Source: Phyllobates terribilis | Lineage: Eukaryota | Length of the DNA stretch: 64,000 bases | NCBI RefSeq assembly: GCF_046119375.1 | Contig: NW_027362769.1 | Coordinates: 365,862,001 to 365,926,000, forward strand | Reading direction: 5' to 3' | Shown here: positions 1-64,000 of the stretch, piece after piece | Layout of the letters: every line of letters starts with the position of its first letter | Numbering within the stretch: position 1 is the first letter of the stretch | Program-made: the position numbers and the translations under genes | The notes under the pieces: model-generated | Database searches by the model: none | What the model was told of the DNA's origin: nothing | What the model saw: only the letters and a program-made list of their open reading frames with translations

Positions 1-440
1 GGACAACAGTGTAATTTTCTGAGCAATCTGCAATACATGATCGTACATGTCCTGTCACACACTTCCTCCCTGTAGCTGTACAATTGATCTGTACATGAAT
101 TACTGGATTAAACTACTGGGGAGATGATCGGGGGGATATGGTGGGTCAAAGCAGAATTGGTCTTCCCTGAAATATCGCATGTAGGATGCGTCCCTGGCTA
201 GTATATCGTATAAAGGGAGGTCAGACACACGGGGCACATCACAGCTTTTGGCTGATTCACTCGATATATCTATGAAAGGAAACCGAAGCATCCCTGACCC
301 CGGGTCTTGTATTATAGAAAGCGGAGACTGCTCAACTAAAATCTCCAGACTCCTGTATGGGATGTAAACGACCAATATAAGTCGGTCATAGAACCTCGTG
401 TTATATGGGGACAAAGAACAGAAAAGCCATCAGCCACTGA

Positions 441-1036
<596 letters not shown>

Positions 1037-1070
1037 GCGCCGCTCCTCCACATCTGTCCGAACAACCAAA

Positions 1071-1086
1071 GGCTCTTCTAAGAGCC
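1071..1086 (+). terminator. Histone 3' stem-loop (H2A)
   Basis: CCAAA-GGCTCTTCTAAGAGCC-ACCA, the canonical 6-bp stem with a 4-nt loop. Confidence 0.95.
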
Positions 1087-1930
1087 ACCACATCCTCCTC
1101 ATCAGAGCCGGCACCGCTGATAGCAGGCGATGGTCCACACTATATAGAGAGAACAACACGATCTATTCTATGTTCTACTGTATGATTTACTATAGATCAG
1201 AAATGTAAAGCATTAAATAGGTTGATCCTGCTATATTTCGTAGCGCAGATACTAATTTTAGTCACCCGGCTAATAGAGAGTTAAACGGTGGAGAAAACAC
1301 TTGTATCTGGTATTGGTTGGCGCCTGCTGAGATGTCTGTAATTGGTGGTTTTGAGTTTCCCGCGCAATCTTTCTTTGTGCGTCGGATAATTACCCGCCCC
1401 TCTGCTTGTAGCGGAGATCGCAATCTGAGCAATGCGGTCTGAGCACAGCTCTACCCCTCTGAGAATACAGGGCAGAGCAGCTTTCCCCGAACACGGTAAT
1501 GGTTCTTATCGAAAAGAGGATGGTTCTCCACTAATCATTTATGTGAGGTCATGAACCTTCAGCGGCCTCCATATACACTGAGCCTGATACAAGCCCCGTC
1601 CTCAATCACAGGATCTTATGTTTCCATTCTGTAAGCAGCACTCGGAACATCACTACTGATGGGAGCAGTTGCGTATCTTGTATTAAAGAAAGCTGATACC
1701 GCTTCCATAACTCGGGATATCTACAGATTGCTGTAAGGAACGCAATCAGCCCGTCAAATACTATACATCACTCCAAGCACAACAAACTCATCCCTTCAGT
1801 GCAAGTATCCTGTTATCAATGAGTGAACATTAACTCATGAACAGCGTATAAAGCTTGTACTGTTATTCACACAAGCACAGGGATTGTTACTCCAACAGGA
1901 GATTGTAGCCTCTCATCTAGAAGATGTGGT

Positions 1931-1946
1931 GGCTCTGAAAAGAGCC
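1931..1946 (-). terminator. Histone 3' stem-loop (H4)
   Basis: Reverse complement reads CAAA-GGCTCTTTTCAGAGCC-ACCA. Confidence 0.95.
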
Positions 1947-1978
1947 TTTGGGTTGTCAGGATGGAGCAGAGAACACAA

Positions 1979-2480
<502 letters not shown>

Positions 2481-3695
2481 TCATTGTGCAGTTTCTCTAT
2501 AACGGCACTGACAGTGATTAACCCCCACTTCCATCATACCTGCATATTCGTAACATGCTATTCACTAATGTCCAGGAAGGGTCATTTCCGCACCTTACTA
2601 CTCCCCTCATCATCCCGCGGTCAGCAGCACTGCTCCGATACTGACACCAGCTCATAAGCCGGGAATCCCCTCAGTTTGGCTTACAGAGGGTCTCTTCCTG
2701 CAAGCGATAATGGCAGGACAGTACTGTTATCAATTGGGAACAGAATTATTCCTGTAGAAGATAATGACAACAGCTCAGATTGGTCAAATAAAAAAGGAAC
2801 CGTATAAATAACATAATCACTGAGCAGCTGATTGATTCTCATTCCAGTGGTCCCATATCCAATGGAGAATACACTGTGATCTGGAAGGTGACTACATGAA
2901 TGTGCTCAGTGGAGTTTATCTATAGACCGGACACTTCTCTTCACAGCAGAAGTAGTAACACAATTACATGTAGAAGCTGCGGAAACTACAAGGAGCGGAA
3001 AATTCAAACTCCCTAACGTCCTGTGTTCAGCCAATCAGCAGAGGAAGGGGAGGAGCTAATGTTAAGAATTACCGAATAGGAAGTTCCCGCTCAGGGGCTG
3101 ATGGCTTTTTCTCTTCTTTGTCCTTCTGGATCACGTAGTTTCAGGACTCTCGGAAATCAGGAAATTTGCTTGTGTTGAGCGATCAATGGTCTCTTGGTTC
3201 CATACAGGAATCTTGTTTTCCAGGATCCAGGGAACAGTATCCGCTTTCTATAAACACAAAGTGCAGAACTGATTCTAACAATTGTGACTCCATCACACCA
3301 GCAATATTCCGAGTGCCGGGAATATAAAGAAACGAGATACTGCAGTTTACAGAGAACTTTGAAAGAAGGAGGTGGGGATTTTATAAAATGTAGGTTAATA
3401 TTATCTAGATAAACCTACTACAGAGCTGCAGAGGATATTAGTCTCTTAATCCTGATGCGTTTTCAGGATCAGACCCGTGCGGCTGATAGGAGTCAGCGAG
3501 TGTTCACAGGAGATAGCGCTGGATAATGGACGTCCTATAATGATCGCATCATATACACCAAGAAATCTGCGCATGCTTTCTAGATTTTTTCACAACACAG
3601 TCCAGACTCCAAATAGATTATATAAAGCTGACATTCAATAATCAGGGTAGAGAAGCAGATGTGAGGGATCAGCTCGTTATTATGGAGGATTTGGT

Positions 3696-3711
3696 GGCTC
3701 TGAAAAGAGCC
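3696..3711 (-). terminator. Histone 3' stem-loop (H3)
   Basis: Reverse complement GGCTCTTTTCAGAGCC followed by ACCA. Confidence 0.95.
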
Positions 3712-3742
3712 TTTGTGTTATAGTCAGACGTGTAGGACGGAT

Positions 3743-4266
<524 letters not shown>

Positions 4267-4800
4267 CTAGTTCATAAATTAACATGAGCCGCAAAAACAC
4301 GTGCGATGTCTGCGACCAAACATTATTCACGAAATCAACCCAACACCCAGTAATCCCGCCCTCATAAAGAGGGGCAGGGTCTCTGTTCACACTCTTTTCT
4401 GGCTGCGGATACTGGCACAGGTTCACACCATGTCTACATGCGGCTTCTACAGCAAGAGCCGCAGTCGTCACTGTTCTATGTCACCAGTACACGGAGCTGT
4501 ACAGGCTCTAATCTATCATCAGTCAAATCACTGGTTCTCCAATTCTCACATCGAAGTAATAACCGCACACTAATCCTTTCACTAATAAAGACGCAGGTTA
4601 CAAGTGGTGATTGATTAGGATGATGTAGATTTCTGTAGGACATCGGCCCCTTCCCTCCATTGATTACACTGATCGGTCACCTGCACTGGTGTGATCGGGA
4701 CACAGCGCAGCTCTATGCGGAGATGTGGGGAAAAGCTTATTCATTATAACACTGGAGCCGCTCCCTGTACACACTATAATCTAGAAGCGGCAGCATATAA

Positions 4801-5463
4801 GGGCACTGATCATACAGATCTGCCGGGGACAAGGTGGTGGCACTGATCATACAGCTCTGCAGGGGACAAGGTGGTGGCACTGATCATACAGCTCTGCAGG
4901 GGACAAGGTGGTGGCGCTGATCATACAGCTCTGCAGGGGACAAGGTGGTGGTACTGATCATACAGCTCTGCCGGGGACAAGGTGATGGCACTGATCATAC
5001 AGCTCTGCCAGGGACAAGGTGGTGGCACTGATCATACAGCTCAGCCGAGGACAAGGTGGTGGCACTGATCACACAGCTCTACAAGGAACAAGGTGGTGGC
5101 ACTGGTCACAGCTCTGCCAGGGAAAAGGTGGTGGCACTGATCATACAGCTCTGCAGGGTACAAGGTGGTGGCACTGATCATACAGTCTGAAGGGGACAAG
5201 GTGGTGGCACTGATCATACAGCTCTGCCGGGGACAAGGTGGGGGCACTGATCATACAGCTCTGCCGGGGACAAGGTGGGGGCACTGATCATACAGCTCTG
5301 CAGGGTACAAGGTGGTGGCATTGATAATATAGCTCTGCCGGGACAAGATGATGGCACTGATCATACAGCTCTGCAGGGTACAAGGTGGTGGCACTGATCA
5401 TACAGCTATGAAGGGGACAAGATGATGGCACTGATCATACAGCTCTGCAGGGAACAAGGTGGT
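4801..5463 (-). repeat. 37-bp minisatellite (~18 units) directly downstream of the H1 stem-loop
   Basis: Minus-strand unit CCACCACCTTGTCCCCTGCAGAGCTGTATGATCAGTG repeated in tandem, with minor variants. Confidence 0.95.
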
Positions 5464-5479
5464 GGATCTGAAAAGAGCC
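5464..5479 (-). terminator. Histone 3' stem-loop (H1) with one stem mismatch
   Basis: Reverse complement CAAA-GGCTCTTTTCAGATCC-ACCA; the third pair is C:T instead of C:G. Confidence 0.85.
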
Positions 5480-5509
5480 TTTGTGGGGTAATAACAGGGC
5501 GGCTTTGGA

Positions 5510-6166
5510 TTATTTCTTAGCTGCGGGCTTCTTGGCTTTAGCTGCCTTCTTAGCAGGACTCTTGGCAGCTTTGGGTTTAGCAGCTTTCTTAGCCGGACTC
5601 TTCGTCACCTTCTTGGGCTTCGGAGCGGCCTTTGGCTTCTTGGGGCTCTTGGCCGCCTTCTTGGCTGCTGCTGCTGGCTTCTTGGCCTTTTTCGGGCTCT
5701 TCTTGGCCGCGGTCGGAGCCTTCTTGGGCTTCTTAGGAGACTTGGCGGCTTTCTTGGCTGCAGCAGGCTTCTTGGGCTTGGCCGCAGCTGCTGACTTCTT
5801 CCTGGCCGCTTTGTCCTTAGTCTCCTGCTGCTTCTTGTTCAGCTTGAAGGACCCGGAGGCGCCGCTGCCCTTCACCTGGAGGAGGGCGCCCTTGGTGACC
5901 AGAGACTTGACGGCCAGCTTCAGGCGGCTGTTGTTCTTCTCTACATCGTATCCTCCGGCAGACAGAGCCTTCTTCAGGGCGGCCAGAGACACCCCACTGC
6001 GCTCCTTAGAGGCGGACACGGCTTTCACGATCAGATCGGAGACGCTGGGACCGGAGGGCTTCTTGCTTTTTTTGACGTCCCCGGCGGCGGATTTCTTCGG
6101 CTGCTTCTTGGATTTGGCGGCCGGTTCCGCGGGAGGGGGAGCGGCGGCTGGTGAGGTCACTGCCAT
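5510..6166 (-). CDS. H1: Linker histone H1 (218 aa)
   Basis: Globular domain [29 protein letters not shown]...[12 protein letters not shown] plus a Lys/Ala/Pro-rich tail with SPKK motifs. Confidence 0.97.
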
Positions 6167-6218
6167 CGTGTGCTGCGGAACTACAACAAAACACTGAGGC
6201 CGGAGCTGGAGGCGGCTG

Positions 6219-7023
<805 letters not shown>

Positions 7024-8271
7024 GCTATGCTTTGTTGTTCCCATTATTAAAGAGTGGGTCTCCTATACTGTTATTGCGTATGCAGTAACTATCACTTCCC
7101 GGTGCCTGCGCAATGGAACCCTGCGGCGCAGTGCAGAGAGGGACGGCGCCAGGATGAAGCAAAGCGCGCCTTATGTGAGCGGCACTTTGCTCATGCCCGA
7201 GAAGTGAGGTAGAACAGAGCACATCACAGGGCCGTGTGACGTGTAGGGCAGTGGGGTAATAAGGTAACTAACCATATAGGCGGATATTTTGGGGAACAAT
7301 ATACAGTTAGGTGGGGATTTATTGGCATCCGGGGGATGCCAAGCCTGTGGAAAATAGAGTAGATGAAAACACTTTTCTCTGCAATCAAGCCTCTACTATG
7401 AGCCATACAGGTATGTATAGATTTTCTTTTCTACAACCTGTATGCCCATAGTAGAGGTCTGATATCTCCCAGGGGGTGGCAGATTCCCTTAACAGAATGT
7501 GTCTGTTGTATTTCAAATAAAGTGTTTACTCTGTGTCTGTGTGTTTATTTAACTCTTTACTTTACTTTATTTAGGCTTGGTAATGACAGGGTCTGATTGA
7601 CATTTTGTCATCACCAAACAAAAGAGCTAGGTGTAAGCTAATCCAATTCACCCAATTTTCATCAGCATTCCCATTCATGTAATTTCTGGGGCATCTGAAA
7701 GCTGTTTTAATATTTTTTTTTATTATATGCTCAATCCCCGAAGCCCTATCTTTTGTAAAATAACTAAAAATAAAAAACAACCATATCCCTCACATGTCCG
7801 CTATCATGACGCAATCCAGATTGTCCCTCGGCGATCCGGGTCACATCTACAGCAGTGACTTCAGCAATCACTGATGTCACTGCTGTAGAAGACAGCAATG
7901 TACACTGACAGGGGTGTAATCACTACTGCCAGTATACATTGCAGCTGCAAGAGTGAGGTCACTTGGGTTCATAAGCTGAAGATCAGCTGATCAGCCTCGG
8001 TGATCTCAGACTCAGTGGAATGTGGGAACACTAGTGATGAGCGACCATGCTTGCCACTGCTCGGTACTCGCCGAGCATCTCAGTACTCGAGATGCTGGGA
8101 GCTCGCCGAATACTGCATGTTTGGCGCTATTTAGAGCACCAATCATACAGGGATTGTCTACCACTCACTGTAATGTCACAGCCTTGGTAGATGTGGCATT
8201 ACCCGACAATTTAGAACAGAAAGAATAGAGCATCACACATAGATTAGACAGATAGAAACATGTGAGTCACA

Positions 8272-11200
8272 TCTACTATATAATTGTCTTATCCCATCTG
8301 TCTGTCTATCTGTCTGTCTGTCTTTCTGTTTGTCTGTCCTGGAAATCCCGCGTCGCTCATTGGTCCGGCAGCGGGCAATCAGCGCCGCGGGATTTCTGAA
8401 AAAAGATGGCGGCCGTTAGCGGCTCATCTGGCGGACGGAGGTCAGCGGCGATGCAGCGGGGAGATGAGCGGCGCTAGCAGCACAACTACCCCGACCGGCG
8501 CCGCTGACCTCCATGCGGCTAACGTCGGAAGATCAGCGGCTTGGCCCGTTGATCTCCCGACAGCAAGTGTGAACGGAGGACCGGGGAGCGGTGCCGCCGG
8601 TCGGGACGCTTCTGCTGCGAGCAGTCGCTCATCTCCCGGCTTCTCGCAGCAGATGGAGCCTCACAGGCAGCGGCGCTCCCCGGTCCTCGCTAATACGGAG
8701 CCGCACAAGCAGCGCCGCTCCCGGGCTCACACTAATACGACGCTGATTGGTCGCAGTGGCCATACGCGACCAATCAGCGAGATGGGCGGCAAATTTAAAA
8801 GCCGCTCTGCTGATTGGTCGCGGTGGCCGGGAGTGACCAATGAGCGAGATGGGCGGCAAATTTAAACGCCGCTCTGCTGATTGGTCGCGGTGGCCGGGAG
8901 TGACCAATGAGCGAGATGGGCGGCAAATTTAAACACCGCTCTGCTGATTGGTCACGGTGGCCGGCCGACCGCGACCAATCAGCGAGATGGGCGGCAAATT
9001 TAAACGCCCCACTGCTGATTGGTCGCGGTGGCCGGCCGCGACCAATCAGCGAGATGGGCGGCAAATTTAAACGCCGCTCTGCTGATTGGTCGCGGTGGCT
9101 GCAGCGACCAATCAGCGAGATGGGAGGCAAATTTAAACACCGCTGTGCTGATTGGTTGCGGTGGCCGGCCGTGACCAATTAGCGAGATGGGCGGCAAATT
9201 TAAACGCCGCTGTGCTGATTGGTCGCGGCCGGCCACCGCGACCAATCAGCGAGATGGCCGGGAAATTTAAACGCCGCTCTGCTGATTAATCGCGGCCGGC
9301 CACAACGACCAATGAGCGAGATGGGCGGCAAATTTAAACGCCGTTCTGCTGATTGGTCGCGGTGGCCGGCCGCGACCAATCAGCGAGATGGGCGGCAAAT
9401 TTAGACGCCGCTGTGCTGATTAATCGCGGCCGGCCACCGCGACCAATCAGCGAGATGGGCGGCAAATTTAAACGCCGCTGTGCTGATTGGTCGCGGTGGC
9501 CGGCCGCGACCAATCAGCAAGATGTCTGGCAAATTTAAACGCCGCTCTGCTGATTGGTAGCGGTGGCCGGCTGCAATTAATCAGCGAGATGGGCGGCAAA
9601 TTTAAACGCCACTCTGCTCATTGGTCGCGGCCGGCCACCGCGACCAATCAGCGATATCGGCGGCAAATTTAAATGCCGCTCTGCTGATTGGTCGCGGTGA
9701 CCGCGACCAATCAGCGATATGGGCGGCACATTTAAACGCCGCTCTGCTGATTGGTCGCGGTGGCCGGCCGTCCGCGACCAATCAGCGAGATTGGCGCCAA
9801 ATTTAAACAACGCTCTGCTGATTGGTCGCGGCTGCCAGCCGCGGCCAATCAGCGAGATTGGCGCCAAATTTAAACAACGCTCTGCTGATTGGTCGCTGAC
9901 GCCAGACGCGACCAATCAGCGAGATTGGCGCCAAATTTATACAACGCTCTGCTTATTGGTCGCGGACGGCAGACGCGTCCAATCAGCGAGATTAGCGCCA
10001 AATTTAAACAACGCTCTGCTGATTGGTTGCGGTGGCCGGCCGCAACCAATCAGCGATTTTGGTGCCAATTTGAAACACCGCTCTGCTGATTGTTCGCGGT
10101 CGCCGGCCGCGACCAATGAGCAGTATTGGCGCCAAATTTAAACGCCGCTCTGCTGATTGGTCGCGGTGGCCGACCGCGACCAATCAGAGAGATGGGCGGC
10201 AAATTTAAACGCCGCTCTGCTGATTGGTCGCGGTGGCCGGCCGCGACCAATCAGCGAGATGGCCGGCAAATTTAAACGCCGCTCTGCTCATTGGTCGCGG
10301 TGGCCGTCCGCGACCAATCAGCGAGATGGGCGGCACATTTAAACTCCGCTCTGCTGATTGGTCGCGGTGGCCTGCCATCCGCGACCAATCAGCGAGATTG
10401 GCGCCATATTTAAACAAGGCTCTGCTGATTGGTCGCGGCTGGCAGCCGCGGCCAATCAGCGAGATTGCCGCCAAATTTAAACAACGCTCTGCTGATTGGT
10501 CGCTGACACCAGACGCGACCAATCAGCGAGATTGGCGCCAAATTTAAACAACGCTCTGCTTATTGGTCGCGGACGGCAGACGCGACCAATCAGCGAGATT
10601 AGCGCCAAATTTAAACAACGCTCTGCTGATTGGTTGCGGTGGCCGGCCGCGACCAATCAGCGATTTTGGTGCCAATTTAAAACACCGCTCTGCTGATTGG
10701 TCGCGGTCGTCGGCCGCGACCAATGAGCAGTATTGGCGCCAAATTTAAACCCCGCTCTGCTAATTGGTCGCGGCCGACGGTCACGACCAATCAGCAATTT
10801 TGGTGCCAAATTTAAACAACGCTCTGCTGATTGGTCGCGGTCACCGGCCGCGAACAATCAGCAGTATTGGCGCAAAATTTAAACCCCGCTCTGCTGATTG
10901 GTCGCGACCGCCGGGCGCGACCAATCAGCGATTTTGGCGCCAAATTTAAACACCGCTTCGCTGATTGGTCGTGGTGGCCGGCCGTGACCATTAAGCGATA
11001 TTGGCGCCATATTTAAACACCGCTCTGCTCATTGGTCGCGGTTACCGGTCACGAATAACCAGCATTATTGGCGACAAATTTAAACACTGCTCTGCTGATT
11101 AGTCGCGGCCGTGACCAATCACCATTATTGGCGACAAATTTAAATAACGCTCTGCTGATTGGTCGCGACCGCCGGCCGCGACCAATCAGCATATTGGCGC

Positions 11201-11424
11201 CAAATTTAAACCCCGCTCTGCTGATTAGTCGCGACCGCCGGCAGTGACAAATCTGCGATATAGGCGCCAAATTTTAACACCGCTTTGCTAATTGGTCGCG
11301 GTTGCCGGCCTCGACCAATCAGCGATTTTGGCGCCAAATTTAAATACCGCTCTGCTGATTGCGCCCGGTCGGCCGCATACCTATTCTAGAATACCCGATG
11401 CGTTAGAATCGGGCCACCATCTAG
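8272..11424 (+). mobile_element. Non-autonomous Helitron (copy 1)
   Basis: Inserted at A|T. 5' end TCTACTATATAA followed by a (TCTG)n tract; 3' hairpin CCCGAT-GCGTTAGA-ATCGGG (11394-11413) and terminal CTAG; no RepHel ORF. Confidence 0.88.
8742..11360. repeat. ~67-bp palindrome-containing minisatellite inside the Helitron (~39 units)
   Basis: Unit GCTGATTGGTCGCGG(TGG)CCGGCCGCGACCAATCAGC-GAGATGGGCGGCAAATTTAAACGCCGCTCT and variants. Confidence 0.93.
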
Positions 11425-12179
11425 TATATAATAAGTACAGTGACAGTGTTGGTTACTGTACTTGTCATTTAGTGTTAAAATAAAGGATTTATTAAAAAAA
11501 AAATTGGCGTGGGGTTCCCCGTTATTTTAGTCTCTAGCGGAGGTTAAGCAGATGGCTGGGGCAGATGTTTGAAGCCTGGGAAGGGGGTAATTCCCACGGA
11601 GCTTCCCAGGCTACTAATATCAGCCCCCAGCTGAATACCTAGCCTTTACTAGCTATTAAAATGGGGGACATGAACTCGACTCATCTGGATGCCGTCACAG
11701 CCAGACACTGAGGAGCTTCACTGAGGAGCTTCTCAGTGTCTGCGGCATGGCAAACTGGATGGCAGCGTTCTGCTGCGATCCAGCCTGTCATGTCAATGTA
11801 GCAGAGCTAAAGCCATCCTGGGAACCATGGAAAGGTAAGGAATCCTAACCTCTAGTATTAAAACCTTACGTATGTAAAGTGACGTAATGTTAATAAGGGA
11901 TGAGAAGGCCTGAGACCTGGCTAATGGACACCCAGCCATGGAGAAATATACAAATGTAATGTCCAGCTCAAGGAAAAAGGAAACCACTCCTTTATTTGCA
12001 AAGAGTGCAAAAATCCTGAAACCGAAGCCTAAAGAGAAAAAGTGGAAAATAAATGCATGTGCATGCACTGTGTAGGCCCATGTTCACACTGGCCACCAAA
12101 CATTCCAGGGGGCATCGTTTTTCTACAAGAGGTGTATATGATTATATTCCAGGCGGATGTTATTTAACGTAATGTTAGT

Positions 12180-13050
12180 ATAAAAAATATATAAAACAAC
12201 TTGCGCTAGTGTATAGGGTATGTGGCAAGAAATAACATTGAAGATGTTAAAAATGTCCAATTTTATTTAAATATGTAGGTTACAAGAAGTTAAAAATCAT
12301 TGCTCGGTATAGAAATTTGAAAAGATTGAAATTTGGACGTGACGCTATCCCAGACATTAACACACAATATCGCATACGGGAAGGATTAGTTTTTGAAGTT
12401 GTGAACGAGGCCATAGCCAGTCCACCACCATCGGACACCCAAATATCAGAGGACAGATTTTCCACCCATCCAACACCAGACTATTATCATCAAACACAAC
12501 TGGATGGCCATAGAGGCACAACAACCAGCCCTCAACCTTCCACTGAAGCTACCTCCCCAATACTTACGCCCATTAACACACAAAACCGCTTTGACCCACT
12601 GGAAAAAAATTAATGAATACCCTAGCAATAATAATCAATATCCTACCGCCTCCCAAGACAACGGCTTGAGAACCAGATCGAACTCTCAACACCCACAAAT
12701 TAGTAAAAGGGCCAGCAACTCAAATTTTTTTCAGTTGGCCCAAAGAAAAGGCGCCAAAGGGGCTGTAGAGTAGGGCAATTCTCCAAAAAGAAGAAACAAT
12801 TAGAAGAGATAAACAGTAAAGGTGATTCTATTTTTAACCTAAGTAAACACAACCTAAAACCCAATGAAATCAACCTACTTAATAAGGGCCTGAAGTTTGC
12901 CCCCTCGATAGGCCTTAACAAATTTCAGGCCTTTATTGGAATCAAACAATTCATGAGAAAATTGGCTCTCAAAAAATATTACATAAAAAAGGAAACCCAA
13001 ACTCCAACACAGGATCAAGCTAATCCGCCCACTTCATCGTATATACACAC
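12180..13050 (+). mobile_element. Penelope-like element, 5' part (inverted pLTR fragment plus N-terminal ORF remnant)
   Basis: 12180-12302 is the reverse complement of 31096-31217. The + strand near 12835-12980 reads NLSKHNLKPNEINLLNKGLKFAP...FMRKLALKKYY, the typical PLE N-terminal block. Confidence 0.78.
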
Positions 13051-13881
13051 CAGGGCCGGCTCCAGGTTTTTGTGGGCCCCGGGCGAAAGAGTCTCAGTGG
13101 GCCCCTTTAACAGATATTATGATTCCAGATGCACCCCTTAAGTGTGTAAGCCCCCCAACATGCAGCATCAGTCAAATTCTACATGCAAGAGGAATGAAAT
13201 GCAACAACACCCCCTTACATATGCAAGGCGCCAACATGCAACATAAAGGGTATGTGCACACGGTCAGTAAACGCTGCTGATTGGATGCAGCACACTTGCG
13301 CTGCGTGCAAACCACAGCATTCGATAATACAAGCAAAGTGGATGGGATTTGAAGAAATCCCATGCCCACTATGCATCTCCAGGCACCTGCGGATCACCCG
13401 CGGACACGGACTTGCGGCGCGTCTTTCCGTCAATTTCTCTTGCGGAGTCGCTAGTCTCCACAAGAGAAATTAGATCAGTGCAATGTATAGGATGGGGTGA
13501 ATCCGCATGGTTCAATGAACACATGCGGATTCACCTGCGTGCAGCGCTTTGGACGCAGCATAAAGTATACTGCGTTCAAAGCGTTGACAGTACAGATGGT
13601 GTGCCCATAACTCATTCCCTGTAAAAGCCCCCACAACATGCAACACATGCATGCATCACCCCCTTCCCTGTGCTAGACCCTCAACATCACCCACTTACAT
13701 ATGCAAGTCCCCAACATGCAACATCACTTCCCTATGCAATTCCCCACAATATGCAGTGCCATGCATGCATCACGCCCTTCCCTCTGCTAGACCCTCAACA
13801 TCACCCACTTATATATGCAAGTCCCCAACATGCAACATCACTTCCCTATGCAATTCCCCACAATATGCAATGCCATGCATG

Positions 13882-16757
13882 TGTGGCACCCCTGAGGGTT
13901 CGACCGCCACAGGAATGCTGCACTTCTCTAATGGAGTGTAGTGTTCCTCCTCTGAGGTAAGCCCGGTGTGATGGTCGCGACCCAGCCTTGCATCCAACAC
14001 CACACTTCTCCACCAGAGGGAGCTAGTATGCACTAGGTGTTGCTCCCCTGGTTACAGGGAGACTGGGGAACACAAAGTGGTAGGAACCAGTTAGTGGGTG
14101 TGGGTGGAGGACTTACAAGTTAGTTACACCTTAAATTTCATATTTAATAGAAAGCCATCTTTGATCTTGGTCTGTTGTTCTTCTCTGGTCCTTTGTCTAG
14201 CCCAGGGGTCCTCAAACTTTTTAAACAGGGGGCCAGTTCACGGTCCCTCAGACCATTGGAGGGCCGGAATATAGTTTTTAAAAAAAACTATGAACAAATT
14301 ACTATGCACACTGCACATATCTTATTTTGTAGTAAAAAAAACAATACAGGAACAAATACAATATTTAAAATGAAGAACAAGTAAAGTTAAATCAACCGGT
14401 ATTTCAATAGGTAGGTAACTGTACCCAATAGGCAGCATAGGTCCTCAATAGGCAGGTAAATGTCCCCAATAGGCAGCATCGGTCCTCAATAGGCAGGTAA
14501 ATATCCCCAATAGGCAGGTAAATGTCCCCCATAGGCAGGTAAATGTCCCCAATAGGCAGCATAGGTCCCCAATAGGCAGGTAAATGTACCCAATAGGCAG
14601 CATAGGTCCCCAATAGGCAGGTAAATGTCCCCAATAGGCAGCATAGGTCCTCAATGGGCAGGTAAATGTTCCAAATAGGCAGGCTGTTTCCCCCTTATAA
14701 TGCCATATGCAGGCTGTTCCACCCCTTATAATGCCCCATGCAGGCTGCCCCCCCCCCCATATAATGCCCCATGCAGCATGTCACCCCCCCATATAATGCC
14801 CCATGCAGCATGTCACCCCCCATATTATGCCCCATGCAGCATGTCACCCCCCCATATTATGCCCCATGCAGCATGTCACCCCCCCTATATTATGCCCCAT
14901 GCAGGATGTCACCCCCCATATAATGCCCCATGCAGGATGTCACCCCCCATATAATGCCCCATGCAGGATAACTCTCCCCTGTCTTTATTATACCCCATGC
15001 AGCATGTCACCCCCCACATATAATGCCCCATGCAGCATGTCACCCCCCATATAATGCCCCATGCAGCATGTCACCCCCCCAATATAATGCCACATGCAGC
15101 TTGTCACCCCCCCCATATAATGCCACATGCAGCATGTCACCCCCCCATATCATGCCCCATGCAGGATGTTTACCCCCCCATATTATACCCCTTGCAGCAT
15201 GTCACCCCCCCATATAATGCCCCATGCAGGATGTCACCCCCCATATCATGCCCCATGCAGGATGTCACCTCCCCATATTATACCCCTTGCAGGATGTCAC
15301 TCCTCCATATAATGACCTATGCCTCCATACATTAAAAAAAAAAAAAAAATCCAATACTCACCTCACTTCTCACCTGCTGCCGCTGCCGCTGCCCTACTCT
15401 GGTCTGGACTCCAGCGTCGCGGCGTCGTCGTCCCGCTCTGCGCTGCCTGTGACGGCACTCGGGAGGGCGCGGTGTAAAGACGTCACCGCATCCTCTGACC
15501 TGAGACGTCACAGAAAGCGCAGAGCAGGAAGACAGCGGATCTGCAGAGGCACAGGGAGAGGTAAGTATCCGCCTGCCGGGGCCCTGAGCAAGCGGGGGAG
15601 AAGGGCGGGTGCTGACACCGCTCCCCTCTCCTCCACCCATAGCCCGGCGGGCCGGATAAAAGTCCTCCGCGGGCCGCATGTGGCCCGCGGGCCGTAGTTT
15701 GAGGACCCCTGGTCTAGCCTTTGCTAGTCTGTCGGCTGTCTCTGTGCGGTCAAAATACTGTGTGTAATGTGACCTCCCTCCGGGAGCGCAGATCCTATGT
15801 GGGCCTGCGCCGGTAAGGGACACAGCCCTCGTACCCTGGCCTTGGGACGAGAGGTAGGTTGTAGACAAGGAATGTCTCAACCCGGCCAAGGACCAGGATC
15901 AAGAAGGCCCTTGGAGCTTTAGAGTGTGGCTCCCCAGCAAATGGGTCCCGGGGAGGATGCAGACGGAGCGGAGCACGCCACCTGTCATCGCCTACCTGAT
16001 CTATTCAGAGGGATTCCGGCTGCAAGAGGGGTACCGGCCCTCGACACCCGACCTTGTACTCTATGTCCTGGACGGGAAAGCCCGGTTAGGCCCTGAGGAT
16101 CCCACCGGGCATCGGATGGAGAGGAATTGCCATCCGTGCCCTAGTCCTGAGAGGAGCTCAGAGGGAGACCCGGCCTATCTACACACGCACAGACGGGAAA
16201 GGGTGAAGTTTATAGTGCAGGAACACTCTGGTGTAGGGTCGCTACCGAACACTGGACTTTCTCGGAGGTAGTCGGACCCCCGTCCCTGGTGGCCGCAGGA
16301 CTCCGCGGGGAGCAGGGAGTCGCCTTCCCGCTGACATCTCTAAGTGAGTAAAGCCTTGGAAGTTCACCCCTATGGCCTCTGGAGTGTTCATTACGCGCCA
16401 TACCATGCGACGCGGTGCCCGTACTCCCCGCACTACTACCCCCTCTCTTTCCTGTTTGCCTGCCCTGAGGCCTTGCTCCGCCTGTGGGGAGCAGCGAGAA
16501 CTTTAGCCGCCATGACACCGGGCCTCAGCGGACTGCAGCGGCGCTGGTGACCCTTCACCAGGCACCACAGGTGGCGTAGTCGTTAAAATAAGCCACTCAA
16601 CCCGGACAAGCCAACAGCATCTCTTTCTAATGTGACGGCCCTGAGCACGGGTCGGGCCTAGGCCACGGCTGCATCCCATCTCTCCATCACAGGGCCCGAC
16701 ACCGAGTCCCCCATCACCCAGGGTAAAACATGGGTTTCTCTGAGTAGAGGCGTCACA
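13882..16757 (+). repeat. 5' LTR of element D (interrupted by a MITE)
   Basis: 1359 bp after removing the 1509-bp MITE and one TSD copy, the same length as the 3' LTR. Confidence 0.9.
14203..15711. mobile_element. hAT/Charlie-type MITE with internal minisatellites
   Basis: TIR CAGGGGTCCTCAAAC...GTTTGAGGACCCCTG; 8-bp TSD GTCTAGCC; absent from the 3' LTR; short tandem arrays at ~14404-14680 and ~14700-15310. Confidence 0.93.
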
Positions 16758-16760
16758 ACC

Positions 16761-16778
16761 TGGCGTAGTCGGCAGGAT
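16761..16778 (+). promoter_or_regulatory. Primer binding site (tRNA-Ser) of element D
   Basis: TGGCGTAGTCGGCAGGAT is complementary to the vertebrate tRNA-Ser 3' end ...ATCCTGCCGACTACG-CCA (tRNA sequence recalled from memory). Confidence 0.85.
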
Positions 16779-19136
16779 CGCGTGCCCGCAGCAAAGGAAG
16801 AAGTGCCCATTGCTATCGGGTACTGTGTGCCTTACACCTTGAACTGTTGTTTACACTTAAAATGGCGCCCGCCCAAGAAGAACAGACGCCATAATGCTGT
16901 GAAAAGACTGTCTTTGAACACCTCCCATCGTGGGCTGGGCTCCCGCTTGGCGCCAAAAAGGTGGACTGCCCCTTCCATCAGAGACTGTCCGCGGGGTAAT
17001 GCCCATCAAACTGGATGGGCTGAACAAAGGCGGGCCTGTCAGCATTCCGCCCAGGAACCGCCCCGAGAGAGGAGGAAGAAGCAAAGCAACAAGGTTCGGC
17101 CATTGCAGTTGGAGCTTGGCAGTCAATGGAGGCAGACATGGATGCCTCTGGGGAGCAAGACCACGCATCTACTGAACCCGGTTCAGGCCCTTCACCCGGC
17201 AGAGAGCAAGGCGGCAGCGTATTGACCCCGGGAGATATTACATTTCTCCAGCAGGAAGCTCCGGAACTCCTAAGAAGGCAGATAGAGGCCCAGGAGGCGG
17301 CGACGGCTGCGTGGCGGGAAGAGATGCTGTTGCGTATCCGGGACCGCCGTCAAGGAGTAGAGGTCCCAGGACAAGTCGACTCGGTGACAGAGGTCGAGAG
17401 CGGCCCAGCGGCGGGTGAGTGTGCAACCCCTGCCCTGGCTGCAGAGCCTACCGTGACTATCTTGGACCTCATGTCGGAGTACCTGATTCCCCACGAGGTC
17501 ACCTGGGAGCAAGCGTTGGCTCCAGAGCTGGAATCGGCAGCCATGTGTGAGGACCTGCGATGCCGCCCAAACCCTGATTCGTAGGTGCCTGAAGCTGCAG
17601 AGGAAACTACCGGCTCCAACCCGGACTTGTCCGCGTCTACAGAGGACTCGCAGCAACCCGTTCTAACCCCGCTACCTGCATGGCAGGAACCTGGCCCGAG
17701 GCTGAGGATTGGGCCTGGGAAAACTAGGGGGGCGACCTAATGGGCTTCCCCCGGGAGACCAGGGCTGAAGCGCGGAGGAGGATCCAGTGGTGCAGCGACC
17801 AGATATTCCAGCTCGCATGGGAGCAGCGTCGGCGGGAGCAGCGCTGCGAGCACCTCGAGGTCAGGACCAAAGCTGCAAAATCTCGGGCGCGTCAGGAGGA
17901 GGCCACCCGTCCCAGTCCCCGGTACGAAGGCCAAGTCGTCCGTTTTCATCGTGAGGCGGGGTGGGGGTTCAGGACGATGTGTTCGTCAGCCGGCGGGAAG
18001 TCGAGCAGCGCCTCAAGAAGGGACACCCCGGTCGGAACCTCTTCCCAGGAGGAGAGCCAGGCGGAGGTGACCGAGCGGACCGGGAGGACCAGTAGGAGGC
18101 GACCGGAGGGACGAGCGCAAGAGAGCGCTGTGGCAGCGTGCAGTGCCGGCCAGCGGAGGGTGCCAGGTGGTGGTGACCAGGAGGTGATCAGGAGGACCGG
18201 TAAGAGGCGACCGGAGGGACAAGCGCGCTGTGATAGCGTGCAGCGTCCCTAGAGGAGGTGAGTGAGGGGCAGGAGGCCGCGATAAGCGGCCCTACTGAAC
18301 CCAAGTGTGTACTGTACTGTATTGTATTTGTATCTGTATTGTAATTGTATTGTATTCCCTAGTCCATATTTAATTGATTACCCCCCCGTCCATATTTAAA
18401 TTGATTCCCCTGAACACCCCTGTCCATATTTAACTGATCCCTCTGACCACATTAAATTGACCCCCCCGTCCTCATTTAATTGATCCCCGACCACCCCCCG
18501 TCCATATTAAAGTGATCCCCCTGACCACATTTAAATGATTGACCCCCCCAGCCCATAATTGATTGATCCCCCTTGTCCTATTTAATAGATTCCCCTTGTC
18601 CACTTTTACTCATCCCCAGTCCCTATCTATTTGCCTTATCCCCCACCATATTTAATTAACCCCTGTCCATAATTAATTGATTGATTCCCCAGACCACAAT
18701 TAATTATTTCCCCAGTCCATATTTATTGATATTATTGATACTTATTGATCCCCAGTCCTTAGTTAATTGACCCACCGTCCATACCTATTTATTTGCTTTA
18801 CCCCAAATCCTATTTAATTAAACCCCCTGTCCATAATTAATTGATTGATTCCCTAGTCCACAATTAATTATTTCCCCAGTTCATACTTATTGATCCCAGT
18901 CCATAGTTAATTGACACACCGTGCATACTTAATTAATCCACCTGACCCACTCAGCTGATCCCCCGTCCATACTTAATTGATACTTAATTGATCCCCCGTC
19001 CATACTTAACTGATCCCGCGCCGATATCTAATCGATACACTTGCACATCCCTAATTGATCCCCGTCCATACACCTATATATAAATAATTGTGTTTTGTAC
19101 TTGTACATATATACTGACTGTATCCCCATATTTAGA

Positions 19137-20063
19137 ATGACGTCCATGTTGGCCGGAGCCGTGCAGTGTACATCTTGCGCAATGTATGCATTCCCTGAGC
19201 TACCGCTCAGGGATCCATACTGCTGCGAGAGATGTGAGCATATCGTGCACTTGGAAGCCCAAATCCTGGATCTAAGTGCTCAGATAGCGGTACTGAGGAG
19301 CATCGACAACATGGAACGGAGTTTGCTGCTCACCGAGCAGACACTCAATGGGTCAACACTGGGGGTGGAGCTTAGTGGGGAAGCGCAGGCTGAACAGGCA
19401 GGGAGCTGGGTAACAGTTAGAAGGGATAGAGGGAAGAAGTATAGGAAGGCTGGTTCAGAACCGGCATTATTGGAGCACGACAGATCCTCTGACCGCCGGG
19501 GGAGTGTATGCTCCAGTAATGAGGGGGAGGGGGGAAGTGTAGGGCAGGCTAGACAGGTCCTGGTAGTGGGTGACTCTATTATTAGGGGGACAGACAGGGC
19601 AATCTGTCACAAAGACCGGGATCGCCGAACGGTGTGCTGCCTCCCTGGCGCTCGAGTCCGGCACATCGTGGATCGGGTTGACAGGTTACTGGGTGGGGCT
19701 GGCGAAGACCCAGCGGTCATGGTCCACATTGGCACCAATGACAAAGTGAGCGGTAGATGGAGGGTCCTTAAAAATGATTTCAGGGATCTAGGTAGGAAGC
19801 TTAGGGCAAGGACCTCCAAGGTAGTTTTCTCAGAAATACTAACAATCCCGCGAGCCACACAGGAGCGCCAACGGGAGGTTAGGGAGGTGAATAAGTGGCT
19901 AAAGAGTTGGTGCAAGGCAGAAGGGTTTGGGTTCATGGAGAACTGGGCCGACTTCGCTGTCGGCTACAGGCTCTACCGTAGGGACGGGCTGCACCTCAAT
20001 GGGGAGGGTGCAGCGGTGCTGGGGAAGAAGATGGCTAATAGGTTGGAGGAGTTTTTAAACTAG
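19137..20063 (+). CDS. CR1 ORF1 (Cys-rich N-terminus plus SGNH esterase domain)
   Basis: CTSC..CCERCEH; VLVVGDSIIRG, PGAR, HIGTND and DGLHLN motifs. Confidence 0.9.
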   Translation: MTSMLAGAVQCTSCAMYAFPELPLRDPYCCERCEHIVHLEAQILDLSAQIAVLRSIDNMERSLLLTEQTLNGSTLGVELSGEAQAEQAGSWVTVRRDRGKKYRKAGSEPALLEHDRSSDRRGSVCSSNEGEGGSVGQARQVLVVGDSIIRGTDRAICHKDRDRRTVCCLPGARVRHIVDRVDRLLGGAGEDPAVMVHIGTNDKVSGRWRVLKNDFRDLGRKLRARTSKVVFSEILTIPRATQERQREVREVNKWLKSWCKAEGFGFMENWADFAVGYRLYRRDGLHLNGEGAAVLGKKMANRLEEFLN

Positions 20064-20097
20064 AGATGGGGGGGGAAACCACGGAAATAGGTGGGAT

Positions 20098-22997
20098 GTG
20101 AGGCAAGCAAGGGGGAAGGGGAGAAGTGAATATAATGAGGGTGGAGAGGTGGGTGGGGATAGTACAGTTAGATCGTTAGAGAAGAATAGGATGCTAAATA
20201 ACCCCAAAGTTTTATCTTGCATGCTGACCAACGCAAGAAGCCTGACCAATAAGGCGGATGAGCTGCGGGCGCTTATATCGGAGGAGAGGTATGACATCGT
20301 AGGTATAACAGAGACTTGGCTAGACGATAGCTACGACTGGGCGGTAAATTTAACAGATTATAGTTTATTTAGAAGGGACCGGAAACAGGGGAAGGGCGGA
20401 GGAGTCTGCTTATATGTAAAGTCACGTCTAAAGCCCAGACTAAGGGAAGATATAGGAGAGGGAGAAGAGGGGGTCGAGTCCATGTGGGTAGAGATAGAGG
20501 GGGCAAAAAATAATAATAAAATATTACTGGGGGTCTGCTATAAGCCACCCAATATAACAGAGGAGAATGAGAAACTGCTATTAGGACAAATAGACAAAGT
20601 AGCAAAACATAATGAGGTGATTGTAATGGGGGACTTCAACTACCCGGATATTGACTGGGAAACAGAAACCTGTAGATCGCAGAAAGGAAAAAGGTTCTTG
20701 ACAAATATCAAGGATAATTATCTCTCCCAACTAGTGCAGGAACCAACGAGAGGGAAGGCAGTGTTGGACTTAATATTGACTAATAGGCCTGATAGAATAA
20801 CTGAGGTACAGATAGGGGGGCACCTAGGTAATAGCGATCATAATATTATCAATTTCAAAATGCCCTTCAGTAGGGTTATCAATAAGGGAACAACTAAAAC
20901 ATTAAACTTTAGGAGGGCGAAGTTTGATCAGCTGAAAGAAAACCTTCAACTTATAGACTGGGACAAAGTTCTTAATCAAGGAAATACGAATAGTAAATGG
21001 GAAACCTTCAAAAGATTCTGAATACTCAGTGCGAGAGGTATATACCGTATGGGAATAAAAGGGCCAGAAATAAGAGGAAACCAATATGGTTGAATAAGAA
21101 CGTAAAAGGGGCTTTAAATAGCAAAAAAGAGGCATTCAAGAGATTAAAACAGGAAAACAGTAAGGAGGCACTAATGTGTTACAAGGAAAAAACGAGAACC
21201 TGCAAAAAACAAATAAAAATAGCAAAGGAGGAAACAGAGAGACGTATTGCTAGGGAAAGTAGATCAAATCCCAAACTGTTCTTTACGTATATAAATAGTA
21301 AAAGGATTAAATCGAATAATATTGGACCGATAAAAAGTGATGAAGGCAAAATCATAGAGAAAGATGAGGATAAAGCTAATCTATTAAATAAATTTTTTTC
21401 GTCAACTTTCACAAAGGAAAAAGAACTAACAGGCGAAATGAGAAGTGACAAGCTTAATCCTCCACTAAGTATGACAAATCTAACCCAAGCTGGGGTACAG
21501 AAACGCCTCAGTAACATTAAAATAAACAAATCACCAGGACCTGATGGCATACACCCACGGGTACTAAGGGAACTAAGTAATGTGATAGACAGACCATTAT
21601 ATCTTATATTTAAGGACTCTGTTGAGACTGGGTCTGTACCACTTGATTGGCGACAGGCGAATGTAGTGCCAATATTCAAAAAGGGAGCAAAAAGTATCAC
21701 CGGAAACTATCGGCCGGTGAGTCTGACGTCCGTTGTGGGCAAAATTTTTGAAGGCTTTATTAATGAGGCAATCATGGAGCATCTTGATGCTAATAATCTA
21801 TTAACCCCGAACCAACATGGATTCATGAGGAATCGCTCCTGCCAAACAAACCTGATTGACTTCTACGAGGAGGTGAGCTCTCGAGTAGATCAGGGGGAAC
21901 CAGTGGATGTCGTGTATCTCGACTTCTCAAAAGCGTTCGATAGCGTGCCACATAATAGGTTGGTATACAAAATGAGAATGATGGGGCTGGGGGAAAATGT
22001 CTGCAAGTGGGTAGCTAACTGGCTAAAGGATAGAAGGCAGAGGGTGGTTATAAATGGAATATACTCAGATTGGGTAAGCGTCACTAGTGGGGTACCACAG
22101 GGGTCTGTACTAGGCCCAATGTTATTTAATATCTTTATTAACGACATAGTCAACGGGATAAATAGTAAAATATCAATATTTGCAGATGACACAAAGTTAT
22201 GTAAAACAATTAATACAAAAGAGGACAGTGCAGACCTACAGAGGGATTTGGATAAGCTGGGTAGGTGGAGCATTAAATGGCAAATGAGGTTTAACGAGGA
22301 GAAATGTAAGGTCATACATATGGGAAGGAAAAATGGAAGTCACCAGTACTCACTGAATGGGAAATCATTGGGGAATTCAGAGATGGAGAAGGACTTGGGC
22401 ATCTTGATTGATAGCAAACTAAATTGGAGTGCCCAAAGTCAGGCCGCTGCTGTAAGGGCAAACAGGGTAATGGGATGTATCAGAAGAGGTATAGCTGCAA
22501 AGGATGAGAACATTGTTCTTCCACTGTACAAAGCACTGGTCAGACCACACTTGGAATACTGTGCTCAGTTATGGGCCCCAATATATAGAAAGGATATAAA
22601 TGAGCTTGAAAAGGTACAAAGGAGGGCAACAAAATTAATAAGGGGAATGGAGGGACTGCAATACCCAGAGAGGTTGGCAAAACTAGGACTATTCAGCCTG
22701 GAAAAGAGAAGGTTGAGGGGGGACATAATAAATGTGTACAAATATGTTAGGGGACAGTATAGAGACCTTGCCCGGGATTTGTTCAAAAGGAGGGATATTA
22801 CGGTAACAAGAGGGCATTCACTAAGACTGGAAGAGAAAAGGTTTCAGCACCAGCATAGGAAGGGGTTCTTTACGGTAAGAGCAGTGAGAATATGGAATTC
22901 ACTGAGTGAGGAGACGGTAATGTCGGATTCACTACACCAGTTCAAGCGGGGACTGGATGCTTTTCTAGATACCAGGCAGATTTCTGCATATACTTAA
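20098..22997 (+). pseudogene. CR1 ORF2 (APE endonuclease plus RT) with one frameshift near 21010
   Basis: VGITETW, GDFNYPDIDW, SDHNII; SPGPDGIHP, YLDFSKAFDSV, GVPQGSVLGP, FADD. The two halves join if one A is restored at TTCAAAAGATT. Confidence 0.92.
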
Positions 22998-23768
22998 CAA
23001 TAGAATAAAATAGTAGGTTGATACAGGGATTTATTCTGACTGCTGGTTTCAGAGTCGGGAGGGAATTTTTCCTCAGGTGAAGATTGGCCAAATCATTTGG
23101 GGTTTTTGCCCTCCTCTGGATCAACTTTAGCAATTACAGACCTAACAGGTCGAACTTGATGGACGCAAGTCTTTATTCGGCTTTACTAACTATGTGACAC
23201 CTATGTGACACAGTGACTTTCACTCGCCACCAGGGGGAGCGTGGGTGGTACGCCCTGGACGTACACAAAGTGTCCGGGAGTGACGCCACCCCGCGCTCAG
23301 CCTCAGGGGACTGGCTAGCCACCGTCGGGAGGAATGAGCCCTTTCCAAGACGGCAACCCGAAGTTTAAAGCAGCCCCCGGCTGTTGTTGCAGTTTTGTTT
23401 ACAAGTTTAAAAGTTGACTTTTCCTATTATGCTTAATTTCTAACCCGGTTTCTAGAGACACCTGTCCCTGCGGACTAGCAGACAGACTCTTTCACCCTGT
23501 ATATAGTTTGCATCTCCTTAGGTGCTCCATATTGGTTTTATGCAAAACCGCGGATATTCTCTACCTCAAAACCTCAGAAGAAAAACCTGTTAGGGTGGCT
23601 CTCCGGGAGGTCCAACTCTGGATCTGCATGCCTTGCAGCCACCCCAGGGCCAACGTGGAGGGTTTAGGACCGGTCCCTCGCACTTCTGAACTGACTCGGT
23701 GTCCTTGCACTTTACCTGTCTGTCTGCAATAATGTCTCTGGAAAAATGCTAGCACTTTTATAATTTTA

Positions 23769-25813
23769 CTAGATGTTGGCCCGATTCTAACGCATCGGGT
23801 ATTCTAGAATAGGTATGCGGCCGACCGGGCGCAATCAGCAGAGCGGTTTTAAAATTTGGCGCCAAAATCGCTGATTGGTCGAGGCTAGCAACCGCGACCA
23901 ATTAGCAAAGCGGTGTTAAAACTTGGCGCCTATATCGCAGATTGGTCACGGCCGGCGGTCGCGACTAATCAGCAGAGCGGGGTTTAAATTTGGCGCCAAT
24001 AATGCTGATTGGTCGCGGCCAGCGAACGTGACCAATCAGCATAGTGAGGTTTAAATTTGGCGGCAATAATGCTGATTGGTTGCGGCCGGCGGTCGCGACC
24101 AATCAGCAGAGCGTTATTTAAATTTGGCGCCAGTAATGGTGATTGGTTACGGCCGCGACTAATCAGCAGAGCGGTGTTTAAATTTGTCGCCAATAATGCT
24201 GGTTATTCGTGACCGGTAACCGCGACCAATGAGCAGAGCGGTGTTTAAATATGGTGCCAATATCGCTGATTGGTCGCGGCCGGCCACCACGACCAATTAG
24301 CGAAGCGGTGTTTAAATTTGGCGCCAATATCGCTGATTGGTCACGACAGGTGGTTGCGACTAATCAGCAGAGTGAGGTTTAAATTTGGCCCCAATACTGC
24401 TGATTGGTCGCTGCTGGCGACCAATCAGCAGAGCGGAGATTACATTTGGCGCCAAAATCGCTGATTGGTCGCGCCCGGCAGTCGCGACCAATCAGCAGAG
24501 CAGGGTTTAAATTTTGCGCCAATACTGCTGATTGTTTGCGGCTGGCGACCGCGACCAATCAGCAGAGCGTTGTTTAAATTTGGCACCAAAATCGCTGATT
24601 GGTCGTGGCCAGCGGTGGCGACCAATCAGCAGAGCGGGGTTTAAATTTGGCGCCAATACTGCTCATTGGTCGCGGCCGGTGACCGCGACCAATCAGGAGA
24701 GCGGTGTTTCAAATTGGCACCAAAATCGCTGATTGGTCGCGGCCGGCCACCGCAACCGATCAGCAGAGCGTTGTTTAAATTTGGCGCCAATCTCGCTGAT
24801 TGGTCGCGTCTGCCGTCCGCGACCAATCAGCAGAGCGTTGTTTAAACTTGGCGCCAATCTCGCTGATTGGTCGCGTCTGGCGTCAGCGACCAATCAGCAG
24901 AGCGTTGTTTAAATTTGGCGCCAATCTCGCTGATTGGTCGCGGACTGCCGGCCACCGCGACGAATCAGCAGAGCGGCGTTTAAATTTGCCGGACATCTCG
25001 CTGATTGGTCGCGGTGGCCGGCCGCGACCAATCAGCAGAGCAACGTTTAAATTTGCCACCCATCTCGCTGATTGGTCACGGCCGGCTACCGCGACCAATC
25101 AGCAGAGCGGCGTTTAAATTTGCCGTCCATCTCGCTGATTGGTCGCGGTAGCCGGCCGCGACCAATCAGCACAGCGGCGTTTAAATTTGCCGCCCATCTC
25201 GCTGATTGGTCGCGGTGGCTGGCGGCGATTAATCAGCAGAGCGGCGTTTAAATTTGCCGTCCATCTCGCTCATTGGTCGCGGTGGCCGGCAGCAACCAAT
25301 CAGCAGAGCGGCGTTTAAATTTGCCGCCCATCTCGCTGATTGGTCGCGGCCGGCCACCGCGACCAATCAGCGTGGTATTAGTGTGGGCCCGGGAGCGGCG
25401 CTGCTTGTGCAGCTCCGTATTAGCGAGGACCGGGGAGCGGCGCTGCTTGTGCGGCTCCTTCTGCTGCGAGAAGCTGGGAGATGAGCGGCTGCTCGCAGCA
25501 GAAGCATCCCGACCAGCGGCGCCACTCCCCGGTCCTCCGTTCACACTTGCTGTCGGGAGATCAGCGGGCCAAGCCGCTGATCTTCCGACGTTAGTCGCAT
25601 GGAGGTCAGCGGCGCCGGTCGGGGTAGTTGTGCTGCTAGCGCCGCTCATCTCCCCGCTGCATCGCCGCTGACCTCCGTCCGTCAGATGAGCCGCTAACGG
25701 CCGCCATCTTTTTTTAGAAATCCCGCGGCGCTGATTGGCCTCTGCCGGACCAATGAGCGACGCGGGATTTCCAGGACAGACAGACAGACAGAAAGACAGA
25801 CAGAAAGACAGAC

Positions 25814-25845
<32 letters not shown>

Positions 25846-25869
25846 GGGATAAGACAATTATATAGTAGA
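23769..25869 (-). mobile_element. Non-autonomous Helitron (copy 2, same family)
   Basis: Same TC...CTAG termini, hairpin, A|T target, (TCTG)n tract and palindromic array (~23 units, ~23832-25372). Confidence 0.88.
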
Positions 25870-26020
25870 TACTTTTATACTATGCACCTTGTTATGTAAC
25901 GTTTAAGAAATGTGCCTCCCATAAAGGGATGATAGTTTTGCATGTTATCATAAAAAGAAAACATCCTGGGTGTTGCTTCTTTTGCAGCCCGCGGACGTGC
26001 TGTGTTTTACCAGGGGGTAA

Positions 26021-27379
26021 TGTGGCGCCCCTGAGGGTTCGACCGCCACAGGAATGCTGCGCTTCTCTAATGGAGTGTAGTGTTCCTCCTCTGAGGTAAG
26101 CCCGGTGTGATGGTCGCGACCCAGCCTTGCATCCAACACCACACTTCTCCACCAGAGGGAGCTAGTATGTACTAGGTGTTGCTCCCCTGGTTACAGGGAG
26201 ACTGGGGAACACAAAGTGGTAGGAAGCAGTTAGTGGGTGTGGGTGGAGGACTTACAAGTTAGTTACACCTTAAATTTCATATTTAATAGAAAGCCATCTT
26301 TGATCTTGGTCTGTTGTTCTTCTCTGGTCCTTTGTCTAGCCTTTGCTAGTCTGTCGGCTGTCTCTTTGCAGTCAAAATACTGTGTGTAATGTGACTTCCC
26401 TCCGGGAGCGCAGATCCTGTGTGGGCCTGCGCCGGTAAGGGACACAGCCCTCGTACCCTGGCCTTGGGACGAGAGGTAGGTTGTAGACAAGTAATGTCTC
26501 AACCCGGCCAAGGACCAGGATCAAGAAGGCCCTGGGAGCTTTAGAGTGTGGCTCCCCAGAAAATGGGTCCCGGGGAGGATGCAGATGGAGCGGAGCACGC
26601 CACCTGTCCTCGAATACCTGATCTATTCAGAGGGATTCCGGCTGCAAGAGGGGTACCGGCCCTCGACACCCGACCTTGTACTCTATGTCCTGGACGGGAA
26701 AGCCCGGTTAGGCCCTGAGGATCCCACCGGGCATCGGATGGAGAGGAATTGCCACCCGTGCCCTAGTCCTGAGAGGAGCTCAGAGGGAGACCCGGCCTAT
26801 CTACACACGCACAGACGGGAAAGGGTGAAGTTTATAGTGCAGGAACACTCTGGTGTAGGGTCGCTACCGAACACTGGACTTTCTCGGAGGTAGTCGGACC
26901 CCCGTCCCTGGTGGCCGCAGGACTCCGCAGGGAGCAGGGAGACGCCTTCCCGCTGACATCTCTAAGTGAGTAAAGCATTGGAAGTTCACCCCTATGGCCT
27001 CCGGACTGTTCATTACGCGGCATACCATGCGACGCGGTGCCCGTACTCCCCGCACTACTACCCCCTCTCTTTCCTGTTTGCCTGCCCTGAGGCCTTGCTC
27101 CGCCTGTGGGGAGCAGCGAGAACTTTAGCCGCCATGACACCGGGCCTCAGCGGACTGCAGCGGCGCTGGTGACCCTTCACCAGGCACCACAGGTGGCGTA
27201 GTCATTAAAATAAGCCACTCAACCCGGACAAGCCCACAGCATCTCTTTCTAATGTGACGGCCCTGAGCACGAGTCAGGCCCAGGCCACGGCTGCATCCCA
27301 TCTCTCCATCACAGGGCCCGACACCGAGTCCCCCATCACCCAGGGTAAAACACGGGCTTCTCTGAGTAGAGGCGTCACA
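26021..27379 (+). repeat. 3' LTR of element D
   Basis: Colinear with 13882-16757 without the MITE; followed by TSD CATG. Confidence 0.9.
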
Positions 27380-27508
27380 CATGCATCACCCCCTTCACTG
27401 TGCAAGCCCCACAACATGCAGGCAGTCCTGTGCATAAAGCATCAGCACATTTCATGTACATCATCTTCCCCCCCTTCCCTGTGCAAGACCCACAACATAC
27501 TGCATTAA

Positions 27509-27962
27509 AGGGGTTATCCGCTCCTAGGGCAAACCCTTTTCATATTCCACGCTTGGCCCAGATAAAATAAAAAAGCCTATGCTCAGCTCTGATGCCGTTT
27601 CAGCGGTGTCGGTACGAGTGGTCTCTGGGCTCCCGTGCGGTTGTTGTGACACGTGACCCCGGCGACCAGTCAGCGCTGGCGTCACTGTCCCCACCTTCGT
27701 ACAAATCGAACATCAACAGGAAGTCAGGGCTGTGGCTGATCTCAGACTTCCTCTTCATGTTCAGTTTGTACGAAGGTGGGAACAGTGACGCCAGCGCTGA
27801 CTGGGTGCTGGGGTCACGTGACACAACAACCGCACGGGAGCCCAGAGCCCGCTCGTACGGACACCGCTGAAACGGCATCAGAGCTGAGTATAGGCTTTTT
27901 TATTTTATCTGGGCCAAGCGTGGGGTATGAACAGGGGTTGTTCTAGCAGTGGACAATCCCTT
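27509..27962. mobile_element. Palindromic T2/Kolobok-type MITE
   Basis: Left end TTAA-AGGGGTTATCC; ~200-bp near-perfect inverted arms (27592-27870 mirrors itself); right TTAA is not preserved. Confidence 0.7.
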
Positions 27963-28494
27963 CCCTGTGAAAGGCCCCACAACATCCAGCACATGTATGC
28001 ATCACTACCCTCTATGTGCAAGACCCTCAACATCACACCTTTAGTTATGTAAGCCCTCACAACCTGCAGAACTGTGCACATTCTGTGTGCAAGACCCACT
28101 ACATGCAACCCTCATGTAGCAACCTGATCCACATTTTTATGCCCCCAAAACACAGTATCAGACCATTTACACTTTGTCCTATACATAAAAACTAAATACA
28201 TAATTTCTGTCTCCACACTGACCACTTATGCAGCTCCTCAGCCCTCCTAGGATCTGTAGTGAAGCATCACCTCATATACAGCAGCCTCAGCAGCACTACG
28301 CTGCTTCCTGGTATCGGTGGGGACTGAACTGGAGGAGACACCGTCCCTTCCAATCGCATCATCACCTCCCGGGAGAAACTCCATTTTAGACACTCCCAGA
28401 GTGAGCAGCGTTGTCCCAGACTGCCAGTGGGCCCCTCTGTTAGTCCAGGGCCCCGGCACTTGCCCGGGTGCGCAGGGAGGTGACGCCAGCCCTG

Positions 28495-31217
28495 ATACAC
28501 ACCCTCTCAACGAATACTCGGCAGCCTTTGAAAGCTTCCAGCATAATGTAATTACCGAAATACGTACACTCAGTGATAAAAGATGCACAAAACGGAAAAA
28601 TAATCTAAGCATGGCTAAACGAAAGGCAATAAAATCCCTACAAAACAACCATGACATAATCATACGCCCTGCAGATAAAGGAGGAGGCCTCGTCATCATA
28701 GATAGCAAACATTATCAAAATGAGGCACTAAGGTACTTGCTAACGACCCTACCTCTACCTACTATAACAAATAGAGACAACTTACCAAAAAGGGACTAGA
28801 AGCAGGTTTTATGAATAAAGCAGAATTTGACTATATTAACATCCGATCACCTAGATTAGCCGTGTTCTATTATCTTCCTAAGATTCACAAATCTCTTACC
28901 AATCCAAGAGGAAGACCCATCATCTCAGGGATACAGTGCCTCACTGCAAACCTTTCCAGATACATTGACAACCATCTACATGACTTGGTCCCACGCCTAC
29001 CGGCCTACATCAAGGACAGCCAACATGTACTACGCCTACTAAAACAAGTCACATGGGAGGAAAATTACATTCTCGGCACCCTTGACATCACATCACTATA
29101 TACAGTAATCCAACATAAAAAAGGATGCCAAGCGGCTCCATATTTCCTAAAAAAAACAGAATAAACTACCGGAGTACCAGATTTCATTCATCAATGAATG
29201 TATGCATTTCATTCTTTCACACAATTACTTCAAACACGGGAAGAACTACTATACCCAGCAATGGGGCACAGTGATGGGGACCAGGTTCACGCCCAGTTAT
29301 GCAAACCTATACGTCGGAAAATGGGAAGACTCCACCATCTACCCGGGTGGGTCGCTGAGATCGAACCTGGTCCTATGGCATCGCTTTATCGATGAGATCA
29401 TTTTTATTTGGTCTGGCAACCAACTCTCTCTGGACAAATTCATTGAGGAGATTAACCAGAATGACTTTACATTTTACCTCAACCACGAGTACCCAACAAA
29501 TCAATTTTCTTGACCTCAATATCCATGTACGTGATAATCAGATCCACAACTGCACTTTTACCAAACCCACAGATGCAAACAGCTACATCTCCCTGGACAG
29601 TTGCCACCTCCCTAGTTGGTTATTCAACATCCCAAAGAGCCAATTTATGCGACTTCATAGAAACTGTTCAGATACCAAATACTTTGAGGAGGAAGCAGGA
29701 GTACTAACCACCAAATTCCAAAATAAAGGATATGACCCCCATTTCCTCACCTCAACCAAAAATCTAGTAAAACAAATTCCACGTGAAAACATTCTGAAGT
29801 GCCCCACTAGAACGATTCAGGTAGCATCTAATGATTTGAATGTACCCATTATGACACCCTATAACTCAAATACACATTTACTAAAGAGAATCATTAAAAA
29901 ACACTGGAGTATCCTACAAAATGAAAAGATTATTGGTGACAAACTAGCAAAGAACCCACGCTTTATATACAAGAAAGCATGCAACCTGGGAAATCTTGTG
30001 CCACAGTCCAAAATTACCCCCCTAAAAAATGGAACCCTCTCCTTTACTAAAGATATCTGCGGCTTCTTCCCATGTCAAAAATGCACAGTATGAAAAAAAC
30101 TAAATATGAAAAAACAAAAAATAATAACCGAAAGAGACGTAACACATACCATACCAGATTTAATTACATGCACAAGAGAGGGGGTTATTTATTGCTTAAA
30201 ATGTCCGTGCAAAAAACTATACGTAGGCAGAACGAAATGCCCCATTAATGAACACCTACGGAATATCACCACTAAGTTTGACGGGCACCCACTTTCAAAA
30301 CACTATGCTGAAAAACATGGGGGTTCCATAGCAGGAACTGTGGTGACAGCTATACAAAACGTGCCAAAACAATGGTGGAAAGGTGACTACCCAAAACAAA
30401 TGTCTCGAGTTGAGAGTAAATGGATCTTTATGTTTGACTCTCTAAAACCTAGAGGCTTGAACTCAGAAATCGAACTGTTGCGATTAATGAAGATTGACGG
30501 CCAAAAAAAAGGAAAGAGAAAAAAAAAAAAGTGACAGCTACCTGCCCATTGGTAAACTCCCACCCATAGACCTATAAAAAGGACCCAGAAGTGCCTAGGG
30601 ATCAGCTCTGAAGAAGGAAACCGGAGTTTCTGAAACGCATCAGCCTTTCTGATCCCCCTAGGCCACCGTACCGGTACTCACCTACGTGACGTCACACAGG
30701 TCCTCAAGCTGCCAGTGTGCACAAGCGCGCAGGTTCTCTTCTGCACCGCCGAGTGCCGATAAACACAGAGATTGGTGAGAGCGGCGGGTCTCTGGCCGGG
30801 ACCCTGCACCTCCCCTCTCTGCACCATGCCACAAGCGCTCATTCATATAGTGGAGGAAGCTTCTTCTGCCACACGGACCGGCAGCCACACAGGTCCACTG
30901 ACATTGGAGGTCCACAACTGACAAGAAGAGTGCAAATTAACTTTTCTCCATATAAGGGGGACCCTCCTACCTGGTCATCAAAAGACCCTCCAGGAAGCTC
31001 ATAACTGCCTCTCAACCAGGAAAAACTTCTAGGGCTCCCATTATGACTATCTTCCCTCCTCCCATTGCTTTTAGCCTACTAGCCAACTTTTAAAACAATG
31101 ATTTTTAACTTCTCGTAACCTACGTATTTGATAAAATTGGTCATTTTTAACATCTTCATTGTTATTTCTTGCCACATACCCTATACACTAGCGCAAGTTG
31201 TTTTATATATTTTTTAT
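28495..31217 (+). mobile_element. Penelope-like element, 3' part (fragmented RT, GIY-YIG endonuclease, pLTR)
   Basis: IIIRPADKGGG, FYYLPKIHK..RPIIS, LDITSLYT, GTVMGT, WHRFIDEI, FLDL, CGFFPCQKC, GVIYCLKCPCKKLYVGRT spread over several frames. Confidence 0.9.
30591..30667 (+). ncRNA. Putative type I hammerhead ribozyme in the PLE pLTR
   Basis: Core CTGAAGA (30608-30614); stem II GAAAC/GTTTC; GAAA (30632-30635); ATC triplet (30639-30641); closing stems GCT/AGC and GGGATCA/TGATCCC. Confidence 0.65.
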
Positions 31218-31476
31218 CTTGAAAACGTCAGACAACTGTGGTAGTTGTCCTCTCTTGCAGCAGATATAGGTCTTAACCATTAGCGCCACCATTCCATTGA
31301 ATAATGTTAGTGTAAGCTTATACACCAGTAGGATGTTATTTAATTATTATACTCCTGGTGTGTAGGGAACTAAGCCGGTATCTTTGCCGACAGTTGATGG
31401 TTGAGTTATTCAGCCATCATCCGCCTGCAACAGTCTTGAGAGGAGCTTAACTTCTTCAGTCTATCACAGTGATGCA

Positions 31477-32358
31477 GGCTATGTGTCCACGATGCAGAAA
31501 TGCTCCAGATTTTTTCCTGAAAGTTTCTACATCTCCCTGGCAGAAAAAACACATGCGGATTGTACATGCGTTTTTCCTGCCAGGGACAAGCGGATGTGAA
31601 GCGTTCTTCACATGTATTTCCACATGCGAGTTGTCAATCGCTTTCCAAGCGATTTTAGCATCACCTGGAAAGTGCTTGACAACTTGGTCACACTATATAA
31701 ATCCACGCAGCCGGCATAGATTTATATAGTGTGACCGAAAGAATGTTAAAAAATAAAAAATAAATTTATACTTACCTTCTGATGGCCCCCGGAGTCTTTA
31801 TTCGATGCGTCTCGGCTTGCCGGCGGCTCGCGGTGCACTGAAAGGACCTGCCAACGTCAGCGGTCGCGTGACCCGTCACATGACTAAATGACGTCATGGC
31901 ATGTCCTTGAGTCCACCGCGATCTGCCGGCAAGCCAGAACAAAGACACCGGGGGCCATCAGAAGGTAAGTATAATGTTTATTTTTTCATTTTATTCTTTT
32001 TTTTTACAGGTTCTATGGTACCTGGGTCTGGAGGAGAGTCTCCTGTGCTGCACACCCGGGTAACATCCGCACATTGAAACGCATGGAATCCGCATGTACA
32101 GATCCAGTGATGTGGAATCCAAGCGTTCCAGTGCAAGTCAATGGCGGTGAAAATACAGCTCTTTCGCAAAATAATTGGTAGTGCTGCGTTTTTTTCCGCA
32201 ATGATAATCGGCAGCAGAAATTTCCGCAGCATGTGCACAACACATGCGGATAATCGTTGGGGACCATGGCAGACCTTCTATCAAGCGTTTTTTAAGCGTT
32301 TCTGCAGCGGAATTGCCATTGCGGGAACGCTTAAAAAACGCATCGTGGGCACAAAGAC
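31477..32358. mobile_element. Probable Harbinger-type MITE
   Basis: Imperfect TIRs GGCTATGTGTCCACGATGC / GCATCGTGGGCACAAAGAC and an internal inverted repeat at ~31771-31968; TSD unclear. Confidence 0.45.
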
Positions 32359-33153
32359 TCAGAACGTGTGATGGGCAGTTTGAATAGGGGTGTCATGAAA
32401 GCAAGGGGTCTGCTGAAGACCCTCATATCTGTCATGTTTGCACGTCTATATAAGCCAGCTCACGGCTGATGTTCACAGGTAACCATGGCTATAGCTATAT
32501 ACTATAGCTGTATACAGCGCTGTGCATAGTACAGGCAAACAGATGATCACAGGGTGGAATCACTTCCCAATTACTCCCGTTTAAATCAGAGAAACTTAAA
32601 AAATAAAAAAACACACATATGTGGTATTAATATATTTGTAAAATTGTTCTTTCAGTGTTCAGTGGAATTTTCAGTAAAGACCTGGTTAATTCTCATTGAA
32701 GAGCACTACATCCTGAGTTTTTTTTTTGTTGTTGAGTTTTTGCTCTTCAAATCTGTTATGTTGTGTGTCCTTGGTGGTTTTGTATTCATGTTATAAAAAT
32801 ATATTCATTTTCATTTATGATTGTCAGGTTATTTCTCCAACTATGAATTTCATTGATTAGATTTCTCCACCATGATCTGGAAAGGTGATGACAATATTTG
32901 GGATATTTCTCTTCACAGGGAAATAAGTTACATAGAGTAGAAGCTGGAAAGAACTGCAGAAACTGCACAATGAACGGGAAATTCAAACTCCCCAGCAGTT
33001 CAGTGTTCAGCCAATCAGCAGAGGAAGGAGGAGCTAATGTAGATTCTGTAAGACCCGCCCTGGAAACGCGTCACCTCTGCAGTCTTCTCTCTGGTCCACC
33101 CATCCGCTAAAAAAAAGAAGAGTCCGTGGGGCTTCGTCACAGTTTTCAGCTGA

Positions 33154-33474
<321 letters not shown>

Positions 33475-34404
33475 TTGTATTTGTGACACCCCAGGGGTCT
33501 GGTTGTCACAGTGATAGAGATATTACGTCTGAGAGCAGGTGGGAGGTCCTTTGGTCAGGGATCCTGTGCATGCCACACCTCCTGCCCAGCCTTGGGAGGG
33601 GAAGAACTTCCCCTGTATAAACCCGGGGCTGAGGCAGAGTGATTGAGTCCAGGAAGAGCAGAGACAAGAGCAGCATAGGAAGCAGCAGAGTCACAAGGAG
33701 TCAGGGGCTGGCAGCTAAAGAGCTCGCCCTGACTAAGAAGATTCTTTACCGGACCCGGAGTCCGAGGCTGTGGGGACTAACTTCTACCCAGCAGCAGAAT
33801 CCGTCAGGCAGGGGATTTCAGGTCCCCTGGCCCAGAAGCCCGAAGGCCCCGAGTCACCGGCCATACGGGTGAGCACCACACGGTACACTCAGGGACGTGG
33901 GCTACTTACATCAGCTTCTAGCAAGGTAGCCAGAAGAGTACAGTCAGCTTGGGAGGCCTACAACTACGCCTGGCCAGGGGAGATCCCATCTGCTCAAGGA
34001 CTGACCAGGCCCCGTTCGCTAGCAAGTACTCCGGGAGGGTCTATCGTTGTTATCAGTAAAGACCCTGAACGCTACCATACCGTCTCTGAGTGGTTCCTGC
34101 TACCCCCATCATCCACGTCGGCTGCCCTGAGGCCATACCCCTCCCGTTGGGGGTTATACTATCACGCTGCACCATCCTTCCACCGGCCTCAGCGGTCTGC
34201 CCTGCAGCAGCAGCCCCCTGGCTGCATTCAACGGGTGGCGTAGTCATCAACCGTTTTCTACCGCTAACAGACTGCCGTCCAGTTTGACTCCCTGGGCACG
34301 GACCGGGTCACCGCCACGAGACTACAACCCTAAACAGATCCGGCTCCGGGTAAGCTCCCGCGTGCGCAACGCAGCGCGACACAGGCCCAGGGGCGCGTCA
34401 ACTT

Positions 34405-34422
34405 TGGCGTAGTCGGCAGGAT
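34405..34422 (+). promoter_or_regulatory. PBS (tRNA-Ser) of A1
   Basis: TGGCGTAGTCGGCAGGAT begins after a 4-nt spacer (ACTT) following the LTR's terminal CA. Confidence 0.88.
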
Positions 34423-34862
34423 CACGTGCCCGCAACCACCGGGTACTGCGTGCCTGAAAAGCAAAGACTGTTCAAACTTACCAGTGGTGAAGATTCCCGC
34501 CATCGGTGAAGATTCCCGCCATCCGGCGCCATCTTCAGCCTTCTTCCCGCCATCGGTGAAGTTTCCCGCCATCCGGCGCCATCTTCAGCCTTCTTCCCGC
34601 CATCCGTGGAGTTTTCCCGCCATTGGACGCCATCTTGAGGACGCCGCGCGGGAAGAAGAGGGGCGTGGACTCCGAAAGCGCGCGAGAACTGAAGCCCCGC
34701 CTCACGTCCGGACGTTGCGTAAGGTCCTGGAAGGAGCCCAGCAGACGCCGACGTCACAGGAGCGCGACGGAAGGTCCTCAACCCTGACGATCCACTGCGG
34801 AGCCGCGGCCTACGGAAGAGGATCATCGCAAGGTAGGCCACGGTCCACTAGGGGGGAGGAAG

Positions 34863-35843
34863 ATGTCGGATACGGAGGAGAGCTTCACTACCTCGACCCC
34901 CGCCAGCGCCACCGCTGCTGCAGTTATGCCCTTCACCATGCCATATATCCCGGGAGCAGCTTGGCTACCCCAGTACTCAGGGGAGTCACATACCCTGCAT
35001 GACTTTAGAGAAAAGCTGGATAGCCTCTTCCAGGTGTACCCCCTCACAGAAGAGCAAAAAGTGAGCATCCTGGTGGCCCAACTAATCGGGGCAGCCAAAA
35101 GAGAAGTAAAATCTTGGCCACCTGGGAGGAGGACTGTCGCAGAGATACTAACCCGGCTGAGGGACACCTTCGATACCCGCACCTCAGCCGAGATCAAGCT
35201 TAGATTCTACGGGTGCAAGCAGCGAGCGCATGAGAGTATAAGGGACTATGCACTAAACCTACAAGAGGCCCTGAGGGCCATAAAGCAGACCGACCCTGAT
35301 GGGGTGGGAAACGAGGACAGGCTGTTGACTGAACAATTTATAGAGGGTTTATATTGCAATGCCCACCGAACCCAGTTGCGGGCAATGGCCTTACAGGATC
35401 CCCATCTGGACTTTGCACAGTTCAAGGATAGAGCTATCCGGGTGCTCCGAGAACCAGCACCGGGTGGCGTTGTGACCCACAGGCGCCCAGCTATTACTTA
35501 CCACCAGGAGGCGGCGCCCTTGTCGGCAGGGCCTGTGGGAGCTGATGCGCAGGCTTTGGACAATGACCCGGCTCCAGACCTACACCATCAGGTCCAAGAG
35601 CTAGTTAAGAGCGTTGCTGCGCTAACCCGAACTGTGCAGTCTTTACAGGTTTCCACTCCAGGGAAGATCCAGCTGGCATCCGGACCGGAGGACATCCCGT
35701 GGCGTCGACCAAGGAGGACCCCACCGGCCAGAGGAAGACCCAGTGACCGATACAGCGAGGACGGACGACCCATCTGCCGCCGCTGCAATCAACCCGGACA
35801 TATGGAAAGGTACTGTTCTTTAAACGGGCACAACCTGGGGTAG
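34863..35843 (+). CDS. gag: A1 Gag with CCHC zinc knuckle
   Basis: 326-aa open ORF ending in CRRCNQPGHMERYC. Confidence 0.92.
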   Translation: MSDTEESFTTSTPASATAAAVMPFTMPYIPGAAWLPQYSGESHTLHDFREKLDSLFQVYPLTEEQKVSILVAQLIGAAKREVKSWPPGRRTVAEILTRLRDTFDTRTSAEIKLRFYGCKQRAHESIRDYALNLQEALRAIKQTDPDGVGNEDRLLTEQFIEGLYCNAHRTQLRAMALQDPHLDFAQFKDRAIRVLREPAPGGVVTHRRPAITYHQEAAPLSAGPVGADAQALDNDPAPDLHHQVQELVKSVAALTRTVQSLQVSTPGKIQLASGPEDIPWRRPRRTPPARGRPSDRYSEDGRPICRRCNQPGHMERYCSLNGHNLG

Positions 35844-35877
35844 AGGGCCAACCCCCAGGAAAAAGATCACCAGGCCC
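35819..35877 (+). promoter_or_regulatory. -1 ribosomal frameshift signal (slippery heptamer plus predicted pseudoknot)
   Basis: T TTA AAC in the gag frame; stem CCTGGGG/CCCCAGG; loop GGGCC pairs with downstream GGCCC; pol lies in the -1 frame and is open from the slip site. Confidence 0.85.
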
Positions 35878-35899
35878 ATCGAACTGGCGCGACAGATAT

Positions 35900-38800
35900 G
35901 TGGGAGGACGTCCAGTCTTGCCTGTGGTACTGGATGGCATTCCCATGAGTGCCCTACTGGACACCGGGTCACAGGTCACCACCATCCCGTACGTGCTCTT
36001 CAAGCAGTACTGGAATGACTCGGATATTACCCGCTACCCTGACGACGACTTGAGTATCATCGCCAGCAATGGTCAGCCCGTGCCACAGATCGGATTTAAA
36101 GAGGTGACCATCAAAATTGGTAGAGTCGAACTGGCCGCACAGGGACTGATCATTGTAGACATTGACAAACATGAGAGTCACCCAAAGATAACTCTAGGAA
36201 CTAATGTAATTGAAAATTGTCTTGCAGAGGTGATTTTCCTTTTACAGCAGGTTGCCAAGAATGCCAGCTCCGGCGAGCAGCGGGTGCTCCAGAAAGAGAT
36301 CCGGGCACTGATGCAACGGCAACAAGTGGAACTCTCCGGCGGTGAGATTGGTAGCGTAAGAATGTGTGACCCTTTTCCTATTGCCATGCCCCCAAAAAGT
36401 GAAATGATGATTTGGTGCCGGGCAGCTATTGGTCTGAGAGGTAGAGATTACCAGGCAATGGTAGAACCAGTTTACTCAGATAGTAGGCCCACCATTTTGA
36501 CAGCACGGGGGGTGGTCAATGTACGCCATGGGAGGGTGCCCGTTCGCATAATAAATATCGGGGAGAGGGAAGTGTACCTGCCCCGGTATGCCACGCTAGC
36601 CAAATTATATACCACTAATCAAAATTCTATACAATTTGTGGAACCCTTGCCTCCATCTCACCCGGAGGAAGGTAACGGCTCTAAGAAAGACATGGAGGAC
36701 TGGTGTCAGCAACTACATCTGGGTACTGACTCCACTCCCTCACACCAGAAACAAGGAGTCTATCGGGTGGTTCAAGAGTATGAGAGAGTGTTTAGTAAAC
36801 ACCCGTTAGACTTCGGGCGAGTCAAGGGGGTAGAACACCGCATCCCCACGGGAGATCATCCTCCCATAAAAGAGAGGTATCGACCCGTACCCCCTGCACA
36901 TTACCAACACGCCAAGGGGATGCTTAGAGACATGAAGGAGGCTGGGGTAATCCGGGATAGCTGTAGCCCCTGGGCAGCCCCACTAGTTTTAGTCAAAAAG
37001 AAAGACAACACCATGAGGATGTGTGTAGATTACCGGAAAATCAACCGTATCACACACAAGGATGCGTACCCCTTACCAAGGATAGAGGAGTCATTGGCTG
37101 CTTTAAGATCTGCTAACTTCTTCTCTACCTTGGATCTCACTAGCGGGTACTGGCAGGTTCCTGTAGCAGAGGCAGACCGGGAGAAGACTGCATTCACCAC
37201 CCCGATGGGACTTAGTGAGTTCACCTGCATGCCGTTCGGACTCTGCAACGCCCCAGGAACCTTCCAACGATTAATGGAGTGCTGTCTGGGCCACAGAAAC
37301 TTCGAGACGGTCCTGTTGTACCTGGACGATGTCATCGTATACTCCAAAACTTACGAGGACCACCTGAAACACCTGGCGGAGGTGTTCGAAGCTCTGGCGA
37401 GTTATGGCCTAAAGGTGAAACCCTCCAAGTGTCACCTCCTGAAACCAAAGGTGCAATACCTGGGACACGTGGTGAGCGCTGACGGAGTGGCTCCCGACCC
37501 CGATAAGATCACCGCAATTAAGGGATGGCCAAGCCCCTCCAGCGTAAAAGAAGTGCGGCAGTTCCTAGGGTTGGTAGGCTACTACCGAAGGTTTATTCCC
37601 GGTTTCACCAAAAAGGCAGCGCCTATGCAGGACCTCCTGATAGGCCAGTCCCGGAAGGCCAAGAACCAGAAGCCGCCCTTCAAATGGGAAGAGCTAGAAG
37701 AAGAGTCCTTCCGCCAGCTGAAGATGGCCCTCACGGGGGATGAAATCTTGGCGTACCCAGACTATAGCCAGCCCTTCATCCTCTACACCGACGCCAGTAA
37801 CATCGGGCTAGGAGCCGTACTATCCCAGATTCAGCAGGGGAGAGAACGAGTGATCTCCTATGCCAGCCGAAAACTGCGACCCACCGAAAGGAACCCCGAG
37901 AATTACAGCTCATTTAAGCTAGAGTTCCTGGCCGTGGTATGGGCAGTCACCGAGCGCTTTAGGCATTACCTCGCTTCTTCCCGGTTCACCGTATACACGG
38001 ATAACAACCCGTTGATACACCTGGACACGGCAAGACTCGGTGCCCTGGAGCAGAGGTGGATGGCCCGTCTGTCCAACTACGAGTTTACAATTAAATACCG
38101 GGCAGGGCGCTCCAATACCAACGCGGACGCCCTGTCCAGGATGCCCAACCTGCCGGACGGAGGAGAAGATCCGGAGGGACTGGAAGAAGTTGAACTCCCT
38201 GCGTTCCACCGTCATGGGACTATCCAGTATTCCCACCGGGTAAGGAGTAAGCAGGCTGCTACGTTGAACCCCTTACCTCACTACAACTGGGCGGAAACGC
38301 AAGACAGCGACCCTGCCGTCCGACTGGTGAAGGAGATGCTGACTCGCCCGGAGGCTAGCCTGGAATCAGACGCTCCAGAGGAAGCCAAACAACTATGGGC
38401 AGAGAAGAGTCGACTGTTCCTTTACAAGGGGAAGTTGTGCCGCAGAATGGTTAACTCCAGGACGCATGAACTACTCTGGCAAGTAGTGGTGCCACGAAGA
38501 GACGCAGCCATGGTGATGGAGGCATACCACGACGGAGCTGGACACTTCGGGTGGAAAAAGCTGGAGTTCCTGCTGCGCGAGCGGTTCCACTGGGTAGGCA
38601 TGAGGGGAACCATCGAGAAGTGGTGCAGAGTCTGTGGCCCGTGCAATCTGAGAAGGAAGGACCGGGCCAGCCAGAAGACTCCCCTGCAGTCCATCGTCAC
38701 CCGGCAACCGTTGGAACTGGTGGCCTTGGATCATGTAAAACTGACCCCCAGCAGAAGTGGCTACGTCTACGCGTTAACCATCGTGGATCATTACTCCCGG

Positions 38801-39955
38801 TTTCTGGTTGTCGTCCCCGTCAAGGACTTAACGGCTCGAACAGCAGCTAGAGCCTTCCAGCAGCACTTTTGCCGCCCACACGGGTACCCGGACCAAGTGC
38901 TGACGGACCAGGGACCTGCCTTTGAAGCGGAGGTCTTCCAGGAATTCTGTAATCTGTATGGCTGCCGGAAGATAAGGACGACACCCTACCATCCGCAAAC
39001 TAATGGACTTTGTGAAAAAATGAACCAGGTGGTAATGGATCTTCTAAAAACGTTGCCCCTGGAAGAACGCAGTCTGTGGCCTGAGAAGTTGCCCGATCTG
39101 GTGGACCTATACAACCACATCCCGGTAGGTTCCACCAACTGTACCCCGGCTTACCTAATGAGGGCAAGACCTGGTAAGTTACCTGTTGACCTGGAAATGG
39201 GAGTCCTGACGCCCGAGGACACTTCACCAGAAACAGACTGGGACACAGAGAGGCAGCAGCAGTACCGGAAAGTACAGGAGAGCGTGGAGCGAAGTCTTTG
39301 TCAGGCTAGGGAAAGACAAGAGAAGACTTACAACCAGTATGCTCCCGCTGTTCCCCTGGTACCCGGAGAGCAGGTCTTGAAGAGGAAGAGACGGCTCCAC
39401 AAGTTGGACGACCAGTGGGAGAAGGACCCGTACACCGTACTGCCCTCAAGCCACGAGAACCCGAAGGTCTGTACCATCAGTAAAGACGGAGGGGAAACCA
39501 CAGCCATTGTATCCCGGGACCACCTGAAGAAGTGCCCCGAACAACTGAGGAACCCTGAGGAGGAACAGGAAGACCATCGACCCGTGGAAGAAAGGGAAGA
39601 TATGGTTAGTACCGTGCTCGGGGACTTCCCTCGGTCTTGGACTCAAGTCAATGGTGCAGTTGTGGTACCCGTACTCACCTTCCTCCAACCATCATCCCAA
39701 GAACCTACGGAGCAACGGGTAGAGCTGGAAGAGCAGCCGGTCCAGGAGGCAGAAGACTCCACCCAAGCGGAACGGGAGAATCCACCCTCTGCTTATAGTG
39801 AGCCTGCCGTACCCCTAGTGAGACAAAGAGCCGGTAGACAGCTGCCCAGTTTACCCTTGACAGCTCCTACACCCTGTAGTTCAGGGCCAGACAGTCAGCT
39901 CCGTAGGTCCACTAGGGCCACTAGAGGCCAGTTACCCGCACGTTGGAGGATCTAA
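35900..39955 (+). CDS. pol: A1 Pol (protease-RT-RNase H-integrase), uninterrupted
   Basis: LLDTGSQVT, LDLTSGYWQ, YLDD, YTDAS, HHCC zinc finger, and a DDE core (ALDH...TDQG...E). Confidence 0.96.
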   Translation: MGGRPVLPVVLDGIPMSALLDTGSQVTTIPYVLFKQYWNDSDITRYPDDDLSIIASNGQPVPQIGFKEVTIKIGRVELAAQGLIIVDIDKHESHPKITLGTNVIENCLAEVIFLLQQVAKNASSGEQRVLQKEIRALMQRQQVELSGGEIGSVRMCDPFPIAMPPKSEMMIWCRAAIGLRGRDYQAMVEPVYSDSRPTILTARGVVNVRHGRVPVRIINIGEREVYLPRYATLAKLYTTNQNSIQFVEPLPPSHPEEGNGSKKDMEDWCQQLHLGTDSTPSHQKQGVYRVVQEYERVFSKHPLDFGRVKGVEHRIPTGDHPPIKERYRPVPPAHYQHAKGMLRDMKEAGVIRDSCSPWAAPLVLVKKKDNTMRMCVDYRKINRITHKDAYPLPRIEESLAALRSANFFSTLDLTSGYWQVPVAEADREKTAFTTPMGLSEFTCMPFGLCNAPGTFQRLMECCLGHRNFETVLLYLDDVIVYSKTYEDHLKHLAEVFEALASYGLKVKPSKCHLLKPKVQYLGHVVSADGVAPDPDKITAIKGWPSPSSVKEVRQFLGLVGYYRRFIPGFTKKAAPMQDLLIGQSRKAKNQKPPFKWEELEEESFRQLKMALTGDEILAYPDYSQPFILYTDASNIGLGAVLSQIQQGRERVISYASRKLRPTERNPENYSSFKLEFLAVVWAVTERFRHYLASSRFTVYTDNNPLIHLDTARLGALEQRWMARLSNYEFTIKYRAGRSNTNADALSRMPNLPDGGEDPEGLEEVELPAFHRHGTIQYSHRVRSKQAATLNPLPHYNWAETQDSDPAVRLVKEMLTRPEASLESDAPEEAKQLWAEKSRLFLYKGKLCRRMVNSRTHELLWQVVVPRRDAAMVMEAYHDGAGHFGWKKLEFLLRERFHWVGMRGTIEKWCRVCGPCNLRRKDRASQKTPLQSIVTRQPLELVALDHVKLTPSRSGYVYALTIVDHYSRFLVVVPVKDLTARTAARAFQQHFCRPHGYPDQVLTDQGPAFEAEVFQEFCNLYGCRKIRTTPYHPQTNGLCEKMNQVVMDLLKTLPLEERSLWPEKLPDLVDLYNHIPVGSTNCTPAYLMRARPGKLPVDLEMGVLTPEDTSPETDWDTERQQQYRKVQESVERSLCQARERQEKTYNQYAPAVPLVPGEQVLKRKRRLHKLDDQWEKDPYTVLPSSHENPKVCTISKDGGETTAIVSRDHLKKCPEQLRNPEEEQEDHRPVEEREDMVSTVLGDFPRSWTQVNGAVVVPVLTFLQPSSQEPTEQRVELEEQPVQEAEDSTQAERENPPSAYSEPAVPLVRQRAGRQLPSLPLTAPTPCSSGPDSQLRRSTRATRGQLPARWRI

Positions 39956-41266
39956 ATGTTTAAGTTGTTTTACAATGTTTACCTGTTTATTGTTGCTTGT
40001 GTGTAATTTTGTGTTTCTAGTTGTTTTTAGGAGTCTTCGGTGGATTTACCGGGAATCCTTTGTATATAGTTGGAGCGTAACCCAGGATGGACTAGAGACT
40101 GTTAAGGACTCGGGGTAGGACAGACCCCTACCTGGTTACGTCTCCCTGTGTTGGTGAAATGGACACCTTTGCTTTTCTTCAAAGACTGCACCCGGTTGCG
40201 GACATCCGTGACCATCTTATTGTGTTTCCTTATTGTATTTTATTGTTCTTTGATATACCTTGTTATATTTTTCTAAAAAATGTTTAGTCCCGGAGTACTA
40301 AATTTCACTAGGGGGGAGTGTGACACCCCAGGGGTCTGGTTGTCACAGTGATAGAGATATTACGTCTGAGAGCAGGTGGGAGGTCCTTTGGTCAGGGATC
40401 CTGTGCATGCCACACCTCCTGCCCAGCCTTGGGAGGGGAAGAACTTCCCCTGTATAAACCCGGGGCTGAGGCAGAGTGATTGAGTCCAGGAAGAGCAGAG
40501 ACAGGAGCAGCATAGGAAGCAGCAGAGTCACAAGGAGTCAGGGGCTGGCAGCTAAAGAGCTCGCCCTGACTAAGAAGATTCTTTACCGGACCCGGAGTCC
40601 GAGGCTGTGGGGACTAACTTCTACCCAGCAGCAGAATCCGTCAGGCAGGGGATTTCAGGTCCCCTGGCCCAGAAGCCCGAAGGCCCCGAGTCACCGGCCA
40701 TACGGGTGAGCACCACACGGTACACTCAGGGACGTGGGCTACTTACATCAGCTTCTAGCAAGGTAGCCAGAAGAGTACAGTCAGCTTGGGAGGCCTACAA
40801 CTACGCCTGGCCAGGGGAGATCCCATCTGCTCAAGGACTGACCAGGCCCCGTTCGCTAGCAAGTACTCCGGGAGGGTCTATCGTTGTTATCAGTAAAGAC
40901 CCTGAACGCTACCATACCGTCTCTGAGTGGTTCCTGCTACCCCCATCATCCACGTCGGCTGCCCTGAGGCCATACCCCTCCCGTTGGGGGTTATACTATC
41001 ACGCTGCACCATCCTTCCACCGGCCTCAGCGGTCTGCTCTGCAGCAGCAGCCCCCTGGCTGCATTCAACGGGTGGCGTAGTCATCAACCGTTTTCTACCG
41101 CTAACAGACTGCCGTCCAGTTTGACTCCCTGGGCACGGACCGGGTCACCGCCACGAGACTACAACCCTAAACAGATCCGGCTCCGGGTAAGCTCCCGCGT
41201 GCGCAACGCAGCGCGACACAGGCCCAGGGGCGCGTCAACTTCTCTGCTCCATCCTGACAACCAAAA

Positions 41267-41282
41267 GGCTCTTTTCAGAGCC
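41267..41282 (+). terminator. Displaced H4 3' stem-loop belonging to the 33163 copy
   Basis: TCTCTGCTCCATCCTGACAACCAAAA-GGCTCTTTTCAGAGCC-ACC matches the 3' UTR of the intact H4. Confidence 0.93.
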
Positions 41283-42240
41283 ACCGTGTAACGGGTCTGG
41301 GAGGTGGAACCTCTGAGCAACTATACAAAGGGGCAGTCCTTGTAAGGAAGCGGGTGGCTCCCAGGGAAGGCGGGCAGGTAGTCACGGCAAGTGACAGGGA
41401 CAGTCTCTGGGTAGAAGGGCAGCAAGTCACGGCAAGTGACGGGGACAGTCTCTTGACAGGCGGATGGTCACGGCAAGTGACAGCAGGGTAAGAGTCTCTA
41501 GACGGGCAGGTGGTCACGGCAAGTGACAGCAGGGAAAGAGTCTCTAGATAGGCTAGCAGGCAGGTAGCAGGTGAGCGCTCCCAGGTGAGCGGGCAAGAGT
41601 CTCTGGACAGGCAGGTGGTCACGGCAAGTGACGGCAGAGCCTCCAGGTAGGCTAGCAGGCAGGTAGCAGGTGAGCGCTCCCAGGTGAGCGGGCAAGAGTC
41701 TCTGGACAGGCAGGTGGTCACAGCAAGTGACGGCTAAGTCTCCAGGTAGGCTAGCAGGCAGGTAGCAGGTGAGCGCTCCCAGGTGAGCGAGTAAGAGTCT
41801 CTGGACAGGCAGGTGGTCACAGCAAGTGACGGCTAAGCCTCCAGGTAGGCTAGCAGGCAGGTAGCAGGTGAGCGCTCCCAGGTGAGCGAGTAAGAGTCTC
41901 TGGACAGGCAGGCAGGTATCAGGCAGGTATCTGGTGGGTACTTCCTGGTCCGCAGGCGGACTGATCCATAGACAGACTGGCAGGTGCTGGTAGGCAGACT
42001 GTCGGACCACAGGATAGCAAGCAGGTAAGCAGATATCAGGCAGGAATCAGGCAGGTATCAAGCAGGAATCTGGCAGGTGACTGGCAGGTAACTGGTAACG
42101 GGACCTGAGGGCTGAAGCAGAGTTGAAAGGCTTTGCAACAACATTGCTCGGGCACCTCCATTTTGGAGGAGGTGCCTTATATATGGTGAGGTCCTCCGGC
42201 CATTGGCCGGGGACTCCTTAGGACGACGCGCGCGGCCCCT

Positions 42241-45200
42241 TTAAGAGAGGGGGAGCCCGCGCGCCCTAAGCACAGAGGCCGGGAAGCAGCGCGCGCTGCC
42301 AGCAGAGCGGGAGGAAGACGCCGGGCCCGGAGCAGAGAGGTGAGGGGAACGGCGTCCCTGCCTAGCAGGAGGCAGGGACGCCGACGCTACAGTACCCCCC
42401 CCTTTAGGCCCCCCTTTTTTTAGGCCGGAGAGAAATTTATCAAGGATGAGAGGGGCATGGATGTTCTCCCGGGGCTCCCATGTTCTCTCCTCAGGACCAA
42501 ACACCTTCCAATCCACTAGAAAAAAGGATTTTCCTCTTACCCTTTTGGTGGCCAGAATGTTCTCTACCTCAAACTCATTTTCAGCGGAAACCGGAGCAGG
42601 AGGCGTACCTGTAGACTTGGAAAAAGAGTTAAGTATCACGGGTTTGAGTAGAGATACATGGAAGGAGTTAGGGATCCGCAAATTGGCCGGGAGTTTCAAT
42701 TTATAGGCCACCGGATTGATCTGTTTGATAACTTCCAGTGGACCGATGAACCGAGGCCCTAACTTGTAGGAAGGAATCTTGAGCCGGACATATTTGGACG
42801 AGAGCCAGACCTTATCTCCAGGACGGAATTGTGGTGGATCCAGACGTCTTTTGTCAGCCTGTTTTTTCATCCGCTCGGATGACTGAAGAAGTGCAGATCT
42901 GGTACTTTCCCAAATGGAGGAAAATTCGTTAACGAGAGATTCCGCAGCCGGATTGTCCACCGAAGCGGAGACGGGAAACGGGATCCGAGGATGCTGACCG
43001 AAGACTACAAAAAACGGGGATTTGGAGGAAGATTCGCTCTCGTGATTATTGTAAGAAAATTCGGCCCACGGTAAAAGATCCACCCAGTCGGGTTGGTGAG
43101 CATTAACAAAGTGCCGGAGGTAACTGGTTAAAATTTGGTTGATCCGTTCTACTTGGCCATTGGACTGTGGGTGAAAAGCAGAAGAAAAGTCCAAGGTGAC
43201 CCCCAGCAGTTTACACATGGCTCGCCAAAAACGAGAGGTGAACTGAACCCCTCGGTCGGATACAATGTGGAGATGAAGACCATGAAGACGGAAGACATGA
43301 TGAATCAAGTCTTTAGCTAACTCTGATGCAGACGGGAGACCCGGCAGGGGAATAAAGTGAGCCATTTTGGAAAAGCGGTCAGCGACCACCCATATGACCG
43401 TACAACCGGCAGAGCCAGGGAGGTCCGTAATAAAGTCCATAGCTATATGCTGCCACGAGGCAGCAGGTACAGGAAGAGGAAGGAGACGGCCGGCTGGCAG
43501 ATGTCTCGGAACCTTGTTGCGGGCGCAGGACACACAGGCTGAAACAAAGTCTATTTCGTCATTGTGCAGGGTAGGCCACCAGTAATGCCGGGAAATAAGC
43601 TGGAGGGTCTTTTTCTGACCAGCATGGCCAGCTAGCTTGTACGAGTGTCCCCAGTGTAGAACCCTCTCACGATCAGGAACAGATACGAACGTCTTATCGG
43701 GTGGAAGACGATTTAGATTCACGGGGGCCACCTGCATTACTTTGGCGGGGTCGATGATGTGTTTAGGCTCCTCCTCAAGATCAGAGACCAAAAGGATCGG
43801 GATAAAGCATCAGCTTTGATGTTTTTGTCAGCCGAGCGAAAATGAAGAATGAAATTAAAGCGGGTGAAGAACAAGGACCACCGGGCTTGGCGCGGGTTAA
43901 GTCTCTGGGCACTCTGGAGGTAAGCCAAGTTCTTGTGGTCCGTGTAAATTATTACCGGGTGAAGAGCCCCCTCGAGCAGGTAACGCCACTCCTCCAGTGC
44001 CAGCTTAATGGCCAACAATTCTCGGTCTCCTATAGAATAATTGCGCTCAGAAGAGGAGAAGAGTTTGGAGAAGAAGCCGCAGGTTACCATTCTTCCGGAA
44101 GACGACTTTTGGGTAAGTACTGCTCTGGCTCCGGAGGAGGAAACGTCGACTTCTAGAAAGAATTGTTTGTTGCCGTCCGGACAATGCAGCACAGGGGCGG
44201 AGGAAAAAGCTCGTTTTAAGGAAAGGAAGGCCTCCTCTGCTTCGGGCGGCCATTCTCTGGGATTAGCGCCCTTACGGGTGAGCGCCGAGATAGGGGCAGT
44301 CCGGGAAGAGAAGTGCGGAATGAAGAGGCGGTAGTAGTTGGCGAAGCCCAGGAACCGCTGAATAGCCTTCAACCCCTCTGGTCGGGGCCACTTCTGGATG
44401 GCAGACAGTTTCTCAGGGTCCATTTGTAGGCCGGTCTGAGAGATTATGTAGCCCAGAAACGGAAGCGAGGTCTGCTCAAAGAGGCACTTCTCATATTTAG
44501 CATAGAGGTGGTTCTGCCTGAGCCTGAGCAGGACCTGACGAACGTCCCTCCGGTGAGTGAGAAGATCTGGAGAGAAGACCAAGATGTTGTCCAGGTACAC
44601 CACCACGCAGGAGTAGAGAAGGTCACAGAAGATGTCATTGACCAACTCTTGAAAGACGGCGGGAGCATTACAGAGACCGAAGGGCATTAAAAGGTATTCA
44701 TATTGGCCATCCCGGGTGTTGAATGGCGTCTTCCATTCATCCCCCTGACGGATACGGACCAGATTATACGCCCCACGGAGGTCCAGCTTGGTGAAGATTC
44801 TAGCCCCCCTCAGACGGTCAAATAATTCAGGAATGAGCGGAAGGGGGTATTTATTCTTCACTGTGATCTGGTTAAGGCCTCTATAGTCTATACAGGGACG
44901 GAGTGAGCCGTCCTTCTTCTTGACGAAGAAGAAGCCTGCTCCCGCCGGGGAGGTAGATTTCCGGATAAATCCCCGGGCCAGATTCTCCTCAATATATTCA
45001 GACATGGACCGGGTCTCAGCAGCGGACAAAGGGTAAATACGCCCACGGGGAGGAGTAGCGCCGGGCATCAGGTCAATTGGGCAGTCGTATGGTCTATGAG
45101 GGGGTAATGTCTCTGCTTCTCTTTTATTAAAGACGTCCGCAAAAGACCAATAGGGAACCGGTAGGCCGGGTAGATTGGCTGGGGTAGGAGAAGGATGGGC

Positions 45201-45590
45201 AGGATGAACGGGAACTAAACAAGTCTTATGGCAGTCCTGTCCCCAGCGAAGAACTTCTCCGGTCTGCCAATCAAGCACGGGTGCGTGTTTCTGGAGCCAA
45301 GGTAGGCCTAGCAAGAGGGCGTGAGAGAGTCCAGGCAGAACATGAAAGAAGATGCTCTCAGAGTGCAGCATTCCCACCTGCAAAGTTATGGATTCGGTGA
45401 TGAGTTGGATGGGATGAGGTAAGAGGCCTCCATCCACGGCGGCGACAGATAAGGGTACAGCCAGAGGTTTGGTGGGAATGCGGTATTTCTCTACCAGGGA
45501 CTGAGAAATGAGATTTCCGGCAGCTCCAGAGTCAAATTGAGTCAGTTCAAAATAACGGTTCTCCCCGCAGATGATAGAGACCGACAGCAT
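42241..45590 (-). pseudogene. pol: Element B pol (PR-RT-RH, then IN plus chromodomain), frameshifted
   Basis: FDSGAAG, LDLRGAYNL, YLDN (YLDD altered), YTDHKNL, AMDF/SDRG, EFEVENIL...LVDWKVFGPEERTWEP; frame break near 43740-43790. Confidence 0.88.
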
Positions 45591-45658
45591 TAGAGATGGA
45601 GAGGGTTTATTTCTGTCTAGGGCGACCTCTCAGAGCGACCCTAGACAAAGGCGTTTCC

Positions 45659-46591
45659 CTACCTCTCCTGGAAGGAACGGATCCGGTGCTCCTTATTGCC
45701 ACAGTAGAAGCAGCTCCCCTCGGCACGGCGTAATTCTTGACGGGTCTTGACCATCTTGGTCTGGTCGACCTGCATAGGCTCGGGTGAGTGCGCCGGGGGA
45801 GTAACGGAGGAAGTGACGGATCTCTGGAAGGTAGGGGCAAGGCGTGGAAACCTCCTCTCACGGGTGGCCTCTTTGGTGCGCTCCTGGAACCGGATGTCAA
45901 TCCGGGTGACAAGTGTAATTAAGTCGTCAAGAGTGGTAGGAATGTCCCGACCGGCGAGTTCATCTTTAATACGGCCGGACAGACCCTCCCAGAAGACGGA
46001 CACCAGAGCGTCGTTATCCCAGGCAAGCTCCGAAGCAAGGGTACGGAACCGTATGGCATATTGACCCACGGTGAGACTTCCTTGGCGGAGGCGTAGCAGA
46101 GATGAGGCGGATGAGGTCCTCCATCCTGGTTCGTCGAAGACCTTCCGGAAAGTCGTGAGAAAGGATGGCAGGTTGGATACCAGGGGGTCTCCTCTCTCCC
46201 ATAGAGGATTTAACCAAGCCAGCGCCTCTCCCGTGAGATGGGACATGATGAAGGCTACTTTGGCTCGGTCGGTGGAAAACTGGTGTGCCAACAGTTCGAA
46301 GTGCAGAGTGCACAGGTTAATGAAGCCCCGTGCCTGTCCGGGATCTCGTCCAAAACGAGGCGGCGCGGTGAGGCGAGGACCGGGAAGAGTTGCCATGGAA
46401 TTGATGGGCAGCGGCACTGCCGGGGTAGGAGTCGTGGGACTGGAAGCAGGTCCCGAAGAGGTAGTCAGTGTGTCCAGGCGGGAGTTAACACTACGCAGGT
46501 GGCTCAGGATGGACTCCTGTTGGGACCTCTGACGGGAAAGTTCATGACATAGGTCCGAGAGCGAGGGAGCTTGGGTGCCACCGGGTTCCAT
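45659..46591 (-). CDS. gag: Element B Gag (retrotransposon gag domain; last knuckle Cys altered)
   Basis: AKVAFIMSHLTGEALAW, LRQGSLTVGQYAIRF, EPMQVD, CFYCGNKEHRIRSF. Confidence 0.85.
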   Translation of the reverse strand: MEPGGTQAPSLSDLCHELSRQRSQQESILSHLRSVNSRLDTLTTSSGPASSPTTPTPAVPLPINSMATLPGPRLTAPPRFGRDPGQARGFINLCTLHFELLAHQFSTDRAKVAFIMSHLTGEALAWLNPLWERGDPLVSNLPSFLTTFRKVFDEPGWRTSSASSLLRLRQGSLTVGQYAIRFRTLASELAWDNDALVSVFWEGLSGRIKDELAGRDIPTTLDDLITLVTRIDIRFQERTKEATRERRFPRLAPTFQRSVTSSVTPPAHSPEPMQVDQTKMVKTRQELRRAEGSCFYCGNKEHRIRSFQER

Positions 46592-49293
46592 GGCCCGAGC
46601 AAACTGTAACGGGTCTGAGAGGTGGAACCTCTGAGCAACTATACAAAGGGGCAGTCCTTGTAAGGAAGCGGGTGGCTCCCAGGGAAGGCGGGCAGGTAGT
46701 CACGGCAAGTGACAGGGACAGTCTCTGGGTAGAAGGGCAGGAAGTCACGGCAAGTGACGGGGACAGTCTCTTGACAGGCGGATGGTCACGGCAAGTGACA
46801 GCAGGGTAAGAGTCTCTAGATGGGCAGGTGGTCACGGCAAGTGACAGCAGGGAAAGAGTCTCTAGATAGGCTAGCAGGCAGTTAGCAGGTGAGCGCTCCC
46901 AGGTGAGCGGGCAAGAGTTTCTGGACAGGCAGGTGGTCACGGCAAGTGACAGCAGAGCCTCCAGGTAGGCTAGCAGGCAGGTAGCAGGTGAGCGCTCCCA
47001 GGTGAACGGGCAAGAGTCTCTGGACTGGCAGGTGGTCGCGGAAAGTGACGGCAGAGCCTCCAGGTAGGCTAGCAGGCAGGAAGCAGGTGAGCGCTTCCAG
47101 GTGAGCAGGCAAGAGTCTCTGGACAGGCAGGTGGTCACAGCAAGTGATGGCTAAGCCTCCAGGTAGGCTAGCAGGTAGATAGCAGGTAAGCGCTCCACAG
47201 GTGAGCGAGTAAGAGTCTCTGGACAGGCAGGTGGTCACAGCAAGTGACGGCTAAGCCTCCAGGTAGGCTAGCAGGCAGGTAGCAGGTGAGCGCTCCCAGG
47301 TGAGCGAGTAAGAGTCTCTGGACAGGCAGGCAGGTATCAGGCAGGTATCTGGTAGGTACTTCCTGGTCGCAGGTGGACTGATCCATAGACAGACTGGCAG
47401 GTGCTGGTAGGCAGACTGTCGGACCACAGGATAGCAAGCAGGTAAGCAGATATCTGGCAGGAATCAGGCAGGTATCAAGCGGGAATCTGGCAGGTGACTG
47501 GCAGGTAACTGGTAACGGGACCTGAGGGCTGAAGCAGAGTTGAAAGGCTTTGCAACAACATTGCTCGGGCACCTCCATTTTGGAGGAGGTGCCTTATATA
47601 TGGTGAGGTCCTCTGGCCATTGGCCGGGGACTCCTTAGGACGACGCGCGTGGCCCCTTTAAGAGAGGGGGAGCGCGCGCGCCCTAAGCACAGAGGCCGGG
47701 AAGCGCGCGCTGCCAGCAGAGCGGGAGGAAGACGCCGAGCCTGGAGCGGAGAGGTGAGGGGAACGGCGTCCCAGCCTAGCAGGAGGCAGGGACGCCGACG
47801 CTACATGTGGCACCCCAGGGGTCTGGTTACCACAGTAATAGCAATATTACGTCTGAGAGCAGGTGGGAGGTCTCCTGGTCAGGAACCCTAAGCATGCAAC
47901 ACTTCATGCCCAGTCCAGGGAGGGGAAGAACTTCCCCTATATAAACTGGGGCTGAGGCGGGGTTAGAGGAGAAGAAGAGGAGTCCCAGACAGAGACACAG
48001 TCTGGTCTGGAGTGGAGCAGATACAGAGAGAGCAAGATCAGGAGCTATGTGGGAGCAGTGATAAAAGGGGTCAGAGACTGGAAGCTGTAGAGCTCGTCCT
48101 GACTGAAGAGATCTCACCGGACACGGAGTCCGAGGCAGTGGGGACTGATCCATACCCAGCAGCAGAAACCGACCGGCAGGGGATTTCAGGTCCTCTGGCC
48201 AAGAAACCCGAAGGCACGGTCACACGCAAGGGACCAGCACCGCCGTTGTGGAGCGGAGGCTACCAGAAGGCCCCGAGTCACCGGCCATACGGGTGAGCAC
48301 CACCCGGTACACTCAGGGACGTGGGCTACTTTTACCCGCTTCTAGCAAGGTAGCCAGGGAGAGTACAATAAGTCGGGGAGGCCTACAACTCCGCCTGGCC
48401 GGGGGAGATTCTATCTGCTCACAGACTGACCAGGCCCCGATCGCTAGCCAGTACGCCTGGGAGGGTCTACCTTTGCCACCAGTAAAGACCCTGAACTACA
48501 CCGCACCGTCTCTGAGTGGTTCCTAGTGCCTGCGTGCAATTCTGCTATCCCCATCATCCACGTCCGCTGCCCTGAGGCCATACCCCTCCCGTTGGGGGTT
48601 ATACTATCCACGCTGCACAACCGTACCACCGGCCTCAGCGGTCTGCCCTGCAGCGGCGGCTTCATAACCGCATTCAACGGGTGGCGTAGTCGAACACTAT
48701 AACATCTTCTACTAAATTCTGCCACTTGGTTTGACACCCTGGGCACGGACCGGATCGTCGCCACGATGACTACTACCCCTATCAGATCCGGCTCCGGGTA
48801 GTCCCCGCGTGCGCAACGCTACACAACAGAGGCCCAGGGGGCGCTTCAACTTTGGCGTAGTCGGCAGGATCCGGTGCCCGCAACCACCGGGTACTGCGTG
48901 CCTGAAAAAAAAAGAGACTGTTAAACTTACCTGTGGTGAGGATTCCCGCCATCCGACGCCATCTTCTGCCTTCTTCCCGCCATCCGTGGAGTTTTCCCGC
49001 CATCCGACGCCATCTTCTGCCTTCTTCACGCCATCCGTGGAGTTTTCCCGCCATTGGACGCCATCTTGAGGACGCCGCGCGGGAAGAAGAGGGGCGTAGA
49101 CTCTGAAAGCGCGCGAGAACTGAAGCTCCGCCTCACGTCCGGACGTTGCGTAAGGTCCTGGAAGGAGCCCAGCAGACGCCGACGTCACAGGAGCGCGACG
49201 GAAGGTCCTCAACCCTGACGCTCCACTGCGGAGCCGCGGCCTACGGAAGAGGATCATCGCAAGGTAGGCCACGGTCCACTAGGGGGGAGGAGG

Positions 49294-50250
49294 ATGTCGG
49301 ATACAGAGGAGAGCTTCACTGCCACAGCCACCGCCAGCGCCACCGCTGCTGCGGTCATGCCTTTCACTATGCCCTATATCCCGGGGGCAGCCTGGCTACC
49401 CCAGTACTCAGGGGAGTCACATACCCTAAATGACTTCAGAGAAAGGCTGGATAGCCTCTTCCAGGTGTACCCCCTCACAGAGGAGCAAAAAGTGAGCATC
49501 CTGGTGGCTCAATTAAAAGGGGCAGCCCAAAGGGAGGTAAAGTCCTGGCCACTCGGGAGGAGGAGGACTGTCGCAGAGATACTAGCCCAGCTGAAGGACA
49601 CCTTTGATACCCGTACCTCAGCCGAGATCAAGCTTAGATTCTACGGGTGCAAGCAGCGAGCACATGAGAATATAAGGGACTATGCACTAAACCTACAAGA
49701 GGCCCTGAGAGCCATTAAGCAGGCCGACCCTGACGGCGTGGGAAACGAAGACAAGCTGTTGACTGAACAATTTATAGAGGGTCTACATTGCAATGCCCAC
49801 CGAACCCAGTTGCGGGCAATGGCCTTACAGGACCCTCATCTGGACTTTGCACAGTTCAAGGACAGAGCCATCCGGGTGCTCCGAGAACCGGCACCAGGTG
49901 GCGCTGTGACCCACAGACGCCCTACTACCACTTACCACCAGGAGACGGCGCCCTTGTCGGCAGGGCCTGTGGGAGCTGATGCGCAGGCTTTAAACAATGA
50001 CCCGGCTACAGACCTGCACCATCAGGTCCAAGAGCTAACTAAAAGCGTTGCTGCGCTAACCCGAACTGTGCAGTCTTTACAGGTTTCTACTCCAGGGAAG
50101 ATCCAGCTGGCATCCGGACCGGAGGATATCCCGTGGCGCCGACCAAGGAGGACCCCACCGGCCAGAGGAAAACCCAGCGACCGATACAACGAGGACGGAC
50201 AACCCATCTGCCACCGCTGCAATCAACCCGGACATATGGCAAGGTACTGT
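49294..50250 (+). pseudogene. gag: A2 gag, interrupted at its 3' end by element C
   Basis: Homologous to A1 gag through CHRCNQPGHMARYC; continues at 55228. Confidence 0.9.
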
Positions 50251-53200
50251 TGTTAGAACCTTGCTCTTAGGTTTTTTTTCCTTTGCTGGTCACATGACCT
50301 TGTTGGCCTATTTAATCCTGCTCCGCCCTTCTGGCTTTGCTGGACTTCATTGTATATCTACTTTCTAGCTAGCCTGTGCTCTGTGTCTTGCTCTGTTAGT
50401 TTGCTTGGTCTACTGACCTCTATGTTCTATATATTTTGTTTGTTCGTCTGTCTGCTACTATTTCTGTTAGGAGGTGTCCCATATTCCTCCCAGTCCTTAG
50501 TACTTGTAGGGATTCCTTCCCCACATCTATAGGTCTCCGTACAGACTAGCTTAGGACTTTAGCAGGTCTGATCGCAGGATCAGGTCCCCTGTTACATCGT
50601 AGGGATTAAGCTGAGTTCTATCGTAGGGACAGATCTCCTCTCTTTCCTTAGCTCTGGTAGCAGAACATAACAGTAAGTCCAGCCAGCAAATTCTCTAAGG
50701 AAAGATTTTTCTGTTCCATCATGGTGTCGGTTCAGGATTTGGTTCATCGCCTGCAGGGACTCTCTCTGGAGGTGGCCGAGCTCCGTCAGCACGTGAGTAA
50801 CTGTCCTGGAGCACATTTCTTGGAGCCTAAGGTATGTTTGCCGGATTTATTTTTTGGTGAACACCGAGAATTTTTTTCATTTAAAAATGCTTGCTTATTG
50901 TATTTTCGTTTGAGACCTAAGTCCTCTGGGGATGAATCCCAGCGCGTAGGGTTCATAATGTCACTTTTGCGCAAAGAGCCTCAGGAGTGGGCCTTTTCTT
51001 TGCAACCTAGTGATACATGCTTCAGATCAGTGGATAGTTTTTTTTCTGCTTTGGGACTATTATATGATGATCCTGACCGTGTCGCATCAGCTGAGACTGA
51101 GTTGAGACGTTTAAAACAGGGATCAGGTAATGTGGAAAAATATTGTACTCATTTCCGTCGTTGGTCTACTCAAACAGGGTGGAACGATTCTGCTCTGAAA
51201 AGTCTATTTCTTGCTGGGCTCAGTGAAAGGGTTAAAGACCTGCTAATTGCTTATCCTACACCTGAAGATTTGCAACAGGCTATGCAATTAGCTATACGGG
51301 TGGATAGAAGACTGCGTGCAAGGGTTAATGAGAGCAGATCCTCTGCTATGTCAGTTTCTGGTTATGAGAATGTGTGTACTAACAGAGGTGAACCGATGGA
51401 GATTGGATCGGTGGCACCTCGCTCTCAAGAAAAAGACCGTCGATTTTCTGAAGGCTTGTGTTTCTATTGCGGAAAATCTGGTCATTTGATTAAAGGCTGT
51501 GAGCTTCGTATGAGGAAAGAAAAAAAAATGGTCAGTCATGCCCGTATTGCCTGTTTAAATTCCAAGGGTATATTTTTAGCTGCTTCCACGATTGCTCAGA
51601 AAAAATTATTGGAATTTCGGGTGTTTGTTGATTGCGGGTCTACTCTGAATGTAATTGATGGGGGATTCGTGGAAAGACTCAATTTAAAACCTGAACCTTT
51701 ATCATCCCCCATTGCTGTGGTTTCTGTGGATGGTTCCCCTTTGAAGAATATTACTCTCAAGGTCTGTGAATTTCCTCTCACTATTAATGGTGTTCACCAT
51801 GAGAAATTGGATTTGGTAGTGTTGAATAACTTGCCTTCTCCAGTAATATTGGGATTGCCCTGGTTAAAATTTCACAATCCTGTACTGGATTGGTCTACCA
51901 GTGAAATTAAATCCTGGAGCCATAAATGTTATGACAAGTGTTGTAACGGGCGTATTGCAGCTTTGGATAGGGGAGAATTGCCTGTTCCTATTCAGGATTT
52001 TTGGAGAGTTTTTTCTGAGAAGGAATCGCAGGTTTTGCCTCCCCATAGAGACTATGATTGTTCTATTGAATTTGTCCCTGGAGCGACTCTTCCTAAAAGT
52101 CGTTTATTTAACCTTACTATTCCTGAGAGGAAGGCTTTGGAGGAATACATACAGACAAGTTTGGTCGCCGGTCACATTAGGCCCTCTAAGTCTCCTGTGG
52201 CGGTTGGATTTTTTTTTGTAAAAAAAAAGGACGGCGGTTTACGTCCTTGTCTGGATTTTCGTGAGATTAACAAAATTACTGTACGCAATCCTTACCCACT
52301 GCCATTGATTCCTGATCTGTTTAACCAGTTAATGGGGGCCAAGTGGTTCTCTAAAATTGACCTTAAGGGGGCATACAATCTGTTGCGCATGAAGGAGGGT
52401 GACGAATGGAAGACTGCTTTTAACACTCCTGTGGGTCATTTTGAGAATCTGGTTATGCCTTTTGGTCTTACTAATGCTCCTGCATTTTTTCAGAATCTGA
52501 TTAATGACATCCTTAGACCTTTGATCGGCAAAAATGTGGTTGTGTATTTGGATGACATTTTGATTTATTCGCCGGATCTGGAGTCTCATTGGCGGAGCGT
52601 GCGAGAGGTATTACAGTTATTAATGGACAATTCGCTTTTTGCTAAGCTGGAGAAATGTGAGTTCGCTGTACAGAGAATTAGTTTTTTGGGCTACATTATC
52701 TCCAGCAAAGGTTTTGAGATGGATCCGGTTAAGGTTCAGGCTGTGCAGGAATGGCCTAGGCCTATTGGTTTGAAATCGATACAGAGGTTTTTGGGTTTCG
52801 CCAATTACTACAGAAAATTCATAAAAAAATTTTCTAGTATTGTCAAACCTCTGACTGATCTCACCAGGAAAGGTGCTGATGCGGTTCAGTGATCTTCTGA
52901 GGCCATTGAAGCTTTTGTGTATCTCAAGGAGAGGTTCACCTCTGCTCCCATCCTTATGCAGCCTGATGTTACTAGGCCGTTTTTGGTTGAGGTTGATGCT
53001 TCCTCTGTGGGGGTTGGCGCAGTATTGTCTCAGGATAACGGGGATGGATTACATCCCTGTGCTTTTTTTTCAAAAAATTTTTCGGAGACTGAACTGAATT
53101 ACGATATTGGTAATCGGGAATTATTGGCTATTAAACTCGCATTTGAACACTGGCGCCACTTCTTGGAAGGTGCGGAATTTCCCGTTCAGGTTCTTACGGA

Positions 53201-55222
53201 TCATAAAAATCTCATATATCTTGATGCTGCCAAGCGCCTGAATGCCCGTCAGGCTAGGTGGGCACTGTTTTTCTCGCGGTTTAATTTCTCCGTTACTTAC
53301 ATCCCTGGTACTAAGAATGTTAAGGCGGATGCCTTGTCTCGCAGTTTTTCTCCCATAGTCGGTGCTGAGAAAGAGGAGAACATTTTACAAGAAGGTGTTG
53401 TGATAGCTGCTTTGGACTCCGTTTTGGAAAATTAGATTCTTAAAGCACAGGAGAATGCCCCTTCTAACACTCCTCATGGGAGGTTGTTTGTGCCTGGGAC
53501 CTTTAGGAGAGATTTGTTTGTTGAGTGTCACGAATCTCGGTTGGCAGGTCATCCCGGAATATCTGAGACCAAGAGACTGGTGGGTCGCAGTTTTTGGTGG
53601 CCTGGATGGCAGAAGGAAGTCATTAAGTGGGTGCGTCAATGTACTATATGTGCTAGATCTAAGTCCTCACATACTCCTGCTGCGGGGTTGCTTTGTCCTT
53701 TGGAGGTTCCCAGTGCTCCTTGGACACATTTGGCTATGGACTTTATAACTGACCTTCCCCCCTCTGAGGGTTTTACTGTCATCTGGGTGGTCGTGGACCG
53801 TTTTAGCAAGATGTGTCACTTGGTTCCTTTCGTCAAACTGCCCTGCGCTAAAACTCTCGCTAAGGCCTTTGTCAAGGAAATTGTCAGACTTCATGGCGTT
53901 CCTACTGACATTGTTTCTGATAGGGGTCCTCAGTTCGTGGCTCGTTTTTGGCGTGCCTTTTGTGATAGGTTGGGAGTTCATTTGTCGTTCTCGTCCGGAT
54001 ATCATCCTGAATCTAATGGCCAGACAGAAAGGAAAAACCAGGATGTTGAGCAGTTCTTGCGTTGTTTTGTGGCAGACAATCAAGAGGGGTGGTCTGAGTT
54101 TCTGCCACTTGCTGAATTTGCTCTGAACAATCATACATCTTCTTCTGCTGGTTGTTCGCCTTTTTTTTGTTGTTCTGGGAGACATCCGTCGTTTGGGTCG
54201 TTCTCCAAGTTGGGATCTGCCGTGCCTGAGGAGGAGAATTTTTCCGGTGATTTGGAGAGAGTTTGGACGGATGTGCGTGGTAATCTTCAGGAGGCCAACA
54301 GAAAATCTAAAGACTACTTTGATAGGAAACGACAGGAGGTTTTGTTCGCTGTTGGTGACATGGTTTGGTTGTCCTCTAGGAATCTGCGGTTGAGGATTCC
54401 TTCTAAGAAATTGGGTCCCAAGTTTGTAGGGCCCTTTAAGGTGCTTCAGGTTGTCAACCAATCTGCTGTTAGGTTGGAGGTTCCTACCTCCTGGAAAATT
54501 AATCCGGTATTTCATGTCTCTCTGTTGAAAAAAGCTGTTGTATCGGATTGTGACGCCTCTGCCTCTGTTCCTCCGGTGGTGGAGGACGGGGAATATGAAA
54601 TTTCTCGCATCCTTAACTCTAGACGGTATAGAGGTAGTTTGCAGTATCTTGTGGCCTGGAAAGGTTTCGGTCCCGAGGATAACTCTTGGGTGAGGTCGGA
54701 TGATGTTTCCGCGTCCAGACTTATCAGAGCGTTTCACAGGAGATTTCCTGATAAGCCTGGTCCTAGGGGATCCGGAGGATCCTCTTAGAAGGGGGGGTAC
54801 TGTTAGAACCTTGCTCTTAGGTTTTTTTTCCTTTGCTGGTCACATGACCTTGTTGGCCTATTTAATCCTGCTCCGCCCTTCTGGCTTTGCTGGACTTCAT
54901 TGTATATCTACTTTCTAGCTAGCCTGTGCTCTGTGTCTTGCTCTGTTAGTTTGCTTGGTCTACTGACCTCTATGTTCTATATATTTTGTTTGTTCGTCTG
55001 TCTGCTACTATTTCTGTTAGGAGGTGTCCCATATTCCTCCCAGTCCTTAGTACTTGTAGGGATTCCTTCCCCACATCTATAGGTCTCCGTACAGACTAGC
55101 TTAGGACTTTAGCAGGTCTGATCGCAGGATCAGGTCCCCTGTTACATCGTAGGGATTAAGCTGAGTTCTCTCGTAGGGACAGATCTCCTCTCTTTCCTTA
55201 GCTCTGGTAGCAGAACATAACA
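50251..55222 (+). mobile_element. Chromovirus-type Gypsy element C
   Basis: 422-bp LTRs (50251-50672 and 54801-55222) with one difference seen; 5-bp TSD ACTGT; PPT AGAAGGGGGGGTAC. Confidence 0.96.
50721..54788 (+). pseudogene. Element C single gag-pol ORF with two in-frame stops and a C-terminal chromodomain
   Basis: Three ORFs in one frame, split by TGA (52890-52892) and TAG (53433-53435); CFYCGKSGH, VDCGS, YLDD, EYEISRIL...YLVAWKGFGPEDNSW. Confidence 0.92.
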
Positions 55223-55227
55223 ACTGT

Positions 55228-58200
55228 CCTTTAAACTGGCACAACCTGGGGTAGAGGGCCAACCCCTAGGAATAAGATCACCAGGCCCATCGAACTGGCG
55301 TGACAAATACGTGGGAGGACGTCCAGTCTTGCCTGTGGTACTGGATGGCATTCCTATGAGTGCCCTACTGGACACCGGGTCACAGGTCACCACCATCCCG
55401 TACGTGCTCTTCAAGCAGTACTGGAATGACTCGGATATAACCCGCTACCCTGACGACGACTTGAGTATCATCGCCAGCAATGGTCAGCCCGTGCCACAGA
55501 TCGGATTTAAAGAGGTGACCATTAAAATCGGTAAAGTCGAACTGGCAGCACAGGGACTGATCATTGTGGACATTGACAAGCGCGAGAGTCACCCAAAGAT
55601 AACTCTAGGAACTAATGTGATTGAAAATTGTCTTGCAGAGGTGATTCTCATTTTACAGCAGGTTGCCAAGAACGCCAGTTCCGGCCAGCAGCGAGTGCTC
55701 CAAAAAGAGATCCGGGCACTGATGCGACGGCAACAGGTGGAACTCTCCGGTGGTGAGATTGGTAGCGTGAGAATGTGTGACCCTTTCCCTATTGCCATGC
55801 CCCCGAAAAGTGAAATGATCATTTGGTGCCGGGCAGCTATTGGTCTGAGAGGTAGAGATTACCAGGCAATGGTGGAACCAGTCTACTCAGACAGTAGGCC
55901 CACCATTTTGACAGCACGGGGGGTGGTCGATGTACGCCATGGGAGGGTGCCCGTTCGCATCATAAATATCGGGGAGAGAGAAGTACACCTGCCCCGGTAT
56001 GCCACGCTAGCCAAATTGTTCACCATAAACCAGAATTCTGTACAGGCCGTGGAACCCTTGCCTCCATCTCAACCAGAGGAAGGTAACGGCTCTAAGCAAC
56101 AAATGGAGGACTGGTGTCAGCAACTACATTTGGGTACTGACTCCACTCCCTCACACCAGAAACAGGGAGTCTATCGGGTGGTTCAAGAGTACGAGAGAGT
56201 GTTTAGTAAACACCCGTTAGACTTCGGGCGAGTAAAGGGGGTAGAACACCACATCCCCACGGGAGACCATCCTCCCATAAAGGAGAGATACCGACCCGTA
56301 CCCCCTGCACACTACCAACACGCCAAGGGGATGCTTAGAGACATGAAGGAGGCTGGGGTAATCAGGGATAGCTGTAGCCCTTGGGCAGCTCCACTAGTCT
56401 TGGTTAAAAAAAAAGACAACACCATGAGAATGTGTGTGGACTACCGGAAAATCAACCGTATCACACACAAAGATGCGTACCCCTTACCAAGGATAGAGGA
56501 GTCTTTGGCTGCTTTAAAATCTGCTAACTTCTTCTCCACTTTGGATCTCACTAGCGGTTACTGGCAGGTTCCTGTAGCAGAGGCGTGAGAAGACCGCATT
56601 CACCACCCCGATGGGACTTAGCGAGTTTACCTGCATGCCGTTCGGACTCTGCAACGCACCAGGAACCTTCCAACGATTGATGGAATGCTGTCTGGGACAC
56701 CGGAACTTTGAGACGGTCCTGCTGTACCTGGACGATGTTATAGTTTATTCCAAAACCTACGAGGACCACCTGAAACACCTGGCGGAAGTGTTTGAAGCCC
56801 TGGCAAACTACGGTCTGAAGGTGAAACCGTCGAAGTGTCACCTGCTAAAACCAAAAGTGCAGTACCTGGGACACGTGGTGAGTGCTGACGGAGTGGCTCC
56901 CGACCCTGATAAGATCACCGCGGTTAAGGAATGGCCAAGACCCTCTAGCGTAAGGGAAGTACGGCAGTTCCTCGGGTTGGTAGGCTACTACCGAAGATTC
57001 ATTCCTGGTTTCACCAAAAAGGCAGCTCCTATGCAGGACCTCCTGATAGGCCAGTCCAGGAAGGCCAAGAACCAGAAGCCGCCCTTCAGATGGGAGAAGC
57101 TGGAAGAAGAGTCCTTCCGCCAGCTGAAGATGGCCTTCACGGGGGATGAAATCCTGGCATACCCTGATTGTGCCCTGATGGGCACACATAAATTGGCCAA
57201 ATTATGCGCAAAAAAACTTCATTTTTCAAAATGACATTAGTCTAGATACAATATTTCTTATATTTTCATGTATGGAGTGCCGAAGTTCTTTTTGCTATTG
57301 AGATTACTCTTTTCTTCAGAACACCCGAATAGACCAGTGAGCGACCCCTCTCTTTTTTCTATTAATCATTTTTGGGATCCCGCTCCTGGAGCATTGCAGC
57401 AGGTACGTGTTCACACTATTAGAAGTTTGACAGCCTTTTTTCTGACCATGTGTCCCTCCCATTCAGTCACAGGTGGTTTTAACTAGCTCTACCAGCCCAT
57501 ACATTGTAGGTTAAAAGCCCAAGCAGAGACATATTGTCCATACAGGCTTACAGCCCAAGAGTGGCATATCCAGTGGTAGCATAGCGTAGTTTCCCATCAT
57601 ACGAAGGTGACCTTGTCGTGGTTGATGGGCACACATAAATTGGCCAAATTATGCGCAAAAAACCTTCATTTTTCAAAATGACATTAGTCTAGATACAATA
57701 TTTCTTATATTTTCATGTATGGAGTGCCGAAGTTCTTTTTGCTATTGAGATTACTCTTTTCTTCAGAGCACCCGAATAGACCAGTGAGCGACCCCTCTCT
57801 TTTTTCTATTAATCATTTTTGGGATCCCGCTCCTGGAGCATTGCAGCAGGTACGTGTTCACACTATTAGAAGTTTGACAGCCTTTTTCTGACCATGTGTC
57901 CCTCCCATTCAGTCACAGGTGGTTTTAACTAGCTCTACCAGCCCATACATTGTAGGTTAAAAGCCCAAGCAGAGACATATTGTCCATACAGGCTTACAGC
58001 CCAAGAGTGGCATATCCAGTGGTAGCATAGCGTAGTTTCCCATCATACGAAGGTGACCTTGTCGTGGTTGATGGGCACACATAAATTGGCCAAATTATGC
58101 GCAAAAAACCTTCATTTTTCAAAATGACATTAGTCTAGATACAATATTTCTTATATTTTCATGTATGGAGTGCCGAAGTTCTTTTTGCTATTGAGATTAC

Positions 58201-61200
58201 TCTTTTCTTCAGAGCACCCGAATAGACCAGTGAGCGAGCCCTCTCTTTTTTCTATTAATCATTTTTGGGATCCCGCTCCTGGAGCATTGCAGCAGGTACG
58301 TGTTCACACTATTAGAAGTTTGACAGCCTTTTTTCTGACCATGTGTCCCTCCCATTCAGTCACAGGTGGTTTTAACTAGCTCTACCAGCCCATACATTGT
58401 AGGTTAAAAGCCCAAGCAGAGACATATTGTCCATACAGGCTTACAGCCCAAGAGTGGCATATCCAGTGATAGCATAGCATAGTTTCCCATCATACGAAGG
58501 TGACCTTGTCATGGTTGATGGGCACACATAAATTGGCCAAATTATGCGCAAAAAACCTTCATTTTTCAAAATGACATTAGTCTAGATACAATATTTCTTA
58601 TATTTTCATGTATGGAGTGCCGAAGTTCTTTTTGCTATTGAGATTACTCTTTTCTTCAGAGCACCCGAATAGACCAGTGAGCGACCCCTCTCTTTTTTCT
58701 ATTAATCATTTTTGGGATCCCGTTCCTGGAGCATTGCAGCAGGTACGTGTTCACACTATTAGAAGTTTGACAGCCTTTTTTCTGACCATGTGTCCCTCCC
58801 ATTCAGTCACAGGTGGTTTTAACTAGCTCTACCAGCCCATACATTGTAGGTTAAAAGCCCAAGCAGAGACATATTGTCCATACAGGCTTACAGCCCAAGA
58901 GTGGCATATCCAGTGGTAGCATAGCGTAGTTTCCCATCATACGAAGGTGACCTTGTCATGGTTGATGGGCACACATAAATTGGCCAAATTATGCGCAAAA
59001 AACCTTCATTTTTCAAAATGACATTAGTCTAGATACAATATTTCTTATATTTTCATGTATGGAGTGCCGAAGTTCTTTTTGCTATTGAGATTACTCTTTT
59101 CTTCAGAGCACCCGAATAGACCAGTGAGCGACCCCTCTCTTTTTTCTATTAATCATTTTTGGGATCCCGCTCCTGGAGCATTGCAGCAGGTACGTGTTCA
59201 CACTATTAGAAGTTTGACAGCCTTTTTTCTGACCATGTGTCCCTCCCATTCAGTCACAGGTGGTTTTAACTAGCTCTACCAGCCCATACATTGTAGGTTA
59301 AAAGCCCAAGCAGAGACATATTGTCCATACAGGCTTACAGCCCAAGAGTGGCATATCCAGTGGTAGCATAGCGTAGTTTCCCATCATACGAAGGTGACCT
59401 TGTCATGGTTGATGGGCACACATAAATTGGCCAAATTATGCGCAAAAAACCTTCATTTTTCAAAATGACATTAGTCTAGATACAATATTTCTTATATTTT
59501 CATGTATGGAGTGCCGAAGTTCTTTTTGCTATTGAGATTACTCTTTTCTTCAGAGCACCCGAATAGACCAGTGAGCGACCCCTCTCTTTTTTCTATTAAT
59601 CATTTTTGGGATCCCGCTCCTGGAGCATTGCAGCAGGTACGTGTTCACACTATTAGAAGTTTGACAGCCTTTTTTCTGACCATGTGTCCCTCCCATTCAG
59701 TCACAGGTGGTTTTAACTAGCTCTACCAGCCCATACATTGTAGGTTAAAAGCCCAAGCAGAGACATATTGTCCATACAGGCTTACAGCCCAAGAGTGGCA
59801 TATCCAGTGGTAGCATAGCGTAGTTTCCCATCATACGAAGGTGACCTTGTCGTGGTTGATGGGCACACATAAATTGGCCAAATTATGCGCAAAAAACCTT
59901 CATTTTTCAAAATGACATTAGTCTAGATACAATATTTCTTATATTTTCATGTATGGAGTGCCGAAGTTCTTTTTGCTATTGAGATTACTCTTTTCTTCAG
60001 AGCACCCGAATAGACCAGTGAGCGACCCCTCTCTTTTTTCTATTAATCATTTTTGGGATCCCGTTCCTGGAGCATTGCAGCAGGTACGTGTTCACACTAT
60101 TAGAATTTTGACAGCCTTTTTTCTGACCATGTGTCCCTCCCATTCAGTCACAGGTGGTTTTAACTAGCTCTACCAGCCCATACATTGTAGGTTAAAAGCC
60201 CAAGCAGAGACATATTGTCCATACAGGCTTACAGCCCAAGAGTGGCATATCCAGTGGTAGCATAGCGTAGTTTCCCATCATACGAAGGTGACCTTGTCGT
60301 GGTTGATGGGCACACATAAATTGGCCAAATTATGCGCAAAAAACCTTCATTTTTCAAAATGACATTAGTCTAGATACAATATTTCTTATATTTTCATGTA
60401 TGGAGTGCCGAAGTTCTTTTTGCTATTGAGATTACTCTTTTCTTCAGAGCACCCGAATAGACCAGTGAGCGACCCCTCTCTTTTTTCTATTAATCATTTT
60501 TGGGATCCCGCTCCTGGAGCATTGCAGCAGGTACGTGTTCACACTATTAGAAGTTTGACAGCCTTTTTTCTGACCATGTGTCCCTCCCATTCAGTCACAG
60601 GTGGTTTTAACTAGCTCTACCAGCCCATACATTGTAGGTTAAAAGCCCAAGCAGAGACATATTGTCCATACAGGCTTACAGCCCAAGAGTGGCATATCCA
60701 GTGGTAGCATAGCGTAGTTTCCCATCATACGAAGGTGACCTTGTCGTGGTTGATGGGCACACATAAATTGGCCAAATTATGCGCAAAAAACCTTCATTTT
60801 TCAAAATTACATTAGTCTAGATACAATATTTCTTATATTTTCATGTATGGAGTGCCGAAGTTCTTTTTGCTATTGATACCCTGATTACAGCCAGCCCTTT
60901 ATCCTCTACACCGACGCAAGTAACATCGGGCTAGGAGCCGTACTGTCCCAGATCCAGCAGGGGAGAGCACGGGTAATTGCTTATGCCAGCCGAAAACTGC
61001 GACCCACCGAAAGAAACCCTGAGAATTACAGCTCATTCAAGCTAGAGTTCCTGGCAGTGGTGTGGGCAGTCACCGAACGCTTTAAGCACTACCTCGCCTC
61101 TTCCCGGTTCACCGTGTACACGGATAACAACCCGTTGACACACCTGGACACTGCAAGACTCGGTGCCCTGGAGCAGAGATGGATGGCCCGCCTGTCCAAC

Positions 61201-63078
61201 TATGAATTCACGATCAAATACCGGGCAGGACGCTCCAATACCAACGCGGATGCCTTGTCCAGAATGCCAAACCTACCGGACGTAGGGGAAGATCCAGAGG
61301 AACTGGAAGAAGTTGAACTCCCCACGTTCCACCGTCATGGGACTACCCAGTATTCCCACCGTGTAAGGGGTAAGCAATCCGCTACGTTCAACCCCTTACC
61401 TCATTACAACTGGGCGGAAACGCAAGACAGTGACCCCGCCGTCCGACTGGTGAAGGAGATGCTGACTCAGCCAGATGCTCGCCTTGACCCAGACGCTCCG
61501 GAGGAAACCAAGCAACTGTGGGCTGAGAAGAGTCGACTGTTCCTTTACAAGGGGAAGTTGTGCCGTAGAATGGTTAACTCCCGGACGCATGAACTGATCT
61601 GGCAAGTAGTGGTGCCATGAAGAGACGCGGCTATGGTACTGGAGGCATACCACGACGGAGCTGGGCACTTCGGATGGAAGAAGCTGGAGTTCCTGCTGCG
61701 CGGGCGGTTCCACTGGGTAGGCATGAGAGGAACCATCGAGAGGTGGTGCAGAGACTGTGGCCCATGCAACCTAAGAAGGAAGGACCGTGCCAGTCAGAAG
61801 ACTCCCCTGCAGTCCATCGTCACCAGGCAGCCGTTGGAACTGGTAGCCTTGGATCATGTAAAACTGACCCCCAGCAGAAGTGGCTACGTCTATGCGTTAA
61901 CCATCGTGGATCACTACTCCCGGTTCTTGGTTGTAGTCCCCGTCAAGGACTTAACGGCTCAAACAGCAGCTAGAGCCTTTCAGCAGCACTTCTGCCGTCC
62001 ACACGGATACCCAGAGCAGGTGCTGACGGACCAGGGACCTGCCTTTGAAGCGGAAGTCTTCCAGGAGTTCTGCACTCTGTATGGCTGCCGGAAGATAAGA
62101 ACAACACCCTATCATCCGCAAACCAATGGACTCTGCGAGAAGATGAACCAGGTGGTGATAGACCTTCTGAAAACGTTGCCCCTGGAAGAACGCAGTCTGT
62201 GGCCTGAGAAACTGCCTGATCTGGTGGACCTATACAACCACATCCCTGTAGGTTCTACCAACTGTACCCCGGCTTACCTAATGAGAGCTAGACCTGGTAA
62301 GCTGCCTGTTGATCTGGATATGGGAGTCCTGACACCCGAGGACACTTCACCAGAAGCAGACTGGGACACAGAGAGGCAGCAGCAGTACCGGAAAGTACAG
62401 GAGAGCGTTGAGCGAAGTCTCTATCAAGCAAGAGAAAGACAGGAGAAGACTTACAACCAGTATGCTCCCGCTGTTCCCCTGGTACCTGGAGAGCAGGTCT
62501 TGAAAAGGAAGAGACGGCTCCACAAGTTGGACGACCAGTGGGAGAAGGACCCGTACACCGTACTGCCATCAAGCCATGAAAACCCAAAAATCTGCACAAT
62601 CAGTAAGGATGGAGGAGAAACCAAAGCCATTGTCTCCCGAGATCACCTGAAGAAGTGTCCCGAGCAGCTACGAAACCCTGAAGAAGATCAAGAAAACCCT
62701 CGATCCGCAGAGGAAAGGGAAGAAATGGTCAGTACTGTACTCGGAGACTTCCCTCGGTCTTGGACACAAGTAAATGGCGCTGTTGTGGTACCCGTCCTCA
62801 CCTTCCTCCAGCCAGCATCCCAAGTGCCTACGGAAAAACAGGTAGAGCTGGAAGAGCAGCCGGTCCAGGAGGCAGAAGACCCCACACAAGCAGACCAGGA
62901 GAATCGACCCTCTGCTTATAGTGAGCCTGCCGTGCCCCTAGTGAGCCAAAGAACCCGTAGACAGCTGCCCAGCTTACCTTTGACAGCTCCTACACCCTGT
63001 AGCTTAGGACCGGTCAGTAAGCTCCGTAGGTCTACTAGGGCCACTAGAGGCCAGTTGCCAGTACGTTGGAGGATCTAA
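55228..63078 (+). pseudogene. pol: A2 pol, inactivated
   Basis: Small frameshifting deletion near 56585, tandem-array insertion at 57170-60875, and CGA>TGA at 61618-61620 relative to A1. Confidence 0.92.
57170..60875. repeat. 447-bp tandem array (8 full units plus 125 bp) inserted into A2 pol
   Basis: Unit starts at 57176, 57623 ... 60751; near-identical copies; flanked by duplicated ATACCCTGATT. Confidence 0.97.
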
Positions 63079-63442
63079 AGTGTTCAGACTGTTTTATTGG
63101 TATATACCTGTTTACTGTTGCTTGTAAATAATTATGTTTTTCCAGTTATTTTATAGGTGTCTTTTGTGGATTAACCGGAATTCTTTGTATATATGTTTGG
63201 AGCGTAACCCAGGAATGGACTAAGACTGCTAAAGACTCGGGGTAGGACAGATCCCCACCTGGTTACGGCTCCCTGTTCTTTGGTGAAATGGACACCCTTA
63301 TTGCTTCAAAAACTGCACCCGGTTGCGGACACGCTGTGACCGCCCTAACGTGTTTTCCCTTATTGTATTGTTCCTGTTTATACCCTGTTATGTTTTCAAA
63401 AATATGTTTAGTCCCGGAGTACTAAATTTTACTAGGGGGGAA

Positions 63443-64000
63443 TGTGGCACCCCAGGAGTCTGGTTACCACAGTAATAGCAATATTACGTCTGAGAGCAGG
63501 TGGGAGGTCTCCTGGTTAGGAACCCTAAGCATGCAACACTTCCTGCCCAGTCCTGGGAGGGGAAGAACTTCCCCTATATAAACTGGGGCTGAGGCGGGGT
63601 TAGAGGAGAAGAAGAGGAGTCCCAGACAGAGACACAGTCTGGTCTGGAGTGGAGCAGATACAGAGAGAGCAAGATCAGGAGCTATGTGGGAGCAGTGATA
63701 AAAGGGGTCAGAGACTGGAAGCTGTAGAGCTCGTCCTGACTGAAGAGATCTCACCGGACACGGAGTCCGAGGCAGTGGGGACTGATCCATACCCAGCAGC
63801 AGAAACCGACCGGCAGGGGATTTCAGGTCCTCTGGCCAAGAAACCCGAAGGCACGGTCACACGCAAGGGACCAGCACCGCCGTTGTGGAGCGGAGGCTAC
63901 CAGAAGGCCCCGAGTCACCGGCCATACGGGTGAGCACCACAGGGTACACTCAGGGACGTGGGCTACTTTTACCCGCTTCTAGCAAGGTAGCCAGGGAGAG
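63443..64000 (+). repeat. A2 3' LTR (partial)
   Basis: Matches 47806 onward with about six substitutions seen in 558 bp. Confidence 0.93.

Follow-up and report, generated by a model that had tools for sequence, protein, structure and literature searches.

The window, a stretch of 64,000 nucleotides of Phyllobates terribilis DNA, contains a Gypsy-type LTR retrotransposon whose pol region is interrupted twice, by a nested Gypsy element (50251-55222) and by an array of 447-bp tandem units (Table 1). According to a TRF analysis the array has a period of 447, 8.3 copies and 99% matches; its units start at 57176, 57623, 58069, 58516, 58963, 59410, 59857, 60304 and 60751 and differ from each other in 14 variable columns. 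The Gypsy reverse transcriptase (RVT_1, 56578-57168) lies on its left and the RNase H (60877-61617) on its right, and the sequence ATACCCTGATT is found exactly twice within the window, at 57159 and 60876. These results bear out the original prediction of 8.3 units of 447 bp integrated as a multimer at a staggered break inside a Gypsy pol with an 11-bp target duplication. They also agree with its statement that terminal inverted repeats, a poly(A) tail and a credible open reading frame are absent; in addition, the array has no AATAAA, and its longest stop-free frame is 81 aa.

Table 1. Features of the array and its host element in the window.
Feature	Position	Strand	Details
Host Gypsy-type LTR retrotransposon	47805..64000	+	LTRs 47805-48848 and 63442 to 485 bases beyond the window end
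Target duplication, left copy, 11 bp	57159..57169	+	exact duplicate in window
Filler, 6 nt	57170..57175	-	inverted copy of unit bases 5-10; 7-bp hairpin with neighbours; role presumptive
Putative 447-bp tandem retroelement, single-armed, 8.3 units	57176..60876	+	5' end phase 1, 3' end phase 126 ("short" class)
HDV-like fold copy 1, predicted	57593..57667	+	P1 57593-57599/57623-57629; P2 57603-57608/57662-57667; P3; P4; P1.1 UG/CA; L3 with U20 and G25 (57618); C75-equivalent 57656; +1 = C
HDV-like fold copy 2, predicted	58039..58113	+	G25
HDV-like fold copy 3, predicted	58486..58560	+	G25A
HDV-like fold copy 4, predicted	58933..59007	+	G25A
HDV-like fold copy 5, predicted	59380..59454	+	G25A
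HDV-like fold copy 6, predicted	59827..59901	+	G25
HDV-like fold copy 7, predicted	60274..60348	+	G25
"Long" 3' end site, drawn for unit 8	60478..60494	+	phase ~175-190, after T run
HDV-like fold copy 8, predicted	60721..60795	+	G25
"Short" 3' end site	60863..60876	+	phase ~113-126, after T run; end used in window array
Target duplication, right copy	60876..60886	+	exact duplicate in window

The right junction shows a 1-nt microhomology, the A at 60876 being both the last base of the array and the first base of ATACCCTGATT. At the left junction the filler GTGCCC, which the original prediction does not mention, is the reverse complement of unit bases 5-10 and is likely an aborted second arm or a fold-back at the 5' junction. 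A misassembly is unlikely because six further sites of this chromosome repeat both junctions letter for letter while having SNPs of their own; among the matches listed from four DNA runs (3,259 more pieces lie outside those listed), the left junction is bridged by 0 contig pieces. The array units diverge from the family majority by 0.34%, while the host LTR pair differs at 12 of 1,044 bases, and the insertion is therefore younger than its host, as originally proposed.

The 447-bp unit constitutes an independent family of mobile elements and is not a displaced piece of satellite or extrachromosomal circular DNA (eccDNA). It is far from single-copy elsewhere, a possibility raised with the original prediction: the genome holds 4,542 exact-anchor motif copies, and the 40 scored of 442 candidates gave 287 matches at 99-100%, on 12 of contigs C1-C13 and C75. 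The copies are scattered, non-coding and arranged in tandem, with a unit length of a few hundred bases, and are accompanied by target duplications. The notion that a satellite of 8.3 units was moved as one block is not supported, and 8.3 units is not the inserted size, because the duplicated copies of the window insertion (n=7) hold 5.3, 8.3, 8.3, 9.3, 12.3, 13.3 and 13.3 units, with internal block duplications. These seven copies demonstrate growth of the array after insertion and how fast its size changes. Such local growth is the only satellite seeding shown. A 3.4-kb spacing at locus L141, considered as an ORF-bearing copy, proved to be a local duplication. Alternating G/A patterns were likewise rejected as a sign of dimer circles; their periodicity is confined to one arm, and they are better read as later block duplications.

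The comparison with other dispersed blocks, suggested along with the original prediction, was carried out on 55 insertions, leaving out the six paralogues of the window insertion and L145, the second half of L144 (both also left out of the donor-change and multi-unit G25A counts below). No fewer than 81 of 87 3' ends sit at two phases (P 1e-52, for two windows that make up 18% of the unit and were chosen after seeing the data). The "long" site is present in every array unit and serves as the end in other insertions, while the "short" site at 60863-60876 would be the start of reverse transcription in the window array. Inverted, outward-pointing arms characterize 32 of the 55 insertions, comprising 26 short+long, one short+short and no long+long combination, together with five that have an end elsewhere, so that one arm is short-ended and the other long-ended in 26 of the 27 scorable cases; the remaining 23 insertions are single-armed. 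Target duplications of at least 9 bp accompany 40 of the 55 insertions (median 15, with two 28-bp cases that sit in tandem targets), and no poly(A) is present. By class, 24 of 28 two-armed cases have a duplication of 14-16 bp, all six short-only cases one of 9-12 bp and five of six long-only cases one of 14-15 bp. The 5' ends are variable and scattered over the unit (n=90 ends).

We propose, at a probability of roughly 80%, that the block in the window belongs to a scattered tandem retroelement without coding capacity, whose units carry a predicted HDV-like fold in the place of the hammerhead. Its RNA would be copied and inserted by the reverse transcriptase and GIY-YIG endonuclease of a Penelope-like element (PLE), likely one of the Neptune clade. 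PLE copies are described as having a tail at one end and an inverted, 5'-truncated copy (PMC8557442, PMC3846280), and the biochemical account reports two internal start sites, cutting and extension of both strands and a predicted dimer (PMC11167929). The same features appear here: 5' truncation, an inverted 5' copy and a one-end tail (26/27 short+long), and duplications of variable length without poly(A). The autonomous Neptune-type copies of this genome are alike, with inverted arms, a one-arm tail and a 14-bp duplication in two of eight spans tested. An RNA stage is also suggested by substitutions: T>C and A>G changes account for 53 of the 59 and 45 of the 47 places listed for two presumed RNA runs, compared to 8 of 21 in a DNA run, which is the pattern that A-to-I editing of double-stranded RNA would produce. 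In the mechanism we envisage, a dimeric enzyme would cut both strands about 15 bp apart, and the RNA would be primed internally from each cut, at phase ~124 from one and ~187 from the other. For the window insertion only the short-site arm would have been completed, with the loss of about 4 target bases on the other side. At chances that we put somewhat below even, slow self-cleavage and ligation would close the RNA into a monomer circle, which then serves as an endless template.

At two of about 35 distinct sister-family loci (L202 and L203) the truncated 5' end is joined directly to a PLE reverse transcriptase frame; no duplication was recoverable around these two chimeras, and none of the 55 insertions of the 447-bp family is chimeric with a PLE. 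BLAST and a covariance model revealed no autonomous PLE sharing the unit sequence among the loci covered, which were 50 of the 63 with GIY-YIG and 20 of the 46 that match one PLE 3' end. The best outside hit of the covariance model had an E value of 0.024 (L107), and a weak colinear likeness of the unit to the tail of Neptune family A was equalled by 4-11 of 300 shuffles.

Could the predicted fold be an active ribozyme? Each unit fits the nested double pseudoknot of P1, P1.1, P2, P3 and P4, and the fold descriptor, which was relaxed after the fold had been seen, matched only the + strand and was satisfied by none of 1,500 shuffles at full stringency and by nine at loose stringency; it failed on both single sister units tried. 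Paired cells amount to 92.9% in the fold versus 35-42% in slid controls. Identity to two sister families is 79% and 87% inside the fold versus 60% and 56% outside, one P2 pair reads A-U, G-U and G-C across the three families, and U20, G25, C75 and A78 are all present in 20 of 20 sense-strand sister copies, a set that was partly selected on the core. On the negative side, donor-level changes are only weakly depleted in the fold, which takes up 15% of the length and received 2 of the 34 (P 0.09). Covariation was no better than in shuffles (127/500), in a test where many core columns were fixed by the search pattern, with no pair altered on both sides relative to the commonest pair, and no compensatory change was seen in 18 P1 mutants. 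The minimum-energy fold retains P2 and not P1 or P3, folding of the whole unit gave neither strand an advantage over shuffles (z 1.07 and -0.65), and Rfam found no ribozyme at E 10 in the array and six sister loci, only chance hairpin hits. A decayed hammerhead at phase 441-60 was dropped because there is no GAAA; the type I hammerhead search also found no YUGANRA on the + strand, a CUGAAGA without stem II on the - strand and no Rfam hit.

The catalytic-site G25 is kept in 4,444 of 5,248 counted copies of the 447-bp family, and G25A occurs in 14% of units; the change to A is ten times as frequent as mutation of its CpG partner. G25A is fixed in none of the listed multi-unit insertions (the nearest is L144 with 5/6), while the neighbouring C24T is fixed in one: it is present in 9 of 9 full units across both arms of L250, and variants common to all units are similarly found in L031, L067, L153, L157 and L251, as a homogeneous template would give. 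We consider it possible, and on balance doubtful, that the family is an active delta-type retrozyme, a circular-RNA parasite of PLEs that would use an HDV-like ribozyme with a pyrimidine at +1 instead of a hammerhead, be copied around a circle from two set starts, one for each cut of a dimeric PLE enzyme, and carry at G25 a hot spot of reverse transcription errors.

With close to an even chance, PLEs instead mobilized a tandem parasite from long linear transcripts, and the HDV-like fold is either a ribozyme remnant that has lost its function or a structure without cutting activity that serves RNA stability or protein binding. A linear transcript, if read from a homogenised array, would also account for the homogeneity of the units. 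This explanation draws on the +1 position, which is C (C1-G37) in all families, where HDV-like ribozymes are described as requiring a purine, usually G, paired with a pyrimidine (PMC11331408, PMC8495972), and on the inverted P1.1, a Watson-Crick UG/CA rather than a C-G pairing; natural fast HDV-like variants with U:A in P1.1 are reported in PMC13635239. It is further favored by the absence of a 5' end pile-up at the predicted cut at phase 418 (the nearest ends lie at 412, 412 and 419), by the insertion of PAc in vitro without need of hammerhead cleavage, by the failure of eight of nine tested Xenopus retrozymes to cleave, and by the hammerhead-less non-autonomous PLEs with head-to-tail copies (MRC1). 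Against it stand the fold itself, intact across families that are about 60% alike elsewhere, and the contrast between G25A, frequent and never fixed in the listed insertions, and the fixed C24T.

The original prediction had allowed a tandem transcript copied by a LINE or a PLE. The PLE part holds as a possible copier, and a LINE driver is unsupported because there is neither poly(A) nor a fixed single end. It is improbable that an L1/Tx1, RTE or CR1/L2 element copied the transcript and that the inverted arms arose by ordinary twin priming. R2, L1Tc, RTE and baggins elements do bear HDV-like ribozymes at their 5' ends, and duplications of ~15 bp and 5' inversions occur in L1 insertions. However, twin priming yields a variable second site, whereas both arm ends are fixed here and complementary in class (26/27); the family ends show no poly(A), simple-repeat tail or T-rich target motif; and it is a PLE reverse transcriptase that is joined to sister-family ends.

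Capture at a double-strand break of a rolling-circle eccDNA product or satellite fragment, as first suggested, would account for the near-identical units, the non-integer count and the filler at one junction, and is very improbable: random ends would be expected from eccDNA and do not agree with the two end windows, the paired arms, the strand polarity and the narrow range of duplication lengths over 55 insertions, and no long source array exists among the 40 scored candidates. Equally remote is a foldback-type or Helitron-type DNA transposon that contains tandem repeats. It would suit the inverted arms in 32 of 55 insertions but not the 23 single-armed ones, nor two ends that lie ~62 nt apart in the unit and are each imprecise to within a few bases, nor duplications that range from 9 to 16 bp; Helitrons are not known to leave any duplication.

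Whatever the ribozyme does, the family offers a large, clean record of probable PLE integration. The strict pairing of short and long arms and the class-specific duplication lengths go further than the in vitro experiments with PAc, in that they predict an asymmetric dimer in a way that can be tested. If the predicted ribozyme cleaves, the purine-at-+1 rule of HDV-like ribozymes is broken, and genomic parasites that form circles can exchange one ribozyme class for another, as has been discussed in connection with the origin of deltaviruses; an active delta-type retrozyme, if true, would connect retrozymes to deltavirus-type ribozyme circles through an element encoded by the host. A literature search that did not extend to subscription journals, Repbase, Dfam or the supplementary files of the 2026 retrozyme preprint turned up no report of an HDV-like ribozyme in a tandem element mobilised by PLEs. 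Retrozyme screens target hammerheads only, and a family of thousands of young copies with another ribozyme fold is therefore invisible to them.

We regard the 447-bp family as a variant of the non-LTR retrozyme. According to Cervera and de la Pena 2020 (PMC7229834) and Li, Clavereau, Pollet 2026 (bioRxiv 10.64898/2026.07.22.740005), metazoan non-LTR retrozymes are likewise built from tandem units of 150-450 bp that are non-coding, poor in GC and furnished with a single ribozyme motif each; their arrays are mostly short, their duplications are long, a PLE is the proposed driver, and they are present in amphibians. They are, however, defined by a type I hammerhead, whereas the sense strand of the 447-bp unit lacks a hammerhead core and carries the predicted HDV-like fold instead; for this unit, known here from DNA sequence, no pLTR homology was found in the 70 PLE loci covered. 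In comparison to the EN+ PLEs Neptune and Poseidon (PMC8557442, PMC3846280, PMC11167929), the family shares 5' truncation, the inverted 5' copy, the one-end tail, two internal start sites and duplications in their range of 8-16 bp, but it has no ORF and a tail of ~62 nt, compared to tails of 30-40 nt and pLTR hammerheads. Chlamys PLEs such as MRC1 are also non-autonomous, multicopy and head-to-tail without a canonical hammerhead; unlike our family they are algal and have 3' sequence in common with autonomous families, and the available portion of PMC8557442 describes no ribozyme fold. The HDV-like ribozymes of R2, L1Tc, RTE and CPEB3 (PMC6765202, PMC3774820, PMC6326823, PMC13635239) resemble the predicted fold in P1 of 7 bp, P2 of 6 bp, P3 of 3 bp, L3 with U20 and G25, a 2-bp P1.1, P4 and a J4/2 of C-N-A-A. 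On the other hand, they have G1-Y37 and a CC/GG P1.1, compared to C1-G37 and UG/CA in the 447-bp fold, and occur once at a 5' end, whereas the 447-bp fold is repeated in tandem within a non-coding unit.

The insertions of the 447-bp family have the anatomy of Penelope-like elements (PLEs), and we consider PLE-type mobilisation of the family probable, at roughly 0.8-0.85. As the original prediction had proposed, target duplications and phases (positions within the unit) were tabulated, here for 55 independent insertions, excluding the window's paralogs and locus L145. Two phase windows, drawn post hoc after data inspection, take in 81 of the 87 3' ends on the + strand: 98-147, with its peak at 123-126, and 172-202, with its peak at 185-189. 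Both end classes, termed "short" and "long", directly follow a T run, and 5' ends are spread evenly over the unit. Thirty-two of the 55 insertions are two-armed, with the runs of units (arms) facing outward: 26 combine a short and a long end, one has two short ends, none has two long ends and five have an end elsewhere. Duplications of 14-16 bp mark 24 of 28 two-armed insertions, and 5 of 6 long-only insertions have 14-15 bp; all six short-only insertions (the window's class) that have one show 9-12 bp. In 15 of the 55 none was recoverable. Target and unit overlap at the junctions by about one base on average. Poly(A), noted as absent from the window's array, is missing from the ends of all 55 insertions.

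Craig et al. attribute to PLE insertions, unlike LINE TPRT, an inverted copy that is truncated at its 5' end and a tail confined to a single end (PMC8557442). The same anatomy with 8-10-bp duplications appears in Arkhipova et al. (PMC3846280). Frangieh et al. report two internal start sites that set the tail, show that both strands are cut and extended, and predict a dimer (PMC11167929). GIY-YIG PLEs are present in this genome. One PLE family, which we take to be Neptune-like from its motifs, includes two inverted insertions in which a single arm bears the tail and the target duplication is 14 bp long; six further spans tested gave no duplication. At two loci, L202 and L203, the truncated 5' end of a sister-family copy adjoins a PLE RT frame, head to head in one and by a same-strand jump in the other; their duplications were not recoverable, apparently because of later insertions. 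In 70 PLE loci, no element with sequence in common with the 447-bp unit was found.

Repeat and sequence analysis of the window, which spans C9:365,862,001-365,926,000, reproduced the array, its 447-bp period and its target duplication as first described, and placed the interruption of the Gypsy pol between its RT and RNase H parts. Six additional bases beside the duplication had been overlooked. The array is younger than the host LTRs, as had been proposed, with units 0.34% from the family majority vs 1.15% between the LTRs. Six further places share both junctions with the window, and their flanks differ by 0.06-0.56%; because these near-identical flanks extend beyond the host LTR, the six are segmental duplicates of the window's insertion. 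The order of events is host Gypsy, array, segmental duplication. The duplicates hold 5.3 to 13.3 units each, with 4- and 6-unit block repeats visible, so the inserted length is not readable from the present count, and the proposed insertion of an 8.3-unit block was not borne out.

Features of the window and of the comparison loci
Feature	Location	Strand	Remark
447-bp array	57176-60876	+	8.3 units
Target duplication	57159-57169 / 60876-60886		11 bp
Additional bases	57170-57175		inverted copy of unit bases 5-10
Second Gypsy, nested in host	50251-55222		422-bp LTRs, 1 base difference; also in duplicated copies
Related Gypsy copy	33482-41241		87-93% to host; pol frame uninterrupted over 1,402 aa (35747-39953)
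Another LTR element	~41287-47330	-	
Inverted ~2-kb arms of 67-bp tandem units	8296-11361 and 23818-25817		84% alike; 67-bp repeat also target of insertion L043
LINE-like stretch	19059-22995		enclosed by these arms; together possibly a large TIR element
Segmental copies of array region	L032, L033, L038-L041; C9:363.97-366.48 Mb	both	at least 7 young copies
Independent insertion of the 447-bp unit	L058:4631-5600		in RT of another host-family Gypsy copy, ~390 bases upstream of window's site
Apparent duplication around insertion	L055:3765-4450 and from 5617		~690 bp, not a short one
Autonomous PLE ends	L105:8480-8530, L203:5380-5430, L236, L243, L249		hammerhead variants, U at core position 3 (by eye)

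Far from being single-copy elsewhere, the unit recurs throughout the 10.6-Gb genome. In a DNA search with 442 candidates, 40 of them gave 287 matches at 99-100%; these form short arrays and lie on many chromosomes. A two-anchor pattern found 4,542 copies (control pattern, 0), the first 100 of which represent about 37 sites; extrapolated to all copies, this would be very roughly 1,700 sites. Comparison loci comprised 39 other sites from the DNA search, a set skewed toward young multi-unit arrays, and 20 stretches picked from those first 100 pattern matches. Subfamilies of 446-460 bp are 92-100% identical to the unit; sister families have periods of ~430-440 bp and 60-70% identity. In loci L162-L201, (TA)n or (TATC)n often trails sister-family ends and a splice-donor-like GTAAGT directly follows the fold described below, both absent from the 447 family. 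Three sequencing runs labelled as two other organisms (X11, X12, X15) also contain the unit, so that related species may have this family in common.

Was the template a circle or a linear array? Private variants are often common to all units of both arms: C24T occurs in 9/9 full units of L250, comparable cases are L031, L067, L153, L157 and L251, and of 35 multi-unit insertions 10 carry a variant of their own in every unit. This is expected from a monomer circle, and also from a homogenised linear array. In two runs presumed to be RNA (their records carry no RNA label), T>C and A>G differences abound; a DNA run lacks them. Such a pattern is what inverted arms would give by forming double-stranded RNA that is subject to editing.

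Neither a hammerhead core on the unit's sense strand nor an Rfam match in the array was found. Conservation in the sister families is highest across the unit junction (79% and 87% vs 60% and 56% elsewhere), and this region fits HDV topology, with P1 of 7 bp, J1/2 of 3 nt, P2 of 6 bp, P3 of 3 bp, L3 of 7 nt containing U20 and G25, P1.1 of 2 bp, P4 of 10 bp including two mismatches, and C-A-A-A. A descriptor, loosened at +1 and P1.1 after the fold was seen, matched the junction fold solely. At full stringency 0 of 1,500 shuffles passed, and at loose stringency 9; neither of the two single sister units tried was matched. Across 18 aligned copies, 92.9% of cells pair vs 35-42% in slid controls; covariation was no better than in shuffles, its sole real series being a P2 pair that goes from A-U via G-U to G-C. 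The fold departs from the published HDV descriptor (PMC6326823) in C1-G37 and P1.1 UG/CA. The literature gives a +1 purine as a requirement (PMC11331408; PMC8495972) and P1.1 as variable among fast natural ribozymes (PMC13635239). As modelled, the junction appears to behave as an HDV-like fold, which we do not class as a proven HDV ribozyme member; the fold is quite likely real, and activity of the predicted ribozyme is possible, if somewhat doubtful.

The CpG containing G25 is intact in 4,444 exact counts, G>A in 732 and C>T in 72; in a sister family the figures are 78, 19 and 3 (first 100 of 526 matches). At the eight remaining CpGs of the unit, changes are few and symmetric, numbering 7 and 9 in 170 units. 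G25A affects 3 of the window's 8 folds, is scattered inside arrays and is fixed in none of the multi-unit insertions examined. In known HDV ribozymes it weakens or removes cleavage (PMC13635239; PMC3774820). The excess could stem from reverse transcription error at a structured G, from cDNA deamination, or from enrichment of uncut templates.

Within the literature accessible to our search, no publication describing an HDV-like fold in a PLE-mobilised tandem element turned up. The nearest relatives in kind are hammerhead-less non-autonomous PLEs such as MRC1 and the non-LTR retrozymes. The latter are proposed as PLE parasites and defined by a type I hammerhead (PMC7229834; bioRxiv 10.64898/2026.07.22.740005; PMC7761336), whereas the fold predicted here is HDV-like.
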